From: a virus
Taxonomy: Duplodnaviria; Caudoviricetes
Strand: one strand, 5' to 3'
Length of the DNA stretch: 60,023 nucleotides
IMG/VR virus record: IMGVR_UViG_3300025280_000036
Location: 1 to 60,023 of that record
Part shown: one piece after another, positions 1 through 60,023 of the stretch
Layout: every line of letters begins with the position of its first letter
How positions within the stretch are numbered: the stretch's first letter is position 1
Position numbers and translations under genes: made by a program
The notes under the pieces: generated by a model
The model's input: the letters and a program-made list of their open reading frames with translations, nothing else
The model's database searches: none
What the model was told of the DNA's origin: nothing

Positions 1-133
1 TGAACCTTTTCCTTTCTTCACGATTATAATCAGCCATAGCATTGTCGAAGTTAATGCTTTTGTATCCCCTGAACGAACCGTCCGGGTTCTTCACTTCTTC
101 CATATCGTCAAAATTTTCTATTCTCGGTTTCAT
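1..133 (-). CDS. Hypothetical protein, N-terminal part (truncated by window edge), same as 57719-58072
   Basis: MKPRIENFDDMEEVKNPDGSF... is identical to the right-end ORF; GGAGG RBS upstream. Confidence 0.85.
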   Translation of the reverse strand, partial: MKPRIENFDDMEEVKNPDGSFRGYKSINFDNAMADYNREERKRF

Positions 134-153
134 GTCATGTCCTCCTAGTCGTT

Positions 154-243
154 CTAGTCGTTGAAATAAGTGATTGCTAAGGGAAGCAACACCACGCCCA
201 TTACAAAAAATGGTTCGGCAAAAAAATTCATAAAATCAATCAT
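154..243 (-). CDS. 29-aa single-TM micropeptide MIDFMNFFAEPFFVMGVVLLPLAITYFND
   Basis: GAGGACTAAACC-ATG start; the homolog at 58492-58590 differs mainly by synonymous changes. Confidence 0.8.
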   Translation of the reverse strand: MIDFMNFFAEPFFVMGVVLLPLAITYFND

Positions 244-246
244 GGT

Positions 247-909
247 TTAGTCCTCAGTAAGATCATGGCCCATAGCTATCAATGTTGGCCGAAAAAACCC
301 ATTGTTAAAGCGTGACATTTCATCTACCGTAGCTCCTGAAGCAATCGCTTCTGCTACTTTTTTCTTTTTTTCCTCAAAAGCCCGCTCGTGTGTCAATTCT
401 TGCACCCATTCCATCCACGTTCGCTCCTCAGAATAGCGCCATTGAATGTGGTTGCCCGAGGCTTTTTTTCTGCCGCCCCCGTCAAGGTGAATCCATCCGC
501 CTCGCAGAATCCCGGTGAATTCTTGCTGGCCCATCTTCGTTGGTCGGCGGCGCGATCCACCCCAAATCGTGAAGTGACCGCTTACCTTTCGACCTTCCTC
601 TGCCTTGGGCTTGCACTTAGCTGCGCCGCGGCGCTCATCACGTTCCGCCTCGGTCAGATCGTCCCAGCGTTCGACAAGGTATTCAACGTCGTAAAATTTG
701 ACCTCGTTGAACCAAGTGCCGCCAGAATGATGCCATTCAAACGACGGCCAGAAACCACTCTTGGCAAGGTACATCGCAAGCGTTCGTGTCTCCTTCCAGC
801 CACCTTCGCGCAGTAACTCGACGGTCCAGCGTGATAACGGGCGCACCCCATTGCTGTAGGCATCAATGGCGTTGTTGCTCATCCCAAAATCTAAGTCATA
901 GCCAGCCAT
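247..909 (-). CDS. Hypothetical early protein with a C-terminal 40-aa segment shared with virion protein 36430-38538
   Basis: GAGGAC RBS before ATG 909 (MAGYDLDFGMSNNA...); possible internal in-frame start at 414 with GAGGAG RBS. Confidence 0.8.
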   Translation of the reverse strand: MAGYDLDFGMSNNAIDAYSNGVRPLSRWTVELLREGGWKETRTLAMYLAKSGFWPSFEWHHSGGTWFNEVKFYDVEYLVERWDDLTEAERDERRGAAKCKPKAEEGRKVSGHFTIWGGSRRRPTKMGQQEFTGILRGGWIHLDGGGRKKASGNHIQWRYSEERTWMEWVQELTHERAFEEKKKKVAEAIASGATVDEMSRFNNGFFRPTLIAMGHDLTED

Positions 910-911
910 GT

Positions 912-1181
912 TTAGTCCTCTGAGTCGATTTGTAAATGGAGTTCGCCGTTGAAAAAAATAAACTTCGTGATCCATTTCGATTTTTCATGGTCAACAATTC
1001 TGTAGCCATTCTCGTCCTTTTTAAGCCGTCCATTTTTGTGCTTCTTGTACACATATTCTCGTTCCTGATACTCAAGCGATGACTCAGTGATCAGGTCTGA
1101 ATCTACAGTCATGCTGTACTTTGTCTGCACAAAATCCGCGACTGCCTCGATGACTTCGTAAGTTGATAAGCTAATTCTCAT
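912..1181 (-). CDS. Hypothetical early protein
   Basis: GAGGAC RBS, ATG 1181, directly 3' of the hammerhead cleavage site. Confidence 0.75.
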   Translation of the reverse strand: MRISLSTYEVIEAVADFVQTKYSMTVDSDLITESSLEYQEREYVYKKHKNGRLKKDENGYRIVDHEKSKWITKFIFFNGELHLQIDSED

Positions 1182-1202
1182 TTCATTTGTCCTCGTTTGG
1201 TT

Positions 1203-1267
1203 TTCCAAGACCGCTGACCTCTCCAGCGGTTTCGACTGATAACCAATCAGTTACTCGTCAGTTGGAA
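1203..1267 (-). ncRNA. Type I hammerhead ribozyme
   Basis: Minus strand: UUCCAA-CUGACGA-G(UA)ACUGAU-UGGUU-AUCAGU-C-GAAA-CCGCUG-GAGAGGU-CAGCGG-UC-UUGGAA. Canonical core, three stems, GUC cleavage triplet. Confidence 0.92.
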
Positions 1268-1421
1268 TTAAAAAATCTTGCTTATCAACCATTGCTTTGC
1301 ATCCAAGGCAAGTTATAGCGCCCCAAGCAAAGTGATAAACAATTGCATGATGCTCACAAATCGGGCACTGGATTGCTTTTCCGTTAGCCCCAGCCCGCGT
1401 GTATCTATCAACCTTTTTCAT
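1251..1421 (-). CDS. Small zinc-ribbon protein (56 aa)
   Basis: MKKVDRYTRAGANGKAIQCPIC...CLGC...FLIPTDE; GAGGAG RBS; homolog at 59631-59798. Confidence 0.8.
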   Translation of the reverse strand: MKKVDRYTRAGANGKAIQCPICEHHAIVYHFAWGAITCLGCKAMVDKQDFLIPTDE

Positions 1422-1466
1422 CACTTTCTCCTCTTGCCCTCTTGGTTTAGCCCTTAATGAAAAACA

Positions 1467-1495
1467 ATCCTATACGAAACAATTGAACATTGCAA
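1467..1495 (-). promoter_or_regulatory. Sigma70-like early promoter
   Basis: TTGCAA-17 nt-TAGGAT; identical in the right-end copy. Confidence 0.6.
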
Positions 1496-1513
1496 CCTGG
1501 TGCAACAAAAGTG

Positions 1514-3499
1514 CTAGCTGCAATACTTTGCGTAGCACACCGGTCCGATCCCGCGTTCAATCGATTCCTCATTCTCAAGATGGGTGTTGCAGAATCCGCA
1601 TGTGCCGACCAAGCGCCCATAAGCGGCAGCGGCAGCGACGTGATCCTCTACGATGGTTTGCAGTGCCTCACCGATCTGACCGCAATAGAGGCCACCGGGT
1701 CGCTGGTTGCCATATCGGTTTTGGTCCCCGTAGATGGCGCAGTCGGTCACAAACGACCAACCCGAATACTTGCCATCATCGACGTGCCGGATATAAACCT
1801 TCAGCCGTGTGTCACCACCCGGCACGGCGTAACGCCCTGAAGGTATCTGCCGCAGGTCGATCTCACGCACCTCGTCCTTAGCCTCGACGTTGAACGCTTC
1901 AGCCAGTTCCTCGATGGTTGGTGTACGGCTCACCGTTTGCGGCTGTGACACGGCCTCTGGGGACGGTTGAACGTAGGTGTCGAGCACGGTGTCAGTGATG
2001 CTCTGTTTACTCACCACCAATTCGATGACGCGAGCATCGAGCGAGTGATCGATCACGATGTGCTGACACAAAACGCTGTCACGCTGCCCAATTCGACAAA
2101 GTCTATCTTCGGCTTGATTCAGGCTTCCGCTGACCCAATCCAATTCTGCGAACACGCAAATGCTGGCTCGGATTAGGGTCAACCCAACACCCGCGGCTCC
2201 TATGGTACCGATGAACACGTCGGCTTTGCCGGATTGAAAATCGTCCACTGCGGCTTGCCGGTGATCCTGCGAATGCCCGCCATGAAGCGTCACCACGCTG
2301 CGCGAGTCCTCCAAGCCCTTCTCAATAGCTTCAACCACGTCATGGTGGTGGGCGAAAACCACCACAGGCTCATCGATTGCCAAAAGGTGATCGACAACCG
2401 CTGGCACCTTTGCCAGCGCGGTGGCGTGGCGGACCCTTGAGATTTCCTCAAACCTGACGCGATCACCCTTGCTGATCTCCAGCAAAGCATCACCCATCGT
2501 GGCAAACGACGCCTCATCGGCCAGCACATCGTCGTAGCCATCCGAAGGCAGCACGATCACTTGCCGACGTTTCGCTGGCAGGTCGGGCAGCACCGCTGAT
2601 TTTTCACGGCGAAGCATGATGGTTGAACGCAGCCGCTCGCGCAATTCATCAAGATTCGATGACCCGTCAAAATCCCAACCAAAATTATTTTTGTGGGCGT
2701 TGGCGTAACGCTTCGCAAAACCCATAAAATTGCCAAATTCTTTCTGATCTAAATATCCGGCAACGGGTTGGATTTCAATGGGCCTATTCGGTATCGGTGT
2801 CCCGGTTAAGGCGTAGCGTCGTTTCGCCTTGATTTTCAGCGCCACCTTGGTGCGGGCCGCTCGGTTGTTTTTTAGGAAATGAGACTCGTCAAACACCACA
2901 CAGCCCCACGTCCGCGACAACAGCGCCGATTTATGTTTGTTCAATACATCGTAGTTGATAATCACTATGTCTGGGTCAGCGGGGAACGGTGTTTTGCCGC
3001 CGTTCACCACGGCTATACAACGCGGTTCGGCCAGCCATTTTTCAGTCTCGCGCAGCCAGTTTATTTTAAGGCTGGACTTGCAGACGATCAAAACGGTCTT
3101 GGGCCGCTCAAGATTCAGCAATCCCAAAATTTGGATCGTCTTGCCAAGACCCATCGGATCGGCCAGCAAGACCGATTCATGCTCCGCCAGAAACTTGATC
3201 CCGGCGAGTTGGTAAGGGAAGTATCTCAAGCCGTCAGGCACCGGCACGTCGAACCCTGCGGGCGCTGTGATCGCTTGCGAATCGGCAATGATCGAGGCAT
3301 CGATTTTTTTATCGTTCCACTTGCTGATCTGCCATTCATCTTTGAATTTTCCGACCGAGTAACCGGCGGCCTTGATCGCCTGTTTTTCAGCGCGCCAGAA
3401 TGCCCAAAAGTCATCGGCATTTTCCGGCAGCGGTGACGATGAAACGGTGCGACCGTCGCCAATCGTTTTTGGTTCGGAAAATTTTAGTTTGAGTTTCAT
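1514..3499 (-). CDS. SNF2-family (HARP/SMARCAL1-like) helicase with C-terminal Zn-finger domain
   Basis: LADPMGLGKT, FDESH, LTGTPIPN, GVGLTL, QAEDRLCRIGQ; C-terminal CGFC...GIGPVC (DUF6011-like). Confidence 0.92.
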   Translation of the reverse strand: MKLKLKFSEPKTIGDGRTVSSSPLPENADDFWAFWRAEKQAIKAAGYSVGKFKDEWQISKWNDKKIDASIIADSQAITAPAGFDVPVPDGLRYFPYQLAGIKFLAEHESVLLADPMGLGKTIQILGLLNLERPKTVLIVCKSSLKINWLRETEKWLAEPRCIAVVNGGKTPFPADPDIVIINYDVLNKHKSALLSRTWGCVVFDESHFLKNNRAARTKVALKIKAKRRYALTGTPIPNRPIEIQPVAGYLDQKEFGNFMGFAKRYANAHKNNFGWDFDGSSNLDELRERLRSTIMLRREKSAVLPDLPAKRRQVIVLPSDGYDDVLADEASFATMGDALLEISKGDRVRFEEISRVRHATALAKVPAVVDHLLAIDEPVVVFAHHHDVVEAIEKGLEDSRSVVTLHGGHSQDHRQAAVDDFQSGKADVFIGTIGAAGVGLTLIRASICVFAELDWVSGSLNQAEDRLCRIGQRDSVLCQHIVIDHSLDARVIELVVSKQSITDTVLDTYVQPSPEAVSQPQTVSRTPTIEELAEAFNVEAKDEVREIDLRQIPSGRYAVPGGDTRLKVYIRHVDDGKYSGWSFVTDCAIYGDQNRYGNQRPGGLYCGQIGEALQTIVEDHVAAAAAYGRLVGTCGFCNTHLENEESIERGIGPVCYAKYCS

Positions 3500-3572
3500 A
3501 ATTTTGTCCTCTGGTTTCACCCAAAAACCCCAGACTGGCCGGGGTTAATAGGGGTGAATATGTCAACGTCGG

Positions 3573-3857
3573 TTAATTCTGCATATGCTGGTTTTTGATC
3601 AGGTTTTTAAGCACCCGAACGTCTTTTTTCACTCCGTCCACCTCGACCCGCAATTGATAGTAGGTATTTTTCCGGCTTTGCGTCATAGCCTGAGAAACGG
3701 AGACATCATCGAACTGATAATGATTATCAAATTCTTGCCTGCGACGTTGCCCCAGATTCCCATTGTCGCCGCTCCACATATAACAGCCCTTGTGCTTTTC
3801 GTGCGTCAGCAAGATATTCTCAATCTCACCAATTTGATCCTTTGTTAAGCTAGTCAT
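3573..3857 (-). CDS. Hypothetical early protein
   Basis: GGGGA RBS, ATG 3857 (MTSLTKDQ...), bounded by hairpin repeats. Confidence 0.7.
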   Translation of the reverse strand: MTSLTKDQIGEIENILLTHEKHKGCYMWSGDNGNLGQRRRQEFDNHYQFDDVSVSQAMTQSRKNTYYQLRVEVDGVKKDVRVLKNLIKNQHMQN

Positions 3858-3955
3858 GTCATGTTTCCCCTGTGTTGGTTTGGTTGATCCTTGCACCCCA
3901 AAACCCCAGACAAGCCGGGGTAGTGGGGGGGGTGAATATGTCAACCAGTATTTTC

Positions 3956-4120
3956 TTATTGATGCTTCCAATGCTCAGGCCATTTGATGGCTGCGTTCAA
4001 GGCTTTCAAGTCGCTGATCTTTGTTCTGAAGAGCTTTTTACGCATCTTGTTAATTGCCTCGTCAGTCCAGCCCTGTTCTCTTCGTTTCATCGTGATCATA
4101 AAAATTAATTTTTCTTTCAT
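3956..4120 (-). CDS. Small hypothetical protein
   Basis: GAGGAC RBS, ATG 4120, downstream of promoter 4156-4184. Confidence 0.6.
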   Translation of the reverse strand: MKEKLIFMITMKRREQGWTDEAINKMRKKLFRTKISDLKALNAAIKWPEHWKHQ

Positions 4121-4155
4121 GTAATGTCCTCGTTGGTTTGATTGAAATCTGGGAT

Positions 4156-4184
4156 AGCTTAAACGATACACTAGAACAAAGCAA
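4156..4184 (-). promoter_or_regulatory. Sigma70-like early promoter
   Basis: TTGCTT-17 nt-TAAGCT; same TTGCnn-TGTT start as the other early promoters. Confidence 0.55.
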
Positions 4185-4189
4185 CAACA

Positions 4190-4237
4190 TGAGAGCAGGA
4201 GTGCAGCGCGTGAGAGCAGGAGTGCAGCGCGTGAGAG
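4190..4237. repeat. 21-bp tandem repeat, 2 copies plus a partial
   Basis: TGAGAGCAGGAGTGCAGCGCG x2 then TGAGAG. Confidence 0.9.
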
Positions 4238-4409
4238 TATGAGAATAATGACCGGGTAAGGGCGGCTATCAATGACCCGGGCGGCTGTACTAGGTGAGAC
4301 TGTCCGGTGTTTGCTTGTTGCTTGTTAGACCGCCCCAGTGGCCGCCTATACGACGATCAGGCTGTACCCTATGGGTAAGTACCCCTTAGCGCGTTAAAAC
4401 CTTACAGGC

Positions 4410-4438
4410 AAAAAAAAGGGGCCGCATTAGCGGCCCCC
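4410..4438 (-). terminator. Rho-independent terminator
   Basis: GGGGCCGC-TAAT-GCGGCCCC followed by a T-run on the minus strand. Confidence 0.85.
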
Positions 4439-4454
4439 ACTGGTAGCGTATAGA

Positions 4455-4730
4455 TTACGCTTGGCTGGTCGGCGGGTTCAATAACTTATTGACCGCTCGC
4501 ATATTGACAATAGCGACAACAGCCAATGCCCGCGGATGCCGCTCAAACATCAACCGGATACGCTGCGGGTAGTAGCCTGATATGCCACGCACTATCCGCT
4601 CACAGTAAGGCGGCACTACGCGCCGGGTGGTGTGTGCGCCGCTACCATTGACCCACTCCGAAGTCAGGACAGCGCCGCCGCGGCTGTGCAATTCCCGTAT
4701 GGCGTCAAATTGCCTTTTTGTAATATTCAT
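4455..4730 (-). CDS. Hypothetical early protein
   Basis: ORF between a hairpin repeat and the terminator. Confidence 0.65.
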   Translation of the reverse strand: MNITKRQFDAIRELHSRGGAVLTSEWVNGSGAHTTRRVVPPYCERIVRGISGYYPQRIRLMFERHPRALAVVAIVNMRAVNKLLNPPTSQA

Positions 4731-4821
4731 CTATTGGACCCCTTTTGGTTTAGGTTACAAAATCTTGCACCCAAAAAGCCCGCACCGGGCGGGCTTGGTG
4801 GGGTACGTTGTAGCGTATAGT

Positions 4822-5565
4822 TTACGCTTGGATTGCGGTTCTAAAATTCCCAGCGCGTGAACCGTGAACAACGGCAACAATGTTTCGCTTGCTGCCATCG
4901 CATAACAGACAATCAATGCATTGAATGCCGGTTGATTGGTTAGGGCATTGCAGTTCGTTGTTTGTGAGCTTGTCGCCTTCCGCTGCTATGCGGAATGTTT
5001 TTGCGCCCAGTGATTGATACTTTTTCGCTTGTTTCGGACTATCAGCGGATACCATACACAGCGACAAAAACCGCGGATCGAATTGTTTACCAGCAATTTG
5101 GTGAGTGTACCCGGTATGCTCACTGCCCAGTTCCGTTAACGATTGCATGATTTCATAAGGCGCTGCCGCCGGGTCGCCATAAGCGCCTAACCTGATTTTG
5201 CGCCCGGTAAAATAGCGGCTATGCAATTGTGGATCGAATGCCGGATATTTGCCCGCCTTGTATGATTTATATACAGCCAAAGGCGCTTGTCCCAAGTTCA
5301 CATAACAAGCGCCTTTGTTAAAATGCCGGTGCAAACAATTCCCGCATATTGAAATATCAGCGCCTATTTTTGACGCTGCAACCGGGTCTATATCGCTACG
5401 CAGAATCCAAACCTGCACCATGTCGCCGGTTTTGTCATTGCTACTTTTCATCGTTGCTATAACAACAATAGGCTGCCGATCAAGCACGGAGGGTCCGGCG
5501 TACATCACAAACCCGCGCGTATTGGCGGGCTTGGGTAGTTTTTTCGGTCGTATCAATACTGGCAT
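4822..5565 (-). CDS. Conserved Cys-rich phage protein (possibly a remote radical-SAM/Fe-S-like fold)
   Basis: SSNDKTGDMVQ, CGNC...CY, RLGAYGDP, GYTH, CP...CIDCLLC; GAGGAC RBS. Confidence 0.75.
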   Translation of the reverse strand: MPVLIRPKKLPKPANTRGFVMYAGPSVLDRQPIVVIATMKSSNDKTGDMVQVWILRSDIDPVAASKIGADISICGNCLHRHFNKGACYVNLGQAPLAVYKSYKAGKYPAFDPQLHSRYFTGRKIRLGAYGDPAAAPYEIMQSLTELGSEHTGYTHQIAGKQFDPRFLSLCMVSADSPKQAKKYQSLGAKTFRIAAEGDKLTNNELQCPNQSTGIQCIDCLLCDGSKRNIVAVVHGSRAGNFRTAIQA

Positions 5566-5650
5566 GGTTTAGTCCTCTTAAAATGTGTCTATGGTTTCAC
5601 CCAAAAAGCCCGCACAGGCCGGGCTTGGTGGGGTACGTTTTTTTGCTCTT

Positions 5651-5947
5651 TTATTTAAGGTAATTCGGCCCGTATTGAGTGTAGTTGCGTCCATATTCGG
5701 CGGTCGATATATGGCCCCTTGCGTGCTTTGCTGGGCGATTCCAACCGGCGGGCATTAATAGATCGCCCGTTTTGAGATTGATAAAACCCCAAGCACTACC
5801 GCCATTGTTGCTCATAAGTCTGGCGTATTTTTTTCCATAACTTACGGTTAATTGCGCTTGTTCTTTCATCCAGTCGGGCGAATCGGCATATTTGCCGGCT
5901 ATCTCGCTATTGACGCGTTCCATAAATTCTTTTATCTGTTCTTTCAT
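5651..5947 (-). CDS. Conserved small phage protein
   Basis: GKKYARL...WGFI...GDLLMPAGWNRPAKHARG motif, common in phage early genes. Confidence 0.75.
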   Translation of the reverse strand: MKEQIKEFMERVNSEIAGKYADSPDWMKEQAQLTVSYGKKYARLMSNNGGSAWGFINLKTGDLLMPAGWNRPAKHARGHISTAEYGRNYTQYGPNYLK

Positions 5948-5950
5948 TGG

Positions 5951-6226
5951 TTATGCCCCCCTTTTTTGTAAAATCAGATTAACAATTGCCAGCCTTGCGG
6001 CATCGTCGCTTACTTTTATGCTCGTGATGCGAACATTGCCGTTTGCATCGCAATGCATGGAGTTCCCGTTTATGAACGCGGCTAAACGTTCCACCCACCG
6101 GAGCGGCGAGCGTAATGACCGGCGGATCATTTTCAGTTCCCACGTCGGTGTGTAGTACATCCGGTGGAAAATACCGGGGTGCGATATCTGCGAATATTCT
6201 AATTCTTCCTGTAATAATGATTGCAT
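5951..6226 (-). CDS. Hypothetical protein
   Basis: GAGGA RBS, tight packing with neighbours. Confidence 0.6.
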   Translation of the reverse strand: MQSLLQEELEYSQISHPGIFHRMYYTPTWELKMIRRSLRSPLRWVERLAAFINGNSMHCDANGNVRITSIKVSDDAARLAIVNLILQKRGA

Positions 6227-6312
6227 TGGTTTAATCCTCTTATGGTTTGGTTGATCCTTTCACCCAGAAAGCCCGGACGGGCCGGGCTTAGTGGGTGCGT
6301 TGTGGTGGGCGG

Positions 6313-6540
6313 TTAGCTGCTGGCGTTGTAGTTTTGCATTGCCTGTTTTGCGGCTTCCAGTGGCGTATTGGCTTCCCCGACTGCTACCACTGGCTGTCGG
6401 TATCTACCCGATAACATCAAAACAGAAACCCCTTCACATATTGATCCGACATATGTGCCAGTGCAGCTATCGCGTACCACTCCGACATGATGAACATTGC
6501 CTATAGAATCCTTTAGTGGATAGAGTTGCGGTGTGTACAT
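6313..6540 (-). CDS. Hypothetical protein
   Basis: AGGAG RBS before ATG 6540. Confidence 0.6.
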   Translation of the reverse strand: MYTPQLYPLKDSIGNVHHVGVVRDSCTGTYVGSICEGVSVLMLSGRYRQPVVAVGEANTPLEAAKQAMQNYNASS

Positions 6541-6563
6541 TTTTTGCTCCTAATAGTGTGAAA

Positions 6564-6851
6564 TTAAGCCGCGTTGCGGCCAGTGAATAATCGCCAGAGT
6601 CGTAAGCCGACCCAGACAACAACGAAAACTTCCAGACAACCGGCAGTGATCCCGATTGCGTTATCACGCAACGCCGGGTCAGCGATTGCCCCGATTGCAT
6701 CGCTCAAGGTGTTGCCGAGCAATGCCCCGAACAAGGCACCATTGACCCCACTGCCACCGAGCTTTTTGTCTATATCAATACCGAACATCGCGCACAGCGC
6801 GAGCACGCCATTATCCAGTAATCCAAATATTTCACCTTCAAATCCAAACAC
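6564..6851 (-). CDS. Membrane protein, TMEM65/VIT1-like
   Basis: FGLLDNGVL...GALLGNTLSDAIG resembles TMEM65 GFLDNAIM...AALGNLVSD; GGAG RBS, GTG start. Confidence 0.65.
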   Translation of the reverse strand: MFGFEGEIFGLLDNGVLALCAMFGIDIDKKLGGSGVNGALFGALLGNTLSDAIGAIADPALRDNAIGITAGCLEVFVVVWVGLRLWRLFTGRNAA

Positions 6852-6894
6852 TTAGCATCTCCTAGGTGGTGATATATATATAAATACTAAACCC

Positions 6895-6923
6895 AACATA
6901 ACCAGAACAGCCAAACAGTGCAA
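6895..6923 (-). promoter_or_regulatory. Sigma70-like promoter at the head of the early arm
   Basis: TTGCAC-17 nt-TATGTT with an AT-rich upstream tract. Confidence 0.6.
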
Positions 6924-6982
6924 CAGTATTGTATAAATATTAATACTGGTGAAAGTATGGATACAGCCACAAGGTGGAAATT

Positions 6983-7516
6983 ATGCTTGGAATCATGACT
7001 AAAAGTAAGCAGCAAAAACTCACGCCCAAACAACGCAAGTTCGCCGAGATGATCGCTTCGGGAAAAACGAACAATCTCAGCGACACCTACCGCGCCGTCT
7101 ACGATACAACCAGTGGGCCAATGTCGAACGCATCTATCCGGGTGGAAGCGAGCCGCCTAGCGGCGAACCCTAACGTTGCACTATTGGTGGAACAGATTCA
7201 GGCCCGAAAGGCTAAGGCTATGTTGGTTGTAGGGGTCACTGACCGAGACCGCGTTTTGACCAAACTCCGCCAGCTACTGGATGAAGGTACGCCTATGGTT
7301 GAGGTCGCAGCAGCACGGCTGCTTGGGCAGTCCTGTGGGCTATTTTCCACTGATATATCAATCACTTCCCAGACTCGTGACCCCGAAACAATCGAAGCCG
7401 AGTTGCTCGCCAAGTTGGAAGCACTGACCGGGCTGGTCACTGAGCCAGAACCAGAGCCTGAGCCGGTTACAGAGCCAGAACCCACACCAGCACCAGTCGA
7501 TCCCGGTCTGCACTAA
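6983..7516 (+). CDS. terS: Terminase small subunit
   Basis: LTPKQRKFAE...YRAVY...ASRLAANPNV HTH pattern; upstream of terL; PE-repeat tail. Confidence 0.8.
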   Translation: MLGIMTKSKQQKLTPKQRKFAEMIASGKTNNLSDTYRAVYDTTSGPMSNASIRVEASRLAANPNVALLVEQIQARKAKAMLVVGVTDRDRVLTKLRQLLDEGTPMVEVAAARLLGQSCGLFSTDISITSQTRDPETIEAELLAKLEALTGLVTEPEPEPEPVTEPEPTPAPVDPGLH

Positions 7517-8273
7517 ATCCCACTTTTACCTAAGAATGACGGTTTGCGCATAACCGTTATTATGTAAAGTGCCTAGCATTTATGCGGGTTTCAGCATAAT
7601 AAGGAAAAACCCACCCTGCTATTTTCTAGGTTTCGGGTCTAAGTTATTGATTCTTGGTCTCAGAATTTAAGGTCTAAAATCGGCGTTTCCCACTTTCAAC
7701 AAAAAATGACCCCTGCGCGCCGACCCCCCACCCCCCCCTTGAATAAATTGTAGGGGTGGAGAGTTATACGTATTATTCCACTCAAATAATCACCCGATAT
7801 TTTCAACATCAGTCAATAATGACCATAATTTCATAGTTTTACCAAGTTTTTACACTTTTACCATAATGTTGCATAGTTGTAATTCGCTGGCAGCCCTTTT
7901 ATTACAGGGAATTGCCTAGGAATCCTAGCGACAAAAATTTTTTTTAAAAAAAAAAATTGCTTTTTATCCCCCGGTGGATTATGTTAGCTATAATCCCATC
8001 GGAATGACGTAGCTATTAGTTACTGTTATAGCTATAGCTAATATTAGCTTCTTTTTTTTTTTATTTTATAGCTAGTAGCTTATAGCTGGTAAGTTACAGC
8101 AATTTAATTACAGTAATTAAATTACAGTAATTAAATTAAAGCTACGTCCATTTTCTGGCAGCAGGGTAAGGCATGTCGGTTACCCTAGATTGATGAGCAT
8201 TCGATCATAGGCCAATCTTATCCTGCTGCTTTTTTTGTTATGCTGGCGATCCAAATGTTTAGGTTCTGAACAG
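7517..8273. promoter_or_regulatory. AT-rich non-coding control region (late promoter, possible ori or pac site)
   Basis: About 750 nt without an ORF; TTGCTT-17-TATGTT at 7957-7985; TAGCTA cluster; three 14-bp repeats at 8094-8135. Confidence 0.6.
8158..8236 (+). terminator. Long terminator- or attenuator-like hairpin
   Basis: GCAGCAGGGTAAG pairs with CTTATCCTGCTGC, followed by T7. Confidence 0.55.
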
Positions 8274-8420
8274 ATGCCGGTACGCAAGGTCAAGGGCGGT
8301 TATCGCTGGGGCAACTCAGGTAAGGTCTACCCGACCAAAGCTCAGGCGGCCCGTCAGGGAAAGGCGGTTTATGCCTCCGGCTACAAAGGTCGTGGCAGGA
8401 GCAAGCGCAGCGGAAAATAA
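8274..8420 (+). CDS. Small basic phage protein
   Basis: MPVRKVKGGYRWGNSGKVY...; abuts the terL start. Confidence 0.75.
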   Translation: MPVRKVKGGYRWGNSGKVYPTKAQAARQGKAVYASGYKGRGRSKRSGK

Positions 8421-9926
8421 ATGCTCGAAAGAATCACCCCTGAGACACTTCGCCAGATTCGTAACCTGCCGTTTGAAGACAAGCGGAAGATGCTGGAACT
8501 GGTCGAGGAAGTGGCGGAGGCCAAGCAGACCTTCGCCGCCAGAGACAGCTTCATGGGATTCGTCAAGCACGCATGGCCTGCCTTTATCGAAGGCAGGCAT
8601 CATGCCATCATGGCAAAAGCCTTTGAACGGGTGATTCATGGCGATTTGAAGCGCCTGATCATCAACATGCCACCGCGGCATACCAAGTCGGAGTTTGCTT
8701 CCTACCTGCTGCCCGCATGGTTTTTGGGGCAGTTTCCTGACAAGAAGGTGATCCAGACCGCACACACGGCGGAATTGTCGGTGGGGTTCGGGCGCAAGGT
8801 CAGGAATCTGGTGAACTCCGAAGATTTCAAGCGGATTTTTCCGTCGCTCGGATTACGTGCCGATTCCAAGGCCGCAGGCCGCTGGAGCACCAGTCAAGGC
8901 GGCGAATACTTCGCTATTGGCGTGGGCGGTGCGGTGACCGGTAAAGGTGCCGACCTGCTGATCATCGATGATCCGCATTCCGAGCAGGAAGGCCAAAGCA
9001 TCGATCCCTCGGTGTTCGACAAAACCTACGAATGGTACACCTCCGGTCCCAGACAGCGGTTGCAGCCCGGTGGGGCCATCATCATCGTGATGACCCGCTG
9101 GCACAAACGTGACCTGACCGGCAAGATCATCAAGGCATCCACCCAGCGGGAAGGCGTGGACGAATGGGAGGTGATTGAATTCCCAGCCATCATGCCTTCG
9201 GGCAATGCGCTGTGGCCGGAGTTCTGGAGTCAGCAGGAATTGCTGGCATTGCAGAACGAATTGCCTGCGTCCAAGTGGTCGGCGCAATACCAGCAAGACC
9301 CGACCTCCGAGGAAGGCGCGCTGGTGAAGCGGGAATGGTGGAAACGCTGGCATCAGGACCGCACCCCGCATTGCGAGTTTATCATTCAGTCATGGGACAC
9401 CGCGTTTTTGAAAACCCGAAGGGCTGATTACTCGGCCTGCACCACTTGGGGCGTGTTTTATCAGCCTGACGATGAAGGCTCGACCCGACCGAACATCATC
9501 TTGCTGGACGCCTACAAGGAACGGCTGGAATTTCCCGAACTGAAAAAAAAGGCAATGGAGTTCTACACCTCAAGACAGCCCGATGCCTGCATCATTGAAG
9601 CGAAAGCAGCGGGTGCGCCGCTGGTGTTTGAGATGCGGGCGATGGGGGTGCCGGTGTCCGAGTTCACCCCGTCACGCGGCAACGATAAAGTGGCGCGGGT
9701 TAACGCGGTGGCTGACCTGTTTGCGTCCGGTGTGGTGTGGTGCCCGGAGACCCGGTTTGCCGAGATGGTGATCGAGGAATTTGCATCTTTTCCGGTCGGG
9801 GAGCATGATGATCTGGTGGATAGCAGTACGCAGGCATTGCTGCGGTTTCGCCAAGGCGGTTTTTTGCGACTGCACACCGACGAGGAAGACGAACCGATGC
9901 GCAAGCGCACCGCCGATTATTACTGA
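8421..9926 (+). CDS. terL: Terminase large subunit
   Basis: NMPPRHTKSE (Walker A), LLIIDDPH (Walker B), QSWDTA, HDDLVDS nuclease motif. Confidence 0.97.
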   Translation: MLERITPETLRQIRNLPFEDKRKMLELVEEVAEAKQTFAARDSFMGFVKHAWPAFIEGRHHAIMAKAFERVIHGDLKRLIINMPPRHTKSEFASYLLPAWFLGQFPDKKVIQTAHTAELSVGFGRKVRNLVNSEDFKRIFPSLGLRADSKAAGRWSTSQGGEYFAIGVGGAVTGKGADLLIIDDPHSEQEGQSIDPSVFDKTYEWYTSGPRQRLQPGGAIIIVMTRWHKRDLTGKIIKASTQREGVDEWEVIEFPAIMPSGNALWPEFWSQQELLALQNELPASKWSAQYQQDPTSEEGALVKREWWKRWHQDRTPHCEFIIQSWDTAFLKTRRADYSACTTWGVFYQPDDEGSTRPNIILLDAYKERLEFPELKKKAMEFYTSRQPDACIIEAKAAGAPLVFEMRAMGVPVSEFTPSRGNDKVARVNAVADLFASGVVWCPETRFAEMVIEEFASFPVGEHDDLVDSSTQALLRFRQGGFLRLHTDEEDEPMRKRTADYY

Positions 9927-10642
9927 TGACTTCTGTTAACACATGGCCTATTGAAAGGCTTCTCAGGCCGATCTTCAGGAAGAAGTCGCTGGTTGGCGAC
10001 GGCGTGTATTTCGATAAAAAAGATTTTCCTATCACCAAGGTTCTGGAGGATAACTACGCGGTTATCAAGGCGGAACTGGAACCGCTGATGCAACGAGTGG
10101 TTGATTTTACCCCGTTTCAGGACATCAGCCCCGACCAGACATACATCTCCAACGATGACAAGTGGAAGATTTTTTTCTTAAAGGCCGGGACGTTCAGGTT
10201 CAAAAAGAACTGCGCGCAAGTGCCAAAGACAATGGCGATTCTGGATCAGCACAGGAATGTTGTGTCAGCCTATTTTTCCGTGTTAGGGCCGCGTAAGATG
10301 CTGATGCCCCATGAAGGGCCGTGGTGCGGGATCATCAGGATTCATCTGGGAATGCAGATTCCACAGCAGGGAAAGGGATGTGTGCTGGTATGCGGCGAGC
10401 AGGAATACCGCTGGGAAGAAGGCAAGGCGGTGGTGTTTGATGACACTTACGAGCACATTGCGGTTAACATGACCGACAGCAACCGGGTGGTGTTGTTTTT
10501 AGATTACATGCGCCCGTTGCCGTGGCCGTGGAACTGGTTGAACTGGATGGTGCTTAAAGCCGGTAGATTTCTGCCGTACTTTCGCGCACCGATCAGGCGG
10601 CATAAGGTATGGGAACAGAAGTTTTACGCACAGGGAAAATGA
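9926..10642 (+). CDS. Aspartyl/asparaginyl beta-hydroxylase family (LpxO-like) 2OG-Fe(II) dioxygenase
   Basis: AYFSVLGP...PHEGP...RIHLG...WEEGKAVVFDDTYEH...RVVLFLD. Confidence 0.9.
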   Translation: MTSVNTWPIERLLRPIFRKKSLVGDGVYFDKKDFPITKVLEDNYAVIKAELEPLMQRVVDFTPFQDISPDQTYISNDDKWKIFFLKAGTFRFKKNCAQVPKTMAILDQHRNVVSAYFSVLGPRKMLMPHEGPWCGIIRIHLGMQIPQQGKGCVLVCGEQEYRWEEGKAVVFDDTYEHIAVNMTDSNRVVLFLDYMRPLPWPWNWLNWMVLKAGRFLPYFRAPIRRHKVWEQKFYAQGK

Positions 10643-10643
10643 A

Positions 10644-11018
10644 ATGGCATTACCAGCGTTAGGCATCGTAGCAAGACTGCTTTTATCAAAAGGCACAAGA
10701 GAGGCTGTTAAAAAATACGGCAGGGCCGCTGTTGATAAAGCTAAAAAGGAACTAGACAAACGAAATGTCGCAATAGATAAGAAAGCGGCTAAAGTGGCTA
10801 GAGCGGAAGGACGCACCCCATCGAGAATAAAAGAGCAAGCTGCTCGTCACGAAGCTGGAAAACAAAGAAGCAGGGAGGGTCTACGGACTCGATTAGATAG
10901 ACAACAAGCGGAAGGACCCTCCCGGACAATAGAATAAGTTCCTCTCAAATTTGCAAAAGGGGGCGGTATTGACGGTAAGGCCATTAAAGGTTTAACCAAA
11001 GGTTCAAGGAGAAGATAA
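10644..11018 (+). pseudogene. Basic virion-region protein interrupted by an in-frame TAA at 10935-10937
   Basis: Frame continues VPLKFAKGGGIDGKAIKGLTKGSRRR to a TAA overlapping the next ATG (TAATG). Confidence 0.65.
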
Positions 11019-11221
11019 TGCCAAGTTACTACGACAGCACCAAGAAAAAGCCCGGAAAGGCCAAGTTGAAATACGCCAAGGGCGGCAAGGTGAAGAAGAT
11101 GGCTCATGGTGGTATTGTTGAGCCGAAAACCGTGTCCGCTGGGTTTAAAAACGGCCATGACGAGACCTTTGCCCGAGGCAGTGGAGCGGCACGTCCGCAA
11201 ATATTTCGCAAGAACGGATAA
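11018..11221 (+). CDS. Small basic protein with AxGG motifs
   Basis: YAKGGKV, MAHGGIV, ARGSGAA; AGGAG RBS. Confidence 0.75.
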   Translation: MPSYYDSTKKKPGKAKLKYAKGGKVKKMAHGGIVEPKTVSAGFKNGHDETFARGSGAARPQIFRKNG

Positions 11222-13687
11222 ATGGCGATTGAACGCCCGTTAGGGCAAAACCCTTTCCTGCCGTCACAGCCAGAAGCCGATCTGGAAATCGAGATCGTCA
11301 ACCCTGAATCGGTGTCGATGGAAACCCCTGATGGCGGTGTGGTCATTGACTTTGACCCCAACGCGATGGATCAGGGTGGTACCGAACATGACGCCAATTT
11401 GGCTGAATACATCGACGAATCGGAACTGAACGATATTTCTTCGGAGTTGGTTTCCGCCTATAAGTCAGACCGTGACAGCCGGGGCGACTGGGAAGAGACT
11501 TACGTCAACGGGCTGGATCTGCTCGGCCTTAAACACGCTGACCGCACCACTCCTTGGGATGGGGCTTGCGGGGTGTTTCACCCATTGCTGACCGAATCGG
11601 TGATTCGTTTTCAGGCGCAGGCGATTCAGGAACTGTTCCCGGCAGCAGGTCCGGTCAAGACCGCCGTGGTCGGGGCTTTGACCGTCGAAAAACAGCAACA
11701 GGCGAATCGGGTCAAGGATTACCTCAATTACCTGATCACTGAGCGCATGACCGAATACCGTTCCGAGACCGAGAAGATGCTGTTTTCGCTGCCGCTGGCC
11801 GGTTCGGCCTTTCGCAAGGTTTACGAAGATCCGAATCTGGGGCGTCCGTGCTCGATGTTTGTGCCTGCCGAGGATTTCGTGGTCAGTTACGGCGCGGCAG
11901 ACCTGACCACCTGCGAACGCGCCACCCATGTGATGAAGCGCAGCAAGAACGAAGTGCGTAAATTGCAGGTGTCGGGGTTTTTTCTCGACGTGGACTTACC
12001 CGCCCCCAGTCCCGATACCGGTGAGATAGAACGCAAATACAATCAGTTGACCGGGGATTCAGCCAACTACGACATGGATTCGCGGCACACCATTTTAGAG
12101 ATTCAGGTTGATCTGGATTTGCCGGGGTTTGAAGACACCGAGGGTGGCGAGCCGACCGGTATCGGTTTGCCCTACGTCGTAAGCATTGACAAGTCCTCAC
12201 GCATTGTTTTGGCGATCCGGCGCAACTGGTACGAAGACGATCCGCTGAAAATAAAGCGTGAGCATTTCGTGCATTACCAGTATTTGCCGGGACTCGGCTT
12301 TTACGGCTTCGGTTTGATCCACATGATCGGTGGGTTGGCGAAATCCGCCACCTCGTTGCTGCGGCAACTGGTCGATGCGGGGACTTTATCCAACTTACCG
12401 GGCGGTCTGAAGGCACGGGGACTGCGAATCAAGGGCGATGACACCCCGATCATGCCCGGAGAGTTCCGTGACGTGGACGTTCCGGGCGGCGTGATCCGCG
12501 ACAACATCAGTTTTCTGCCCTACAAGGAGCCATCCGCTGTTTTATACCAGTTGATGGGCGATATTGTGGAGGAAGGGCGTCGGTTTGCCTCGGCGGCGGA
12601 CGTGAAAGTGGCGGACATGAACGCCGAAGCGCCGGTTGGCACCACGTTAGCAATTTTAGAGCGCACCATGAAGGTGATGAGCGCGGTGCAAGCCCGCTTA
12701 CACGCCTCGATGCGTAAGGAATTGCGTATATTGTCGGGGATCGTGCGTGATTTCGGCCCAACCGAGTACCCGTATGAGTTGATAGGCGGTGAATTGACCC
12801 TTGAAGACTTCGATGATCGCGTGGATATCATCCCGGTCAGCGATCCGAACGCCGGAACGCTGGCACAACGCATCATGCAGTACCAAGCGGCACTGCAATT
12901 GGCGGCCCAAGCGCCTGATATGTACGATTTACCCCTGTTGCACCGGCAAATGCTGGAAGTTTTGGGGATTCGGGACACCGATGACATCATTCCCGACGAA
13001 GACGTGATCAGTCCGAGCGATCCGGTCACAGAGAACATGCATATCATCAACGGTGAGCCGATTAAAGCCTTTATTTATCAGGATCACGAGGCTCATATCC
13101 AATCTCACATAGCAATCGTGCAAGACCCCAAGATTATGGAGCTACTTAGCAAAAGTCCGACCGCTGAAGCCACTCAAGCGGCAATGGCGGCGCATATTTC
13201 CGAGCATGTGGCCTTCCAGTACCGCCGTGAGATCGAAAAAGAGCTTGGTGTGCCGTTACCACCGCCTGATGAGCCGTTGCCAGAGGATATCGAGTACCGT
13301 TTGTCGCAATTGGTGGCTCCTGCGGCTGAACAACTGCTTGGTAAGGATCAGCAAGAGGCTGAAATGCAGAAACAGCAGGAACAAGCCGAAGACCCCATCT
13401 TGCAAATGCAACGCCAAGAGCTTGAGATCAAGCAACAGCAGGCACAGGCCAAGGCGCAGGCCGAAATGGCAAAGATTAACCTCGACATGCAAAAAGCCGT
13501 CAGCAAGGATCAGTTGGAACGTGATCGGTTGGACTTACAAGAGCGTACTGATCGTGCTAAGTTGGGGGCCAAGATTGCCGCGGAGAACTCCAAGGAAGAA
13601 TTGGAAAGCCGTAAGATTGCTTCCAAGTCTGAAATTGAGGGAGCTAAAATTGGTGTCGGTATTGCCAAGGACTTGATGGGTGAGTAG
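11222..13687 (+). CDS. Portal protein
   Basis: 821 aa after terL; PWDGACGVFHPLL, LPLAGSAFRKVY, GLGFYGFGLIH; C-terminal coiled coil. Confidence 0.9.
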   Translation: MAIERPLGQNPFLPSQPEADLEIEIVNPESVSMETPDGGVVIDFDPNAMDQGGTEHDANLAEYIDESELNDISSELVSAYKSDRDSRGDWEETYVNGLDLLGLKHADRTTPWDGACGVFHPLLTESVIRFQAQAIQELFPAAGPVKTAVVGALTVEKQQQANRVKDYLNYLITERMTEYRSETEKMLFSLPLAGSAFRKVYEDPNLGRPCSMFVPAEDFVVSYGAADLTTCERATHVMKRSKNEVRKLQVSGFFLDVDLPAPSPDTGEIERKYNQLTGDSANYDMDSRHTILEIQVDLDLPGFEDTEGGEPTGIGLPYVVSIDKSSRIVLAIRRNWYEDDPLKIKREHFVHYQYLPGLGFYGFGLIHMIGGLAKSATSLLRQLVDAGTLSNLPGGLKARGLRIKGDDTPIMPGEFRDVDVPGGVIRDNISFLPYKEPSAVLYQLMGDIVEEGRRFASAADVKVADMNAEAPVGTTLAILERTMKVMSAVQARLHASMRKELRILSGIVRDFGPTEYPYELIGGELTLEDFDDRVDIIPVSDPNAGTLAQRIMQYQAALQLAAQAPDMYDLPLLHRQMLEVLGIRDTDDIIPDEDVISPSDPVTENMHIINGEPIKAFIYQDHEAHIQSHIAIVQDPKIMELLSKSPTAEATQAAMAAHISEHVAFQYRREIEKELGVPLPPPDEPLPEDIEYRLSQLVAPAAEQLLGKDQQEAEMQKQQEQAEDPILQMQRQELEIKQQQAQAKAQAEMAKINLDMQKAVSKDQLERDRLDLQERTDRAKLGAKIAAENSKEELESRKIASKSEIEGAKIGVGIAKDLMGE

Positions 13688-13898
13688 TGTAGTTGAACAT
13701 TTTGATGCCGTTCCAGATAATACTCTGGTATATTTGCGGCAACAGTTTCGTCGGATAATGAATGAGACCAGCGATCACCTGAGTGCAGGTGCTTGCAAAG
13801 ATTTTGCAGAATATGCTCGTTGTTGCGGGGTCGTTGAGGGATTGGCTCTCGCGGAACGGGAATTGCTTGATTTACAGGAGCGATTAGAGAAAGCATGA
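13680..13898 (+). CDS. Conserved small phage protein
   Basis: Typical ORF after the portal (KDFAEYARCCGVVEGL). Confidence 0.7.
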   Translation: MSSVVEHFDAVPDNTLVYLRQQFRRIMNETSDHLSAGACKDFAEYARCCGVVEGLALAERELLDLQERLEKA

Positions 13899-13958
13899 TT
13901 CTCCGCATAGGCGGTGCAGGCGACTCTGGACGCCTTTTTCCAGTGCAAGGTCTTTTTG

Positions 13959-14357
13959 ATGACTAGTTCATTAGCGACAGTAAAAACCGAGCCGGTGGAT
14001 ATTGATGAAGCCAGTGCTCGTAAAGCCACTCAGATGCCGAAGCCGAAAGGCTACAAGATACTGATTGCCTTACCCGAACCGGATGAGAAAACCGATGGCG
14101 GTATCATCAAAGCAAAGCAAACGATTCATACCGAAGAGGTGGGATCGATTGTGGGCTTTGTTATCGACATGGGGCCGGATGCTTACAAAAATCCCGAGCG
14201 TTTTCCGTCAGGGCCGTTTTGTGAGAAGGGTGACTGGATCGTGATGCGCGCTTATTCGGGCACACGGTTCATGGTTCATGGCAAGGAGTTTCGGCTGATT
14301 AACGATGATAGCGTGGAAGCTGTGGTTGAAGACCCGCGAGGTATCGTAAAGGTATGA
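13959..14357 (+). CDS. groES: Co-chaperonin GroES-like protein
   Basis: PKGYKILI...EKTDGGII...GPDAY...GDWIV...YSGTRF...RLINDDSVEAVV. Confidence 0.9.
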   Translation: MTSSLATVKTEPVDIDEASARKATQMPKPKGYKILIALPEPDEKTDGGIIKAKQTIHTEEVGSIVGFVIDMGPDAYKNPERFPSGPFCEKGDWIVMRAYSGTRFMVHGKEFRLINDDSVEAVVEDPRGIVKV

Positions 14358-15433
14358 GCGAAGCAGAAAATGTCGTTGAGAGCGGCACCCCAGAGGTACA
14401 ATCCGCAGAAGATAAATTTTTCGGAGTACGTACCAAGATAGTTCAGCGATCTCAGGATCAGGATGAGGAGAAATCCGAGCTTGATATTGAAATTGTGGAT
14501 GATAGGCCACCTGAAGATCGGCCACCTTACGGTGCCAAAGAGTCCGCCAAGGATGATGATGGCACCGATATTGACGAGAAGGAACTGGAAGGCTACAGCA
14601 AGAAGGTTCAAAAGCGCATCGATCAGTTGCGTTTTGCGCAGCACGAGGAGCGTCGGCAAAAGGAAGAAGCCGAGCGGATGCGTGAAGAGGCGGTTAAAGT
14701 CGCGCAACAACTGGCCGGTAAGAACCGGGAATACGAGGCTCTTATTCAGCGCGGTGAGGGTGCGTTAATCACGCAGGTTAAAGAACGCGCCCAGTTGGCA
14801 TTGGATAACGCCAAGTCAAGTTATCGTAAGGCTTATGAAGAAGGCAATACCGATAACGTGGTTGATGCGCAGGGGAGCATGGTTCAGGCGCAAACTGAAT
14901 TGAATGAAGTTGCGCAATACGAACGAAGTTTACCTGACCAGAGCCAGCTTGCGCAGCAACAAGCTGCTTATCAGCAGCAGCAGCAACAAGCTGCTTATCA
15001 GCAGCAGCAGCAAGCTGCCCAACAGGCTCCGCAGCTTGATGCAAAGCAAACCACTTGGGCTGAAGAAAATCCTTGGTTCGGCGATCCTAAAGAAAAATTG
15101 ATGAGCGCAACGGCTTATGGTTTACATGAGCAGGCATTGCAGGATCATCACATGGACGCAAGCTCAGATGAGTATTATGATTACATTAACACGGGAATGC
15201 GGAAACAATTTCCCAATTACTCTTGGTCGGATGAAAGCGGAACTGGACAACCCGCGACCGCGACGGGCAAGAGAGCTTCGGCAACGTCGGTTGTTGCGCC
15301 GTCCGCAAGGAATAACGGTGCAAGGCCACGCAAAGTGCGGCTATCGTCCTCTCAGGTCTCCCTCGCCAAGAGACTGGGGTTAACAAATGACCAGTACGCC
15401 AGAGAATTTGCTAAGGAGATGGCTAATGGATGA
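14354..15433 (+). CDS. Probable capsid scaffolding protein
   Basis: Acidic coiled coil with a Q-rich tandem repeat; lies before the capsid genes. Confidence 0.65.
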   Translation: MSEAENVVESGTPEVQSAEDKFFGVRTKIVQRSQDQDEEKSELDIEIVDDRPPEDRPPYGAKESAKDDDGTDIDEKELEGYSKKVQKRIDQLRFAQHEERRQKEEAERMREEAVKVAQQLAGKNREYEALIQRGEGALITQVKERAQLALDNAKSSYRKAYEEGNTDNVVDAQGSMVQAQTELNEVAQYERSLPDQSQLAQQQAAYQQQQQQAAYQQQQQAAQQAPQLDAKQTTWAEENPWFGDPKEKLMSATAYGLHEQALQDHHMDASSDEYYDYINTGMRKQFPNYSWSDESGTGQPATATGKRASATSVVAPSARNNGARPRKVRLSSSQVSLAKRLGLTNDQYAREFAKEMANG

Positions 15434-15875
15434 GCGCACCGATAGGTCTCACGACACTCGTGAAGATTTTGTCCGAGAGGATGACTCTTGGGTTCCTTCT
15501 TCTGTGTTACCGACTCCCGACCCGCAGGACGGTTGGATATTCAGATGGATCAGGACTAGCGTTCTGGGTCAGGCTGATAACACCAACGTGTCCAAGAAAT
15601 TCAGGGAAGGCTGGATACCCGTGAAAGCGGACGATCATCCTGAACTGAAAATCATGCCTGACATCAACTCCCAGTTTAATGGGAATCTTGAGGTCGGCGG
15701 GTTACTTCTGTGTAAAGCGCCAGCAGAGAAAATGCGGGCGCGCACAAAGCATTTTGAGGAAGTTGCACGAAGGCAAATGGAATCCGTGGACAGTAATTAC
15801 ATGCGAGAAAACGATCCGCGTATGCCGTTGTTGAGACCAGAAAAAAGTACGCGCACTACCTTTGGAAAAGGCTAA
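15426..15875 (+). CDS. Conserved head-module protein
   Basis: WIFRWIR...REGWIPV...VGGLLLCK. Confidence 0.7.
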   Translation: MDERTDRSHDTREDFVREDDSWVPSSVLPTPDPQDGWIFRWIRTSVLGQADNTNVSKKFREGWIPVKADDHPELKIMPDINSQFNGNLEVGGLLLCKAPAEKMRARTKHFEEVARRQMESVDSNYMRENDPRMPLLRPEKSTRTTFGKG

Positions 15876-15916
15876 CGCCTTTTAATATTAACAGTAGCAA
15901 TTAGGAGAAATTCAAA

Positions 15917-16495
15917 ATGGCTACAAGTGCAACTCCAAATGGTGCGGAACCTGTTGGTACTTGTTCGAGCAGCGGCTCCTTTACAGGAAAAGTTGTTCAT
16001 ATCAAGATTGCCAGTGCGTATGGCACCGCAATATTCTATGGAGATTTTGTGAAGCTGGTCACAGCCGGTACGATTGAGAAAGATACCGGGACCGCTGCGC
16101 TGACCTCTATAGGAATTTTCTTAGGTTGTAAATACACCGATTCGAGTACATCTCAGATGACGTTCAATCAGACTTGGCCTGCGTCAATGGCGGCTTCAGA
16201 CGCAGCAGGTTATGTATTGATTGACCCCGACGTTCTGTTCAAAATGCAGAGCGATGAGGCTATTGCTCAGACTGGTTTGGGCGCTAATTTCTCCGTCATT
16301 CAGACGGCGGGATCAACGACCATTGGCAGGAGCAAGAACGCTGTCGATGGCTCGACGGTTGCAACCACCAACACCTTCCCGATTCGGCTCGTTGACTTTG
16401 TTGACGGTCCTAACAGTTCGGTGGGTGACACCTACACTGATGGCATTTACCGCTTCAATGCGGGGCATCAGTTAACCAATACCACAGGCATATAA
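15917..16495 (+). CDS. Capsid decoration or minor capsid protein
   Basis: AIFYGDFV...GIFLGC; immediately before the major capsid gene; AGGAG RBS. Confidence 0.65.
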   Translation: MATSATPNGAEPVGTCSSSGSFTGKVVHIKIASAYGTAIFYGDFVKLVTAGTIEKDTGTAALTSIGIFLGCKYTDSSTSQMTFNQTWPASMAASDAAGYVLIDPDVLFKMQSDEAIAQTGLGANFSVIQTAGSTTIGRSKNAVDGSTVATTNTFPIRLVDFVDGPNSSVGDTYTDGIYRFNAGHQLTNTTGI

Positions 16496-16507
16496 GGAGA
16501 ATTTAGC

Positions 16508-17443
16508 ATGGCTATTTCAAGAGCACAGATGCTTAAAGAACTCCTGCCGGGGCTTAACGCCCTGTTCGGTCTGGAGTATGAAAAGTACGCTGACGAGCAC
16601 ACCGTTATTTATGATACGGAGTCCTCTGATCGTTCTTTCGAGGAAGAGGTGAAGTTGAGTGGGTTTGACGCTGCTCCGGTGAAGGACGAAGGGGCTGGGA
16701 TCACTTACGATTCAGCGCAGGAAGCCTTCACGGCACGGTATAACCACGAAACGATTGCGATGGGATTTGCGATCACCGAGGAAGCTATGGAGGACAACCT
16801 CTATGACAGCCTCAGTGCCCGTTACACCAAGGCACTCGCTCGGGCTATGTCGTACACGAAGCAGGTTAAAGCCGTTAATCCGCTTAACAACGGTTTCACC
16901 AACAGTTATCAGACGGGGGATGGAGTTAACTTCTTCACCGCGTCGGGTGACGGTGTAACCGGTGGCGGCGGGCACCCGCTCGTCAGCGGAGGCACGAACG
17001 ATAACCGTCCGGCAACGGCGGCTGATTTGAATGAAACCTCGTTGGAGGCAGGCATCGTCACGATTGCTGCTGTCACCGACGAGCGTGGACTTCTTATCGC
17101 AGCCCGTCCGAAACGGTTGTTGGTGCCACCGGCCTTGATGTTTACAGCTACGCGACTGCTTGAGTCAGATCAAAGAGTAGCGACGGCTGATAACGACATC
17201 AATGCGGTACGGAGTCTTGGGGCAGTACCTGAAGGGTATTCGGTCAATCATTATCTGACTGACTCGGATGCTTGGTTCATCGTTACCGATGTACCGAATG
17301 GTATGAAGCACTTTGAGCGTACCTCGCTGGAAACCTCGATGGACGGTGATTTCGATACGGGCAACGTGCGCTACAAGGCGCGTGAGCGTTATTCGTTCGG
17401 CGTTTCCGATCCACTGGGGATGTATGGATCACCGGGTGCATAA
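16508..17443 (+). CDS. Major capsid protein
   Basis: MAISRAQMLKELLPGLNALFGLEY...DFDTGNVRYKARERYSFG; strong RBS. Confidence 0.92.
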   Translation: MAISRAQMLKELLPGLNALFGLEYEKYADEHTVIYDTESSDRSFEEEVKLSGFDAAPVKDEGAGITYDSAQEAFTARYNHETIAMGFAITEEAMEDNLYDSLSARYTKALARAMSYTKQVKAVNPLNNGFTNSYQTGDGVNFFTASGDGVTGGGGHPLVSGGTNDNRPATAADLNETSLEAGIVTIAAVTDERGLLIAARPKRLLVPPALMFTATRLLESDQRVATADNDINAVRSLGAVPEGYSVNHYLTDSDAWFIVTDVPNGMKHFERTSLETSMDGDFDTGNVRYKARERYSFGVSDPLGMYGSPGA

Positions 17444-17459
17444 CTGACTCGGTATATGG

Positions 17460-17514
17460 GAGAGCGATGCTTACTTGACAGATGATATAGCTTGTAAGTA
17501 ATCGCTCTCTTTTT
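17460..17514 (+). terminator. Hairpin after the major capsid gene
   Basis: GAGAGCGAT...ATCGCTCTC followed by a T-run. Confidence 0.55.
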
Positions 17515-17564
17515 CCTGACTGTCGCAATAATGCGGCAGACACTAGCCACGACAGGAGAAAGAC

Positions 17565-18122
17565 ATGGCTAACACGACCTTTAACGGACCGGTTCGTTCC
17601 GAAGGTGGTTTTGAGCAAATCAGCAAAACTGCCGGAACGGGTGCCATTACCACCAATCTGGATATCGATACCAGCGGTAATATCACCACCACGGGGTACG
17701 TTTCCTCTTACGCGAATGTAAGCAGCATCACGTCTGCGACCAAGAGCGTTGAATCGACGGATTCGGGCACGGTTTACACCCTGAACAGGGCTGCGGGTAT
17801 TGTGGTGACACTGCCTACGGCGGCTGCGGGGATCAACTACACCTTCATCGTCGGCACCACCTTCACGGGTGCGGGTCAGATCAACACGGATAACGCCAGT
17901 GATTTGTTCTCTGGGTTTGCAACGATCTTTGACCCGGCAACGGCCACCGACAACAACACCTTCATTCCTGATGCCAGTGATGACGACACCATTGATTTGG
18001 GTACGGCAGCACAGGGTTGGCTGGTTGGTGGTGTGATTCGCTTGGTTGCCACCAGTGCGGCGGTATGGCATTGCGAAGCGTTCCTTCATGGTGACGGTAC
18101 GTTAGCAACACCGTTCGAGTAA
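17565..18122 (+). CDS. Virion structural protein
   Basis: MANTTFNGPVRSEGGF N-terminus; TLPTAAAGINYTF. Confidence 0.7.
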   Translation: MANTTFNGPVRSEGGFEQISKTAGTGAITTNLDIDTSGNITTTGYVSSYANVSSITSATKSVESTDSGTVYTLNRAAGIVVTLPTAAAGINYTFIVGTTFTGAGQINTDNASDLFSGFATIFDPATATDNNTFIPDASDDDTIDLGTAAQGWLVGGVIRLVATSAAVWHCEAFLHGDGTLATPFE

Positions 18123-18140
18123 GCGGTGATTGAATTAACC

Positions 18141-18172
18141 GGGTGGGGGGTTCGCCCCTCCACTCTGTTATT
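18141..18172 (+). terminator. Terminator-like hairpin
   Basis: GGGTGGGGGG-TTCG-CCCCTCCACTC then TGTTATTT. Confidence 0.55.
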
Positions 18173-18190
18173 TAAGACAGGAGAAACGAG

Positions 18191-18598
18191 ATGGCAGATG
18201 CTGTAACCAGCCAAACCATTCAGGACGGTGCTCGGCATGTGGTGATGAGTTTCACCAACGTCAGTGATGGCACCGGAGAATCTGCGGTCAAAAAAGTGGA
18301 TGTCTCGGCGCTGGGGTCTGACCCTGTTACGGGTAGTGCTTGTAGTACCGTGGCTATTCAGTCCGTGTGGTTTTCAACTTTAGGCATGAGTGTCAAGCTG
18401 CTTTGGGATGCTGACACGGATGTGCTGGCTATGCACTTACCGGCGGATTACGCGGACACGCTCGACATGAGTGAGTTCAGCGGGTTGAACAACAACGCTG
18501 GCACGGGGGTGACGGGCGATATCATGTTCACCACGGTCGGACATACTTCCGGTGATGCGTACACCGTGGTTCTGAAGATGGTGAAGCATTATTCGTAG
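18191..18598 (+). CDS. Virion structural protein
   Basis: MADAVTSQTI...DGTGESAVKKVDVS. Confidence 0.7.
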   Translation: MADAVTSQTIQDGARHVVMSFTNVSDGTGESAVKKVDVSALGSDPVTGSACSTVAIQSVWFSTLGMSVKLLWDADTDVLAMHLPADYADTLDMSEFSGLNNNAGTGVTGDIMFTTVGHTSGDAYTVVLKMVKHYS

Positions 18599-18607
18599 GA
18601 GATAACC

Positions 18608-18874
18608 ATGAGTGGTCTTGAGATTTTCCAGAACGGGACTTCGCTGCATCCTGAGAGGATGGGAGAACCCGTCTACCAGATCGGCACAAAGAACGTGGAC
18701 GGTGGGTACGATGCGGTTGTTTTCGATGCGATGACCAAGAAAGAGGCGCAGGCACGTTTGTCTGACATGCAGCCAAAAGCTCCGAAAGCGAAGCCAGCAG
18801 TAAAGAAAACACCGGCTGTTAAAAAGGTAGCCAAAAAAGCTAAAGCGAAGAAAAAACCATCTAGGAAGCGTTAA
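18608..18874 (+). CDS. Hypothetical protein with a Lys/Ala-rich histone-like tail
   Basis: KAPKAKPAVKKTPAVKK...; AGGAG RBS. Confidence 0.7.
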   Translation: MSGLEIFQNGTSLHPERMGEPVYQIGTKNVDGGYDAVVFDAMTKKEAQARLSDMQPKAPKAKPAVKKTPAVKKVAKKAKAKKKPSRKR

Positions 18875-19569
18875 TGGCAACCAGCGGTACTTATGCCTTT
18901 ACCCTCGATCTGGCGGATATGATCGAGGAATCGTTCGAGCGCGCCGGGTTGGAGCTTCGCAGCGGTTACGATTACCGGACAGCCAGAAGAAGCATTGACT
19001 TGTTAATGCTTGAATGGCAGAACCGGGGGCTGAACCTGTGGACCATACAGGAAGGCACCACGTCAATCACCGCAGGTACGGCCCGTTATGCGCTGTCCAG
19101 CGATATCATTGATATCATTGAAGCCTATATCCGTACCGATTCAGGTGATACCAGCAAGCAGTTCGACCAAGTGCTGACGCGGGTTTCGATCAGTCAACAC
19201 GCGCATTTATCCAATAAACTGACCGAAGCCAAGCCGTTGCAGTATTGGTTGGAGAAAGACCCCGGTGCTATTGCGGTCAATTTGTGGCCGGTGCCGGACA
19301 GTGCTGAAACCTACACGCTGGGCTACTACTACATGCAGCGGGTCGAGGATTCCGGGTCACCGGGGTCCAACAACATGGACGTGCCGTCACGGTACTTGCC
19401 GTGCTTGGTTTCCGGGCTGGCTTACCAGATCAGCCTGAAACGACCCGAAGCCTCCGAAAGAGCGCCCATGCTGAAATCGGAATACGAAGAGCAATGGAAT
19501 TTGGCGGCTGATGCTGACCGTGAAAAAGCTTCGTTTCGGGTGACACCGGGAGGGTATCGATTCACATGA
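18874..19569 (+). CDS. Head-tail adaptor / tail tubular protein
   Basis: IEESFERAG...ARRSIDLL...WQNRGLNLW...LWPVPD. Confidence 0.7.
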   Translation: MATSGTYAFTLDLADMIEESFERAGLELRSGYDYRTARRSIDLLMLEWQNRGLNLWTIQEGTTSITAGTARYALSSDIIDIIEAYIRTDSGDTSKQFDQVLTRVSISQHAHLSNKLTEAKPLQYWLEKDPGAIAVNLWPVPDSAETYTLGYYYMQRVEDSGSPGSNNMDVPSRYLPCLVSGLAYQISLKRPEASERAPMLKSEYEEQWNLAADADREKASFRVTPGGYRFT

Positions 19570-19907
19570 GTTATGCCGACGGTAAATATGCGTTTGGTTA
19601 TTGCGACCGCACCGGGTTTCGCTACAAGTTGAAAGACATGGTGGAGCAGTATGAAGGTGGTCGCCCCACGGGTTTGCGTGTGGGCAAGGACGTGATGGAC
19701 AAAGATCAGCCACAGCTTCAGTTGGGGCTTATCAACAAATCTGATCCGCAATCGTTGCGACATCCACGACCGGAATCGACTCTGGACGAAAGCCGCAGGC
19801 TGTATGCTTGGAACCCGATTGGCGGTGGTGACACCGCTATGGGCAGTCGCACGGTGGGTCTGACGATGCACGGTGAAGTTGGCAGGTTGACGGTGAGCAC
19901 AGGCTGA
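19566..19907 (+). CDS. Conserved structural-module protein
   Basis: CDRTGFRY...DPQSLRHPRP. Confidence 0.7.
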   Translation: MSYADGKYAFGYCDRTGFRYKLKDMVEQYEGGRPTGLRVGKDVMDKDQPQLQLGLINKSDPQSLRHPRPESTLDESRRLYAWNPIGGGDTAMGSRTVGLTMHGEVGRLTVSTG

Positions 19908-20548
19908 TGGCTTGGACTTACACAACTTTGAAGTCGGCTATTCAGGATTATCTGGAAACAACCGAGACCACGTTTGTTAACGATCTCGGCACGATCATCG
20001 CTATGGCAGAGAACCGTATTCTTAAAACGGTGCAACTGCCTGATTTTCGCAAGAACACCACGGGCACGATGACTTCCGGCAATGCTTATCTGGCAACGCC
20101 GAGTGATTTTCTGGCCCCATACAGCTTGGCATTGGACAACAGCGGTTATGAATACCTAATTTTTAAAGACGTGAACTTTATTCGGGCTGCTTATCCGGTG
20201 TCATCCACTACAGGGGTACCGAAGTATTACGGTATTTTTGATGACGATGCGTTCATTCTAGGTCCGACGCCGGGTAGCGGCTACACGGCTGAACTGCATT
20301 ATTTCTATAAACCCGAATCGATCACGGCGGCCAGCAGCGGTACCAGTTGGCTCGGTGATAACGCCGAACTGGCGTTGCTGTATGCCTCTTTGGTTGAATC
20401 GTATGGCTTCTTGAAAGGTGAGGCCGAACTGATGCAGATGTATGAAGGCCGTTATCAGGAAGCGGTGGGGCAACTGAAGGCGCTGGCGGAAGGCTACAAC
20501 ACCACCGACAGCTACCGGGGAGGCGCTGTAAGGGCGATGCGGGCTTGA
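19907..20548 (+). CDS. Adaptor / tail tubular-like protein
   Basis: TYTTLKSAIQDY...GVPKYY...LGPTP...ELHYF. Confidence 0.7.
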   Translation: MAWTYTTLKSAIQDYLETTETTFVNDLGTIIAMAENRILKTVQLPDFRKNTTGTMTSGNAYLATPSDFLAPYSLALDNSGYEYLIFKDVNFIRAAYPVSSTTGVPKYYGIFDDDAFILGPTPGSGYTAELHYFYKPESITAASSGTSWLGDNAELALLYASLVESYGFLKGEAELMQMYEGRYQEAVGQLKALAEGYNTTDSYRGGAVRAMRA

Positions 20549-21285
20549 TGGCTAGAGAACTCAATCATGTGGCGTTGCTTGGCTTGGGTCACAGCCAGTT
20601 GGATTACCACCTGTCGATTACGCACAGTGAAGAATACGACGAGGTGTGGGCGGTGAACTCGATGTGTGCGGTGGTCAACGCCGACCGGGTGTTTATGATG
20701 GACCCTGCTTCGCGTTTTTTCGATACCGAGGATGCCGGGGGCCAGACCGAAGTGATGCGCAAGACCTTGCCGAAGCTGACCTGCCCGGTGTATTCATGCG
20801 AACTGGACGAACGGGTTCCGGCGATAGAACTGTATCCGCTGGAAGAGATCGTTACGGATCTTGGCTGTGGCTATTTCAACAACACCATTTCCTACGCGCT
20901 GGCGTTTGCGATGTGGAAGCAGGTTAAGCGGTTGAGTGTTTTTGGCGCGGATTTCACCTACACCACCAACATGCACTTTGGAGAATTGGGACGAGCCTGC
21001 TGTGAGTTTTGGCTGGCGCGTTGCATGATGACCGGCATGGAAGTTGGCGTGGCCCCAAGTTCGCCGTTGCTGGATACCAATATTCCAGAAAAGAAACGTT
21101 TGTACGGGTATCATCGGATGGAGAATCCGCCGGTTGTGTATGCTGAAGACGGCAATCTGAAGATCACGCAATTCTCAAACATCGAGCAGGAAGATGGCGT
21201 GGTGGTGTCCATTCATGGGCGTGAAGACGATATGAAGCCAGCTAAACAAGCGGGGTTACGACCGGTGGAACCGGCGAGTTACTGA
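20548..21285 (+). CDS. Hypothetical protein, possibly a Maf/sialyltransferase-like Rossmann fold
   Basis: VALLGLGHS...EVWAVN...DRVFMMD...NTISYALAFA...SVFGADF. Confidence 0.55.
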   Translation: MARELNHVALLGLGHSQLDYHLSITHSEEYDEVWAVNSMCAVVNADRVFMMDPASRFFDTEDAGGQTEVMRKTLPKLTCPVYSCELDERVPAIELYPLEEIVTDLGCGYFNNTISYALAFAMWKQVKRLSVFGADFTYTTNMHFGELGRACCEFWLARCMMTGMEVGVAPSSPLLDTNIPEKKRLYGYHRMENPPVVYAEDGNLKITQFSNIEQEDGVVVSIHGREDDMKPAKQAGLRPVEPASY

Positions 21286-21575
21286 TGTTACAGGTTGAAT
21301 TAGACACATCGGTGGGTAATTTGGGTGTCGAGACAACCCATTACCGCGGACACACCCCGGAAGAATGGGCGCGCATGGCGGCCAACAGGATTGTGAGTAT
21401 CAGCAACACGGCTCCCGAGCCTATTAAGCAGCAGGCGCATGTGTTTAAGCAGCAGGTGGAAGCGGTACTGTCGGATTACATGCACAAGGCGATTGAATCC
21501 CATATCTGCACGGTGGGAAATTTATTGGAACAGCAAGGCCACAGCGATCTGGCCGCGATAATCAGGAGACTGTAA
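21285..21575 (+). CDS. Hypothetical protein
   Basis: Translationally coupled on both sides. Confidence 0.7.
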   Translation: MLQVELDTSVGNLGVETTHYRGHTPEEWARMAANRIVSISNTAPEPIKQQAHVFKQQVEAVLSDYMHKAIESHICTVGNLLEQQGHSDLAAIIRRL

Positions 21576-22006
21576 TGGCAATCACCCAAGCAATGTGTAC
21601 GTCTTTCAAGAAAGAACTCATGGAAGCGAAGCACAATTTTTTACTCTCAGGGGGTAATACATTCAATCTGGCGCTGTACACCAGTTCAGCCACGATGAGT
21701 GCTGCCACCACGGCGTATACCACCTCTCAAGAAGCGACGGGTACGAATTATACGGCCAAGGGTGCTTCCCTGACTCGGATAGACCCCACCACGTCTGGCA
21801 CCACGGCGTTTACGGACTTTGCCGATTTAACTTTCGGTACCTGCACGATCACGGCGCGAGGCTGCATGATCTTTAACGATTCAGCATCGGGCGATCCGGC
21901 GGTGGCGGTGTTTGATTTTGGCGGTAACAAGACTTCTACCGCAGGCAGTTTTACGATCACGTTCCCAACGGCGGACGCCAGTAACGCGGTGATCCGCATA
22001 GCGTAG
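21575..22006 (+). CDS. Virion structural (tail) protein
   Basis: MAITQAMCTSFKKEL...FNLALYTS...DFGGNKTST. Confidence 0.75.
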   Translation: MAITQAMCTSFKKELMEAKHNFLLSGGNTFNLALYTSSATMSAATTAYTTSQEATGTNYTAKGASLTRIDPTTSGTTAFTDFADLTFGTCTITARGCMIFNDSASGDPAVAVFDFGGNKTSTAGSFTITFPTADASNAVIRIA

Positions 22007-22016
22007 TGAGAGTGAT

Positions 22017-22781
22017 GTGGCAAATATTACAGGTTGGGGCCGGAGTACATGGGGATCGCTCACTTGGGGTGAGCCGGTTCCTGTCGAACTTACCGGTCTT
22101 GCCGGTACGTCGGCGCTTGGTTCGGTTAGTGTCAGTGCTGCGGCGAATGTCGCTGTCACGGGCCTTGCAGGTACCGGCGCTGTCGGTACGTTGGTTGCCA
22201 CAGGTGTTGCCAATGTTGCGGTTACGGGGTTGGCAGGTACGGGCGCGGTTAGCTCACTTAGTATCGCTGCTGCGGCCAATGTTGCGGTCACGGGCCTTGC
22301 GGGCACGGGTGCTGTTGGCACGTTACTGGCAGCGGGCTATGCGATTACCGGCGTCAGCGGTACGGCATCTACGGTTGGGTTGGGCGATGAAACGGTTACC
22401 GGTGACGCGAATGTCTACCCGACAGGGGTGGCAGGCACTTCGGCGTTGGGCAGCATCACGCTCATCACCAATAACATCATCAGCCTTACTGATCTGGGAG
22501 CGGCTACAGGTAGCTTGGGGTCGGTTACGGCTTCTGGTGCTTCAGGTATTACGCTTGAAGGTTTGGCAGGAACCGGTGAAATCACGCAGGTTCTGGTATG
22601 GGGGCTTGTGGACACGGATCAGACCCCGAATTGGGGTGCAATTTCGACAACACAAACACCAAGCTGGTCTGCTGTTTCGACCACTCAAGATCCTTCTTGG
22701 TCATCGGTGTCCACGTCACAAACACCTAGCTGGAGTTCGGTAGACAGTGATCAGACTCCTGAATGGAAAAAGGTAGCTTAA
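22017..22781 (+). CDS. Repeat-rich tail/fibre protein
   Basis: ANVAVTGLAGTGAV repeats; C-terminal 11-aa QTPSW repeats. Confidence 0.75.
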   Translation: MANITGWGRSTWGSLTWGEPVPVELTGLAGTSALGSVSVSAAANVAVTGLAGTGAVGTLVATGVANVAVTGLAGTGAVSSLSIAAAANVAVTGLAGTGAVGTLLAAGYAITGVSGTASTVGLGDETVTGDANVYPTGVAGTSALGSITLITNNIISLTDLGAATGSLGSVTASGASGITLEGLAGTGEITQVLVWGLVDTDQTPNWGAISTTQTPSWSAVSTTQDPSWSSVSTSQTPSWSSVDSDQTPEWKKVA

Positions 22782-22782
22782 A

Positions 22783-25700
22783 ATGGCAACTTATGTAAAC
22801 GATCTTAGATTAAAAGAAATCGCTACCGGCGATGAGTCAGGGACTTGGGGAGACAGCACCAACACCAACTTAGAGTTGATAGGCGAAGCCTTTGGTAGCG
22901 GTTCAGAAGGCATCACGGGAACGACGCACACGATCACGATAGCTGATGGAACGTCCGACGCGGCCCGAGCGATGGTCATGACTTTAACAGGGTCTACCAC
23001 TGCTCTTAACACCGTCACCCTCGCACCTAACACGGTGAATAAAGTCTGGGTTATCCAGAACTCGGCTGGTTACGCGGTTTCAATCAGCCAAGGCACGGGC
23101 GCTAATGTCGTGATCCCCAATGGCGGAATCAAGATGGTTGTGGCTGACGGTGCGGGCGCAGGCGCGGCGGTAACCGATGTGTTAGACCTCACGGGAGGTA
23201 CTGGAAACATTGGTTTAGGTAGTGGTTCTTTAGGCACGGCGTTAACGACCGGTACTGACAATGTAGCTATCGGTGAAGCGGCACTTGATGCAGCAACCAC
23301 GGGTTCCGACAACACCGCTGTGGGAGACAATGCCGGGGGCGCATTAACCACGGGCAGCAACAGCGTCGCTATTGGTTCTTCGGCTTTATTGGTAGCCACG
23401 ACCGCTGCCGATAACACGGCAGTCGGGACCGACACGCTTAAAGCCAATTCCACGGGAACCGATAACACGGCGGTGGGTTATGCAGCGGGTGATGCTGTAA
23501 CCACAGGATCGGATAATACTTTTGTCGGAGACAATGCCGGAGGGGCCGTTTCTACGGCTTCAGGCCATACGGCGGTGGGTTCTTCGGCATTGCTTACGAT
23601 GTCCACCGGTACAACCGGAACGGCGGTAGGCTTTGAGGCGCTCAAGGTAGCTACCGGGAATAACAACACAGCAGTTGGCTACCAAGCAGGTGTAGCCGTA
23701 AGCACTGCAGCTAATTGCACCATAATCGGTTCTGCAGCCGGGGATGCTTTGAGTACCGGGGCTAATAACACACTGGTTGGTAAAGACGCTGGAGGAGCCC
23801 TAACTACGGCTGCGGGCAATACGGCTATCGGGCAGGGCGCTTTAGTAACTTCAACCACGGGCCCAGAGCATGTTGCGATAGGTAAGGACGCTTTAAGTCT
23901 TATGGCGACCGGCGAGGCATGTGTAGCAGTCGGGAATGAGGCTTTGAAGGCGAATTTAGGCAGCAGCAATACTGCGGTTGGTTATCAAAGTATGGATGCC
24001 TGCACCACCGGAACGCAGTTGACGGCTGTTGGTCGGAATTCTTTAGGTGCTGTTACAACCGGATCAGGTCTTGTGGCTATGGGAATGTCTGCTTTGTCTA
24101 CGATAACCACCGGAACGAATGGAACGGCGGTAGGTTTTGAGGCACTGAAAGTTGCGACGGGTAATGACAATACAGCAGTAGGGTATCAGGCTGGGGTTGC
24201 GGTCAGTACAGGAACCGATAACACTCTATTTGGTAATGCCGCAGGCGATGCGAATACCACAGGTTCTGACAACACCTTCATAGGAGACAACGCAGGCGGA
24301 GCCAACACGACAGCAAGTAATAACACCGCTGTCGGGTCAAATGCTTTGCTTGCCAACACCACAGGTAATCATTTGGTCGCTGTTGGCGATGATTGTTTGG
24401 CATCGAACACGACCGGGGCCAGAAATACGGTAGTCGGCAGAAATGCAATGTATGCCAACACCACCGGAACCGGCAACACTGCGATAGGAAACAATGCATT
24501 AACCACAGCCACCGAAGCAGACGACAATGTTGCCATTGGCAGAAGTTCTTTAAATGCTCTTACCAGTGGAGTTGATAACACCGCAGTAGGTGCTTATTCA
24601 GGTGACGCTATAACCACCGGTAGCGACAACACCGCGATTGGTGACAATGCATTAGGTGCAGTAACAACTGGCAGCGATAACACGGCAGTAGGGTCATCTG
24701 CTTTATTGGCAAGTACGGGAGCAGGTAATACAGCGGTCGGGGCTTATGCCTTGGATGCCAACCAAGCCGATGATGTTACGGCTGTTGGTAAAAATGCCCT
24801 AACAGCCAATACGACAGGAACCAATAATGTCTCCGTGGGGGCTTATTCCGGGGAAGCTGTAACGACGGGGACTAATAATACTTTTATCGGAACGAAGGCT
24901 GGACGTGCTGTCACTACAGCATCAGGTCATACGGCAGTGGGTAATGCAGCATTGCTTACAATGACCACCGGAACGACAGGTACGGCGGTCGGCTTTGAAG
25001 CACTTAAAGTTGCGACGGGTAATGACAATACAGCAGTTGGCTATCAGGCTGGTGTGGCCATAACGACGGGAAATTACAATACCGCTTTAGGCCAAGGCGC
25101 TTTAAGTACAGCGACAACTGTAAATGCAAACACGGCTATTGGTAATGATGCGCTGAGAACGGCTGCCGGAGCATATAATACAGCGGTAGGTGCTTCTGCA
25201 GCGAATGCAATCACGACAGGAGCAAACAATGTTGCTATCGGCGCGAATGCGATGGATGCCGCGACCACCGGAGACTCAAATACGGCGGTTGGTTATCAGA
25301 GTTTGGACGCCAACACGACAGCCAGTAACAATACCGCTGTGGGTAAAGATTCTTTAGGAGCCGTAACGACCGGTACATCGAATGTTGGTCTAGGTCAGGC
25401 TACAGGACAAGCTTTAACAACCGGGGCTTATAACGTATTGATTGGCCAAGGTGTGAATGTTGATGGCTCGACTGCTGAAGGACAGATTGTCATTGGTCGA
25501 AATGTTGCGAGTGGCGGAAATGATAGTGTCCGGTTTGGGCAGGCTGGCAACACGCTGACTATAGCTTTGAACGGTTCAACAACGTCTTGGACGGCGGCTT
25601 CGGACGAACGGTTGAAAGAGAATATTGAACCTGCTGCGGCAGGGTTATCTTTTATCAACGATTTGCGGCCAGTTACATACAACTTCAGAAAGGCCAAGGA

Positions 25701-25968
25701 TGTGCCATCGGATTTTCCCGGTTATCAAGAAGGTTCTGATGAGCCATGTCTTGGACATGATTACGGGACAGTCAATCACGGGTTTGTCGCTCAAGAAGTT
25801 AAAGCAGTGATTGATAATCACCCGGAAGTAAAAGAAGGCTTTGATATGTGGAATACTGCGAGCGATGGGGTACAGCACATCGGAGATGGGGCTTTAGTTC
25901 CGATGTTGGTTAAAGCGGTTCAGGAGCTTTCAGCAAAGATTAAGAAACTTGAAGAGGAGGATGAATGA
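22783..25968 (+). CDS. Tail fibre with YadA-like 14-residue beta-roll repeats and a C-terminal S74 intramolecular chaperone
   Basis: Dozens of NTAVGxxAL...TTG repeats; SDERLKENI...LRPVTYNF...GFVAQEV...LVKAVQEL. Confidence 0.9.
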   Translation: MATYVNDLRLKEIATGDESGTWGDSTNTNLELIGEAFGSGSEGITGTTHTITIADGTSDAARAMVMTLTGSTTALNTVTLAPNTVNKVWVIQNSAGYAVSISQGTGANVVIPNGGIKMVVADGAGAGAAVTDVLDLTGGTGNIGLGSGSLGTALTTGTDNVAIGEAALDAATTGSDNTAVGDNAGGALTTGSNSVAIGSSALLVATTAADNTAVGTDTLKANSTGTDNTAVGYAAGDAVTTGSDNTFVGDNAGGAVSTASGHTAVGSSALLTMSTGTTGTAVGFEALKVATGNNNTAVGYQAGVAVSTAANCTIIGSAAGDALSTGANNTLVGKDAGGALTTAAGNTAIGQGALVTSTTGPEHVAIGKDALSLMATGEACVAVGNEALKANLGSSNTAVGYQSMDACTTGTQLTAVGRNSLGAVTTGSGLVAMGMSALSTITTGTNGTAVGFEALKVATGNDNTAVGYQAGVAVSTGTDNTLFGNAAGDANTTGSDNTFIGDNAGGANTTASNNTAVGSNALLANTTGNHLVAVGDDCLASNTTGARNTVVGRNAMYANTTGTGNTAIGNNALTTATEADDNVAIGRSSLNALTSGVDNTAVGAYSGDAITTGSDNTAIGDNALGAVTTGSDNTAVGSSALLASTGAGNTAVGAYALDANQADDVTAVGKNALTANTTGTNNVSVGAYSGEAVTTGTNNTFIGTKAGRAVTTASGHTAVGNAALLTMTTGTTGTAVGFEALKVATGNDNTAVGYQAGVAITTGNYNTALGQGALSTATTVNANTAIGNDALRTAAGAYNTAVGASAANAITTGANNVAIGANAMDAATTGDSNTAVGYQSLDANTTASNNTAVGKDSLGAVTTGTSNVGLGQATGQALTTGAYNVLIGQGVNVDGSTAEGQIVIGRNVASGGNDSVRFGQAGNTLTIALNGSTTSWTAASDERLKENIEPAAAGLSFINDLRPVTYNFRKAKDVPSDFPGYQEGSDEPCLGHDYGTVNHGFVAQEVKAVIDNHPEVKEGFDMWNTASDGVQHIGDGALVPMLVKAVQELSAKIKKLEEEDE

Positions 25969-26294
25969 TGGCTGTAACAAAGACGTTAAAGGCTATTCCG
26001 TACAGTAAGAGCAGCAAGGTTGAGAAATGGAATGTATCTGCGACTTACGAGAACGACAGCGAAGGCGATGCGACCTATTACACTTCCACTTTCTCAAAGA
26101 CCGTAGAAGCGACAGATTCTGATGGTACGGTGAACTTCGCCAAAAAAGCGAAAGGTTCATGGACGAAGAGCGAGATCGAGGCTTTAATGCCTATTTCGCA
26201 TTGGGATGAGGTGTTTGCCAGTCAGGTGGATTCGGTGATCACCAGTCCGGTGGTTCCGCCGACCGCTGATGAGAGCTTTTCGATCCCATCGTAA
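25968..26294 (+). CDS. Hypothetical protein (fibre-associated)
   Basis: Coupled to the fibre gene. Confidence 0.65.
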   Translation: MAVTKTLKAIPYSKSSKVEKWNVSATYENDSEGDATYYTSTFSKTVEATDSDGTVNFAKKAKGSWTKSEIEALMPISHWDEVFASQVDSVITSPVVPPTADESFSIPS

Positions 26295-27001
26295 TGGAGC
26301 AGAAATACGAATTACACACGCTGCCATCCGTGTTTCTTTTGGAGGCATGGATGCCAGACGGTATGGTCACGGGACTCAATGCCTATTTGGATGAGTTGAT
26401 GCAGGAGCAGGATCGAATCTCTCACGCAGGCACATTGGTTGGACAGATCGGTCACGGGCAGCAATTGACGATGGATCATACCGACGAGCGGTTGGCTGAT
26501 TTTTGTCAGATGTCGGCTATTTTGGCTATCGATTATCTAAAGCATTTCAATAGCATCACTGGCAATCAAGCGACCAGTGATCGTCAAATAGGTATCGACG
26601 AACTTTGGTCGGTGCATAGTTACGAACGTGACTATAACCCGATCCATGATCATGGCACCAAGACAATCACGGGGATTTCTACGACTTCGTGGACGAAGGT
26701 TCCACAGCAGATACTGGATCAGCCTACTGCTGGGAGTCCTGAGTATTCGCTGTATAACTCCAGCGGGAATGCCGATGGGTGCTTGGCTTTCAATTACGGG
26801 ATCAATTCCTTGATTGATGTGGAGCGGTTACGGCCTCCCCAGTCGTTCGTGATCAAGCCGGAAGTGGGTAAGTTCTTGATGTTTCCAAGCTGGCTTCAGC
26901 ACATGGTCTATCCGTTTGAAGGCGAAGGTGAGCGCCGCACGGTGGCGGCTAATCTGAACGTTTGGAATGTTCAAGACAGCGATAAGAAAACTGTTAATTA
27001 G
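26294..27001 (+). CDS. Putative 2OG-Fe(II) oxygenase
   Basis: YNPIHDH...FPSWLQHMVYPF...ERRTVAAN. Confidence 0.85.
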   Translation: MEQKYELHTLPSVFLLEAWMPDGMVTGLNAYLDELMQEQDRISHAGTLVGQIGHGQQLTMDHTDERLADFCQMSAILAIDYLKHFNSITGNQATSDRQIGIDELWSVHSYERDYNPIHDHGTKTITGISTTSWTKVPQQILDQPTAGSPEYSLYNSSGNADGCLAFNYGINSLIDVERLRPPQSFVIKPEVGKFLMFPSWLQHMVYPFEGEGERRTVAANLNVWNVQDSDKKTVN

Positions 27002-27010
27002 AGGTGAGCA

Positions 27011-27184
27011 ATGTTTGATTTAATCATTACTTTGGTATCGGTTGTCACGGGGATTGTATGTCTCGCCAGCTTTATTGCGGCTGTGACACCAACACCTAAA
27101 GATGACGTGTGGATTGGCAAATTGTATAAGCTGATCGATGTTTTAGCCCTGAACATTGGGAAGGCAAAAGAAAAGAGCGGTTAG
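27011..27184 (+). CDS. Small holin-like membrane protein (57 aa, not in the ORF track)
   Basis: MFDLIITLVSVVTGIVCLASFIAAVTPTPKDD...; GAGG RBS; first gene of the lysis block. Confidence 0.7.
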   Translation: MFDLIITLVSVVTGIVCLASFIAAVTPTPKDDVWIGKLYKLIDVLALNIGKAKEKSG

Positions 27185-27187
27185 AGA

Positions 27188-27610
27188 ATGGGATTCAAAT
27201 TGTCCATTGCGTTAGGAATTGCTTTGGTGATGCTGTCGGGAGGCTTCAAGCTCTACTACGACAAGTCAGAAGCTGAGAAGATGGCTATGGCAACGCAGTT
27301 GCAAACAGCGATGGACAATCAGTTACGCCTTGAGAACGCGGTTCAAACCCAGAACGAGCAGATCGAAAAAGCGGTTGAAAACAAGAAGACATCAGATGCT
27401 CGTATTGAATTATTGACGATGGCTAACAATCAGGCAACAGAAAAGATCGATGAATTACGCGAGAAATTCGCTCGTCACGATCTTGATATGTTGTCGTTGC
27501 GTAAGCCGGGATTGATTGAGAAAGTTGTCAATCGTGGTACGGCAGCCGTTTTCAAAGAGCTTGAAGATTTAACGAACCCGGATCAGTTTAATGCAGAAAC
27601 GGAAGGTTAA
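27188..27610 (+). CDS. Inner-membrane spanin (Rz-like)
   Basis: N-terminal TM followed by a coiled coil, next to a lipoprotein and lysozyme. Confidence 0.65.
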   Translation: MGFKLSIALGIALVMLSGGFKLYYDKSEAEKMAMATQLQTAMDNQLRLENAVQTQNEQIEKAVENKKTSDARIELLTMANNQATEKIDELREKFARHDLDMLSLRKPGLIEKVVNRGTAAVFKELEDLTNPDQFNAETEG

Positions 27611-27612
27611 AC

Positions 27613-28002
27613 ATGAAAGTCTTGGCTTTGGTTCTGCTGGTCATTTGCAGCGGTTGTACCACGGCATTTCGTCCGCCGGAGGTGCGGCCCGTCGAGGTGG
27701 TGACCATCGAGAAACCGGCTCCTATGTACCACCCGCCATTGCCGCCAAGAATAAAGAGTATGCCGGTCGAATGGAAGATTTTGACGCCGGATACGATGGA
27801 AGAGTATTTGAACGACCTGAAGGCTGGCGAAGCCCCAGTAAATGCTTGGTATTCGCTGACCACCAAAGGTTACGAAAATATCAGCAACAACATGGCACAG
27901 ATTCAAAGGTATATAAAACAGGTTTTATCGATAGTTGAGTATTACCGTGATGTTGACGCAGAACGGCAAAAACAGGATGCAGAGCCACCGATAGAGGAAT
28001 GA
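27613..28002 (+). CDS. Outer-membrane spanin lipoprotein (Rz1-like)
   Basis: Signal peptide ending CSGC; Pro-rich. Confidence 0.65.
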   Translation: MKVLALVLLVICSGCTTAFRPPEVRPVEVVTIEKPAPMYHPPLPPRIKSMPVEWKILTPDTMEEYLNDLKAGEAPVNAWYSLTTKGYENISNNMAQIQRYIKQVLSIVEYYRDVDAERQKQDAEPPIEE

Positions 28003-28439
28003 GCAGGTTAACGGAAATGTTGCGTCGGCATGAAGGTGTGGAAAGTCATGCTTATTTGTGCAGCCAGAACTTCACGACCATCGGTGTGGGCCGAAATATC
28101 GATGCCGGTGATAACGGTCGTGCAAGAGGATTAGGGCTTTCTGATGATGAGGTTGACTATCTGTTGCAAAATGACATTGATCGTGTGACAGAGGAACTGG
28201 ACGGTGAATACCCGTGGTTTGCGGGTCTGAATAACGCCCGATCTGATGCGATGATAGACATCAGTTTTAACTTAGGTCAGACGAGATTGAGAGGTTTCAG
28301 GAAGGCATTGGAAGCAATGGAATCTGGCGATTGGGAAGAGGCGGGTAAACAATTTTTGGACAGCCGGTGGGCCGATCAGGTCGGTAACAGGGCCACGGAA
28401 TTAGCAGAGATAATTCGCACGGGCGAATATCGGGATTAG
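27999..28439 (+). CDS. Endolysin, GH24 lysozyme
   Basis: HEG...TIGVGRN...FNLG...LDSRWADQVGNRA. Confidence 0.9.
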   Translation: MSRLTEMLRRHEGVESHAYLCSQNFTTIGVGRNIDAGDNGRARGLGLSDDEVDYLLQNDIDRVTEELDGEYPWFAGLNNARSDAMIDISFNLGQTRLRGFRKALEAMESGDWEEAGKQFLDSRWADQVGNRATELAEIIRTGEYRD

Positions 28440-28460
28440 CTCTTTTTAGAGGAGATTGAT

Positions 28461-29738
28461 ATGGGTAAGGGTAGCGGTAGTGGTGGTGGCAGACGGCCTG
28501 CTCCCCCCCGAGGTTTTCCCGGTAGACCAGGCAAGGGTAGTGGTGGGCAGCCGCGAACGAATCAGTGGTCACCCGGCCCCATGCCGGGATCGTCTTATAA
28601 CCAGCCCCAGCTTCCCGGTGGTTATGGGCGGATGCGGTATGAGCCACAGCAATTCAGTAGTTACGGCGTTCCAACCAGCATAGCCCAGCCGGGTGTTTTC
28701 GGTTGGGGTGAGTCAGTTTCAGGATTGGAGACTCCCGGCTCAAGGCGGCAATACGGCGGTGAAACATTTACTCAGGGAGCCGGGGGCCGTCAATGGACTG
28801 ACAGGTATGGGCGTGGCTGGGGAACAGACCCAATGCAACGGCAGCAGCAACAGTTTGGTGGAGGACCGGGCAAAGGTGGCAGAGGGCAGCCTTCTCCCCA
28901 GCAATTCCCCGGAGGACCGGGTAAGGGTGGTGGTGGATATGGGCAGGCACAGCAGTTAGGGCAGCAATTACAGCCAGCACAATTACAGCCAGCAGGAGCA
29001 GCATCACCTTATTTTCAGGACATCATGGGTCGAGCGGCATATGAGCCTCAGGGGCAGGCACAGCAGTTAGGGCAGTTACAGCAGCAATTAGCAGGGCAGC
29101 AGCAAGCATTAGGAGCCGGACTTGGTGGTGGGGTTGGGATGTATGGAGGGATGCAAGATGAGGCGGCAGCAGAACCAGCGCGGTTTGCAGCATCTCCATC
29201 GAAAAATGGAATTGTTGGCATAGGTGATTTCGAGCAGAAGCAGATAGTTGCGCCGAAAGATCAAGCTGTCGGTATAGGTGATTTTGAACAGAAGCAGATA
29301 GCTGACCAACCCTCTGTAACACCACAGAAGTGGACTCCAGAGGAGAAAGCAGCTTGGGCACAACGGGAGCAAGCTCCAGCCCCGGCTCCGGTCATACCTC
29401 AAAAATGGACGCCAGAACAAAAGGCTACTTGGGGTGGATGGTCACCAGAGCAGCAACAGTTGGCTCAAGGGAACACGGCTCTATGGACGCCACAGCAACA
29501 GAGTGCTTGGGGCGCAGGTCAGCCGTTACCCGGATGGTCACAAGCACAGCAAAGTGCTTGGGGCGCAGGTCAGCCGTTGACCGGATGGACACCACAACAA
29601 CAGAGAGATTGGCGCGCAGGAACGAAGCCATTGTCCGAGGTGCGATGGACTCCAGCACAGCAGGCAGCTTGGAGGGCAGCGCGAAGGGCTAATGGGGGGA
29701 TAGTTGGACTTTACTGGCCCGGAGGGCGGGTGCATTAA
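28461..29738 (+). CDS. Low-complexity G/Q/P/W repeat protein
   Basis: GPGKGG, VGIGDFEQKQI x2, about 9 W(T/S)PxQ repeats, terminal ANGGIV. Confidence 0.7.
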   Translation: MGKGSGSGGGRRPAPPRGFPGRPGKGSGGQPRTNQWSPGPMPGSSYNQPQLPGGYGRMRYEPQQFSSYGVPTSIAQPGVFGWGESVSGLETPGSRRQYGGETFTQGAGGRQWTDRYGRGWGTDPMQRQQQQFGGGPGKGGRGQPSPQQFPGGPGKGGGGYGQAQQLGQQLQPAQLQPAGAASPYFQDIMGRAAYEPQGQAQQLGQLQQQLAGQQQALGAGLGGGVGMYGGMQDEAAAEPARFAASPSKNGIVGIGDFEQKQIVAPKDQAVGIGDFEQKQIADQPSVTPQKWTPEEKAAWAQREQAPAPAPVIPQKWTPEQKATWGGWSPEQQQLAQGNTALWTPQQQSAWGAGQPLPGWSQAQQSAWGAGQPLTGWTPQQQRDWRAGTKPLSEVRWTPAQQAAWRAARRANGGIVGLYWPGGRVH

Positions 29739-29740
29739 CG

Positions 29741-31594
29741 ATGCCGCTGCGTAAATTACAATTCCAGCCGGGGGTCAATAAAGAAGGCACTGAGTACAGT
29801 GCAGGCTCTGGTTGGTTTGATTCCGATAAAATCCGCTTCAGGAAAGGCCGTCCTGAGAAAATAGGCGGCTGGGAGAAGTTTTCTACGAGTGCTTTTCTGG
29901 GTGTTTGCCGGTCGATTCATGATTGGGCTGCACTGAATTCCACAAAGTATTTAGGCATTGGTACGCATCTGAAGTTGTATGCAGCCGAGGGAACGAGTTT
30001 CTATGATGTGACACCGATCAGATCGACCACCTCCGCAGGAGATGTCACGTTCTCGGCCACCAATGGATCGTCAACCATCACTGCAACGGATTCAGGGCAT
30101 GGGGCGGTGGTTAATGATTTTGTGACATTTTCCGGTGCAGCAACTTTGGGCGGCTTGATTACGGCTACGGTGCTGAATCAGGAATACCAGATTGCCACGG
30201 TTCCAAGTACCAGCACCTATACCTTTACAGCTAAAGACACCTCCGATGATGAAGTCACTGCGAATTCCAGTGATTCAGGTAATGGCGGTTCATCTGTGGT
30301 TGGTGCATACCAGATCAATACCGGGCTGAATGCTTATGTGTCCGGCACAGGATGGGGTGCCAATGCGTGGAGTAACGGAACATTCGGCAGTTCCAGCAGC
30401 GTTCTCAGTTCTAACCAGTTGCGTCTGTGGAATCAGGATAATTTTGGCGAAGATTTACTTGCCAATGTTCGTGGTGGTGGGGTGTATTACTGGGATTCCA
30501 GTGCGGGCACCAGCACAAGGGCGGTCGATATCAGTACGCTGAGTGGTGCTTCTGCCACGCCTACCGTGGCGCTGCAAATTATGGTGTCTGACGTGGATCA
30601 GCATGTCATCTGTTTTGGCGTGAATGATATCGGCTCAAGCACGATTGACCCATTGCTGGTGCGCTGGTCGGATCAAGAATCAGCAGCGGACTGGACACCA
30701 ACGGCGATCAATACCGCTGGCGGTGTGCGAATTAACCAAGGCTCGAAAATTATCGGCGCGTTGCAGACCCGACAGGAAATCCTGATCTGGACGGATAATA
30801 GTGTTCATTCCATGCGCTTTGTTGGCTCACCGTTTATTTTTCAGTTTAATTTGTTAAGCCACAACATTTCGATGATCTCCCCGAATGCAGCAGCCAATGC
30901 CCGTGGGAGCGTGTACTTCATGGATCGGGGTGGGTTCTTTGTTTACAACGGCTCGGTTCAGCCGGTGCCTTGTTCGGTCAAAGACCATGTGTTTTCCAAT
31001 CTTAACTTGGGTCAGGCATACAAGGTATATGCGGCAACCAATGTGGATTTTTCTGAAGTCACTTGGTATTACCCGGTAGGAGAAGACAACACCGATATCA
31101 CCAATTATGTGACTTTTAATTATGCTGAGAACGTGTGGTTTGTGGGCACCTTGGTCAGAGGAACATGGATCGAGGCTGGTACAAGGGATTATCCGCTTGC
31201 GGCTTCAGTTATCACCTCCGATGATAATAATTATATCTACAGGCATGAGACCGGTTATGACGATGACGGCTCTGCGATGACGGCCTATATCGAGTCGGGC
31301 GATGTGGAACTGGATGAAGGCGGTAGGCTCATGTTTATGAGCAGGATGATTCCGGATTTCAGGTTCAGTGGTGATACGGGCAGTGCGTCTATGGATGTCA
31401 CCATCAAGGGCAAGCGGTTTCCGCTGGAAAGCCTTTCGACGCTGGCAACAGCGACGGTTACCAGCAGCACCGAGCAGAATTTTTTACGCACCCGAGCGAG
31501 GGAGTCGGTTGTCAGGGTAGAAAGTAGCGGTCTTGGTTATGGCTGGCGCTTGGGTGATTTGCGTTTTGAAATGAGACAGGACGGGAGACGCTGA
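29741..31594 (+). CDS. Tail nozzle / P22 gp10-like stabilisation protein
   Basis: PGVNKEGT...RFRKGRPEKIGGW...VRWSDQE...WRLG. Confidence 0.7.
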   Translation: MPLRKLQFQPGVNKEGTEYSAGSGWFDSDKIRFRKGRPEKIGGWEKFSTSAFLGVCRSIHDWAALNSTKYLGIGTHLKLYAAEGTSFYDVTPIRSTTSAGDVTFSATNGSSTITATDSGHGAVVNDFVTFSGAATLGGLITATVLNQEYQIATVPSTSTYTFTAKDTSDDEVTANSSDSGNGGSSVVGAYQINTGLNAYVSGTGWGANAWSNGTFGSSSSVLSSNQLRLWNQDNFGEDLLANVRGGGVYYWDSSAGTSTRAVDISTLSGASATPTVALQIMVSDVDQHVICFGVNDIGSSTIDPLLVRWSDQESAADWTPTAINTAGGVRINQGSKIIGALQTRQEILIWTDNSVHSMRFVGSPFIFQFNLLSHNISMISPNAAANARGSVYFMDRGGFFVYNGSVQPVPCSVKDHVFSNLNLGQAYKVYAATNVDFSEVTWYYPVGEDNTDITNYVTFNYAENVWFVGTLVRGTWIEAGTRDYPLAASVITSDDNNYIYRHETGYDDDGSAMTAYIESGDVELDEGGRLMFMSRMIPDFRFSGDTGSASMDVTIKGKRFPLESLSTLATATVTSSTEQNFLRTRARESVVRVESSGLGYGWRLGDLRFEMRQDGRR

Positions 31595-31791
31595 TGGCAT
31601 CGCTTAGAACTAACCCTTTGCCGTCGCCCAGCGAGGAATATGACAGCGAGAACGAGCAGACAATGCGTAGAACCGTGGAGTTTGCGTTGCAGAATATAGA
31701 GAACGATGTGTTGTTAGCCAAGACTCAGGCCGATAAGGATGGTTCCTTGGCGATGCGACGGTTTCAGTTCTTGTTGATGGGAGCCTCGTGA
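31594..31791 (+). CDS. Hypothetical protein
   Basis: Coupled ORF. Confidence 0.65.
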   Translation: MASLRTNPLPSPSEEYDSENEQTMRRTVEFALQNIENDVLLAKTQADKDGSLAMRRFQFLLMGAS

Positions 31792-32117
31792 GTGACATCA
31801 TTAAAGTCCTCGGTCAGTTGGATTGTGCGGCTACAACGCAGGAGACTCTGTATACGGTCCCAGACCTCACCCAGACCACGGTTAGTTCGTTTCTCGCCTG
31901 CAACCGGACAGGAAGCGCGATTACATTCAGACTTCGGATAAATGTTGCCGGGGCTGGGGACAATGACAAACAGTTTCTTTATTATGATAAGTCTGTTGCA
32001 GCAAACACGACATTTACAGCGGTTATTGGTATGTGTTTAGGACAGGCAGATGTGGTTAAGACTTATGCGAGTGCTGTAGATATGACTTTTACTTTATTTG
32101 GTGTTGAGACTAAATAG
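31788..32117 (+). CDS. Virion protein
   Basis: TLYTVP...CNR...beta-rich. Confidence 0.65.
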   Translation: MSDIIKVLGQLDCAATTQETLYTVPDLTQTTVSSFLACNRTGSAITFRLRINVAGAGDNDKQFLYYDKSVAANTTFTAVIGMCLGQADVVKTYASAVDMTFTLFGVETK

Positions 32118-32122
32118 GATTG

Positions 32123-34210
32123 ATGATGAATAATTACGCACCCTTACAGGGAGTGGCTCAGGATTTAGCCAAGCATGGTCGGTATGGAGATTCCATGCTG
32201 GTTCACATGAACCCGATTGAGGTTCAGGGTATTGCGGCGTTATCTCCTACAGGTCAACTGACCACCAATCCAGTGACAGGCCAGCAGGAGGCTTTTCTGC
32301 CGTTTCTGATCCCGATGTTAGCCAGTTGGGGCGGCACTGCGCTTGGGCTTGGGGCTATGGGAACCAGTCTGCTTGGAGCCGGTTTAACCACATTGGCTAC
32401 TGGAGATTTTAAGAAAGGTTTGCTGTCCGGCATTTTGGGTGGTGTCGGGGGTAAGATTTTTGGCGCTGGAGCACCAGATGTTGTGGCTGAACAAGGTTTA
32501 GCTAGTGCAGGGGAAGGAATAACTAAAATGGGATTTGATCCTTCTGCAACAACTTTTGATGTTACAGGTCTTAGTGCAAGCAAGGCATCAGGATTGGGAG
32601 ACTTGTTAACAAAGCAAGCAGGATATCAACAGACTTTGGCTGATTTGAGCACGGCTGCGCCAGCGACTTTTGGGGAAAAACTGATTGCTCCATTTGCTGG
32701 TGGGAAAGAATCGTTGGCGGCGATGGGGACGGAGTTAATGAAGCCCTCATCATTGCTTGGTTTGGGGGTGGCGGGCGGATCGCTTGCTGAGATGGATCGA
32801 CAGGAAGCTATGGCTCGTGCGGCTGGGGAAAGAGGGCTAGAAGACGAAGAAGAGCGCAGGAAGTGGGAAGGAATTATGGAGGAAGGATTCCAGCAAAGCA
32901 GGGCTGATTATCCTTATGCTTCGTATGCTGCGAATCGAGGCGGGATTATTTCTATCAATCCAGCGAACTACGCCAGACGGCGCAATGGATTTAATACGCT
33001 AGGTGCTGCCCCTGTTCAGATGCAGGGTGGTGGTGAAACAGCGGCATTTCGCCAAGCAAGAATTCGTGGTCCCAGAACCATTACCCCGGAAGAACTGGCT
33101 GTGGCAGGACGCCCCGGATTCGGGCCTGAGATTACATATTTCCAACCCAGAAGGGTTGGCGTTACTGATGCTGATGTTGGTGCTGGCGCTGGCGCAGAAT
33201 TACCGGCTGATATTGATCTTTCCAGTCTCTCTGGTTTTTATGGCACAGGATATGGGAATTTGTTTGGAAATTATAATATTCCTTTACAGCCATCTCCTGT
33301 ATCTGATGCAAGGAGTCTGATCGAGCGGGATTATGGAGATAACGGAACCATCAGTGATGAAGCAGCAGAAGTTGCTACTGATACTGCTGTTGATTATGTG
33401 ACAGGCACGGCTCCAGTAATAACACCTCCATCACCTTCCGGTTCGCTGGAAGAAATTCTTGCTGAAATACAACGGCCTACTCTAGCCCCTCCGCCACCAC
33501 CTCCACCGGCAGCGGCGCCACCGACACCGGCAGGGCCACCACCGACGCAGGCAGCGGCACCCCCGGCAGCGACACCACCTCCACCGGCAGCGACACCACC
33601 TCCACAACAGGTGGAATCCCCAATACCTCCGGAAAATCAGCAGGCAGCCGCCGCATACTTAGCGGAGTGGACACCTGAACAACAAGCAGAGTTAGAGGCA
33701 GCACTTGCAGCACTTGGAAGATCAGGATTTCAAAAGGGCGGGCCTACCGATATTCCAGTCGGACCAGAACAAGAAGCGCCTGTTGATAATGCGGCTATGG
33801 ATCAGCTTATAGATCAAACAGCGATGGCTATTCTGGGTCAATTGCCTCCAGAGCAGGCTGAAATAATTATCACTCAGTTTATAAATGAATTCGGCGAAGA
33901 GGTTTTTCAGATGCTGCGTGAGCAGGTACTTCAGAGCGTGACGGGACCGGGTGCCCAGACTCAAGGCATGGTTCAAGGTCAGGGGGGAGGAATGGATGAC
34001 CAAGTGCCGGGTATGATCGGTAATCAGCAGCCGGTGGCGGTATCGCCGGGGGAGTTCATAGTCCCGGCTGACGTGGTGTCAGGTCTTGGGGACGGCAGTT
34101 CCGATGCAGGTGCGGACAAACTTGATACCATGATGGATCAAGTCAGGATGGCAAAAACCGGCGGTATTATGCAGCCTAAGCGCATCAGCAATACGGTTCT
34201 CCCGATATGA
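32123..34210 (+). CDS. Internal virion / ejection protein
   Basis: GRYGDSMLVHMNP...NPVTG N-terminus, Gly-rich hydrophobic stretch, Pro-rich linker, GEFIVPADVVSGLGDGSSDAGA C-terminus. Confidence 0.7.
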   Translation: MMNNYAPLQGVAQDLAKHGRYGDSMLVHMNPIEVQGIAALSPTGQLTTNPVTGQQEAFLPFLIPMLASWGGTALGLGAMGTSLLGAGLTTLATGDFKKGLLSGILGGVGGKIFGAGAPDVVAEQGLASAGEGITKMGFDPSATTFDVTGLSASKASGLGDLLTKQAGYQQTLADLSTAAPATFGEKLIAPFAGGKESLAAMGTELMKPSSLLGLGVAGGSLAEMDRQEAMARAAGERGLEDEEERRKWEGIMEEGFQQSRADYPYASYAANRGGIISINPANYARRRNGFNTLGAAPVQMQGGGETAAFRQARIRGPRTITPEELAVAGRPGFGPEITYFQPRRVGVTDADVGAGAGAELPADIDLSSLSGFYGTGYGNLFGNYNIPLQPSPVSDARSLIERDYGDNGTISDEAAEVATDTAVDYVTGTAPVITPPSPSGSLEEILAEIQRPTLAPPPPPPPAAAPPTPAGPPPTQAAAPPAATPPPPAATPPPQQVESPIPPENQQAAAAYLAEWTPEQQAELEAALAALGRSGFQKGGPTDIPVGPEQEAPVDNAAMDQLIDQTAMAILGQLPPEQAEIIITQFINEFGEEVFQMLREQVLQSVTGPGAQTQGMVQGQGGGMDDQVPGMIGNQQPVAVSPGEFIVPADVVSGLGDGSSDAGADKLDTMMDQVRMAKTGGIMQPKRISNTVLPI

Positions 34211-34725
34211 ATGAAGTGGCGCAAAAATTGGAGATTGAACCACGGGATATTCCTCGGGAACCTCGGGTCAAGCCGAAAAATGCCCCTCGTGAAATAACCC
34301 ACACCATCACGTTAGTTCCGTCTAATTATATATATCCGTTGTGGTTTGATGTGCGGGATCATCTGGGTCGGGCTGTTGAAAGATCGAATGGACGTTGGAG
34401 TTTGGAATCCCTTTACGCGGCTATTGCAAACGAGCATCAACATTTATGGCTGGCTTTCGACAAGGACAATCAGATTGATGGGGCAGGAACAACGGAGTTT
34501 GTGGATTATCCTTGCAAGCGGATGTTGGCGGTGCAATTTTTGGGTGGCTCAAAGTTTAACGACTGGTGTTGGGACATGATGGATCGCTTTAATAGCTGGG
34601 CAACTGATAACGGTTGCCAAGGTATTGAAGTGACCGGCAGGGCTGGTTTTGGCAAATGGTTGAAGCAGGATGGTTATCATCGTGTTTACACGGTTTATGA
34701 AAAGAGGTTGAATAATCATGGGTAA
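34207..34725 (+). CDS. Acyltransferase-fold (GNAT-like) protein
   Basis: LWLAF...GTTEF...FLGG...GCQGIEVTGRAGF. Confidence 0.55.
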   Translation: MNEVAQKLEIEPRDIPREPRVKPKNAPREITHTITLVPSNYIYPLWFDVRDHLGRAVERSNGRWSLESLYAAIANEHQHLWLAFDKDNQIDGAGTTEFVDYPCKRMLAVQFLGGSKFNDWCWDMMDRFNSWATDNGCQGIEVTGRAGFGKWLKQDGYHRVYTVYEKRLNNHG

Positions 34726-36430
34726 AGGCGGCGGCGGTCCACCTCCTACACAGGAGATGACAACTCAAACAAGTCGAATTCCTGAATTCGCTGAACCTTA
34801 TTTTCAGGAGATGATGGGTCGGGCGGCGTATGAAACGACGCGGCCTTATCAAGCGTATCCGGGGGAAAGACTCGCGGATTTCACCGCAGCGGAACGCGCC
34901 GGTCAGGCGGGCATGGCCGAAATGGCGGCTGCTGGGGCACCTCCAGAGATGGGCATGGCTTCGGATATTGCATCGCAAGTCGGTTATGGGCCGCAGATGT
35001 CGGCAATGCAGGTTGCCCAAGGGTTTCAGCCGCAGCAGGTTCGATCCGGTTACATGGCGGCGGATATTGATCCCGGTTATACCGCAGGTCAGTTGGGTCA
35101 GGGCTATCAGGCCGGTCAGCGGGACATGGGCTATCAGGCCGGTCAGTTTGACCCCGGTTATGCAGCCCGTGAACTAGGTCAGGACTATACCGCCAGAGAA
35201 TTAGAGGCGCAGTACACCGGGACAGGCGCACCTGCTGGGGCGCAGTTTGGTCCGGGGTTTGATCCCCGTTCCGTAACTGATGAAGGTGTTATTGAGCGGT
35301 ACATGGACCCGTTTCAGCGATTGGTAACCGATATTGAAAAGCGGGAGGCGCAGCGTCAATCGGATATTCAAGCGTCTGGTACGGCACAGCAGGCGGCACA
35401 GGCCGGGGGTTTGGGTGGCTACCGGGAGGCCATCATGCAGGCCGAACGCGAGCGCAATCTTGCGCAACAGATGGGTGATATCGAAGCGCGTGGAGGACAG
35501 GCGGCCTTTCAACAGGCCCAGCAAGCCTTTGAGGCGGACAGGGCTGCGAGATTGCAGGCCGGTCAATTAGGCTTGCAGACAGGTCAAGCAAGGGAGCAGG
35601 CTCTGCAACAGGCAGAGCAAATGCGCCAAGCAGCGTTTGGCACGTCCGAGGCGGCTCGTCAAGCACAGCAGCAGATGCAAACGGCGGCTTATCAGGCCGG
35701 GGAGCAGGCGAGACAGCAAGCCGGAGCGATGGGGCTTACCTCTCAACAGCAAGAAGATGCTGCTCGTCAGGCGGAGGAACAGTTTGGTCAGGCGCAATTT
35801 GCTCAGAATGAGCAGATGCGACAAGCCGAACAACAGGCCAATCAGGCTGCATATCAGGCTCAAGAGGAAGCGAGGCGGGAGGCTGGCCGACTCGGGTTAT
35901 CGGCGCAGGAGATTCAGGAGCGGGGCCGTCAGGCTGCCAATCAGGCGTATATGGAAGCCCAGCGGTTTAACGTGGAGCAGGGTTACAGGCAGGCTCAGTT
36001 GGGCATGGCCGGTTTGGGCGAGGATCGTGCAGTTCGGCAGCAGCGGTTGGAGGCGGCTCAACAGTTGGGCCAGTTTGGCGGCCAGCAGCAGCGTATGGCG
36101 TATGAGCGAATCCGTAATTTGCAGGCAATGGGTCAGGGGCAGCGTGAATTGGCCCAGCGTGGTTTGGATATTGGTTATCAGGATTTCCTGCGACAACGTG
36201 GGTATCCGCGAGAACAGTTGAGTTATTTGAGTAACCTGATTCAAGGGTTGCCATTAGCCCCAATGGGGCAACAAACACAAACCACGTATGGTGGCCCAAC
36301 CGGGATACAGCAAGCATTAGGTGCTGGGCTGGGTGGGGTAGGTTTGTATAACCAATTTCGTGGCGCTGGTGGTGGCCGCATTCCGGGGGTTACAGGTATT
36401 GGTTTGCATAGAGCGTTGAGGGCGGCCTGA
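34718..36430 (+). CDS. Ejection / DNA-transfer protein
   Basis: Q/A-rich coiled coil, YMDPF...V, DFLRQRGYP, Gly-rich C-terminus. Confidence 0.7.
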   Translation: MGKGGGGPPPTQEMTTQTSRIPEFAEPYFQEMMGRAAYETTRPYQAYPGERLADFTAAERAGQAGMAEMAAAGAPPEMGMASDIASQVGYGPQMSAMQVAQGFQPQQVRSGYMAADIDPGYTAGQLGQGYQAGQRDMGYQAGQFDPGYAARELGQDYTARELEAQYTGTGAPAGAQFGPGFDPRSVTDEGVIERYMDPFQRLVTDIEKREAQRQSDIQASGTAQQAAQAGGLGGYREAIMQAERERNLAQQMGDIEARGGQAAFQQAQQAFEADRAARLQAGQLGLQTGQAREQALQQAEQMRQAAFGTSEAARQAQQQMQTAAYQAGEQARQQAGAMGLTSQQQEDAARQAEEQFGQAQFAQNEQMRQAEQQANQAAYQAQEEARREAGRLGLSAQEIQERGRQAANQAYMEAQRFNVEQGYRQAQLGMAGLGEDRAVRQQRLEAAQQLGQFGGQQQRMAYERIRNLQAMGQGQRELAQRGLDIGYQDFLRQRGYPREQLSYLSNLIQGLPLAPMGQQTQTTYGGPTGIQQALGAGLGGVGLYNQFRGAGGGRIPGVTGIGLHRALRAA

Positions 36431-38538
36431 TGAATATTTTACAACAGGAAGATATGGTCAAGGGTCTTCCTGATGAAGCATTGATGCAGGAAGCGGAACA
36501 ACCCAGCGGGCAATTACCTCAATACCTGTTGATTTCCGAGGTTCAGCGCAGGGCTGATATGCGTAAACGGTATCAACAGCAAATGCAGGAAGCAGAGCCG
36601 ACCGTGGCCGAGCAGGTTTTACAGGAAGGCATTGCTGGTTTAGCTCCGCCACCTGAGCCAATGCAACAAGCCATGAATGGCGGTCAACCGCCAATGCAAC
36701 CGCCAATGAATGGTGCTCCTCAACAGATGCCTCCGGGAATGCCTCTACAGATGAATGGCGCTCCTCAACAGATGCCTCCGGGGATGAATGGCGGTTTTCC
36801 ACCACAATTTGAGACTCAAATGGCCTATCAGGGTGGTGTTGTAAGGATGAATGAAGGTAGTACGGTGGAACCTCCAAGGATGCTCCCGCTGATGAATGAA
36901 GAGGAAAAAAAGAAAAAAATAGCAGAAGCGATTGCTTTAGGAGCTACGGTAGAGCAAATAGGAAGTTTAAGCAGAGGCGCTTTTCGACCAACATTGATAG
37001 CTATGGGCTATGATCTTACTCCTGATGATTCTATTTCGGCAGGTGAGATGGCATCAATAGATGCTGCTCGTGATAATTTAGTTACAGAAATGCCTCCACA
37101 AATTGGGGCAGTTGCTGAGATTGGTCAATCGAATCAGTACGAGCCGGGACCTTACGCTAAAACTCAAAAAGAATTTTTAGAAAGATGGGAGAGCCGCCCC
37201 GGAGCGCCAACACCGAGAGAAATTGATTTGGGTGAGATTCCTCTGGATTGGCTGTCCAGAGGGGGAAGAGGGTCTTACGCTTCGCTAGGGTCTATGTTTG
37301 ATCCCAGTAGAGTAAAAGGATTGATTGCAACTGCGGAAGCTGCGGTCGATCCATCATTTGTTGTTGCGGCGGAGCAGCCAAAAATTGGAGGTAACTTGGT
37401 AGATACGGAGGGCAAACCAAAGGGTGCGATAATTGAAGATGCGCTTTCACTAATTGATACGTCTAGTTTTCCTAAACGCAGGGGGAAGCCTGAAACACTT
37501 TCTTCGGAATTTACGCAATTAAAGGGTGCTTCAGAAGAGTCAATTTCATTGGATGAACAAAGAGCAAATATAGCCAAGCAAAATGCGTTGCGGGATGAAA
37601 TGTTGAAGGAGGAAGCTGCTGGGGAAAATGGAGCGCCTGTATTGACTGAAAATGATATTGCACAACTTATATCAGGTAACCCTGATTCTCAAGATATGAC
37701 TCTTTTAGCACCTGAGATTCTTGCTGCGCAAGAAGAAGATCGGCAGCAGAATGCCGCCAATGTTGCCATTGCAAATAAGAGGAAAATGGCTGCCGCTAAA
37801 GCTGATGAGGATAAAGAAATTTCTCGGAGCAGTTTATTGAAAGCGTTAGGAGCATTAAAAAATAGAAAATCATCGATAGTGGATTATTCAGAATTGATAA
37901 AAAGTGGTGATGAACAAGCAAGGCAAGATGCTTTTTCTCAGATGCTGGTTAACCTTGGGGCTGGCATTGCTGCCGGTGATATGGCTCAGGGGTTAAGGGA
38001 CGCCGGAGAAGCTGTTGCAAAGACCAGAGGTAAGCAACGCGAATTGAGACAAGCTATGGAATTGGCGCAATTAAAGGGTGCTTCAGAGGCTGAAAAAGCT
38101 GACTTGGCGATGGAGCTTAGTATTATTGAAGCCCAATTAGGGGGGCTTCCTCCAGCAGCAGCCGCGATAACGCCATCTGAATTACAAAAAACATTGGCAG
38201 ATATGAATATTTTGAAGTCTCGGAATGAGGAAAATACGGATCATTATAAATACTTGGAGTCCAGAGTCGCCACTTTAACTAATCCTTCGGTGCAAAATGT
38301 TGTGGGTCCGGTTTTAATTAAAATGAAAGAGGTAGGTATGGATGGTCTCGATAAGGGTGAAAAAGATATTGTCAATAAATATTTTTCGGCTAATGATCTT
38401 GAACTAATATTAGAAACTCTTAGGAATCAGCCAAGAGAGGATGAAAGCGATGGCGGATTGCTTGCTGGCCTTGCACCCGCGCAGGCAAGCGGTGGCTTAG
38501 TGAAAGCGGCTGACGGGGTTTATCGGAGTGCGGGTTAA
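36430..38538 (+). CDS. Ejection protein
   Basis: Conserved-looking N-terminus, MNG-P repeats, position in the ejection block. Confidence 0.65.
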   Translation: MNILQQEDMVKGLPDEALMQEAEQPSGQLPQYLLISEVQRRADMRKRYQQQMQEAEPTVAEQVLQEGIAGLAPPPEPMQQAMNGGQPPMQPPMNGAPQQMPPGMPLQMNGAPQQMPPGMNGGFPPQFETQMAYQGGVVRMNEGSTVEPPRMLPLMNEEEKKKKIAEAIALGATVEQIGSLSRGAFRPTLIAMGYDLTPDDSISAGEMASIDAARDNLVTEMPPQIGAVAEIGQSNQYEPGPYAKTQKEFLERWESRPGAPTPREIDLGEIPLDWLSRGGRGSYASLGSMFDPSRVKGLIATAEAAVDPSFVVAAEQPKIGGNLVDTEGKPKGAIIEDALSLIDTSSFPKRRGKPETLSSEFTQLKGASEESISLDEQRANIAKQNALRDEMLKEEAAGENGAPVLTENDIAQLISGNPDSQDMTLLAPEILAAQEEDRQQNAANVAIANKRKMAAAKADEDKEISRSSLLKALGALKNRKSSIVDYSELIKSGDEQARQDAFSQMLVNLGAGIAAGDMAQGLRDAGEAVAKTRGKQRELRQAMELAQLKGASEAEKADLAMELSIIEAQLGGLPPAAAAITPSELQKTLADMNILKSRNEENTDHYKYLESRVATLTNPSVQNVVGPVLIKMKEVGMDGLDKGEKDIVNKYFSANDLELILETLRNQPREDESDGGLLAGLAPAQASGGLVKAADGVYRSAG

Positions 38539-38540
38539 TC

Positions 38541-41500
38541 ATGGGAACGGTTCGTGTAGAAGGTCTTGGCGAGGTTGAGATTGCAGGTGATACGCCTACC
38601 GTAGAGGAAGCAAGAAATATTTATGCATCTTTGCAGGAAAAAAAGTTAGAGCGTCCTCCAGATAAGGCACCTACACCTCCAGATAAACCTCCGGCCCCTC
38701 TTGCTAACGGTGAAGACCCTTCTGTTATAAAAGATATTCTTACTCAGGCCGTTGGTGGCGTTCGTGATGCCACTCAAAGTATTCTTAATTTAACAGCCAG
38801 ACCTGCTGCTTATCTTGAGGGTAAGCTTCCAACCACTGACAAACCGTTCAAACCGTTGACCCTACCTACTATTGCTCCGGCAAAAACCACAGGAGGAGGG
38901 GTAGCCAGAGGGCTTTCCCAATTTTTTGTGCCGTATTTAGGGGCGTTGAAAGTTTTGGGGGTTGGAAAAACATTTATTGGCACCTTGGCTAAGGCTGAAG
39001 GTGCGGCTGTTCTTACTGATCAGGCGGTCTTTGATCCGTTCGATCAAAAACTTTCTGATTTGGTTCAGTCAGTCCCTGCTTTACAGAATCCTGCTACGGA
39101 ATATTTACAAGCTGATGAAGATGATTCTGAGGCTGAAGCCAGATTCAAATTGGCTGTTGAAGGTATGGGATTGGGGGCTTTTGCTACAACTATCATTCAG
39201 TCTTTTAGGGGACTCAGATCACTCAAGAAAGGAAAGACAGAGCAAGGGATCAAGGAAGTTGACAAGGCTATCGAAGCTAGTCCAAAAATAGACCCGGTGG
39301 CATCGCCAAGAGAGGTTCTTGGGGATGACTATGCCGGGAATATACGAGTAGATAAATACAATACCACTGAAGATGTAAAACAGGGGATTCGTGATACTGC
39401 GGAAAAGAACGTGGGTAGGATAGACGAAGCAACACGCGGAACAATCACGACCGATCAATTAAAGGGACTAGCGCGAGAAGTAGGTTTAACTGTTGATGAT
39501 CTTTTAGATCGTGTTACAGGAGAGGCATGGAATGCAGAAGAGATATTAAGTGCTCGTATGATGATGTTAGCTTCTGCTATTAGGTTGCGTAATGCAGGAA
39601 AAGTAGCTTCAAAAACCGGGTTAGATGCTGATATCTTAAAAGTAAAAGATGCTCTTAATCTCCATGTTGGAATCCAAGAACAGGTATCTGGATTAGCTGC
39701 TGAAGCAGGTCGTGCGCTTAGACAATTTCGTCTAATAATTGGTGAAGGCAATGTAGAGGAATTATTGACTGCTGGAGGCGGGAAGAAAGCCATAAAAGAA
39801 ATAGCTGATCGTCTTGCTGTACTTGATCCAGAACTCGATATGGCGGTTTTTAATAATACGGCTAGGGTGCTTAATAAGCCAACCCTCATGGATAAATGGC
39901 TTGAGTTTTGGATCAACGGGTTACTTTCAGGACCGCAAACTCACGCGGTAAATTTTTTATCAAATGAATTAACATCGTTTTGGTCTATCCCAGAACATTA
40001 TCTGGCTGCCGGAATTGGTGCCATAAGAAAAACTCCAGAGAGGGTTACATTAGGAGAGGCTAATCATCGGCTTTATGGATGGCTCAAAGGACATCAGGAG
40101 GGCTGGGGTTTAGCCAAGAAAGCATTTATCACCGAAAGCCCGTCCGATATTTTTTCTAAATTGGAGCTTCCCAGAGAACGAGCAATAAAAGGCACACTTG
40201 GAAAGGTCATAAGATTACCCGGCAGGGCGTTGATAAGTTCTGATGAGTATTTTAAGTCGATTGGTTATCGGATGGAGCTTAACGCGCAAGCCTACAGGAG
40301 TGCTATTAAAGCTGGATTAAATCCGCGTTCAAGAGAATTTGCGGAATTTTTGGAAAAGATTAAAAATAATATCCCTGAAAATAAAAATCAAATAAAACAG
40401 GTGGCAAAAGAATTAGGGATGGGAGTTAGAGAATACAAAGCTCTGAAGAAAAAGATTTCCCTTAAAGCCACAGATAATGCCAGATACCTTACGTTCACTA
40501 AACCCCTTGAAGGCATTAGTGCTGACATTACATCTATACAGGCAAAAGCGCCAATTTCTAGGATGCTCATGCCATTTGTCAGAACTCCAACCAACATAGT
40601 CAGATTTGCCGCTGAAAGAACTCCTCTTGGATTGATGATGCGGGAAACGAAAAACGCCAAAGGAGCAGCAAAGGATGTGCAAATGGCTAAGATGGGGCTT
40701 GCGGCAGGGGCTGGTGCTCTCATCATGTCAATGGCAGGTCAAGGTAAAATAACCGGCTCCGGCCCAACCGATCCTAAAGCGCGCAGAGATATGTTGGATA
40801 CCGGCTGGCAACCTTATTCGTATGTTTATGAAGATGATGAAGGGAAGAAGCATTATTATTCCTACAAACGTATTGAACCGATGGGAATTTTGTTTGGCTT
40901 AACTGCGGATTTTCACGATATTGCTGGAGAAGTTCCAGATAAGGATGCAGATGAAATAGCGGCAGGTATTGTTGCTTCGATAAGCCAGAACCTTACCGAT
41001 AAGACTTTCTTTAAGGGGCTTGGTGATTTTTTCGAGGCTATGGGTAATCCAGACAGGCAGTTCACTGCCTACTTGCAGAATCTTAGCGGAACGATAGTAC
41101 CTTCTATTTTAGCTCAAACCACCAGAACCGTTGATCCTGTGTTAAGAGATACCAGATCATTTTTGAAAAGGATTAAATCGCGTATCCCCGGATGGTCCGA
41201 GACTCTTGAGGCAAGGCGCAATCTATGGGGAGAACGAATCATTCTGAGCGGGGGATTGGGTCCAGATATTATATCTCCTATTTATTCATCAGAATCAAAG
41301 AACGATCCGGTCGCCAATGAACTGGTCAGATTGGATTACCATCCTTCATTGCCGCAACGAACTCAAAGTGGTACAGAAATACCCGACAATTTGTATTGGC
41401 AATTTGTTGAAGACGCTGGCAAACCAGCGCATCAATTACTTGAAAGTATAATGGCACTGCCTGCATGGGAAGCGTTAAACAACAGACCTAGCGAACAAAA

Positions 41501-41693
41501 AGATATAATTAGAAAGGTTATTGATTTAACACGAAAGAACGCCCGACTTAAACTAAGAGTCGCAATGGGAGAATACTTGACTAAACAAGATAAGATTAAA
41601 ATAACAGAACAGTTAAAAATAGAAGGGCATTCTGAAGATAGCGCAGAGCAGTGGATTCGTGAAAATGTCAATAAAAAAACGGCAAGCCGGTAA
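38541..41693 (+). CDS. Large internal virion protein
   Basis: 1050 aa helical; LLSGPQTHAVN, PFVRTPTN, GWQPYS, YKRIEP motifs. Confidence 0.7.
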   Translation: MGTVRVEGLGEVEIAGDTPTVEEARNIYASLQEKKLERPPDKAPTPPDKPPAPLANGEDPSVIKDILTQAVGGVRDATQSILNLTARPAAYLEGKLPTTDKPFKPLTLPTIAPAKTTGGGVARGLSQFFVPYLGALKVLGVGKTFIGTLAKAEGAAVLTDQAVFDPFDQKLSDLVQSVPALQNPATEYLQADEDDSEAEARFKLAVEGMGLGAFATTIIQSFRGLRSLKKGKTEQGIKEVDKAIEASPKIDPVASPREVLGDDYAGNIRVDKYNTTEDVKQGIRDTAEKNVGRIDEATRGTITTDQLKGLAREVGLTVDDLLDRVTGEAWNAEEILSARMMMLASAIRLRNAGKVASKTGLDADILKVKDALNLHVGIQEQVSGLAAEAGRALRQFRLIIGEGNVEELLTAGGGKKAIKEIADRLAVLDPELDMAVFNNTARVLNKPTLMDKWLEFWINGLLSGPQTHAVNFLSNELTSFWSIPEHYLAAGIGAIRKTPERVTLGEANHRLYGWLKGHQEGWGLAKKAFITESPSDIFSKLELPRERAIKGTLGKVIRLPGRALISSDEYFKSIGYRMELNAQAYRSAIKAGLNPRSREFAEFLEKIKNNIPENKNQIKQVAKELGMGVREYKALKKKISLKATDNARYLTFTKPLEGISADITSIQAKAPISRMLMPFVRTPTNIVRFAAERTPLGLMMRETKNAKGAAKDVQMAKMGLAAGAGALIMSMAGQGKITGSGPTDPKARRDMLDTGWQPYSYVYEDDEGKKHYYSYKRIEPMGILFGLTADFHDIAGEVPDKDADEIAAGIVASISQNLTDKTFFKGLGDFFEAMGNPDRQFTAYLQNLSGTIVPSILAQTTRTVDPVLRDTRSFLKRIKSRIPGWSETLEARRNLWGERIILSGGLGPDIISPIYSSESKNDPVANELVRLDYHPSLPQRTQSGTEIPDNLYWQFVEDAGKPAHQLLESIMALPAWEALNNRPSEQKDIIRKVIDLTRKNARLKLRVAMGEYLTKQDKIKITEQLKIEGHSEDSAEQWIRENVNKKTASR

Positions 41694-41713
41694 AATAATC
41701 ACAGGAAAATAAA

Positions 41714-42343
41714 ATGACTACAGGACAAACAGTACCGCCGGGTTATTACGTCAGCAACAGCGCAGACGAGGACGTGTTCTGCGTCACGAAGACCAATAAC
41801 TTTTATTTCAAGAAAGCCCGTGGCAAGAAATGGGCACGTACTGATTCATGGAACTTCGATCATCTGTGTGATGTGGAAACCGTTAACGAAGTGCAGGGTG
41901 TCAGCGGTGATGTGAACACGCACGATGGCCGTGGTCTGGAAGTCAGCGTGTCGGCGCACATCGGTGTCACGGTATCCGACGTGATGAAGTGGCATTATGT
42001 CAACCCGGATGGCAACCAAGCCACGCTGTGGGCTGGCCCTGAAGGCGGACCCGGTAAGGGTGTGAGCATGGATGTGGGTGTGTGGTACGACAAGAACGGT
42101 AACGTTCATATGAAGCTCTCGGCTTCCGGGGTGATCCCTCATTTTGATTTTGGCGGGGAAGTTGTGATCAACCCAAAGACTGTTGAAAACTTAGAGAAAC
42201 CCACAGCAGATGACAAGGCGTTTGCCAAGGGGTTTACCGAGGGTGCCACTCTGGGTATTGCAGACAAGCCACCGAAGGTTCTGACCGAAGGTGTTGCCGT
42301 GGTGGATAAAGTGGGTAAGAAAGTTCTTGGCTGGTTCAAGTAG
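41714..42343 (+). CDS. Hypothetical beta-rich protein
   Basis: AGGA RBS; no recognised family. Confidence 0.7.
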   Translation: MTTGQTVPPGYYVSNSADEDVFCVTKTNNFYFKKARGKKWARTDSWNFDHLCDVETVNEVQGVSGDVNTHDGRGLEVSVSAHIGVTVSDVMKWHYVNPDGNQATLWAGPEGGPGKGVSMDVGVWYDKNGNVHMKLSASGVIPHFDFGGEVVINPKTVENLEKPTADDKAFAKGFTEGATLGIADKPPKVLTEGVAVVDKVGKKVLGWFK

Positions 42344-42349
42344 GGCGTT

Positions 42350-42613
42350 ATGTCGATAGTCACAGAATCTCCTGCCAATTTTTACGAAGGCTTGTTTATG
42401 AACGAGGGCCATTTCGTTGAATTCACGCTGGGGCTTGACAACCTCGTCTGGGTGAATGAGACCATCGAATCCATCCGCAAGCCAAAGCCTAAAATTATCA
42501 CCAAAATTTACGGCATTAAGGATGCGATAGAATTTCAAAGCAGTCTCATCGATTTTGGCTACCATCACTTACCCGCCTTTGAGTTATCCGAGCAGTCCGA
42601 CTACATCAATTAA
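42350..42613 (+). CDS. Hypothetical protein
   Basis: Fills the gap in the operon. Confidence 0.55.
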   Translation: MSIVTESPANFYEGLFMNEGHFVEFTLGLDNLVWVNETIESIRKPKPKIITKIYGIKDAIEFQSSLIDFGYHHLPAFELSEQSDYIN

Positions 42614-42627
42614 CGGGGCAGACGATT

Positions 42628-43002
42628 ATGGGCGATCAATTCAGCGGCGATCTTTCACGCAATGAAGTGGAGATGGATCTCAGTAAGTTCCTTGAGATTA
42701 TGAAGGACAACTCTGATCTCAAGGATAAGATCCGTGAATTGCAGGGCGCAGAAAAAGTCAACCCGTACCAGAAATGGATACATCTTGCCAAGACCATAGA
42801 TGCTTGGCGCATCTTTCCTCGCGTGTTTGTCGGGGTATATATCTATTTGCTGTACGCGGTGGTGATCTGGTTTATGACCCTTAACGAACCAAACTTGGAA
42901 CAAGCTGGTCTGGTGTCGGTCGTTGTTGGGGCAATGGCGGCAGTGTTTGGAATATACGCAGGCACGTCAGGACAGAGCAAAAAGTTTAAAGGTGAAGGTT
43001 AG
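42628..43002 (+). CDS. Two-TM membrane protein (holin-like)
   Basis: DAWRIFPR followed by two hydrophobic helices. Confidence 0.7.
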   Translation: MGDQFSGDLSRNEVEMDLSKFLEIMKDNSDLKDKIRELQGAEKVNPYQKWIHLAKTIDAWRIFPRVFVGVYIYLLYAVVIWFMTLNEPNLEQAGLVSVVVGAMAAVFGIYAGTSGQSKKFKGEG

Positions 43003-43283
43003 TGAACGAAGCCTTTAATCTGATTGCTGATGTTGGGTTCCCGATTGCGATTGCATTGATTGCAGGCTTCTTTATTTTCCTGACCATCAAGTACATTCTT
43101 GAAAGCGTCATCGGGCAGGTCAGCGGTATTCATGTGATCGTCACTGGCTTGGATAACCGTGTGAAAACGATGAACCATGACATCATTCGTTTAGATGCAA
43201 CCATGTGTGCGGTTCTGGGGATTAGACCTGATCTGGGCAGGATAGCTCGGGCTGACGGTAAGGACGATGCTCGGCGTGACTGA
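43002..43283 (+). CDS. Single-TM coiled-coil protein
   Basis: DVGFPIA...DIIRLD; paralog of the next ORF. Confidence 0.75.
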   Translation: MNEAFNLIADVGFPIAIALIAGFFIFLTIKYILESVIGQVSGIHVIVTGLDNRVKTMNHDIIRLDATMCAVLGIRPDLGRIARADGKDDARRD

Positions 43284-43543
43284 TGGATATCGCAAATGTT
43301 GTCAGCGAGTACGGTTTTCCTATCGTGGCGACGGTGGGTCTGTTGTACATGATTTATTTTATCTGGCAATTCATCACCCATCAGATCAAGAAGAAACTGT
43401 CAGAGGCGAATGTTACTTTGGTGGCACTCATTGACCGGATTCGGATGTTGGACAACGACATCATAAGGCTGCAACAGAAACTCGATACCGTCATTGAATT
43501 GCGGGAAGCAAAGGCGGAACAGAATGAAATGGATAAGGATTAG
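43283..43543 (+). CDS. Single-TM coiled-coil protein
   Basis: EYGFPIV...DIIRLQ. Confidence 0.75.
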   Translation: MDIANVVSEYGFPIVATVGLLYMIYFIWQFITHQIKKKLSEANVTLVALIDRIRMLDNDIIRLQQKLDTVIELREAKAEQNEMDKD

Positions 43544-44015
43544 TTTGCTGCTGGTGCTTTCTCCGGCTTTATCTTATTCGTCTGAGTTGGTTCACAAGTT
43601 CGGTAGCCCTAGTTTCAACGGGATCAATCAATCGGCCCATTACCTGACCATTGATGAGCAGGAAAGAACCCGCTCAGAGAAAGTTGCTGCGGATATCCAA
43701 GATGCCTTGGACGAGGCTGAACGTGAGGCGGATAACACCACGCTTGCCAAGTTCCTGCGTAATCTTGAGTCGAGGATTTATTCAACACTCGCCAAGGACA
43801 TTTCAGAATCGCTGTTCAATTACGACAACATCCCCACAAGCGAGAACCCCATCGTCGGGAGAATCAATCTCGAAGGCAATATCCTTACGTGGCTTAACGA
43901 TGGAACCAGCATTACGCTCACCATCGAGGAATGGTTCGACGGGCTTCTGATCTCAACCACTGAGATCGTGATTCCTGTAGGTTCTTTCGGAGGGTGTCTG
44001 ACAGACTGTGAATGA
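43524..44015 (+). CDS. csgF: Curli assembly protein CsgF
   Basis: Signal peptide, SELVHKFGSPSFNG, FLRNLESRIYSTLA...LF, TEIVIP. Confidence 0.85.
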   Translation: MKWIRISLLLVLSPALSYSSELVHKFGSPSFNGINQSAHYLTIDEQERTRSEKVAADIQDALDEAEREADNTTLAKFLRNLESRIYSTLAKDISESLFNYDNIPTSENPIVGRINLEGNILTWLNDGTSITLTIEEWFDGLLISTTEIVIPVGSFGGCLTDCE

Positions 44016-44857
44016 TGAAGCACTTATTCTTGTTAGCCGTGTTGCTTGCCGTGGGTTGTGCGCCTATTGGCATGGGCAAAAGAAATGAAGATTGCAGTTC
44101 TCTTACGGCGTGTATTGAGGGTCCGCAGATCGTACCCAGTGCAGCCCAGCAGTTACTAAACCTGCCGCCTCCTAAGAACAAGGCGGTGGTGGCGGTATAC
44201 AGTTTCACCGACAAGACGGGACAACGAAAGTCCAACGACAACCTAGCCAGCTTCAGCACCGCAGTTACCCAAGGCGGTGTGGATATCCTGATTGAGGCGT
44301 TGAAGGACGCAGGCCGGGGTAATTGGTTTGCGGTGGTGGAAAGAGCAGGGCTGGACAGCCTGACCCGAGAACGACAGCTTATCAAGAACACCCGGCAGAC
44401 CTACGCCGGGGAGGGGGAGAATGTCCTCAAGCCGTTGCTCTATGCCGGGTTGATCCTTGAAGGTGGCATTTCGTTTTACGACACGAACCTGCGAACCGGT
44501 GGTAACGGGGCTAGGTTCTTAGGTATCGGGGCGATGAACCAGTACCGCGAAGACAAGGTGACGGTAATTCTGCGAGCAATACTGGTACAAACCGGGGAAG
44601 TGTTGCTGAACGTGACGGCCACGAAAACCATCCTGTCCACCGGCAGGGGCACCGACCTGTTCAGGTTCTACGAACAGGGTACTGAACTGGTTGAGATCGA
44701 GAGCGGCAGCACCGAGAACGAACCGGTGGGTCATGCCGTCAGAGCAGCTATCGAGGCGGCGGTGTACGGGCTGGTGATTCAAGGTCTGGAAAGGCAGGTC
44801 TGGGACTTCGATTATGCTAAACTGGTGCGGGAGGATAACGATGAAAGTTCTTCTTAA
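44012..44857 (+). CDS. csgG: Curli secretion channel CsgG (outer-membrane lipoprotein)
   Basis: LAVGC lipobox; VAVYSFTDKTGQRK, FSTAVTQG, WFAVVERAGLDSLTRERQLI, EGGISFYD, GIGA..QYRED. Confidence 0.95.
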   Translation: MMKHLFLLAVLLAVGCAPIGMGKRNEDCSSLTACIEGPQIVPSAAQQLLNLPPPKNKAVVAVYSFTDKTGQRKSNDNLASFSTAVTQGGVDILIEALKDAGRGNWFAVVERAGLDSLTRERQLIKNTRQTYAGEGENVLKPLLYAGLILEGGISFYDTNLRTGGNGARFLGIGAMNQYREDKVTVILRAILVQTGEVLLNVTATKTILSTGRGTDLFRFYEQGTELVEIESGSTENEPVGHAVRAAIEAAVYGLVIQGLERQVWDFDYAKLVREDNDESSS

Positions 44858-45518
44858 ATTGTTGATGCTATTGGTTCCGGCGGTTGTGCTTGGAGCCAAC
44901 AACGATATATACATAACCCAGACAGGAACGGGCCTTACATTGACCATCGACCAGATCGGGGCGAGCAACAAGGTTGGAACCTCGCAGGCCAGAGTTATTT
45001 TGGGTGGCACCAGCATGACCGTTGATCTGGATCAGATCGGTGACACCAACGTCATCGCTGCAAGCATCTTACAAGGCAACTCATCCAGTTGGACATACAA
45101 AGCAACGGGTGATAGCAACGTGGCTACCCTCGCAGTCGGGGCAACCGGGGATTCTGCCAGTTCGGATTTCGACTTCGAGGCCACAGGCGACAGCAACGTG
45201 CTCACGTTCACCCAAGGTGACGCAGCAACAGCCACGGCAGGTAATCAGGATTTCGCTGTGACAGGCACGTCAAACGATCTGAACGTCAAATGCAACGTCA
45301 TCGGCTGTATCAACAACTGGACTGTCTCAGGGAACAGCAACGATATCGATACGTTGCAATCAGGGCGACAGGATCACGACATCACCATATCCCTTACCGG
45401 TTCTTCAAATAATGTTGACGTGGATCAAACCGACACGGCCAGCACCAATGTGGCTAACATCATTTCAACAACGAGCAACGGCGTCATCAACGTGGATCAA
45501 TGCGCCAGTGGCTGTTAA
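44841..45518 (+). CDS. Secreted curlin-like beta-solenoid protein 1
   Basis: Signal peptide; repeated xQxGxxN / GxSN units. Confidence 0.75.
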   Translation: MKVLLKLLMLLVPAVVLGANNDIYITQTGTGLTLTIDQIGASNKVGTSQARVILGGTSMTVDLDQIGDTNVIAASILQGNSSSWTYKATGDSNVATLAVGATGDSASSDFDFEATGDSNVLTFTQGDAATATAGNQDFAVTGTSNDLNVKCNVIGCINNWTVSGNSNDIDTLQSGRQDHDITISLTGSSNNVDVDQTDTASTNVANIISTTSNGVINVDQCASGC

Positions 45519-46585
45519 GTTTACTGTTCGTTGGTGCAGCCCATGCGGCAGGCATTGGGGAGATATCTGAGTTAAAGGGTGTCGGTGAGATCACCCGTAA
45601 GGATTCCGACGCTGCATTCCTAGCTGAACTCGCTTCCGATATTTTCTCTTTCGATGATGTCACGACCGGCAACGGTCGCATGGCAATCCAGTTTCTCGAT
45701 TCTTCTACGCTGAAGTTAACAGAGCACTCTAAGGTGGTCATTGATGAATACATCTATGACCCCGATCCCAGCAAGACCAAGCTGGCCCTGAACATGGCGT
45801 CAGGTACGGCCCGGTTTATCACGGGTGCTTTGGCGAGGATCAACAAGAACAACATTTCCATTCGCACCCCCAGTGCCACCATCGCTATCAGGGGCACGGA
45901 CTTCACCACCACGGTTGACGAGCTTGGCCGCTCGCTGATCATCCTGCTGCCTGATCCTGATGGCACCTCCTCGGGGGAGATTTCAGTGACCACATGGTCG
46001 GGGACGGAAATTCTCAACCAGCCCTTCCAGGCCACGATGGTGTCAACCTTTGAGTCACGGCCTACCAAGGCCGTCACCCTTGGCAACATCACGCTTGATC
46101 TGATCGACAACATGCTGATCATCAACAAGCCGCCTGCCATTGTGCAAGCAGAGGCAGAGCAGAGCGGTGAGGTAAAGACCGATCTCGACAGGGATTTCTT
46201 TGAGGATGCTCCCGATCTGGATAAGGATTTTCTTGAGATTGAAGAGGAAATCAGCAGGCTGGATATTGACCTGTTAAGTTTTGATTTTCTGGTGGATTTA
46301 TTAGCAATCGTTGAGACTGGCAGTAAGAAGAAAACCACGTCTGGTGGTGAGCTACAGGGCGTGGAACTGACCGGGATCATCCCCGGTTTTGATCCGACCT
46401 ACCAGACTTATACCTTTGTCGAAGGGATGTATGTGTATTTTGTTCACCAAGGAACCAACACGTTTGATATAGCCTTGGACAAGGAAGCAGCAGCTTACCT
46501 GAGCATAAATTCTTTTGGCGTTCCGATGGAGATAGAGGTCAATGGCGCGGGCGATAATACTATCGTTATTTTTCAGTCTCCTTAG
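45500..46585 (+). CDS. Periplasmic FecR-domain protein
   Basis: Signal peptide; DDVTTGNGRMAIQFLDSSTLKLTEHSKVVID...GTARFITG...TPSATIAIRGTDF. Confidence 0.88.
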   Translation: MRQWLLSLLFVGAAHAAGIGEISELKGVGEITRKDSDAAFLAELASDIFSFDDVTTGNGRMAIQFLDSSTLKLTEHSKVVIDEYIYDPDPSKTKLALNMASGTARFITGALARINKNNISIRTPSATIAIRGTDFTTTVDELGRSLIILLPDPDGTSSGEISVTTWSGTEILNQPFQATMVSTFESRPTKAVTLGNITLDLIDNMLIINKPPAIVQAEAEQSGEVKTDLDRDFFEDAPDLDKDFLEIEEEISRLDIDLLSFDFLVDLLAIVETGSKKKTTSGGELQGVELTGIIPGFDPTYQTYTFVEGMYVYFVHQGTNTFDIALDKEAAAYLSINSFGVPMEIEVNGAGDNTIVIFQSP

Positions 46586-47339
46586 TCTGGCACATGCAGG
46601 TGATAACCTGATCACCATTCAGACCAAGGGCAGTGGTACAACCATAACGACCAAGCAGATTGGCAGCAGCAATATCACGGGCGTCTATTGTGGGCTGGGC
46701 AGCTTCGACAATTCACTGGTCAATACTCATAATTGTGATGACGCGACCATCACATCAGTAGTTGATGGTGTATCGAACGTCGTGTACTCGCAATCGGTAT
46801 GGTCAAATCATTCCGATCAAAGCTGGATCACAACCGTTACCGGGACTGACAATTACGCGGTGATCGATATGGATGAATCAGGTAGCACGTCAAGGATCAC
46901 CCAGATTGGCAATGATAATCAGGCATGGATTCTGGGTTCAGGTGTTGACAACGTATACAAAACCGAACAAACCGGCGACGACATGTACGCCAAAATTATC
47001 TCGTTCGCTGATGACAGCGACATCTGGATCACGCAGGAAGGCAGCGGTGATCACAATGCCTACGTCTATAACTCCGGGAGTGCTCATCGCAACGACACCC
47101 GATTGATCCAGAAAGGGTCGGGTAACAAAGATGCCGATGTGTTCTGGTACGGCGCAGACGATGGCGATTTAACGCTTACCCAGCAAGGCAATGGATCACA
47201 TACCTCGCTCATCAAATTTTATACGGACGACTACGATGTCACTGTCGTCCAAAAAGGGACCACCAACAAGGCTTACTCAGCTACGTTTAATTGTGTAAGT
47301 AATTGCGACAAAACCATCAGCATCACGCAACAGAATTGA
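46542..47339 (+). CDS. Secreted curlin-like beta-solenoid protein 2
   Basis: Signal peptide; ITQIGNDNQA, ITQEGSGDHNA, IQKGSGNK, LTQQGNGSH repeats. Confidence 0.75.
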   Translation: MARAIILSLFFSLLSLAHAGDNLITIQTKGSGTTITTKQIGSSNITGVYCGLGSFDNSLVNTHNCDDATITSVVDGVSNVVYSQSVWSNHSDQSWITTVTGTDNYAVIDMDESGSTSRITQIGNDNQAWILGSGVDNVYKTEQTGDDMYAKIISFADDSDIWITQEGSGDHNAYVYNSGSAHRNDTRLIQKGSGNKDADVFWYGADDGDLTLTQQGNGSHTSLIKFYTDDYDVTVVQKGTTNKAYSATFNCVSNCDKTISITQQN

Positions 47340-49120
47340 AAATCCTGCTCCCAATTTTGCTGGCGTTGTTGTTGCTGCGGGTGTTCGATCCGTTCCCGGT
47401 GGAGACCCTTAGACTAAAATACTTCGATGCGCTGCTCACCATCAAAGAGCCCGTCCAGAGCAAAACGATTTCCCTGTACAACATCGATGAAGCGGCACTG
47501 GCTGAAGGAGGGCAATGGCCGTGGCCTCGCCAGCAACTGGCGGCTCTCAATGATCAATTGCTTGATGCAGGTGCAGTGGCAGTGGTCTACTCTGTGTTGT
47601 TTCCTGAAACAGATCGATTCGGCGGGGACGCGGAATTTGCCGAGAGCATGGGCCAAGTTCCTACCTTCCTCTCGGCGGTAGCGACTGCCGACACTGACAG
47701 GCAGGAAGGCTGGCACATCGGGGTCACCACGATGGGGCCGGTCGAAGAACACGTTCTGAGCTATCCCGGCATCCTGCCGAATGTTGATGTACTTCAGCAA
47801 GCGGCGGCTGGTACCGGGATCGTCAACACTGCCGCGGAGGTGGATGGGCTGGTGCGGAGGGTACCGATGCTGGTGAAGGTTGGGGAGAGCCTCTACCCGG
47901 CCCTTGGGCTGGATGTGCTGCGTGGGCTGGCGGGTGACCCTTCTTATCAAGTAAAAGCCGCTCAGAGCGGCATACAGACCGTTAGAGTGCCTAATTACAG
48001 CACCATCGAGACCGATAGCTCTGGTAGGGTGTGGGTCGATTGGAACACGACGTTTTCTCCAGAACCCCTAGCAGGCACCATCGTCTTCGTGGGGGCTACC
48101 GCAGCCGGGGTTTCCCCTGTTGTTTCAACCCCAAGACTTGGGATGCATCCGCATCAGGTTCAAGCAAACCTGTTTGAGACCCTGCTGAACGGCACGTCGC
48201 CGGTACGCCCGGACTGGGCGCTGGGTGCTGAAATATTGGTTGTCCTGATTTTTGGCCTTTTCACAGCGTGGTCAGTGCGTTATTTGCCTGTTTTGGTTGT
48301 ACCAGTAGGGGTCATTGGGATCGGCGCTCTAGCGGCCTCTGCCAGCGTCTGGGGCTATCTAAGTTTAGGCATTCTGGTTGATGCTGCATTTCCGGTACTT
48401 TCTAGCCTCACAATCGGTGGAACGGGTGTAGCTCAGAGAATGATCAGTGAATATCGCCAGAAATTGCAGATCAAGGGGATGTTTGGAACGTATGTCAGCC
48501 CCAAGCTGGTTCAGCAATTGGTGGACGATCCATCCTTGATGAAGCTCGGCGGCGATACCAAGACCATGAGTTTTCTGTTTTGTGATATCGTTGGCTTCAC
48601 CCCTATCTCGGAGCATTTCAAAAACAACAACGATCCGCAGGGACTTGTCACCCTCATCAACCGTTTGCTGTCTGCCTTAACCGATGTGGTGCTGTCCCTC
48701 GATGGCACCATAGACAAGTACATGGGCGATTGTGTGATGGCGTTCTGGAACTCACCTGTGGATTGTCCCGACCATGAGGAAAGGGCTGTGACTTGTGCTG
48801 CCATGATGCTGGTCGCGCTTGAACATCTCAATGAGGAACTTGAACTTGAGGGATTACCAAAATTAGGCATTGGTGTCGGGCTTAACACTGGGCCAGCAGT
48901 CGTGGGAAATATGGGGGGCAAGCAGCGTTTCGATTACTCAGCTATCGGGGATAGCGTGAACGTGGCTGCTCGCTTGGAAAGCAGTTCAAGAAAGTATTCC
49001 GAAGATGTTTTGATTGGCGAGGCGACAGCCAAAGCTGTGCCTGAGTTGGTGAAATATTTGGATTCAATTCAAGTTAAAGGTAAAGAGGAACGGTTAGAGG
49101 TTTATACATTGCGTAACTAA
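47336..49120 (+). CDS. CHASE2-domain membrane adenylate cyclase (class IIIb)
   Basis: IDE...GQWPWPR...LFPETDRFGGD, DGLVRRVP; 3-4 TM; FCDIVGFT, DKYMGD, YSAIGDSVNVAARLE, VKGK; TTG start overlaps the previous stop. Confidence 0.93.
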   Translation: MKILLPILLALLLLRVFDPFPVETLRLKYFDALLTIKEPVQSKTISLYNIDEAALAEGGQWPWPRQQLAALNDQLLDAGAVAVVYSVLFPETDRFGGDAEFAESMGQVPTFLSAVATADTDRQEGWHIGVTTMGPVEEHVLSYPGILPNVDVLQQAAAGTGIVNTAAEVDGLVRRVPMLVKVGESLYPALGLDVLRGLAGDPSYQVKAAQSGIQTVRVPNYSTIETDSSGRVWVDWNTTFSPEPLAGTIVFVGATAAGVSPVVSTPRLGMHPHQVQANLFETLLNGTSPVRPDWALGAEILVVLIFGLFTAWSVRYLPVLVVPVGVIGIGALAASASVWGYLSLGILVDAAFPVLSSLTIGGTGVAQRMISEYRQKLQIKGMFGTYVSPKLVQQLVDDPSLMKLGGDTKTMSFLFCDIVGFTPISEHFKNNNDPQGLVTLINRLLSALTDVVLSLDGTIDKYMGDCVMAFWNSPVDCPDHEERAVTCAAMMLVALEHLNEELELEGLPKLGIGVGLNTGPAVVGNMGGKQRFDYSAIGDSVNVAARLESSSRKYSEDVLIGEATAKAVPELVKYLDSIQVKGKEERLEVYTLRN

Positions 49121-49217
49121 AAAGTGCCCAGCGTGGTTCGTGCGGGGACCACACTCTGGGCCGTATCCCCGTTTTTACAATTCGTACATTTGAAAGAAAA
49201 TCCTAAAGGGTTGACTT

Positions 49218-50141
49218 TTAGGATTCTTTCATTTCTTCATCAAGAATAAATCTGCCTAAAGCCTCAACCACCTGTGGCACGACAGCATTACCGAGCGACT
49301 TCAGACGCGGTGTGCGATCAGGGCATCCATTGATCACTCTTGGGATTCCTCCAGGTTCGTCCAGCCATCTGGAAACCCCATCAGGAACTCTACAAACGCT
49401 GGATTGAGTTGACCATGAACCTTCTGACGTTCCCCCGCCTCGTTTATCACTTTTGTCGTTAAACTTTCCTGTGAACCCTTTTTCCCTCGGCTCCTGTCTT
49501 GATAGCCGAGTCTCGCTTCGTGGCTCATGGGCGTCGGCCACAGACGAGGATCTCGCACCTGTTGGGAAAGATGGATTTGATGGCGTTCTGCGAGTTTGCT
49601 CGTCATGGCGTGTTTGTAGGATGTTGCTATTGTGTACGCCTCGGCTCGATCCTCGCTGGCGTTTGGCGTTTGCCACAATCCAGACTCGATCCCGCCTGTG
49701 CGGGGCATCGACGGCGCAAGCTGGAACAACAAACGATTGTGTGGCGTAACCCGAATCTTCCAAGTCAGAAAGCACCGTGTCGAGTTCCATGTTGATGATG
49801 CCACTAACATTTTCGCCAACGACCCAAGCTGACTCCACCTCCCGTATGACTCGTAGCATTTCAGGCCAGAGTGCGCGGTCATCTTCCGAGCCTCGCTGGT
49901 TCCCGGCGACACTGAATGGTTGGCAAGGAAATCCACCGCAAACAAGCTGAGTTGCCCCTCTGTATTGTCGTCCATCTAATTCCTCAATATTGTCGTGAAT
50001 CGGTACATCAGGCCAGTGCTTTGCAAGTACCTTGCGACAGAACGGATCAGTCTCGCAAAATGCCACTGTCTCCATCCCAGCACGTTCCAAGCCAAGGCTA
50101 AAGCCGCCGATGCCTGAAAACAAGTCAAGCACGGTCATCAT
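49218..50141 (-). CDS. C5 cytosine DNA methyltransferase, alpha chain (motifs I-VIII and X)
   Basis: LDLFSGIGG, GGFPCQPFS, ENV, RRDRVW, LGNAVVP; motif IX absent. Confidence 0.93.
   Translation of the reverse strand: MMTVLDLFSGIGGFSLGLERAGMETVAFCETDPFCRKVLAKHWPDVPIHDNIEELDGRQYRGATQLVCGGFPCQPFSVAGNQRGSEDDRALWPEMLRVIREVESAWVVGENVSGIINMELDTVLSDLEDSGYATQSFVVPACAVDAPHRRDRVWIVANAKRQRGSSRGVHNSNILQTRHDEQTRRTPSNPSFPTGARSSSVADAHEPRSETRLSRQEPREKGFTGKFNDKSDKRGGGTSEGSWSTQSSVCRVPDGVSRWLDEPGGIPRVINGCPDRTPRLKSLGNAVVPQVVEALGRFILDEEMKES
49334..49975 (-). CDS. Nested alternative-frame methyltransferase beta chain (TRD plus motif IX)
   Basis: GAGGA RBS; LWQTP/LWPTP; QLNPAFVEFLMGFPDGWT. Confidence 0.8.
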   Translation of the reverse strand: MDDNTEGQLSLFAVDFLANHSVSPGTSEARKMTAHSGLKCYESYGRWSQLGSLAKMLVASSTWNSTRCFLTWKIRVTPHNRLLFQLAPSMPRTGGIESGLWQTPNASEDRAEAYTIATSYKHAMTSKLAERHQIHLSQQVRDPRLWPTPMSHEARLGYQDRSRGKKGSQESLTTKVINEAGERQKVHGQLNPAFVEFLMGFPDGWTNLEESQE

Positions 50142-50317
50142 TTAATGCTTTTTCCTATGAACACTGGTGCCATTGGCGTTTTTTTTCGATCTATTTCAGG
50201 GCCAGCCCAGAGCCAATGGATGCGCCCGCAAGCCTTGCAACGCACATATTCTCCGACAACTTTCAAATCCCTTTGGACCTTGTGGTCCTTGGTTTCACCC
50301 CCGCAGGAACATTGCAC
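50138..50317 (-). CDS. Small Zn-ribbon protein (59 aa, not in the ORF track)
   Basis: MQCSCGG...RCKACGRI; stop overlaps the methyltransferase ATG. Confidence 0.6.
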   Translation of the reverse strand: MQCSCGGETKDHKVQRDLKVVGEYVRCKACGRIHWLWAGPEIDRKKTPMAPVFIGKSIK

Positions 50318-50342
50318 TATTGATCCCCATCAGCTAAATAAT

Positions 50343-50648
50343 TTAATAATCGATTAGTTTTTTTGCCCTGTGCAGAACGTCATTGAATTCTTTCTGATGA
50401 TTGCCTGTATCTGAGTAACTCATCATCTCATACGCTTCGATCAATTCATCGAGGGTTTTTTTCAACTCATCGATCTCTTTCTCGTATTCGGCGAACAGAT
50501 TAATAGGTTTCCAATCCCTTAAAAGTTTTTCAATTTCTTCGTATCGTTGTCTTTTAATAGACCTGATCCTAGCGGCACTACCTATACCGCTCACTGTCGA
50601 AGGCGGTACTTCCTTACGCTTTTTTTCTGGAGGATTGAGCCAGTACAT
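50343..50648 (-). CDS. Hypothetical protein
   Basis: GGAGGA RBS. Confidence 0.6.
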   Translation of the reverse strand: MYWLNPPEKKRKEVPPSTVSGIGSAARIRSIKRQRYEEIEKLLRDWKPINLFAEYEKEIDELKKTLDELIEAYEMMSYSDTGNHQKEFNDVLHRAKKLIDY

Positions 50649-50650
50649 TT

Positions 50651-50878
50651 TCAACGATCCTCCTCCCAAAACGCGATCAAATCTTCTGGCTTTGCAGCCG
50701 CCACTTCGTGTAGCTCAGACGATACAGGAAGCTCAAAAAAGAAATCAGTCTGGACCGCTTCCAAAACATCTGCCCAGTATGCCCGCATATCGTCTGGCAA
50801 CGTGGGCCGATCAAGAATTTTTTGAACAGCATCGATACGGCTTTGCTTCAATTCTGCTACCAAGGATCGTTCAATCAT
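50651..50878 (-). CDS. Hypothetical protein
   Basis: GGAGGAG RBS. Confidence 0.6.
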   Translation of the reverse strand: MIERSLVAELKQSRIDAVQKILDRPTLPDDMRAYWADVLEAVQTDFFFELPVSSELHEVAAAKPEDLIAFWEEDR

Positions 50879-51147
50879 GCTCTCCTCCATACTCTTACCC
50901 CCCGTGAGCCACCTTCAACCACCGAACGCATGGTCAGCATCGAGCCGTGCATTCGTTTCAGGTAGGCCATTCTGTTCGACAACACACGATAAGCGTGTGT
51001 GCTAGGCAACACGCCGCGAAAAAAAATACTGTCGCCGGGTTCCAGCTTACGCAGCAAGCCGAACGGGTGACCGGCATGGAATCGTCGCGGCGGCAGCGGG
51101 ATGTTACGATCAATGCTCGGTGGCGCAAATGGCGGGTCATCACTCAT
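50875..51147 (-). CDS. Small DNA-binding-like protein, paralog of 53899-54159
   Basis: IDRNIPLP...LEPGDSIFF...GVRVWR. Confidence 0.7.
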   Translation of the reverse strand: MSDDPPFAPPSIDRNIPLPPRRFHAGHPFGLLRKLEPGDSIFFRGVLPSTHAYRVLSNRMAYLKRMHGSMLTMRSVVEGGSRGVRVWRRA

Positions 51148-51431
51148 CGGGTCTTAGGCAAAAGCCTGTATTCGTAAAGCCCTCGCCCAGCGTTTCCACG
51201 CCGTCTACGCTCGACCGTGTGAGCGCCAAACCGCGGTTTACGCAAGTGGCGTAATTGAGCAGAGACCGAAGGCGAAGGGGCGTGAGTCGCGCTCGCAATC
51301 TCAGCCAAAGTGCGCCATTCCCTGTCGGACATCAGCATGAATATCCGCTTGATCTGTCCCGTCAGCCGACTGAAATCCAGTTCGGGCTGATAATCCGGCC
51401 CATCGAAATGGGTTTCAGGTAACCTTTCCAT
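51144..51431 (-). CDS. Winged-HTH protein
   Basis: WRTLAEIA...SVSAQLRHLRKPRFG...YEYRL. Confidence 0.75.
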   Translation of the reverse strand: MERLPETHFDGPDYQPELDFSRLTGQIKRIFMLMSDREWRTLAEIASATHAPSPSVSAQLRHLRKPRFGAHTVERRRRGNAGRGLYEYRLLPKTR

Positions 51432-51555
51432 CGCTAACCTCCCGCCAATATATTGAGTTGCAGGTCAGACAGCCGTTTTGCTGGAACACATGCCCCCGCT
51501 CTCCCGCACGATCCGACCAGATTGCGCCGCAACGGACGCATTCCCATTGCCGCAA
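51415..51555 (-). CDS. Small Zn-ribbon protein
   Basis: WECVRCG...CLTCNS. Confidence 0.5.
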   Translation of the reverse strand: MRQWECVRCGAIWSDRAGERGHVFQQNGCLTCNSIYWREVSDGKVT

Positions 51556-51556
51556 G

Positions 51557-51928
51557 TCAGAATGGGAAATCGGTATCGGCTGCTTCTGTTGTGGCTTCAG
51601 GGGCCGTGACCGTGGTTGTTTGTGCAACGTCGCCTTCCTCAAATAAATGGTTGTGTTCGTTGCCGTAGTACACCGAACTTGCAATCCTGAAATACTTGCT
51701 GCCGTCTTCCTTGGCCGTGTTCAACCACGCGCTCAAGTTGATGCGCGGTCCTTCGTCCGGGTTCTGGCCGTCCTGCGGGAAAGCGTTGTTACGCAACAGC
51801 ACGATAAGCGTTTTCAGCATGTCTTCCGTTACGACGATATGGCCCCTGTAAGGGGGTTGCCGATTGCTGGTGGTGGCATCCTTGTTGCGCCAGATGCCGC
51901 CCTGATTACTGCTAGGGAATTTATCCAT
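51557..51928 (-). CDS. ssDNA-binding protein-like
   Basis: QPPYRGHI...LSAW...KYF; acidic tail DTDFPF. Confidence 0.7.
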   Translation of the reverse strand: MDKFPSSNQGGIWRNKDATTSNRQPPYRGHIVVTEDMLKTLIVLLRNNAFPQDGQNPDEGPRINLSAWLNTAKEDGSKYFRIASSVYYGNEHNHLFEEGDVAQTTTVTAPEATTEAADTDFPF

Positions 51929-52769
51929 CGGTGGTTTCTCCTGTGGTTTGATAGGTGTGTTGCAGTTGTCTTAACTCTTCGACAGACATTTGTCTCAGAG
52001 GCTCGATGCGCTCATTGAACGCTTTGATTTCGTTCTGGTAACCGCGGTTATACAGTTCAAGCAAGGTCTTGCGGTTGCGTTTGGTGAATTCCTCGATCCA
52101 CCCGGCAGCCGTCTTGGGGTCTCCAGCTTTGGCTGGAGTGCCTTCCGGCGGCAGGGCAAACATCACGATGGTGACGTAGATGAACTCCAGCACCTCCTTG
52201 ATGGTGTCCAGTGTCACGTCAACGTCAACGTCAATTTTCTTTTCTATCGTCATCATTCTGTCCTCAAGCGTCCATTTTTGGCCGCTAATAATTACCGCCG
52301 CTGCTGGTTTGACTTTGCTTACAGGCGGGGTGGTTTTTTTAGGTGCAGGAGCTTTCGCTTTTTCGTTGATCGCATGATGCACTTCATCAAAGGAAGCGTA
52401 GTTGCCGCCGCCGAGGCCACAGGCAGACAAACTGCGCCCAATCGAACTTGTAAGTGTGTTTTCGACACACGAAGTCGAATTAACTGGCCCACTACCTCGG
52501 AACTCCTCGGCAAAATCATTGGCAATAACGCGCCATGCACCATTTACAAATACACTAATAGTTGTTTCAGCCAATACCTTTGTTTCATCGACCACATGAA
52601 TCGTAGAAATAATTCTGCCATCTTCTCCATAGGCTTCCCGAAACGCCTGTACTCGCGTATGCACTTCGGCGTATAGCTTGCCCCTGATGTTGACCTTGTT
52701 TTTGTCTGGCAGGTCAGCCATGTTTTTGACCGCGCCGAGCAGTCGATCTTGGTTGTAGTCCTCACTCAC
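51921..52769 (-). CDS. Single-strand annealing protein (Rad52/Sak-like)
   Basis: IRGKLYAEVHTRV...VENTLTSSIGRSL...G; between nuclease and SSB genes. Confidence 0.65.
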   Translation of the reverse strand: MSEDYNQDRLLGAVKNMADLPDKNKVNIRGKLYAEVHTRVQAFREAYGEDGRIISTIHVVDETKVLAETTISVFVNGAWRVIANDFAEEFRGSGPVNSTSCVENTLTSSIGRSLSACGLGGGNYASFDEVHHAINEKAKAPAPKKTTPPVSKVKPAAAVIISGQKWTLEDRMMTIEKKIDVDVDVTLDTIKEVLEFIYVTIVMFALPPEGTPAKAGDPKTAAGWIEEFTKRNRKTLLELYNRGYQNEIKAFNERIEPLRQMSVEELRQLQHTYQTTGETTDG

Positions 52770-52999
52770 GTCATTGACTCCCTCATTGATTTGGTGATGA
52801 TGTCGGCGATTTCGTAAACCGCCAGCTTGTCGAACAGCGTCATAGGTATTTGGGTTAGCGGTCTGCCGAGCATCGTGAACACCACCTGATCGCCTTCAAT
52901 CCTCAAGCGCAGGTTGGATTGTTGAAACTGTGGCAAGCCCCACAAGCCCAGAATCTTGCGGGTCACGCTGTCCAGCATGTCGAATTCAAGCGTCGGCAT
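52766..52999 (-). CDS. Hypothetical protein
   Basis: Coupled ORF. Confidence 0.55.
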   Translation of the reverse strand: MPTLEFDMLDSVTRKILGLWGLPQFQQSNLRLRIEGDQVVFTMLGRPLTQIPMTLFDKLAVYEIADIITKSMRESMT

Positions 53000-53912
53000 G
53001 GCTTTGCGATTCCACGTATCGTGTGTATTGAGAACACCAGCGATTGACCTCGCAGTAATCCTCACAGCGAGTGCGCTTACCAAGGCGGTGCTGGATGACG
53101 TGATCGCCATTCAACTTGTTGTCAGCAGCCCAAGCGATGGCCTCGTCCATGCTGCTGCATACCTTGCTGGCTCGTTTGGCTGTGGCTGATTTAAGCACCA
53201 CAAATTTATCACTCTGCGCCCACATCTCGGCGTCTGAACATTCAACCAAATCCTGATGCAGCAACGCGGCATAAGATGCCTGTTGGTGCAGCGCCAATCG
53301 CTCCTCCACGTAATCAGCAATTGTGTCGCTCTCCCACATCGGCACTGGCAATTGCAACACCGGGCTTTGGGGGTAATCAGCGCGAGTTTTCGCCTGACTG
53401 GCGATCCAGTCTCGCAGGATCACAAGAATATAAAGTTCTGTGACTTGCATCCCCTTGGCTTTTTCAACGAAAAATTTCTGCACTTGCAGTTGCCGATCCC
53501 ACTCCGGCTTGATGCCGTTCTCTTCATGCTTGGCCGCAAACAGCACCGACCTGACGCTTGTCACCTTGTAATCAATGACGATGACCGTGCCATCGGGATT
53601 GAGGATTTGCAGATCAAGCTGGGTGGAGGTCCGTAGGCCGTTTGGGTGATCCCAAAAAATGCGCTCCTCGGCAATGGTGTCATCGCCGGAAGTGGCGAAT
53701 TGCATCACGGCATGGACGCCACGGCCCAGCACGCCGAAAAATGCCAAGGGCAATGTTTTCTTGATCTCATCCTTATGCGCTTTTTTCAACTGCATGATCC
53801 GGGCGCTGTCAATTATCTGGGTGCCAGTGATGTCCGAATCCCCGGCATCATAGCTATCGTGCATGAACCCATTGAGAACCTGCGGCGAAATGTAGCCGTC
53901 ATCCGCTGGCAC
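52986..53912 (-). CDS. PD-(D/E)XK (Cas4-like) exonuclease
   Basis: GRGVH...EER...QLD...IDYK...QL; C-terminal RCEDYC...WC; GGAGG RBS with GTG start. Confidence 0.85.
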   Translation of the reverse strand: MPADDGYISPQVLNGFMHDSYDAGDSDITGTQIIDSARIMQLKKAHKDEIKKTLPLAFFGVLGRGVHAVMQFATSGDDTIAEERIFWDHPNGLRTSTQLDLQILNPDGTVIVIDYKVTSVRSVLFAAKHEENGIKPEWDRQLQVQKFFVEKAKGMQVTELYILVILRDWIASQAKTRADYPQSPVLQLPVPMWESDTIADYVEERLALHQQASYAALLHQDLVECSDAEMWAQSDKFVVLKSATAKRASKVCSSMDEAIAWAADNKLNGDHVIQHRLGKRTRCEDYCEVNRWCSQYTRYVESQSHADA

Positions 53913-54159
53913 GACTGACCCTCCATATCCGCAGGCCGTGTTCCGATTCCTTCGCAAGCCGAAATTTGTAATGCTGATGCTTTCGTGAGAACCTTGCCAG
54001 CCTGATGCGACAGGACACCAGCTTTCGTTCCAATTCACGCTGCGTTGCGGCAGGAACGAGGATTGAGTCGCCCACTTTCATCTCCCTCAAAGGCAACGGC
54101 CCGACCTCAACCCGCTCGCTCAAACGCGGCGGCAAGGGAACGCCCTTTTCGATCTTCAT
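53899..54159 (-). CDS. Small DNA-binding-like protein
   Basis: MKIEKGVPLP...MKVGDSI...GLRIWR. Confidence 0.75.
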   Translation of the reverse strand: MKIEKGVPLPPRLSERVEVGPLPLREMKVGDSILVPAATQRELERKLVSCRIRLARFSRKHQHYKFRLAKESEHGLRIWRVSRASG

Positions 54160-54221
54160 AGTCTCACCATAATGTATATTTTATTCATAATGTTGCGTGA
54201 TTTACAGTCCCAAGTATAGCC

Positions 54222-54695
54222 GTGCCTGAGTCCCAAAGTAAAGCCCCGCGTGAGATTTCGTTTACCGTCCTCGGGCAGTGCTACAGCAAGGCCAATTCAC
54301 GACAACTCGTCACAATAGGCGGGAAACCGCGGTTCATTAAGTCTCGACCCGCAAGGTTGTACGTTACTGATTTTCATAAACAATGCCCCAAACTGACACA
54401 CCTGATGGAAGGTGATTTGGTAGCCGAAATTCATTTGACATATAACAGTAGACGGCCCGATCTTGACTGCAGCCTCATACTGGATGCGATGGAAAAATAC
54501 ATTTATCAGAACGATAGACAAGTGCGAGAGCAACACCTATATTGGGACGGAGTGGATAAGGAAAACCCGAGAGCAGAAATTACAATTCGTGAAAGAAAAG
54601 CCCCTTCCAGCATGGAGCCGGAAAGGGCTAAAACGGCAGCGAGGACTTTGCTGCCAAGCGCAGGGAGAAAACCAAAAATCTCCCCGCGCAGATGA
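54222..54695 (+). CDS. rusA: RusA-like Holliday junction resolvase
   Basis: SKANSR...RRPDLD...ILDAM...NDRQV...DKENPRAEI. Confidence 0.8.
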   Translation: MPESQSKAPREISFTVLGQCYSKANSRQLVTIGGKPRFIKSRPARLYVTDFHKQCPKLTHLMEGDLVAEIHLTYNSRRPDLDCSLILDAMEKYIYQNDRQVREQHLYWDGVDKENPRAEITIRERKAPSSMEPERAKTAARTLLPSAGRKPKISPRR

Positions 54696-54740
54696 TTATG
54701 AACCAATCGATAAAGGAACACCACCAAAGAGGATATCGCC

Positions 54741-56501
54741 ATGAGCAGGAGTGCTGTCGAGCTTGCCGTTCAAAACGCCAAACACAACCAAAGAATCCTC
54801 TGCCCTGCCTGCGGCCCTACCCGTAAAAAGTCTAAACAAAAAACATTGAGCATCACCGTCGAGCCTGACGGGACCAAACTTTTTTGCTGCCATCACTGCG
54901 ATATCAGCGGTCGAATCTCAGAAAAACCGCGCCCCTTAATTGACCCGCTCGATGAATTCCTGCAATCCGTTCCGGGCCATCCCAACGTCATTGAACTCCC
55001 GAGTGCCACACACGACCGCGAGCTTGAGCAGTTCATGGAATCTCGCGGAATCTCTAGGGAAACCTATCAGAATTTCGGCGTGACCAGCGACATCCGCTGG
55101 TTCGATAAAAAAGCCGGTGAACAACTGGCGGTCGGTTTCACTTATGGCGATCCTGCCGAACCGAGTGCGATCAAGTGGCGCTCACTGAAAAGCAAAGCCT
55201 TTACCCAGACAGGTGCAGCGCAAACTTTTTATGGCCTTGAAAAACTGCCCAAAGACATGAGCGATATGACCCTCGTTATCTGCGAGGGCGAAATCGATTG
55301 TCTCAGCGTAGCGCAGGCATTTTCTGCTACTGATACAGAAGTGGCGGTGGTGAGTGTACCGAATGGCGCTCCAGCCAAACCTGTACGGCATGATGATGGC
55401 ATCAAGTTCAACTACCTGTGGGAGGCAAGGGAATTACTGGAATCGAGTAGCAGAATTATCCTTGCCACTGACCACGACCAGCCCGGAGACAATCTCAAGC
55501 AGGAGATCGCCCGCAGGGTAGGGCGAGGACGATGCTGGGAGGTTGAATTCAGCACCGAACTCAAGGATGCCAACGCGGTCCTGTGCGCCGAAGGCCCGGA
55601 ACGATTGCGGGAAATTATCGAGGCGGCCACACCAATGCCGCTGGCCGGTGTGTTCAGCGCCAAGGATTATGAGGAACAGGTGGAGGAAATTTTCGATGCC
55701 GGTGGTACAGGCAAGGGCTTGAGTACGGGTTTCAAATCGCTTGATAAAATCCTGACGATTGCCCCCGGCTTATACGTTATTACTGGCATGGCAGGTCATG
55801 GTAAATCTTCCCTGATAGACAATCTGTTGCTCAACACGAGCGAGCAGCACGGCTACCGGTGGGCAGTTTGCTCGATGGAAAACCCGGTCCCGATTCATAT
55901 CTTGAAACTGGCTGCCCTGAAAACGCAGAAGCCATTTTTTGAAGGGCCAACCGAACGGATGTCCAAACAGGAATTGCGTGAATCTATAGACTGGATCAAC
56001 GACCGGTTTTGTTTTTTGGAAAACAAGGACGGGGAAGTCGCCACCATCGATTCCATTATCCGCAGAAGCCGTGATGCATTGCTCAGGCTGGGTATCAACG
56101 GCTTGTTAATCGATCCTTATAACTTCTTGGAACCTACCAATAAAAACACGAACGAGCATCAGGAAATCAGTGCCAATTTGTCAAAAATAATTTCATTTTC
56201 GCAGGAAGCGAACCTGACGGTATTTTTTGTCGCACACCCCACCAAGCAATACCCGCAGGGTGAGAAGGAAAAACCGGTTGATGGAAACGCGATTTCTGGC
56301 AGCTATTCTTGGGCGTCCAAGACAGACTTCGGGGTTACGCTGTTTAGGACCAACGATCCGAACGATCACACGCCTGAAGTCATCGTTTGGAAATCGCGGT
56401 TTAACTGGATCGCGCAGCGCGGATCGCAAAAATTATCCTACGATGTTGCGACCGGAAAGATGAGCGATATCAGGGATGATTTTGATTGGTCCGTAAGTTA
56501 G
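54741..56501 (+). CDS. Primase-helicase (T7 gp4/Twinkle-like)
   Basis: CPAC...CHHC Zn finger; EGEIDCLS, SVPNGA, DHDQPG, KDAN TOPRIM; GMAGHGKS, IDPYN, VAHP. Confidence 0.93.
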   Translation: MSRSAVELAVQNAKHNQRILCPACGPTRKKSKQKTLSITVEPDGTKLFCCHHCDISGRISEKPRPLIDPLDEFLQSVPGHPNVIELPSATHDRELEQFMESRGISRETYQNFGVTSDIRWFDKKAGEQLAVGFTYGDPAEPSAIKWRSLKSKAFTQTGAAQTFYGLEKLPKDMSDMTLVICEGEIDCLSVAQAFSATDTEVAVVSVPNGAPAKPVRHDDGIKFNYLWEARELLESSSRIILATDHDQPGDNLKQEIARRVGRGRCWEVEFSTELKDANAVLCAEGPERLREIIEAATPMPLAGVFSAKDYEEQVEEIFDAGGTGKGLSTGFKSLDKILTIAPGLYVITGMAGHGKSSLIDNLLLNTSEQHGYRWAVCSMENPVPIHILKLAALKTQKPFFEGPTERMSKQELRESIDWINDRFCFLENKDGEVATIDSIIRRSRDALLRLGINGLLIDPYNFLEPTNKNTNEHQEISANLSKIISFSQEANLTVFFVAHPTKQYPQGEKEKPVDGNAISGSYSWASKTDFGVTLFRTNDPNDHTPEVIVWKSRFNWIAQRGSQKLSYDVATGKMSDIRDDFDWSVS

Positions 56502-56779
56502 AGCAATCCGTTGTTGCGCGCAATCGTCACCAGATCGTCAGCCAGCCGCTTGTTTTTTTCGATGAGGTCATCCCGCAACGCGATCAGATCGGTGCGCAGC
56601 GTTTGAATCTGAGGCTGTAATACATCCAAGATCGCTGCCGCTTGGGTTAATCGCTCAATGCTCTCCCGGTAGCTGCACTGTGATTCCTCCTGTTGCTGGC
56701 GCAACAGTTCGTTGTGCTGATGCCACGCCTGAGCGTTGTCTGAATCGATCAGATCGTCATCGTGTTGGTTGTTGGTCAT
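56498..56779 (-). CDS. Hypothetical coiled-coil protein
   Basis: GAGGA RBS. Confidence 0.6.
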   Translation of the reverse strand: MTNNQHDDDLIDSDNAQAWHQHNELLRQQQEESQCSYRESIERLTQAAAILDVLQPQIQTLRTDLIALRDDLIEKNKRLADDLVTIARNNGLL

Positions 56780-56791
56780 TTGGATTCCTCT

Positions 56792-57301
56792 TCATTCAGG
56801 GTTAGACATGAGACTCTCAGGATTCAGGCTGACCCTGTGGTCTCGATCATTGAAACATACTCGCACGTCACCAAAGTCCATGACGAATAGATCGGTGTAA
56901 GGTGAGTTCCAACGAATGGGACCATTCTCTACTGGCGGTTGGGTGCGGACCTGCACGAATTCTATTTCGACAGGAAGTTTCGTAACTGCTGTATTTATGC
57001 GCTGCCCCCACCACCAGACTAAGTTTCGGCTCGCCTTGAAATCGTCAATAGTATCTCGCGTGAATACCAAATCATCAATGGTTATCGCAACGTCCAAAAT
57101 GGTGCTGAAGACTTCTTCAATCTTTTCATTGAGGATTGCTGTGCCCATCCTTCGCAATAGCGTTCCGGTCCTGACAAACACCTGCGCCATTTCGCTCTGC
57201 AGTTCCGCAGTAGTTACCGCTTCACCGCCGAAACCTTCCTCGCCATCAACCGCTGCCATGATTTCCATGTCTCTCAGTTCAGCCTTCGTCGGCTTTGTCA
57301 T
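56792..57301 (-). CDS. Hypothetical protein, paralog of 58603-58935
   Basis: DDLVFTRDTI...TDLFVMDFGDVRVCFN; AGGAGG RBS. Confidence 0.7.
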   Translation of the reverse strand: MTKPTKAELRDMEIMAAVDGEEGFGGEAVTTAELQSEMAQVFVRTGTLLRRMGTAILNEKIEEVFSTILDVAITIDDLVFTRDTIDDFKASRNLVWWWGQRINTAVTKLPVEIEFVQVRTQPPVENGPIRWNSPYTDLFVMDFGDVRVCFNDRDHRVSLNPESLMSNPE

Positions 57302-57318
57302 TTGTATTCCTCCTTTTT

Positions 57319-57717
57319 CTAAGCGGCCAGAAACATCCCAATCGTCCCATCGGACCTTAGCCAGATTTGCTCGATAAAGTAGTGCCATGTGCCAGCTTGA
57401 TTGAGAACATCCGCGACAGCGCGTTTGGCACTGGCTATGTCCACATAGCCATTAACGACCTTGATTTTTTCCTGCGAAACCCAAACCTTGTATTCTTTTT
57501 CTACGTTCGGCTTCCAGTTTTTGTAATCGTAGGCTTGTTCGCTGAGAGCATATTCCCCATCGGGAATTTCCCCAATGGCCTCGGACCCGACCTTGTTGGT
57601 TTCGACAAAAACAGGGTAGCCATCATCAGCAATTTCATCGGACTCATAGCCGATGCTCCAGTTGATTTGGGATGCTTCGTAATCCCACTCTCGATTGATG
57701 TCGTTCAGCAAACCCAT
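57319..57717 (-). CDS. Hypothetical protein
   Basis: GAGGAG RBS. Confidence 0.7.
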   Translation of the reverse strand: MGLLNDINREWDYEASQINWSIGYESDEIADDGYPVFVETNKVGSEAIGEIPDGEYALSEQAYDYKNWKPNVEKEYKVWVSQEKIKVVNGYVDIASAKRAVADVLNQAGTWHYFIEQIWLRSDGTIGMFLAA

Positions 57718-57718
57718 G

Positions 57719-58072
57719 TCAATTCACTCCTCTCTCTTCATCTTCTAGGACTTTCTTGATAGCTTGGTTTCGGGGAGTCTTGCCTAGATGTCGCAGAGCG
57801 AAATAAGCCATCAGTTGATCAACCTCAAACTTTTTCAGCTTCAGAATCCTATAAATAACAATGCTTACATCTTCGCTCATGTCTCCGATCTGCGGGTCAA
57901 CCATAGGCGAACCATCAAGCTCACCAAGTAACATATGAATGAACCTTTTCCTTTCTTCACGATTATAATCAGCCATAGCATTGTCGAAGTTAATGCTTTT
58001 GTATCCCCTGAACGAACCGTCCGGGTTCTTCACTTCTTCCATATCGTCAAAATTTTCTATTCTCGGCTTCAT
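57719..58072 (-). CDS. Hypothetical protein
   Basis: GGAGG RBS; N-terminus duplicated at window start. Confidence 0.75.
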   Translation of the reverse strand: MKPRIENFDDMEEVKNPDGSFRGYKSINFDNAMADYNREERKRFIHMLLGELDGSPMVDPQIGDMSEDVSIVIYRILKLKKFEVDQLMAYFALRHLGKTPRNQAIKKVLEDEERGVN

Positions 58073-58482
58073 GTCATGTCCTCCTTCGGTTTAGTGCTCT
58101 GTTGCCTTAACTTCACTGACTCGATCAGTTCAACAGCATTGATGCGTCCCGTTTTGAGTCGTGCAAGATCGGTCTCACAGATATGTATCGGTGAACAATC
58201 GAAATCGTCCAGAGCAACCAAGTCATCCCGTAATTTTTTTAGATGCTCAAGCCCCTGATCACCGAGATTATCTAGTGCCAGTTCGCCTTCAATCAATTCC
58301 TGACCTCCTTCATCGTAGGTAAGGTCAGCGATAGCGTGATTGATGAGATATTGAATCAGGCTTAGATCATCCTCACTGAGCGACAATTCGTTTTCGTTGT
58401 CACCACCAGCTATGATTTTCGTTGTCACCACCAAGGTCGCATAAGAGTCATCCTGCTCGTCGGTTTTTTCATTCCATTTCAT
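58069..58482 (-). CDS. Acidic hypothetical protein (absent from allele A)
   Basis: GAGG RBS, D/E-rich. Confidence 0.7.
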   Translation of the reverse strand: MKWNEKTDEQDDSYATLVVTTKIIAGGDNENELSLSEDDLSLIQYLINHAIADLTYDEGGQELIEGELALDNLGDQGLEHLKKLRDDLVALDDFDCSPIHICETDLARLKTGRINAVELIESVKLRQQSTKPKEDMT

Positions 58483-58491
58483 GTCATACCC

Positions 58492-58590
58492 TCAGTCAGA
58501 GTCAGAAAAATAAGCAGTTATCGCTAACGGTAGCAACACCACCCCTAAAACGAAAAATGGTTCGGCAAAAAAATTCATAAAATCAATCAT
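58492..58590 (-). CDS. 32-aa TM micropeptide MIDFMNFFAEPFFVLGVVLLPLAITAYFSDSD
   Basis: Homolog of 154-243 with synonymous substitutions. Confidence 0.8.
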   Translation of the reverse strand: MIDFMNFFAEPFFVLGVVLLPLAITAYFSDSD

Positions 58591-58602
58591 GGTTTATAGT
58601 CC

Positions 58603-58935
58603 TCAATAATTAAAACACGCTCGTACTTCGCCAAAGTCCACGATGCACAGGTCAGTACGAGGTTGACCTTTACGCAACTGCGCTGATCCGATTTCGATAA
58701 GGGCTTTGATCGCATCTGGTGGCGTCTGAGCATCCAGCCGACGGAGATGGGCACGAGGATATTGAACATACTTTCTCGTCACCCCTCCTTCTCTCCACTT
58801 CTGTCGGCTTGTCTGGAAATCCTCAATCGTGTCTCGCGTAAAGACCAGATCATCGACAGTTACATCAAAAGCGCCGAAGTAGTGTTTAAAGACTGCTTCA
58901 ATCTGTTCATCGGATAGTGGGATATTGTTTCTCAT
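58603..58935 (-). CDS. Hypothetical protein
   Basis: GAGGAC RBS; paralog of 56792-57301. Confidence 0.7.
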   Translation of the reverse strand: MRNNIPLSDEQIEAVFKHYFGAFDVTVDDLVFTRDTIEDFQTSRQKWREGGVTRKYVQYPRAHLRRLDAQTPPDAIKALIEIGSAQLRKGQPRTDLCIVDFGEVRACFNY

Positions 58936-58941
58936 GTTGGT

Positions 58942-59331
58942 TTAGTCCTCATAATGCCAATTGTTGCCGTAATTACCGCCTTCCAAACAGTCTCGCTCCA
59001 CCAGTATCCATCTAGTACGTACGTGCCATTTATGATGAAACACACCTAGCTTTCGCAATTGCCACGATGTCTCTTTTAGAGTTTCCCATCGTTTATTAGG
59101 CCCGAAGTAGTCAATGTCATCTAAAGCAGAACCAATGTCCCATTCAAGGCTGGCTTTCAAAAACGCGGCAACGAATTGCATGTGCCGTTTTTGAACAGGT
59201 AAAGCACTATTTTTATCTCCCATTGCACCGGCTGAACAGTCGCCATCCACAGCAAGTAAACAGTATTCATGCCAGTTGGCTCTTGTCAGCGTTGGTAGGA
59301 AAATTTCCGTGATCTGGTTTGTGTTTTTCAT
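58942..59331 (-). CDS. Hypothetical protein
   Basis: Ends in the GAGGACTAA junction. Confidence 0.6.
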   Translation of the reverse strand: MKNTNQITEIFLPTLTRANWHEYCLLAVDGDCSAGAMGDKNSALPVQKRHMQFVAAFLKASLEWDIGSALDDIDYFGPNKRWETLKETSWQLRKLGVFHHKWHVRTRWILVERDCLEGGNYGNNWHYED

Positions 59332-59346
59332 GTCACTATCAATTCG

Positions 59347-59553
59347 TTATTCGTTATCAAGATACGCGGCTAAATCCGGAACGATGTGGATCGCCAATCC
59401 AGCAAACCCAACAACGCGGCTGAAACAGGCTTTGTCGCTGACCCATCCTTTGTACTCGTCTATGTATATTTCAATCTGGAAATTTCCAAACGTAAAAACG
59501 AACGGCCCACGCCACGATTTTTCTTTGTGTTCAAATTTACGGTAGCGGTTCAT
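59347..59553 (-). CDS. Hypothetical protein
   Basis: AGGAG RBS just downstream of the hammerhead. Confidence 0.55.
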   Translation of the reverse strand: MNRYRKFEHKEKSWRGPFVFTFGNFQIEIYIDEYKGWVSDKACFSRVVGFAGLAIHIVPDLAAYLDNE

Positions 59554-59579
59554 ATCATGTCTCCTTTGTTCTCTGGGTT

Positions 59580-59644
59580 TTCCAAGACCGCTGACCTCGG
59601 CAACGGTTTCGGCTGGTAACCAACCAGCACTCATTCAGTTGGAA
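59580..59644 (-). ncRNA. Type I hammerhead ribozyme, variant core (CUGAAUGA)
   Basis: UUCCAA-CUGAAUGA-G(U)GCUGGU-UGGUU-ACCAGC-C-GAAA-CCGUUG...CAGCGG-UC-UUGGAA; compensatory changes relative to 1203-1267. Confidence 0.85.
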
Positions 59645-59798
59645 TTAAAAAATCTTGCTTATAGACATCTGCCTTGCATCCTTGGCATTTTGTGGCGTAC
59701 CACCGAAAGTGATACACGATTGAGTGGTACCCACAATGCGGGCACTGGATTGCTTTCCCGTCAGCCCCAGCCCGCGTGTCTCTATCAACCTTTTTCAT
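59631..59798 (-). CDS. Small zinc-ribbon protein (allele B)
   Basis: CPHC...CQGC; homolog of 1251-1421. Confidence 0.8.
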   Translation of the reverse strand: MKKVDRDTRAGADGKAIQCPHCGYHSIVYHFRWYATKCQGCKADVYKQDFLIPTE

Positions 59799-59890
59799 CA
59801 CTTTCTCCTCTAGCCCTCTTGGTTTAGCCCTTAATAAAAAAACAATCCTATACGAAACAATTGAACATTGCAACCTGGTGCAACAAAAGT

Positions 59891-60023
59891 GCTAGCTGCA
59901 ATACTTGGCGTAGCACACCGGGCCGATTCCGCGTTCAATCGATTCCTCGTTTTCAAGATGGGTATTGCAGAATCCGCATGTGCCGACCAAGCGCCCGTAA
60001 GCGGCAGCGGCAGCGACGTGATC
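59891..60023 (-). CDS. 3' end of the SNF2 helicase (allele B, truncated by window edge)
   Basis: Matches 1514-1645 with third-position SNPs. Confidence 0.85.

Follow-up and report, generated by a model that had tools for sequence, protein, structure and literature searches.

Short portable sequences that decide head packing and injection are known from the internal proteins of phage T4, in which this role is played by the capsid targeting sequence, an N-terminal peptide of about 10 residues that is cleaved by the prohead protease. Fragments of phage proteins are also shuffled; to our knowledge, this process has mainly been traced by comparing genomes that are distant from one another, and there the donor, the junctions and the age of the event are not recoverable. 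Recently emerged fragment mosaicism in phage proteins has been described for receptor-binding proteins, endolysins, neck proteins and replication proteins (Smug et al., Nat Commun 2023, PMC10684548); in the main text of that study the terms 'ejection' and 'internal virion' each occur 0 times. The ejection proteins of podoviruses, such as gp14/gp15/gp16 of T7 and gp7/gp20/gp16 of P22, are described as mosaically conserved (Swanson et al. 2022, PMC8954989). These proteins can themselves be targets of a phage protein made in the cell, given that SieA of P22, an inner-membrane protein, acts on gp16 and gp20 of incoming phages (Leavitt et al. 2024, PMC10883804).

The locus analysed here is a further and well documented case of fragment mosaicism, a known kind of event. 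It lies in a window of 60,023 nt, which is the whole stretch of DNA that was analysed and corresponds to an entire linear IMG/VR virus contig with a CheckV completeness estimate of 100%. The comparison of sequences shows that a module of the gene B family, gene B encoding a presumed ejection protein, was recently captured within the genome, and in frame, by gene A, a dispensable gene of the early arm. As in the mosaicism described in PMC10684548, two otherwise unrelated proteins share one short fragment of high identity, and the sharing is recent and crosses functional classes. The relatives of the recipient are without the fragment, which is seen in four of the six members of the 90% cluster of gene A, in all aligned homologues and in an empty site (locus L007). 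Unlike the cases in the main text of that study, donor and recipient are found in one genome, on opposite strands, and pre-insertion alleles still circulate. Three features make the event unusual: it took place within one genome, it joins an accessory protein of the early arm with a presumed ejection protein, and its empty site has been preserved.

The phage is an uncultured marine, short-tailed, podovirus-like and HTVC023P-like phage of about 58 kb, related to the Pelagibacter phages HTVC023P and HTVC027P. Its portal is 40-46% identical to those of the Pelagibacter phages HTVC027P and HTVC023P and of the Roseobacter phages CRP-901 and CRP-902. Among cultured phages, megablast of positions 1-8000 and tblastn of the products of gene A (P0001) and gene B (P0002) returned nothing useful. 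The late genes occupy the plus strand from 8421 to 49120 and include terminase, portal, capsid, a tail spike with an S74 chaperone domain and large virion proteins. A minus-strand arm, which runs across the contig ends, carries helicase, exonuclease, methyltransferase and many small ORFs; the primase-helicase gene (54741..56501) is on the plus strand, although it lies within the span of this arm. The two ends of the contig overlap imperfectly, with 1-146 matching 57940-58085 (99%), 169-249 matching 58516-58596 (89%) and 1178-1645 matching 59555-60023 (78-96%). Positions 250-1177 are swapped at the far end for other genes (58603..59331), gene A being absent there, and an additional gene is found at 58069..58482. 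The assembly therefore went through one full round of a genome of about 57.9 kb and continued into a strain variant. Whole genes are exchanged between strain variants in this early region.

Gene A, in its long allele, occupies 247..909 on the minus strand, in the early/replication arm, and encodes an accessory protein of 220 aa that consists of a core and the captured tail. The label 'early gene' comes from its position and from weak family links. Its ORF is called at 247..975, and the start is most likely ATG 909 (220 aa) rather than 975; the protein collection starts the protein at M23 (P0003, 220 aa), and the conservation of the DNA with L007 begins exactly at ATG 909. The exact sequence of P0003 is present on 34 contigs. 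The core (residues 1-158; 436..909, minus strand) is homologous to a family of proteins of approximately 160 aa, from which 122 homologues of 149-216 aa were retrieved, covering about 65% of the query. All of the homologues that were aligned (14-30 of the 122, taken from the ends and the middle of the list) are tail-less and stop at about residue 183, and the homologue alignments of 14 and of 7 sequences finish at ...GNHI.W, upstream of the tail. The relative found in BFVD, A0A1B1INS6, is 53% identical and is an unnamed protein. Gene A has no match in Pfam, PHROG or NCBIfam, and for the fold of its core Foldseek gave nothing in the PDB at E <= 0.001 and the protein atlas no usable match; a wider structural list (VIA) contains generic helical hairpins that match the tail only, with a best Z of 5.4. 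In viral contigs, close relatives were found neither by protein nor by a 41-nt pattern of the gene A core, and none of the 10 related phage records contains a member of the gene A family.

The tail is connected to gene B by an inverted repeat. The reverse complement of 256-375 aligns with 36901-37020 ungapped and in frame, with 102 of the 120 nt identical, and a base-by-base count gives the 18 mismatches that the preliminary description had reported, 14 of them within 30 nt in the centre. The peptides of the two copies are also exactly as written there; they are read in one common frame and are identical at 29 of 42 residues. Comparison of the window with itself by BLASTN recovers the pair (E 6.9e-34 in one run, 2.8e-32 in another), and an inverted-repeat scan of the window reports arms of 120 nt that are 85% complementary. 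This is the sole long inverted repeat of the window, the other three pairs being of 31-34 nt and 71-76%. The separation of about 36 kb given previously is correct in one direction (about 36.5 kb); because the contig wraps a genome of about 57.9 kb, the copies are also about 21.4 kb apart the other way round the circle. BLASTP of the gene A ORF against gene B finds only this segment, of 29-42 residues, at 62-69% amino-acid identity.

The differences between the copies are concentrated in codons 18-27 of the copy, corresponding to 295-324 in the window (minus strand) and 36952-36981 in gene B. This central patch, which encodes the second helix, differs from gene B at 14 of 30 nt, while the flanks are identical at 49/51 nt and 37/39 nt. 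In terms of the encoded elements, the regions of helix 1 and of the C-terminal peptide are 95-96% identical in nucleotides and helix 2 is 53% identical. The longest exact run between the copies is 21 nt. Within the patch, hydrophobic positions change conservatively (M/I, F/L) and the other positions change freely. Over the whole segment the codon differences number 14, of which 12 are non-synonymous and 2 synonymous. The copy in gene A keeps the frame and the strand sense of gene B, which is expected by chance in 1 of 6 cases, and has no stop codon. A diversity-generating retroelement (DGR) with a template/variable pair was considered and discarded; in each copy all four bases occur among the 18 mismatched positions, with no specificity for adenine, and therefore the copies are no such pair. 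No reverse transcriptase was found among the subset of ORFs scanned. None of the other ORFs of at least 80 aa in this genome carries FRPTL, AMGxD or GAT-motif patterns. The tail spike contains a single chance LVAMG.

Gene B (36430..38538, plus strand) encodes a presumed internal virion (ejection) protein of 702 aa and is the presumed donor. Its place is in the late block, where the gene that directly follows encodes an internal virion protein of 1050 aa (38541..41693, plus strand; phrog_6651, E 1.9e-57), with terminase, portal, capsid and tail spike farther upstream on the same strand. No match of gene B itself was found in Pfam, PHROG or NCBIfam. Of 10 members of its family, two have a match (best E 4.6e-5) to phrog_2534, described as 'released from the phage upon host infection', and one homologue carries the transglycosylase domain PF01464. 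Position and these weak family links suggest that gene B encodes an ejected or internal virion protein. Gene B stands among large late genes, beside the phrog_6651 gene, and its family, like the ejection proteins treated in PMC8954989, shows mosaic conservation, combining an invariant N-terminal module with a variable middle. Gene B has no sequence or profile match to solved ejection proteins, a profile search against the PDB having returned nothing.

The family has a recognizable layout, in which a near-invariant N-terminal module (residues 1-65) is followed by a P/Q-rich linker ending in GG.VRMQ and by a highly variable middle. The source segment (36901..37020, plus strand; residues 158-197) comes directly after the conserved N-terminal module and the linker, and is identical in all 10 members of the gene B cluster that span it (13 members in all). 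Of 120 gene B homologues, 34 contain the strict pattern h..hh..G[AV][ST]..[DEQ]h at the corresponding position, where 0.5 would be expected after shuffling, and these 34 fall in approximately seven lineages, exemplified by QAIASGATAADLLSIF and NMLIESGVSTEDIISII. In viral loci of the family the strict pattern occurs in 1 of 46, and looser forms are visible in further loci. The closest homologues (P0124-P0126, 44-59% identity) have other sequence where the motif would be. The helix-GAT-helix motif is thus native to the gene B family. Given that the motif recurs in this family, that the gene A family is tail-less, and that the GC content breaks between tail and core, the transfer went from B to A. 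The GC content is 0.408 in the copy and 0.400 in the gene B segment, and 0.561 in the core of gene A.

The long allele of gene A is defined by an in-frame insertion of 171 nt (57 codons; 265..435, minus strand), which became apparent from the DNA alignment of the window with the metagenome contigs L006 and L007. The insertion point is five codons ahead of the stop of gene A. L006 is identical to the window over the whole gene A locus, insertion included. In L007 the sequence TGGCGC is directly joined to GATATTAAAAAGGACTAA, that is, the site is empty, and this locus is 97-100% identical to the other two apart from the exact 171-nt indel, with few differences from the window in the flanking genes. 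The GC content of the insertion is 0.444. From the gene B segment come 111 of its 171 nt, or 120 when the 9-nt junction that matches both partners is counted. The copy as a whole (256..375, minus strand) reads EEKKKKVAEAIASGATVDEMSRFNNGFFRPTLIAMGHDLT. The 9 nt that close it (256-264, GATCTTACT) agree with gene B, and 6 of the 9 positions resemble the ancestral GATATTAAA, which makes a microhomology junction plausible at this place. The remaining 60 nt of the insertion (376..435, minus strand) form a leader, YSEERTWMEWVQELTHERAF, that contains GAGGAG (424-429) followed by an ATG (412-414). Searches of the window by blastn-short and tblastn found no source for the leader, nor was one found among 1.84 billion representative proteins or in a word-indexed search.

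The 90% cluster of gene A comprises six members, two long (220 aa, with the tail) and four short (163-165 aa). The four short alleles are 96% identical and end in ...HIHWRDIK[E/K]D. The long sequence is present on 34 contigs and three of the short forms on 1-2 each, the fourth, from Tara, being without a count. In the second long allele (P0246) the corresponding peptide is AMGYDLTED, in which the Tyr agrees with gene B and stands at the position of a His in the window. Because alleles that are about 96% identical are still without the insertion, the capture is recent. The proposal of an intragenomic capture, made in the preliminary description, is thus supported by the pre-insertion alleles, by the tail-less homologues and by the motif that is native to the gene B family. 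In the comparison of homologues suggested at the same time, the segment is lacking in the aligned homologues of gene A; in the gene B family the closest homologues are without the motif, and 34 of the 120 homologues have its strict form.

The long allele is not an assembly chimera, an explanation that had been raised earlier. The insert is spanned with 0 differences by L006 and by contigs of two sequencing runs: that of run X3 (year 2025, not flagged as a possible source) covers 98-1300 and that of run X14 covers 237-1300. In both runs the gene B copy is on separate contigs, with gene B's own flanks. The gene A locus is present in 20 runs from 18 studies, of which 12 runs possibly belong to the source campaign; none of the runs listed for it is an RNA run. 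In a further run (X18) the left junction at 436 is followed by 339 other letters, with homology returning at 256 (154-256), and this junction therefore carries three states: the short form, the 171-nt insert and the 339 other letters. Given the short alleles, the 339-nt replacement and the strains without gene A, the tail is dispensable. It was equally a question whether the tail is a widespread independent domain, and this is not supported by the searches. With the tail (59 residues) as query, phmmer against the 1.84 billion representatives gave two matches, gene B and P0259, of which gene B is the only real one. P0259 (2265 aa) was discarded as a relative, being highly repetitive, probably a spurious ORF, and matched through the sum of nine weak repeats. 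A word-indexed search for longer proteins with the tail returned, from 10 candidates, only gene A itself.

Structure models were compared for the two proteins. The AlphaFold2 model of gene A (54 sequences; mean pLDDT 87.5) has a compact alpha/beta core, mostly at 90-98, followed by two helices, one long (165-190) and one short (195-203), with the GAT turn between them. In the tail, block means of pLDDT are 72-87 for the hairpin, and the last 17 residues are of low confidence. The model of gene B residues 1-260 (32 sequences; mean pLDDT 61.6) has helices at 157-169 and 174-181, with block means of 77-91 over 151-180 and values below 50 for residues 185-201. In both models a confident helical hairpin is therefore followed by a low-confidence, near-identical peptide, FRPTLIAMG[H/Y]DLT. 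The models suggest that the module consists of a small folded hairpin and a linear docking peptide. A complex prediction between residues 140-215 of gene B and the tail of P0003 (155-220) scored 0.02 (mark 0.34) and carries no weight either way.

The explanation considered best for the presence of this module in gene A, with a probability of about 0.45, is that the tail is a retained, functional docking module shared with the presumed ejection protein. The insertion would have arisen by illegitimate recombination or template switching, with GAT.TTA as microhomology at one junction, and the fusion would be translated and kept for the docking specificity of the gene B module. The near-identical helix 1 and FRPTLIAMG[H/Y]DLT would bind the same partner as in gene B, and the tail would either recruit the early protein to the machinery of ejection or assembly or make it a rival of an incoming ejection protein. 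It is more doubtful whether an early protein carrying the module of the phage's own ejection protein is specifically a self-addressed virion cargo, or else a decoy that jams the ejection of superinfecting siblings, with the diverged helix 2 tuning the specificity. The T4 capsid targeting sequence is the precedent for the cargo; unlike that signal, the present module is of about 40 residues, C-terminal in gene A and internal (158-197) in gene B. SieA is the precedent for the decoy, comparable in outcome and not in form: unlike SieA, gene A as read from the sequence has no long hydrophobic stretch, and what it bears is a copy of a module of the target itself. A selected function is opposed by the codon changes (12 non-synonymous, 2 synonymous), which are indistinguishable from neutral drift, by the near-identical alleles that have no tail and the strains that have no gene A, and by the lack of recurrence in related phage records. 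Virion cargo, decoy and neutral scar are not distinguishable on the present evidence. That the tail is a neutral or near-neutral, functionless recombination scar, left by the shuffling of cassettes in the early region, is somewhat unlikely. An accessory protein that is dispensable would tolerate such a scar at its very C terminus, and the scar would suit a mosaic hot spot with three states at the left junction 436, the exchange of entire genes among strain variants and the balance of non-synonymous and synonymous changes. It would also suit the lack of recurrence: the check covered the five of the ten related phage records that are 78-100% complete (65-74% in the other five), and in none of them was any stretch of the gene B homologue duplicated, in DNA or in protein. 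What a scar does not lead one to expect is that the long allele should be the one most often sampled, that the source frame and sense should be retained, that changes should cluster in one helix instead of being even, with hydrophobic positions conserved, and that the hairpin should still be confidently predicted.

Other accounts of the tail are less probable. The two copies may trace back, each on its own, to a third allele of the gene B family, unsampled and carried by a co-infecting relative, a matter of origin and not of function. The closest homologues of gene B are without the motif, and the leader and the central patch are sourceless, and therefore such a donor is conceivable; moreover, the central 30 nt are 53% identical against 95-96% in the flanks, the middle of the gene B family is mosaic, and the tail reads 'IASGAT' as in the distant homologue P0176, where the resident gene B has 'IALGAT'. 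This account is nevertheless improbable, with all 10 gene B alleles that span the segment identical there and no other allele having surfaced in the homologue, phmmer or word searches. It is quite improbable that the insert is or used to be an independent small gene, whose GAGGAG (424-429), 9-nt spacer and ATG (414-412) open a frame of 55 codons to the stop of gene A and yield a free module of 55 aa, the fusion being incidental or both products being made. The signal, which had been pointed out previously, is present and as good as those of real genes of this phage: a strong SD hexamer with a start codon is found in the window at only 22 distinct start positions on both strands, many of which are real gene starts, and an identical arrangement of GAGGAG, 9 nt and ATG is reported for the gene at 57717. 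Since such sites are few and many are real, separate translation of 55 aa from ATG 414 would be credible, and the first 21 nt of the leader resemble a translated ribosome-binding region. Nonetheless, the 1.84 billion representatives and the word search contain no free-standing homologue, and the frame is continuous with gene A. Finally, the inverted copies could be a recombination substrate, for programmed inversion or as a donor for gene conversion, as the preliminary description had also contemplated. The orientation of the repeats and the Tyr of P0246, which is that of gene B and could reflect conversion or the ancestral state, would fit. This is extremely improbable, and an invertible segment is not supported: a crossover, as read from the sequence, would break both genes, truncating gene B and fusing the core of gene A to the C-terminal two-thirds of gene B; the longest exact run is 21 nt; bases other than adenine are mismatched in both copies; and in the contigs of X3 and X14 neither copy is joined to any flanks but its own, although rare variants escape notice in contigs.

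Present ocean metagenomes still contain both donor and recipient, together with the empty site, the 171-nt insert and an allele that has evolved further. Because all stages are still present, a base-level reconstruction of the event is possible. If functional, the tail would reveal a portable module of about 40 residues, the hairpin and FRPTLIAMG[H/Y]DLT, in the poorly understood ejection proteins of marine podoviruses, and the long and short alleles would provide a handle on the partner of this module. If it is functionless, the locus would illustrate in textbook form how a cassette hot spot can tolerate a recombination scar.

The surroundings of gene A contain 0 promoter-like sites and 1 terminator-like site, numbers that are below the means of shuffled sequences. 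Downstream of gene A lies a conserved hydrophobic ORF of 29 codons (154..243, minus strand), whose ribosome-binding site, GAGGA, overlaps the last codons of gene A (E-D-stop). The sequence GAGGACTAA that encodes these codons is conserved in all gene A alleles because it doubles as the ribosome-binding site of the 29-codon ORF. The ORF (243..154) marks the boundary of a cassette, and its stretch recurs at 58516-58596 (89% identity) and in L007.

The two ends of the record, positions 1-1645 and 57940-60023, are diverged copies of one genomic region, with blockwise identities of 99%, 89% and 78-96%, and the gene cassettes that lie between the conserved blocks differ from one copy to the other. 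The assembly went round a genome of approximately 57.9 kb and then entered a strain variant, and the record is therefore not a single clonal genome.

Differences in cassette content are also found around gene A, the accessory gene whose long allele carries a 171-nt in-frame insertion. In a contig of a marine sequencing run from 2014, positions 257-435 are replaced by 339 other nucleotides, which constitutes a third allele, and the left junction of this replacement (436) is the same as that of the 171-nt insertion. The metagenome contig with the short allele (L007:400-1717) has an additional insert of 223 nt that separates gene A from its upstream neighbour, and lacks the 117-aa gene that comes after gene A in the window; there are therefore several independent cassette differences inside 1.7 kb. 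A conserved, hydrophobic ORF of 29 codons lies on the minus strand at 154-243, with further copies at 58516-58596 and in L007, and the cassette gene upstream of it has a stop that overlaps this ORF's ribosome-binding site. Exchange of early-gene cassettes appears to take place at this small ORF, which would act as a conserved linker.

The repeat search of the window also retrieved an element of approximately 45 nt in five copies (3515-3559, 3891-3935, 4765-4809, 5595-5639 and 6258-6302; family D9), all of which lie in the gaps that separate early genes of the minus strand. On that strand, every copy reads as a GC-rich stem-loop with a T run after it, a form that suggests intrinsic terminators or hairpins at cassette boundaries.

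The other repeats considered here are found within late proteins. The tail spike (22783-25968, 1061 aa), which ends in a C-terminal Peptidase_S74 chaperone domain, contains many internal repeats with a period of 51 nt (families D1-D5, D8, D11, D12 and D18). Short tandem coding repeats give rise to a P/Q/M-rich low-complexity stretch in the linker of gene B, the presumed ejection protein (36655-36777; family D17), and to a proline-rich one in another large late protein (33492-33626; family D10).

A curli (type VIII secretion) cluster is present within the phage at 43494-49120. It comprises CsgF (43494..44015), CsgG (44012..44857), a curlin-repeat protein with a match under the Pfam cut-off (44814..45518), FecR (45500..46585), a further curlin-repeat protein (46542..47339), and a protein with CHASE2 and adenylate/guanylate cyclase domains (47303..49120). 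The arrangement is the same as that reported for uncultivated HTVC023P-type pelagiphages (PMC9599517).

Follow-up and report, generated by a model that had tools for sequence, protein, structure and literature searches.

A structurally complete type I hammerhead ribozyme (copy 1; 1203..1267, minus strand), with a pseudoknot between its loop II and the tail that follows stem I, is confirmed by sequence analysis in a marine phage genome, at the edge of a variable gene cassette. We favor the reading, with a probability of roughly 0.65, that this ribozyme is active and cuts the message of the accessory cassette from the message of the SNF2 helicase and Zn-ribbon genes upstream.

The window, meaning the whole stretch of DNA analyzed, comprises all 60,023 bases of a record from viral metagenomes that is classed as linear and 100% complete. 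Its gene products include a terminase, a portal, a Mu-type major head protein and an internal virion protein, and on the side of DNA metabolism a primase/helicase, an exonuclease, an SNF2 helicase and a DNA methyltransferase. No match was found by blastn between positions 1-4000 and 50,697 deposited phage records. The stretch around the ribozyme is contained in 20 runs, all from marine/seawater samples and all of DNA (RNA 0/20). A scan of 185,579 species genomes returned just 9 hits, all in MAGs, and since these are spread over mixed phyla no host was inferred. The record also contains a Mu-gpT-DE RNA motif (RF03012; 65.1 bits, cut-off 49) at 17514-17567 on the plus strand, directly after the major head gene (16508-17443) and ending in the ATG of the ORF 17565-18122. 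In-frame repeat families are found within the large plus-strand structural ORFs, with units of 66 nt (22143-22451), of 96 nt and longer in the 1061-aa ORF 22783-25968 (23248-25375), three tandem units of 51 nt (29483-29635) and units of 45 nt (36655-36777).

The record overlaps itself at its ends (period about 58.4 kb), the copies being diverged, with blocks of 78-99% identity: 1-158 matches 57940-58095 (97%), 128-260 matches 58477-58609 (80%), and 1183-1645 matches 59562-60023 (88%). Between these blocks no similarity was found, and the two ends carry unrelated gene cassettes. Most likely, as far as can be judged from these overlaps, the assembly went once around a genome that is circular or terminally redundant, then continued into a second strain variant, which would place two alleles of the locus (variants A and B) within one record.

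The consensus core of hammerheads consists of CUGANGA, GAAA and a U-H cleavage dinucleotide, in that order. Copy 1 has every conserved core base, and all base pairs are canonical in it. Read on the minus strand, an open stem I of 6 bp (1267-1262 with 1208-1203) leads to the 5' core CUGACGA (1261-1255) and to stem II (1254-1234), in which a closing G-C (1254/1234) is followed by a 2-nt bulge and by 6 bp (1251-1246 with 1240-1235) capped by loop II, UGGUU (1245-1241). The GAAA (1233-1230) is followed by stem III, of 7 bp (1230-1224 with 1216-1210), and by the cleavage triplet GUC (1211-1209), with the predicted cut after C1209. The tail AACCA (1198..1202), 3' of stem I, forms 5 bp with loop II. 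The full type I core at 1267..1203, the pairing of loop II with this tail and the cut between 1209 and 1208 had been proposed in the first-pass annotation; hand reading bears out all three, the cut remaining a prediction.

The bare core pattern is not informative by itself, with 15 matches in the window against 13.7 expected, which is not beyond chance. With a covariance model built only from family members outside the window, copy 1 scores 66.2 bits (E 2.3e-15), whereas 14.1 bits is the best score of any unrelated match in the window. The Rfam hammerhead model RF00163 gives 20.9 bits, below its gathering score of 34. At gathering thresholds, the Rfam search of the window reports the Mu-gpT-DE motif and no hammerhead, and no hammerhead is listed in a permissive Rfam scan of the whole window either. 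RF00163 shares with copy 1 the core and the open stem I and aligns over model positions 1-45 at 1267..1203, but stems II and III of copy 1 are much longer (insertions of 19 and 17 nt) and the model has no pseudoknot. RF03152 (RAGATH-1) gives a weak full-length alignment that covers the core and stem III and scores 26.3 bits, where the gathering score is 56.3; its 5' accessory hairpin is not convincingly present in copy 1, which we do not consider a member. The nearest-neighbor minimum free energy structure of copy 1 differs from the hammerhead fold (-22.7 vs -17.1 kcal/mol), and the fold of the 86-nt segment has a modest advantage over shuffled sequences (z = -1.81).

The search of the window with the covariance model indicates one ribozyme per genome copy, so any processing would be limited to a single junction. 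Two other candidates were rejected. One is a weak match at 31704-31825 on the minus strand (13-14 bits), with an extra-base core and no stem II hairpin, antisense to structural genes. The other is a pattern match at 57589-57629 that lacks stem II and scores 8.6 bits over model positions 9-54 of 72.

The same hammerhead build was found in at least 120 viral contigs (at least 137 sites). The search pattern fixed the core and one stem I sequence (four stem I pairs), so these positions are uninformative about covariation. In the alignment of 112 non-identical sites and the two window copies (114 rows), 85.3% of the cells pair, vs 25-41% when the 3' partner is slid, and 407 cells are changed on both sides, vs 141 in shuffles; the covariation score was reached by 0 of 500 shuffles. 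Changes on both sides occur at all 6 distal pairs of stem II and at all 5 pseudoknot pairs; at the pseudoknot columns 34/101, for example, 37 rows have G-C, 26 have A-U and 6 have G-U. A duplex between loop II and the tail with at least 4 Watson-Crick pairs is possible in 67 of 112 members, vs about 25 of 112 with shuffled partners. The closing G-C of stem II is kept in 113 of 114 rows, and the basal A-U and C-G pairs of stem III in all 114, which the search pattern had partly fixed. Such strong covariation indicates selection on the RNA fold and not merely on a patch of DNA. The family is a large set of hammerheads from marine and other phages, with a predicted active fold held by the loop II/tail pseudoknot.

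Some members of the family are arranged in arrays within 4-5 kb, where they separate small genes (6 hammerheads in contig L010, 7 each in L025 and L046). In two others (L094:6150-6221 and L035:5007-5083), the second core base is changed from U to C, giving CCGA for CUGA, with helices and pseudoknot intact; these are possibly inactive copies or copies with altered specificity.

The other end of the window, with which the first-pass annotation had compared this one, has a diverged ribozyme of its own, copy 2 (59580..59644, minus strand), which scores 60.9 bits (E 5.9e-14) with the non-window covariance model and is predicted to be cut between 59586 and 59585. Relative to copy 1, two A-U pairs of stem II are replaced by G-C, as compensatory changes, and one G-C of stem III is replaced by G-U. 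All pairs are canonical in copy 2 as well, and its tail AACCC allows 4 pseudoknot pairs. The core of copy 2 reads CUGAAUGA, one base beyond the consensus. This extra-base core is rare, with 3 viral contigs found once the extra base is put into the otherwise unchanged search pattern, vs at least 120 with the canonical core. The four variants (copy 2, L090, L124 and L125) keep helices and pseudoknot with differing sequences, and the allele was further found in contigs of two more samples and in contig L136. In copy 2, the inserted base and the next two core bases build the UGA stop (59633-59631) of the Zn-ribbon ORF of variant B (59631..59798, minus strand; 55 aa), and the extra base also builds a stop in the ORF frame in L136.

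A natural insertion after A6 (A6a), associated with low activity, has been described (PMC3088659). Copy 2, L090, L124, L125 and L136 resemble it, since they read CUGA-A-UGA with the extra base between CUGA and GA. The inserted base lies in or beside a run of A, and sequence does not decide whether the position is the same; copy 2 differs from A6a in that its insertion also makes the stop of the upstream ORF, and the insertion recurs here with intact, co-varying helices. A core insertion of this reported low-activity kind (PMC3088659) counts against the active-ribozyme reading as far as copy 2 is concerned.

Downstream of copy 1, cassette A contains two genes on the minus strand, of 89 aa (912..1181) and of 220 aa from the ATG at 909 (250..909), neither with a Pfam or PHROG family; the first has a 57% identical relative in the unrelated contig L094. 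Cassette B, downstream of copy 2, has three genes (68, 129 and 110 aa; 58603..59553, minus strand), also with no Pfam or PHROG family, and its ATG (59553-59551) is 32 nt after the predicted cut of copy 2. Cassettes A and B are not related to each other, the best blastp match between them having E 4.9e-4 over 28 aa. The variable block is bounded on the far side by a conserved hydrophobic mini-ORF of 29 aa (154..243, minus strand), which matches 58516-58596 (89%) and is found in L136 too. The ribozyme marks the edge of the variable cassette, as had been claimed, in that the strain variants stop being alike there. The edge is less sharp than a homology stopping right after the ribozyme: the similarity includes the ribozyme and the pseudoknot tail, fades past about 1197, with a gapped BLAST block that reaches 1183, and is back at the mini-ORF.

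Other features of this block were observed. An inverted repeat of 120 nt (85%) joins 256-375 and 36901-37020. The 3' end of the second cassette A gene shares a coding module with the 702-aa ORF 36430-38538, and this module, in a stretch of about 180 nt (255-435), is absent from L136 and from an X20 contig that joins 254 to 436. Variant B has an extra gene of 137 aa (58096-58476), absent from variant A and bounded by a repeat of about 30 nt (128-158 matches both sides), at a junction with no ribozyme.

We compared contigs from four other studies with window positions 1-2400. Among the 24 loose ends listed, of 57, seven fall at or in the ribozyme (1190, 1194, 1195, 1199, 1210, 1245 and 1258). 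In one X18 contig, cassette A is attached to another stem III, matching that of the second L035 hammerhead. In L035 one gene lies between two hammerheads, and the same gene is found just upstream of one hammerhead in L116. Contig L136 represents a third haplotype, in which an ORF of the copy 1 type is joined to a ribozyme of the copy 2 type across a stretch identical in both; after the ribozyme there is a new gene of 61 aa and then the first cassette A gene. In one X20 contig the Zn-ribbon ORF continues to 1258 and is followed directly by an RBS and a start with no ribozyme, which indicates that some relatives can dispense with the ribozyme at this junction. A string of 20 nt from the ORF end and ribozyme start is also found in two metagenome contigs (L138 and L140) after an unrelated upstream gene, followed by an RBS and a start, with no ribozyme. 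Matches of 20-mers in L135, L142 and L137 were discarded as chance-like, being AT-rich and lacking both a ribozyme and flank homology.

These breaks raise the possibility that the element works mainly at the DNA level, either as a shared patch of ribozyme and tail for recombination of cassettes or by travelling with fast-turnover genes, RNA cleavage being secondary. To look at this beyond the locus, 100 contigs in 76 clusters were compared, requiring a homologous flank and remaining sequence and scoring whether homology crosses the junction. Homology fails to cross in 79 of 90 hammerhead junction-partner pairs (88%), vs 410 of 733 pairs (56%) elsewhere; at least one break was found at 47 of 51 hammerhead junctions, vs 214 of 360 other gene junctions. 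Cruder counts agree, with 4.8-5.2 ends of homology blocks per kb at hammerheads vs 1.3-1.9 at gene boundaries. Several caveats apply: the contigs of this test were chosen for carrying a hammerhead, genes were called heuristically, the pairs are non-independent, and a conserved island by itself tends to make BLAST blocks end at its own edge. A first version of the test, with crude ORF calls, was dropped since it recognized only 23 hammerhead junctions. The excess fits recombination at the ribozyme as well as an association of the ribozyme with accessory genes of fast turnover.

The proposal of a recombination anchor has real though non-exclusive support from the contig breaks, the recombinant L136 and the mosaic excess, but the locus also breaks at neighboring gene boundaries that have no ribozyme (146, 249/256, 910/912, 1422 and 1510), and L136 has genes inserted or missing at three further boundaries, so ordinary gene-boundary mosaicism explains much. 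The inserted gene of L136 is flanked by a tail/RBS motif and not by two ribozymes, and only this motif precedes the cassette A gene; the tail/RBS/start motif has a single occurrence in the window and is therefore not a general junction signal. The covariation also speaks against a patch of DNA alone, since it marks selection on the RNA fold. We see a mainly DNA-level role as possible but somewhat unlikely, and it is compatible with an active ribozyme rather than exclusive of it. More tentatively, and with a rather low probability, the ribozyme, tail and RBS may form a portable junction module that on RNA insulates cassette expression from its upstream context and on DNA is the patch where marine phages swap cassettes and ribozyme alleles, the extra-base core being a selected compromise. 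If so, the extra-base core would embed the upstream stop and slow cleavage, and cutting would depend on the clearance of ribosomes.

The ribozyme lies on the same strand as all neighboring genes. Upstream of it is a Zn-ribbon ORF of 56 aa (1251..1421, minus strand), with weak zinc-ribbon Pfam matches and similarity to phrog_5602 (E 1.2e-5), and then an SNF2-family helicase with a DUF6011 tail (1514..3520, minus strand; Pfam SNF2-rel_dom 1.4e-36, Helicase_C and DUF6011; phrog_62), which is the conserved side of the junction. The proteins of the Zn-ribbon ORFs at the two record ends (56 and 55 aa) have 42 identical residues. The only relative found in a scan with the Zn-ribbon protein, in L123, has no ribozyme after it. 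The order of SNF2 gene and hammerhead is kept in L027, L059 and L112, with homologs about 50% identical: in L027 and L112 the SNF2 homolog is followed by a single unrelated gene, then by a hammerhead that has the same tail, then by small genes, which in L112 include a relative of a cassette B gene; L059 contains part of this arrangement. In a simple scan, no terminator-like or sigma-70-like site was reported between the end of the SNF2 gene (1514) and the cassette. Among the small leftward genes that precede the SNF2 gene, the intergenic spaces contain a 45-nt repeat in five copies (3515-3559, 3891-3935, 4765-4809, 5595-5639 and 6258-6302), each with a GC-rich hairpin followed by a T run on the minus strand. 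Two of them were called terminator-like (4790..4778 and 5620..5607), and a weak sixth copy (60%) is found at 47243. The neighboring genes are of replication type, and the label of early mRNA given in the first-pass annotation could not be established.

The last codons of the Zn-ribbon ORF coincide with the 5' strand of stem I and the core; the UAA that ends it (1253-1251) is at the stem II bulge. Reading of the minus strand agrees with the T-D-E-stop previously described for this end; in variant B the ORF ends in T-E-stop. Downstream, a Shine-Dalgarno-like GAGG (1191..1194, minus strand) fits the RBS placed earlier at about 14 nt from the predicted new 5' end, and the in-frame ATG of the next gene (1181-1179) is 27 nt after the predicted cut. 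We analyzed this context across the family by a simple open-frame heuristic at 116 non-identical listed sites. The upstream stop is predicted inside the ribozyme in 70 of 116 sites: on the 5' strand of stem I in 31, inside the core in 30, all of them being the UGA of CUGA, and deeper in 9. In another 31 sites the stop precedes stem I, 10 show read-through and 5 have no upstream frame of at least 40 codons. An RBS-like motif and a start within 120 nt downstream were found in 109 of 116 sites, with the start at a median of 32 nt after the cut (10th-90th percentiles 22-53), compared with 27 and 32 in the window copies; a few of the start calls are spurious UUG codons inside stem I. Both the stop overlap and the short leader belong to the ordinary build of the family and are therefore not special to this locus.

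The overlap invites the idea of a translational switch, in which a ribosome on the upstream ORF keeps the ribozyme unfolded, so that cleavage, and with it the expression of the downstream genes, would report upstream translation. The argument rests on the ribosome footprint. In both copies the ORF extends over the 5' strand of stem I and the core into the beginning of stem II, the internal stops are frequent, every one of the 30 core stops is the same UGA, and in copy 2 as in L136 the extra-base core supplies an in-frame stop for the ORF. In addition, one engineered insulator that failed in vivo contained a translated ORF (PMC7536230). Against the switch, the 31 sites with a stop before stem I and the 31 with an overlap of stem I only mean that there is no fixed stop register. 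Many overlaps are expected from tight packing, because the core holds a UGA in one of its three frames, and since cleavage is irreversible, ribosome traffic could only delay cutting. Tight packing accounts for the stop-codon overlap no less well than a switch would, and the first-pass idea that termination on the core gates folding finds no specific support, internal stops being the norm of the family; we regard such gating as improbable. That the element is an inactive relic or a chance look-alike, kept only as a coding tail and spacer, is very improbable: the scores below Rfam thresholds, the chance frequency of the bare core, the core insertion of copy 2 and the U-to-C relatives in L094 and L035 could be read in this way, but copy 1 has all the conserved core bases and an E-value of 2.3e-15 with an independent model, compensatory changes keep the helices and the pseudoknot between the copies and across the family, and even the extra-base variants retain them.

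Under the favored reading of an active ribozyme, we infer co-transcription of a leftward operon that comprises the SNF2 helicase, the Zn-ribbon gene, the ribozyme and the accessory genes. Once made and free of ribosomes, the 70-nt unit would cut itself after C1209. The upstream piece would end in the stem II and III hairpins with a 2',3'-cyclic phosphate, and the Zn-ribbon ORF would stay intact because its stop is 42 nt ahead of the cut. The downstream piece would start with a 5'-OH and have a fixed leader of 27 nt, with the RBS 14 nt from its end. RNAs with 5'-OH ends evade 5'-monophosphate-dependent decay. By analogy with engineered systems, the message of the accessory cassette would likely be uncoupled from its upstream context, with altered stability and a standard leader. 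In the DNA of the phage population, the element sits on a mosaic junction where differing downstream cassettes, and even differing ribozyme alleles, are joined.

Pseudoknotted phage hammerheads beside variable genes have been in print since 2011 (PMC3088659). According to Perreault et al. 2011 (PMC3088659), the hammerheads of phages and prophages flank genes of varying identity and were proposed to cut long phage transcripts into messages of gene length, which is also the processing of a polycistronic mRNA that the first-pass annotation had put forward; three of them, tested in A. tumefaciens, cleave in vivo, and pseudoknots are needed for fast cleavage. The element described here is similar to theirs in its canonical core, in a pseudoknot between the sides of stems I and II that replaces loop-loop contacts, and in its placement between small phage genes of varying identity (PMC3088659). 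It differs from the clusters of that study in having one ribozyme per genome copy, and would not be counted among them; furthermore, copy 1 is of type I with a pseudoknot made by the 3' tail and an ORF that reaches 5 codons in, and canonical and extra-base alleles are present in one population. In the main text of that paper, the terms "stop codon" and "open reading frame" have 0 occurrences (PMC3088659). A literature search at the level of titles and abstracts found no paper treating hammerheads as phage recombination junctions.

Engineered hammerhead insulators standardize the 5' UTR and raise stability, with an in-vivo cleavage efficiency of 0.84-0.94 for most parts (PMC7536230). The natural element is placed like RiboJ, just upstream of an RBS, where cleavage would leave the same kind of short leader with a 5'-OH. 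RiboJ is synthetic and combines another hammerhead with an added hairpin of 23 nt (PMC7536230); we claim no sequence kinship between them, and the natural element, unlike RiboJ, overlaps a coding region.

The curated type I model of Rfam misses the window copy of an abundant viral subfamily, and since a pattern restricted to a single stem I sequence already finds at least 120 viral contigs, phage annotations probably under-report such hammerheads. To what is already published, the locus adds a natural allelic series (canonical core, extra-base core and no ribozyme) on exchangeable cassettes within one marine phage population, as well as a hint, in numbers, of unusual mosaicism at hammerhead junctions. 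For the biological role of bacterial and phage hammerheads, the locus offers a compact natural test set: at least three haplotypes join ribozyme alleles to different cassettes, so that cleavage rate, expression and recombination could be compared without designed mutants.

Follow-up and report, generated by a model that had tools for sequence, protein, structure and literature searches.

What does a podovirus gain from a curli secretion pore, and why should that pore be encoded beside a receptor-type adenylate cyclase? The question is posed by a block of genes on the plus strand at 42628-49120 of a phage genome of 60,023 bases, which was analysed at its full length and is called the window here. 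A sequence-only reading took the block for a candidate trans-envelope signalling system, by implication new as a complete set, in which a surface sensor would act through pore and FecR protein on cAMP synthesis. Two parts of that proposal have stood up: the genes form a co-selected unit, and the cyclase is of a receptor type with a periplasm-facing sensor domain. The novelty, the order of the relay, a tight FecR-CHASE2 pairing and a FecR-type regulator identity found no such support. The set, FecR and cyclase included, was published in 2022 by Wittmers et al., who give the order 'HK'-CsgF-CsgG-CsgA/B-FecR-CsgA/B-AC for HTVC023P-type podoviruses and pelagimyophages (PMC9599517), and in whose main text the word CHASE2 does not appear. 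This viral type VIII secretion module recurs in identical gene order, again with FecR and cyclase, in HTVC008M (gp011-gp019) and Melnitz (genes 97-104), where the genes carry GenBank annotations; protein identity to the window is no more than 29-51%. The cassette is real, widespread and previously described; what our analysis adds are linkage counts, a combination confined to viruses among the loci compared, bacterial neighbours in which FecR joins an RTX adhesin, the failure of the 'HK' and 'iron regulator' labels, and a separate lysis cassette in the same phage.

Setting and integrity of the cassette

The source is a complete 60 kb podovirus of the HTVC023P type, with a large terminase 53-57% identical, by protein comparison, to those of 023Pt_psg01, HTVC027P, HTVC023P and DSL-LC04. 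Its length fits the 58.8 kb mean reported for this type (PMC9599517). G+C runs at about 0.44-0.56 per 2 kb, against a mean of 42.1 +/- 6.4% in the phages of that study, and the cassette, at 6493 of 60,023 bases, takes up 10.8% of the genome against 7.8 +/- 1.6% there. It sits where the late gene block ends and comprises three small membrane proteins, CsgF, CsgG, curlin 1, the FecR-domain protein, curlin 2 and the CHASE2 cyclase. Open reading frames and Pfam searches bear out this order and strand as first read from the letters, with CsgG, CsgF, FecR, CHASE2 and Guanylate_cyc all matched in the expected frames, and the tight coupling is equally evident in start and stop positions that overlap or abut along the whole block. 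The absence of CsgE, CsgC and CsgD was also correctly called: profile searches for CsgE, CsgC and the GerE-type (CsgD-like) domain gave 0 matches across the 60,023-base window. Beyond the cyclase, in the convergent gap before a leftward DNA methyltransferase gene, lies a terminator-like hairpin (49199..49225, plus strand), an 11-pair stem followed by a T-rich tail; it is named for its position, because the region holds 10 such sites against 7.3 expected, which is not above chance.

That the block is host DNA misjoined to a phage contig has negligible probability. Sixteen run rows from public sequencing contain at least half of the block's sampled words; in 4 of 4 public runs, contigs reach into every one of 30 bins between 40500 and 50500 and read across the left junction (42628), and a single 9261-base contig spans 40500-44259 with 0 differences. 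Independent IMG/VR contigs share the flanks: L007 and L010 have an internal virion protein upstream, L007 and L014 a 209-aa frame upstream, and L015, L019 and L022 the methyltransferase downstream. No point in favour of a misjoin was found, and the artefact reading is refuted as far as contigs can show.

Small membrane proteins, pore and probable cargo

All three small membrane proteins of the original description are present, but the first does not belong to the core. This 124-aa protein (42628..43002, plus strand; phrog_10198, E 4e-21), with hydrophobic segments at 62-86 and 90-114 in its C-terminal part, lies upstream of CsgG in only 13 of the 58 viral loci whose flank reaches 2.5 kb or more, and a 70% identical copy occurs elsewhere in a myophage-like contig (L027); it is an accessory neighbour. 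The other two, of 93 aa (43002..43283, plus strand; E 2.2e-28) and 86 aa (43283..43543, plus strand; E 1.6e-27), are phrog_18771 paralogues with one N-terminal hydrophobic segment apiece and, in the 93-aa protein, a coiled-coil-like tail. They are 22-25% identical (alignment A7), have a GFPI motif and an LDNR..DIIRL block in common, and are likely single-pass proteins of the inner membrane; their family accompanies the cassette in 64 of 65 viral CsgG loci with sufficient flank. The 93-aa protein corresponds to the one labelled 'histidine kinase' by Wittmers et al. (PMC9599517). We reject that label: none of 12 family members matched HisKA or HATPase, even with E values up to 1 admitted, and the best 150 of 855 family profile matches, at 64-209 aa, include no long fusions.

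The next two genes probably specify an outer-membrane curli channel. CsgF (43524..44015, plus strand) matches PF10614 at E 7.9e-7 (29.7 bits; cut-off 25.8) and phrog_35372 at E 6e-32, and its family profile reaches residues 1-50 of E. coli CsgF at a marginal E of 0.022; the frame opens at TTG 43494, and an ATG at 43524 gives a signal-peptide-like N-terminus consistent with secretion. CsgG (44012..44857, plus strand) is the firmer match (PF03783, E 5.5e-55), aligning with E. coli CsgG structures over residues 38-268 at E 5e-43, and its N-terminus ends in ...LLAVGC, by eye a lipobox-like motif that suits a lipoprotein. Relative to the csgBAC-csgDEFG system of E. coli, with which it has CsgG, CsgF and curlin repeats in common, the phage has no CsgE, CsgC or CsgD-like gene and scores far under the NCBIfam equivalog cut-offs (CsgG, 160 bits against 505). 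Seven alphaproteobacterial CsgG proteins are 46-52% identical to that of the window; all 7 have CsgF encoded alongside, and 5 a curlin-like gene as well.

The likely cargo of this channel is a pair of putatively secreted curlin-repeat proteins, curlin 1 (44841..45518, plus strand; the frame opens at 44814, and ATG 44841 gives a signal-peptide-like start) and curlin 2 (46542..47339, plus strand). Both had been called curlin-like from the letters, and at the level of families the call is solid: Curlin_rpt is matched in 6 of 8 relatives of curlin 1 (best E 1.2e-7) and 9 of 9 relatives of curlin 2 (best E 1.6e-16), and the two families align with each other (hhalign 96.5%, E 8e-10). On the window proteins themselves it is borderline, at 16.7 bits for curlin 1 and 21.3 bits for curlin 2 against a cut-off of 20.7. 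The curlin 2 profile matches solved curlins 8c50 (1.1e-12) and CsgA 8enq (7.5e-4), and NCBIfam CsgA matches curlin 2 at 1.1e-12, under its equivalog cut-off. Unlike the bacterial curli system, the phage curlins have conserved cysteines. Of 55 viral loci, 43 have a curlin-like gene after FecR; curlin 2 is dispensable in part of the viral family.

FecR-domain protein, cyclase and linkage

The FecR-domain protein (45500..46585, plus strand) has PF04773 as its sole Pfam family (residues 52-142, E 1.2e-11; phrog_37870, E 2e-70), followed by an acidic stretch and a C-terminal region without an assigned fold; in a profile search against solved structures nothing matched at E up to 1. At least 6128 of 8000 scored candidates are homologues, many of them from marine surveys. 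A signal-peptide-like start with no further hydrophobic segment suggests a protein without a membrane anchor, likely periplasmic or exported. PF04773 is what it has in common with the FecR/FecA/FecI system, in which the domain mediates binding of FecR to FecA, the transducer in the E. coli outer membrane (PMC5498481); with no anti-sigma domain or membrane anchor, and no sigma factor gene found in a search of the phage genome, the phage protein is not a member of that system, and the anti-sigma or 'iron regulator' identity is rejected.

The cyclase (47336..49120, plus strand) matches CHASE2 at E 6.4e-36 and Guanylate_cyc at E 2.9e-18, and among solved structures it comes closest to class III cyclases (E 5e-29). 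The frame opens at TTG 47303, but the start is probably TTG 47336, overlapping the preceding TGA, because relatives align from that position. Hydropathy predicts one transmembrane segment, a periplasmic CHASE2 domain (~28-306), three further segments and the catalytic domain. The catalytic residues picked out beforehand are all in place (D428, D476, K472 in DKYMGD, S546, N553 and R557 in NVAARLE), together with R542. Over 69 aligned cyclases the metal-binding Asp residues are conserved in 69 and 68 rows and the Lys in 67; the specificity site is Ser in 39, Thr in 25 and Asp in 4, and the remaining sites are Asn in 64 or Ser in 4, and Arg in 68. The enzyme appears to be under constraint, with a catalytic domain that is intact as judged from its residues. 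CHASE2 is an extracytoplasmic sensor domain, so the enzyme should be one that answers to a cue beyond the cytoplasm. The same architecture is seen in alphaproteobacterial receptor cyclases such as CyaD1, CyaD2 and CyaK of S. meliloti. The nearest cellular relatives of the phage enzyme are alphaproteobacterial too, at 31-37% identity; the bacterial proteins run to ~740 aa and end in a C-terminal extension missing from the phage enzyme.

Viral CsgG loci number at least 587; co-occurrence was surveyed in the best 80, counting only those with sufficient flank. Apart from the small-protein family, linkage is complete: CsgF in 70 of 70, curlin in 67 of 67, FecR in 62 of 62, CHASE2 in 37 of 37 with at least 6 kb downstream, and the catalytic domain in 36 of 36. 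It persists where the cyclase is inverted (4 loci) and where unrelated genes come between curlin 2 and the cyclase (several relatives), and in 7 loci without curlin 2 the FecR gene abuts the cyclase gene with a gap of -19 to +4. These counts support the cassette genes as a co-selected unit. In bacteria the picture differs: CsgG, CsgF or curlin was found in 0 of 75 cyclase loci, and FecR, CHASE2 or the small-protein family in 0 of 7 alphaproteobacterial csgF-csgG loci. By comparison with these 75 cyclase and 7 curli loci the combination is specific to viruses. Of the 75 cyclase loci, 19 have a FecR-domain frame, 10 of them within 500 bp; none was found in the examined flanks of the other 56, which counts against coupling. 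In 16 of the 75, mostly the closest relatives, the cyclase has both an ABC and an HlyD gene of type I secretion as neighbours, and two loci (L037, L050) encode a cadherin/Big_9/VWA/RTX protein whose N-terminal part is the FecR domain. Whereas the phage cyclase is encoded near a curli pore, in its closest bacterial relatives the FecR/CHASE2 set often accompanies an RTX adhesin bearing FecR at its N-terminus, along with the type I secretion genes of that adhesin. The cassette looks like a chimera of this set and an alphaproteobacterial-type csgF-csgG-curlin set.

The window cassette is itself a recombinant, in which the pore-to-curlin block and the cyclase have different nearest relatives. In four loci (L105, L107, L108, L109) the block from CsgF to curlin 2 is 66-83% identical to the window, and the N-terminal part of FecR 79-83%, while CHASE2 is only 37-39% identical; in L004-L014 the cyclases are 76-88% identical and FecR only 51-57%. 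Because these identities are discordant, FecR and CHASE2 seem to have been freely re-paired, a poor fit with the finely co-evolved interface that a tight pairing implied. This mosaicism, the unrelated genes before the cyclase and the dependence of any output on the host are features that speak against coupling.

Proposed fibre export and sensing, and the alternatives

The reading that we prefer, at a probability of about one half, is a virus-specific cassette of marine phages in which type VIII fibre export is coupled to a FecR/CHASE2 sensor leading from the periplasm to cAMP. The infected cell would build a curli-type surface fibre through CsgG/CsgF, the FecR-domain protein and CHASE2 would report on conditions, in the periplasm or at the surface, that are linked to the fibre (its export, its assembly or its contacts), and the cyclase would convert this information into cAMP. 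Host proteins would have to read the cAMP, because a genome search found no cNMP-binding protein or cAMP receptor encoded by the phage. That the two halves work together we infer; a relay in which a surface sensor acts through the pore and then FecR on the cyclase, as first proposed, is conjecture. Against this reading stands the report by Buchholz et al. of no clumping in Melnitz infections (PMC9004378). Precedents for such coupling exist. The S. meliloti CHASE2 cyclases answer an external protein signal through outer-membrane NsrA (PMC13001267), and in the biofilm-linked 'BiofilmReg' (PA4035-type) operon of Burkholderia a secreted LysM-FecR protein is encoded beside a CHASE2 sensor (PMC5192318), though that system puts out its signal through a histidine kinase and response regulator, whereas the phage output is a cyclase with a curli pore and curlins as neighbours.

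A tentative alternative, the less probable, is that the fibres act alone, as curli that cause aggregation ('sibling capture') or ward off superinfection, with FecR, cyclase and small proteins as regulators or independent auxiliary genes and the cyclase tuning the host without any link from envelope to cAMP. Proposed by Wittmers et al. (PMC9599517) and Zaragoza-Solas et al. (PMC7029224), it draws on the universality of CsgF, CsgG and curlin in viral loci, on the likeness to solved curlins, and on a cyclase that is separable by unrelated genes in modules freely re-paired. Yet a cyclase in 37 of 37 loci, adjacent even when inverted, is more than a loose auxiliary gene needs, and its CHASE2 domain is a sensor; moreover, the 'HK' and 'iron regulator' labels both fail, nor does the phage encode any CsgD-like or cNMP-binding regulator that could place the operon under cAMP control.

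Improbable is a lysis-timing pore, proposed for Melnitz by Buchholz et al. (PMC9004378), in which a gated channel of CsgG, alone or with CsgF, triggers lysis by depolarising or permeabilising the envelope and the small membrane proteins are holin-like. The position at the end of the late block would suit it, as would the weak PHROG matches of the 86-aa protein to holin (6.6e-4) and Rz-like spanin (7.8e-3). However, the phage has a separate lysis cassette at 27011-28439, consisting of a 57-aa membrane protein (27011-27184), a protein whose hydrophobic N-terminus leads into a long, charged body of helical appearance (27188-27610), a proline-rich protein resembling a lipoprotein (27613-28002), these three with holin/spanin roles assigned by eye, and a Phage_lysozyme (27999-28439). 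In addition, cargo-like curlins lie beside the pore in 67 of 67 loci, and CsgG is an outer-membrane protein, while depolarisation needs the inner membrane.

Still less credible is import, an idea raised in PMC9599517 and PMC7029224 and encouraged by the missing CsgE, whereby an ungated CsgG pore admits nutrients or iron complexes that FecR senses. It leaves the universal curlins and CsgF unexplained and is at odds with a FecR protein that has neither anti-sigma domain nor membrane anchor, in a phage without a sigma factor gene. Moreover, the lack of CsgE on which it builds is reportedly usual outside the Gammaproteobacteria, as Dueholm is said to have noted in 2012.

Parts of the cassette

The cassette at window 42628-49120 comprises nine ORFs, all on the plus strand and with overlapping or abutting starts and stops, as the sequence-only reading had laid them out; the domains which that reading named are recovered by Pfam (CsgF, CsgG, FecR, CHASE2 and Guanylate_cyc), and we regard the identity of the parts as close to certain. 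The components of type VIII secretion are found together: a CsgG-family outer-membrane lipoprotein channel, CsgF and secreted curlin-repeat subunits. CsgG matches PF03783 at E 5.5e-55 and the E. coli CsgG structures at E 5e-43, and its N-terminus, hydrophobic and then a cysteine, is lipoprotein-like by eye. CsgF scores 29.7 bits against PF10614 (cut-off 25.8); its family profile reaches residues 1-50 of E. coli CsgF at E 0.022 only, and the single sequence found no CsgF among solved structures. Relatives place the likely start of CsgF at 43524 and that of curlin 1 at 44841, each followed by what looks by eye like a signal peptide. Taken singly, curlin 2 is borderline for Curlin_rpt (21.3 bits, cut-off 20.7) and curlin 1 falls under the cut-off at 16.7 bits; the repeat is recognized in 9 of 9 curlin 2 relatives and 6 of 8 curlin 1 relatives. 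The curlin 2 profile finds the solved curlin 8c50 at 1.1e-12 and CsgA at 7.5e-4, and hhalign shows homology between the two curlin families (96.5%). CsgE, CsgC and CsgD, which the sequence-only reading could not see, are indeed without a match in the window (PF10627, PF10610 and PF00196); outside the Gammaproteobacteria these proteins are not known to define curli systems. When the window's CsgG is aligned with that of E. coli, the Phe of one loop is kept and the residues at its Tyr and Asn positions differ; we take this loop to be the channel constriction.

The cyclase, with a likely start at 47336 judging from relatives, has an extracytoplasmic, periplasmic CHASE2 domain (residues 19-319, PF05226, E 6.4e-36) followed by a class III catalytic domain (Guanylate_cyc, E 2.9e-18). 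By hydropathy, CHASE2 is flanked by a single membrane segment near the N-terminus (residues 9-34 or so) and by three in the middle of the protein (about 303-371). The catalytic site had been described as looking intact, and the full class III residue set is present: D428, D476, K472, S546, N553 and R557. In an alignment of 69 viral and bacterial rows, 68 of them distinct in sequence, the two Asp are kept in 69 and 68, the Lys in 67 and the Arg in 68; the specificity site is Ser in 39, Thr in 25 and Asp in 4, and the Asn position is Asn in 64 and Ser in 4. By analogy with mammalian and cyanobacterial cyclase structures, the two Asp presumably bind metal, the Lys and the Asp/Thr/Ser position serve the adenine, and the Asn and Arg serve the transition state. 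In 4 of 4 cases (Melnitz, a Methylophilales phage, and loci L035, L102 and L154), the change of the specificity Ser/Thr to Asp occurs jointly with that of the catalytic Asn to Ser. A further 49 viral cyclases mostly share 33-45% identity with that of the window. Three relatives (L018:1084-2883, L025:450-2222 and L148) are 74-77% identical to it in CHASE2 and 47% in the catalytic domain, and on these figures are recombinants of sensor and output domains.

The FecR-domain protein carries the periplasmic domain of FecIRA systems (PF04773, residues 52-142, E 1.2e-11) behind an N-terminus that is signal-peptide-like by eye. A Pfam scan at E up to 0.1 returned PF04773 only, with no anti-sigma domain; no 19-residue hydropathy window reaches 1.6, so the protein is without a membrane anchor; and Sigma70_r2 has no match in the window, so that a partner ECF sigma factor, if there is one, would be host-encoded. 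Hence the published label of an iron-dependent FecR regulator is not to be relied on: PF04773 by itself, the missing anchor and the lack of a sigma-70-family gene in the phage speak against it. The family profile found nothing among solved structures at E up to 1, nor did residues 195-361 give a usable match in the ESM Atlas. A pattern noticed by eye in the C-terminus (NG.GDN.I.I.Q) was tried as a curlin-like repeat and rejected, hhalign giving 0.5% against curlin 2 (E 0.13) and 3% against curlin 1.

The same caution applies to the published label of histidine kinase for the 93- and 86-aa proteins ahead of CsgF (PMC9599517). Neither HisKA nor HATPase_c was found in any of 12 family members at E up to 1, the family alignment has no conserved histidine column, and the lengths are short: a search of the family profile against 1.84 billion representatives gave 855 matches, of which the best 150 are all 64-209 aa. 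Both look like single-pass inner-membrane proteins, and the tail following a positively charged stretch suggests, by eye, that it is cytoplasmic. In the ESM Atlas the 93-aa protein meets viral clusters only, plus a YvrJ cluster at 0.89 that we record as a lead.

Co-occurrence and module exchange in viruses

The finding is real and its domains were correctly read, but the module is already published. According to the portions of Wittmers et al. 2022 (PMC9599517) used here, it occurs in nine HTVC023P-type podoviruses and in pelagimyophages, in the order one or two "histidine kinases", CsgF, CsgG, CsgA/B, FecR, often a second CsgA/B, and adenylate cyclase; FecR, the kinases and the cyclase are described there as lying outside bacterial curli operons, the module is proposed to have come from Alphaproteobacteria and to have moved from one phage family to another, and environmental (metatranscriptome) transcripts of it are reported. 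For podoviruses, the same paper calls the cyclase "frequently" present and goes no further. The word CHASE2 is absent from the main text of that paper. The genes gp011-gp019 of the Pelagibacter phage HTVC008M and genes 97-104 of Melnitz are the same as those of the window and in the same order, and are labelled in GenBank as CsgF, CsgG, curlin-associated, FecR domain and adenylate/guanylate cyclase. In the portions consulted, Zaragoza-Solas et al. 2020 (PMC7029224) and Buchholz et al. 2022 (PMC9004378) treat the pore genes only; "cyclase" does not occur in the main text of either. A literature search combining CsgG, adenylate cyclase, phage and FecR returned nothing beyond Wittmers et al., and PHROGs families exist for the CsgF-, CsgG-, FecR- and cyclase-like proteins, the cyclase matching its family at 600 bits over full length.

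A scan of IMG/VR with the CsgG alignment matched at least 600 stretches, at least 587 of them confirmed, and the best 80 were scored with HMMs built from our own alignments, each gene being tallied only on contigs with sufficient flank. Among these best 80 of at least 587, which are the nearest to the window's CsgG so that the shares may not hold family-wide, CsgF adjoins CsgG in 70 of 70 loci with enough flank, a curlin follows CsgG in 67/67, and FecR (62/62), CHASE2 (37/37) and the cyclase catalytic domain (36/36) are likewise always there. The small-protein family of the 93- and 86-aa proteins is present in 64 of 65, a second curlin after FecR in 43 of 55, and the 124-aa protein in 13 of 58 (same sample and flank rule). 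In these viral loci the parts co-occur strictly. Contigs run up to 141 kb, which places both small and large phages among the CsgG loci. FecR directly abuts the cyclase, with a gap of -19 to +4, in 7 viral loci, and 4 have the cyclase inverted.

The set is a mosaic. The relatives found through the cyclase (L004-L014) are 76-88% identical to the window in that protein and 86-89% in the 93-aa protein, but only 49-62% in CsgF, CsgG, curlin 1 and FecR and 40-42% in curlin 2. The reverse holds for four contigs found through CsgG (L105, L107, L108 and L109), with 66-83% in CsgF, CsgG, curlin 1 and FecR, 72-77% in curlin 2, and only 37-39% in CHASE2. On this discordance the cassette is an old and varied collection of modules that can be exchanged, and the window holds a recombinant copy in a relatively G+C-rich HTVC023P-type phage. 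Such re-pairing argues for interchangeable function and against a finely co-evolved interface between FecR and CHASE2. The backbones of the contigs found through CsgG (L105-L184) gave no match at E 1e-10 to the window's internal virion protein, its 209-aa and 87-aa ORFs or its methyltransferase.

Some relatives have small, very basic protein clusters or other genes between curlin 2 and the cyclase. In related phages these are three to five very lysine-rich proteins of 60-101 aa with a conserved protein of about 88 aa (L008:1742-3166, L009:5340-6764, L010:8788-9962, L012:3368-4795 and L013:8788-9962); the window and L014 are without this insert. Two cassettes of the myophage type have other extra genes between the second curlin and the cyclase (L035:5767-6321 and L026:4225-4852), resembling by eye a NuoB-like Fe-S subunit, a ferredoxin-like protein and a small Fe-S assembly-type protein.

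Bacterial counterparts

Scanning bacteria with the cyclase alignment, one genome per species, listed 80 loci, of which 5 were phage-like and were removed. These five, assembled under the names Cellvibrio (L025), Flavobacteriaceae (L026 and L027), Legionellales (L035) and Pirellulales (L102), carry the cassette or T4-like genes for tail and baseplate, and HTVC008M or Melnitz is the nearest phage to each; probably they are of phage origin and were binned into bacterial metagenome-assembled genomes, and hence their taxon labels are no guide to host. The 75 remaining cyclase loci are mostly alphaproteobacterial, at 31-37% identity. None has a match to CsgG, CsgF or the curlins. In 19 of the 75 there is a FecR-domain ORF, which in 10 loci is no more than 500 bp from the cyclase, and an ABC transporter and HlyD both stand beside the cyclase in 16, with HlyD alone in 1 more, most of them among the closest relatives (L028-L047). 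In bacteria, the same cyclase family is paired in such loci with FecR-domain surface proteins and their secretion systems. By Pfam, one locus (L037:2520-12133) has on one strand a protein of 1397 aa that begins with a FecR domain, carries cadherin-like domains and ends in a serralysin-type C-terminus, then the ABC transporter, HlyD and the CHASE2 cyclase; in another (L050:6279-12184), a 1223-aa protein with FecR, Big_9/cadherin, VWA and RTX domains overlaps the cyclase start; and a Nitrospirales variant (L032:9938-15589) has the cyclase, a small FecR protein and a Big_2/OmpA protein. With the query used, CsgG was not found in the genomes that hold these three loci. Literature searches found no paper combining CHASE2, type I secretion and adhesin, nor one combining "FecR domain", RTX and adhesin.

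The curli half has bacterial relatives of its own. Among 401 sampled genomes of the class to which the L037 genome belongs, 12 matched CsgG, 7 of them strongly at 46-52% identity; CsgF is found around all 7 and a curlin-like ORF around 5, and FecR, CHASE2 and the small-protein family around none. Since neither bacterial set joins both halves, the combination is virus-only among the genomes searched, and the cassette seems to unite two bacterial modules with a virus-only small-protein family.

Signaling, lysis and the phage

The reading that we prefer, at a probability of roughly 0.6, is that the curli half and the FecR/cyclase half are functionally coupled. The putative CsgG/CsgF pore would export the curlins, the FecR-domain protein and CHASE2 would sense some state tied to curlin export or to the fiber, and the cyclase output would be cAMP read by host proteins; no cNMP-binding gene was found in the window. 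Signaling is a reasonable reading of the gene set, not made in the portions of PMC9599517 used here, and bacterial synteny lends it some support. Two precedents, each taken from part of its source, bear on it: in S. meliloti, the outer-membrane protein NsrA feeds CHASE2 cyclases (PMC13001267), so such cyclases can take input across the outer membrane, and in Burkholderia, a LysM-FecR/CHASE2-kinase operon links a FecR/CHASE2 pair to biofilm control (PMC5192318). Counting against sensing from fiber to cAMP are the free re-pairing of modules and, in the portion of PMC5498481 consulted, the dispensability of the S. meliloti FecR-domain gene smc02177 for signal perception. The specific chain that the sequence-only reading proposed, from surface sensor to pore to FecR to cAMP, seems doubtful to us as an order of events.

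A wider version of coupling, which we rate as a long shot, would have FecR-domain/CHASE2 serve generally as a trans-envelope sensor for secreted surface filaments, switched in marine phages from RTX adhesins and type I secretion to curli with CsgG and CsgF. The FecR domain might stay beneath the outer-membrane channel with the filament outside, and a pull on the filament, or its engagement, might be read by CHASE2 and turned into cAMP. The idea of filament retention is modelled on LapA-type adhesins, in which the N-terminus acts as a plug in the channel. If this version is true, the phage would give a planktonic cell a contact or attachment sensor. That the cyclase is a CHASE2 receptor whose bacterial relatives neighbor a FecR-bearing adhesin and its secretion genes makes a cAMP sensor coupled to a surface filament a specific proposition to test, and supplies bacteria to test it in. 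Clumping was not seen in Melnitz infections by the account in the part of Buchholz et al. (PMC9004378) consulted. The cassette takes up about a tenth of the phage genome and is common in ocean viruses, with a CsgG relative in at least 587 IMG/VR contigs and a count of FecR homologues that reaches at least 6128.

The holin or pinholin reading in PMC9004378, by which the curli pore would replace lysis genes that the phage lacks, fits this phage poorly, for a separate lysis-type set lies in the structural block at window 27011-28439. There, a Phage_lysozyme protein (27999-28439, E 4.4e-13) follows three ORFs: a membrane protein of 57 aa; one of 140 aa whose N-terminus is hydrophobic and whose body is long and charged; and a 129-aa lipoprotein-like, proline-rich protein. 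By eye these are holin, spanin (i-spanin-like plus lipoprotein o-spanin-like) and endolysin. Their presence weakens the lysis-pore idea for this phage by removing the argument from absent lysis genes.

Misassembled host DNA, the remaining alternative, is ruled against: contigs of 4/4 runs span all 30 bins of 40500-50500 and bridge the left cassette junction (one contig, 40500-44259, with 0 differences), and independent IMG/VR contigs have the same neighbors on both sides. Near-identical copies of the cassette occur in 16 run rows, each with no less than half of the words sampled from the block; every labelled row is a marine or seawater metagenome, and the window itself may derive from one of the 16.

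The record of 60,023 bases is one entire IMG/VR virus record, estimated to be complete. Rightward genes at about 7-49 kb encode the small and large terminase, portal, major head protein, adaptors, tail spike and internal virion proteins, and leftward genes at both ends encode a helicase, a primase/helicase, an exonuclease and a DNA methyltransferase. In its large terminase the phage shares 53-57% identity with 023Pt_psg01, DSL-LC04 and the Pelagibacter phages HTVC023P and HTVC027P, so we place it with the HTVC023P-type podoviruses. G+C is 0.44-0.56 per 2 kb, roughly 51% for the lineage, and no tRNA genes were found in the window. Neither promoters (6 found, 7.7 expected) nor terminators (10 found, 7.3 expected) exceed chance in the region. 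A 425-aa ORF without a PHROG match (28461-29738) is rich in Gly, Gln and Pro and repeats the motif WTPEQ/WTPQQ. An aspartyl/asparaginyl beta-hydroxylase lies between terminase and portal (9926-10642, E 3e-43) and a 2OG-Fe(II) oxygenase within the structural block (26294-27001, E 5.9e-13); auxiliary genes like these are listed for HTVC023P-type phages in the part of Wittmers et al. (PMC9599517) drawn on here.
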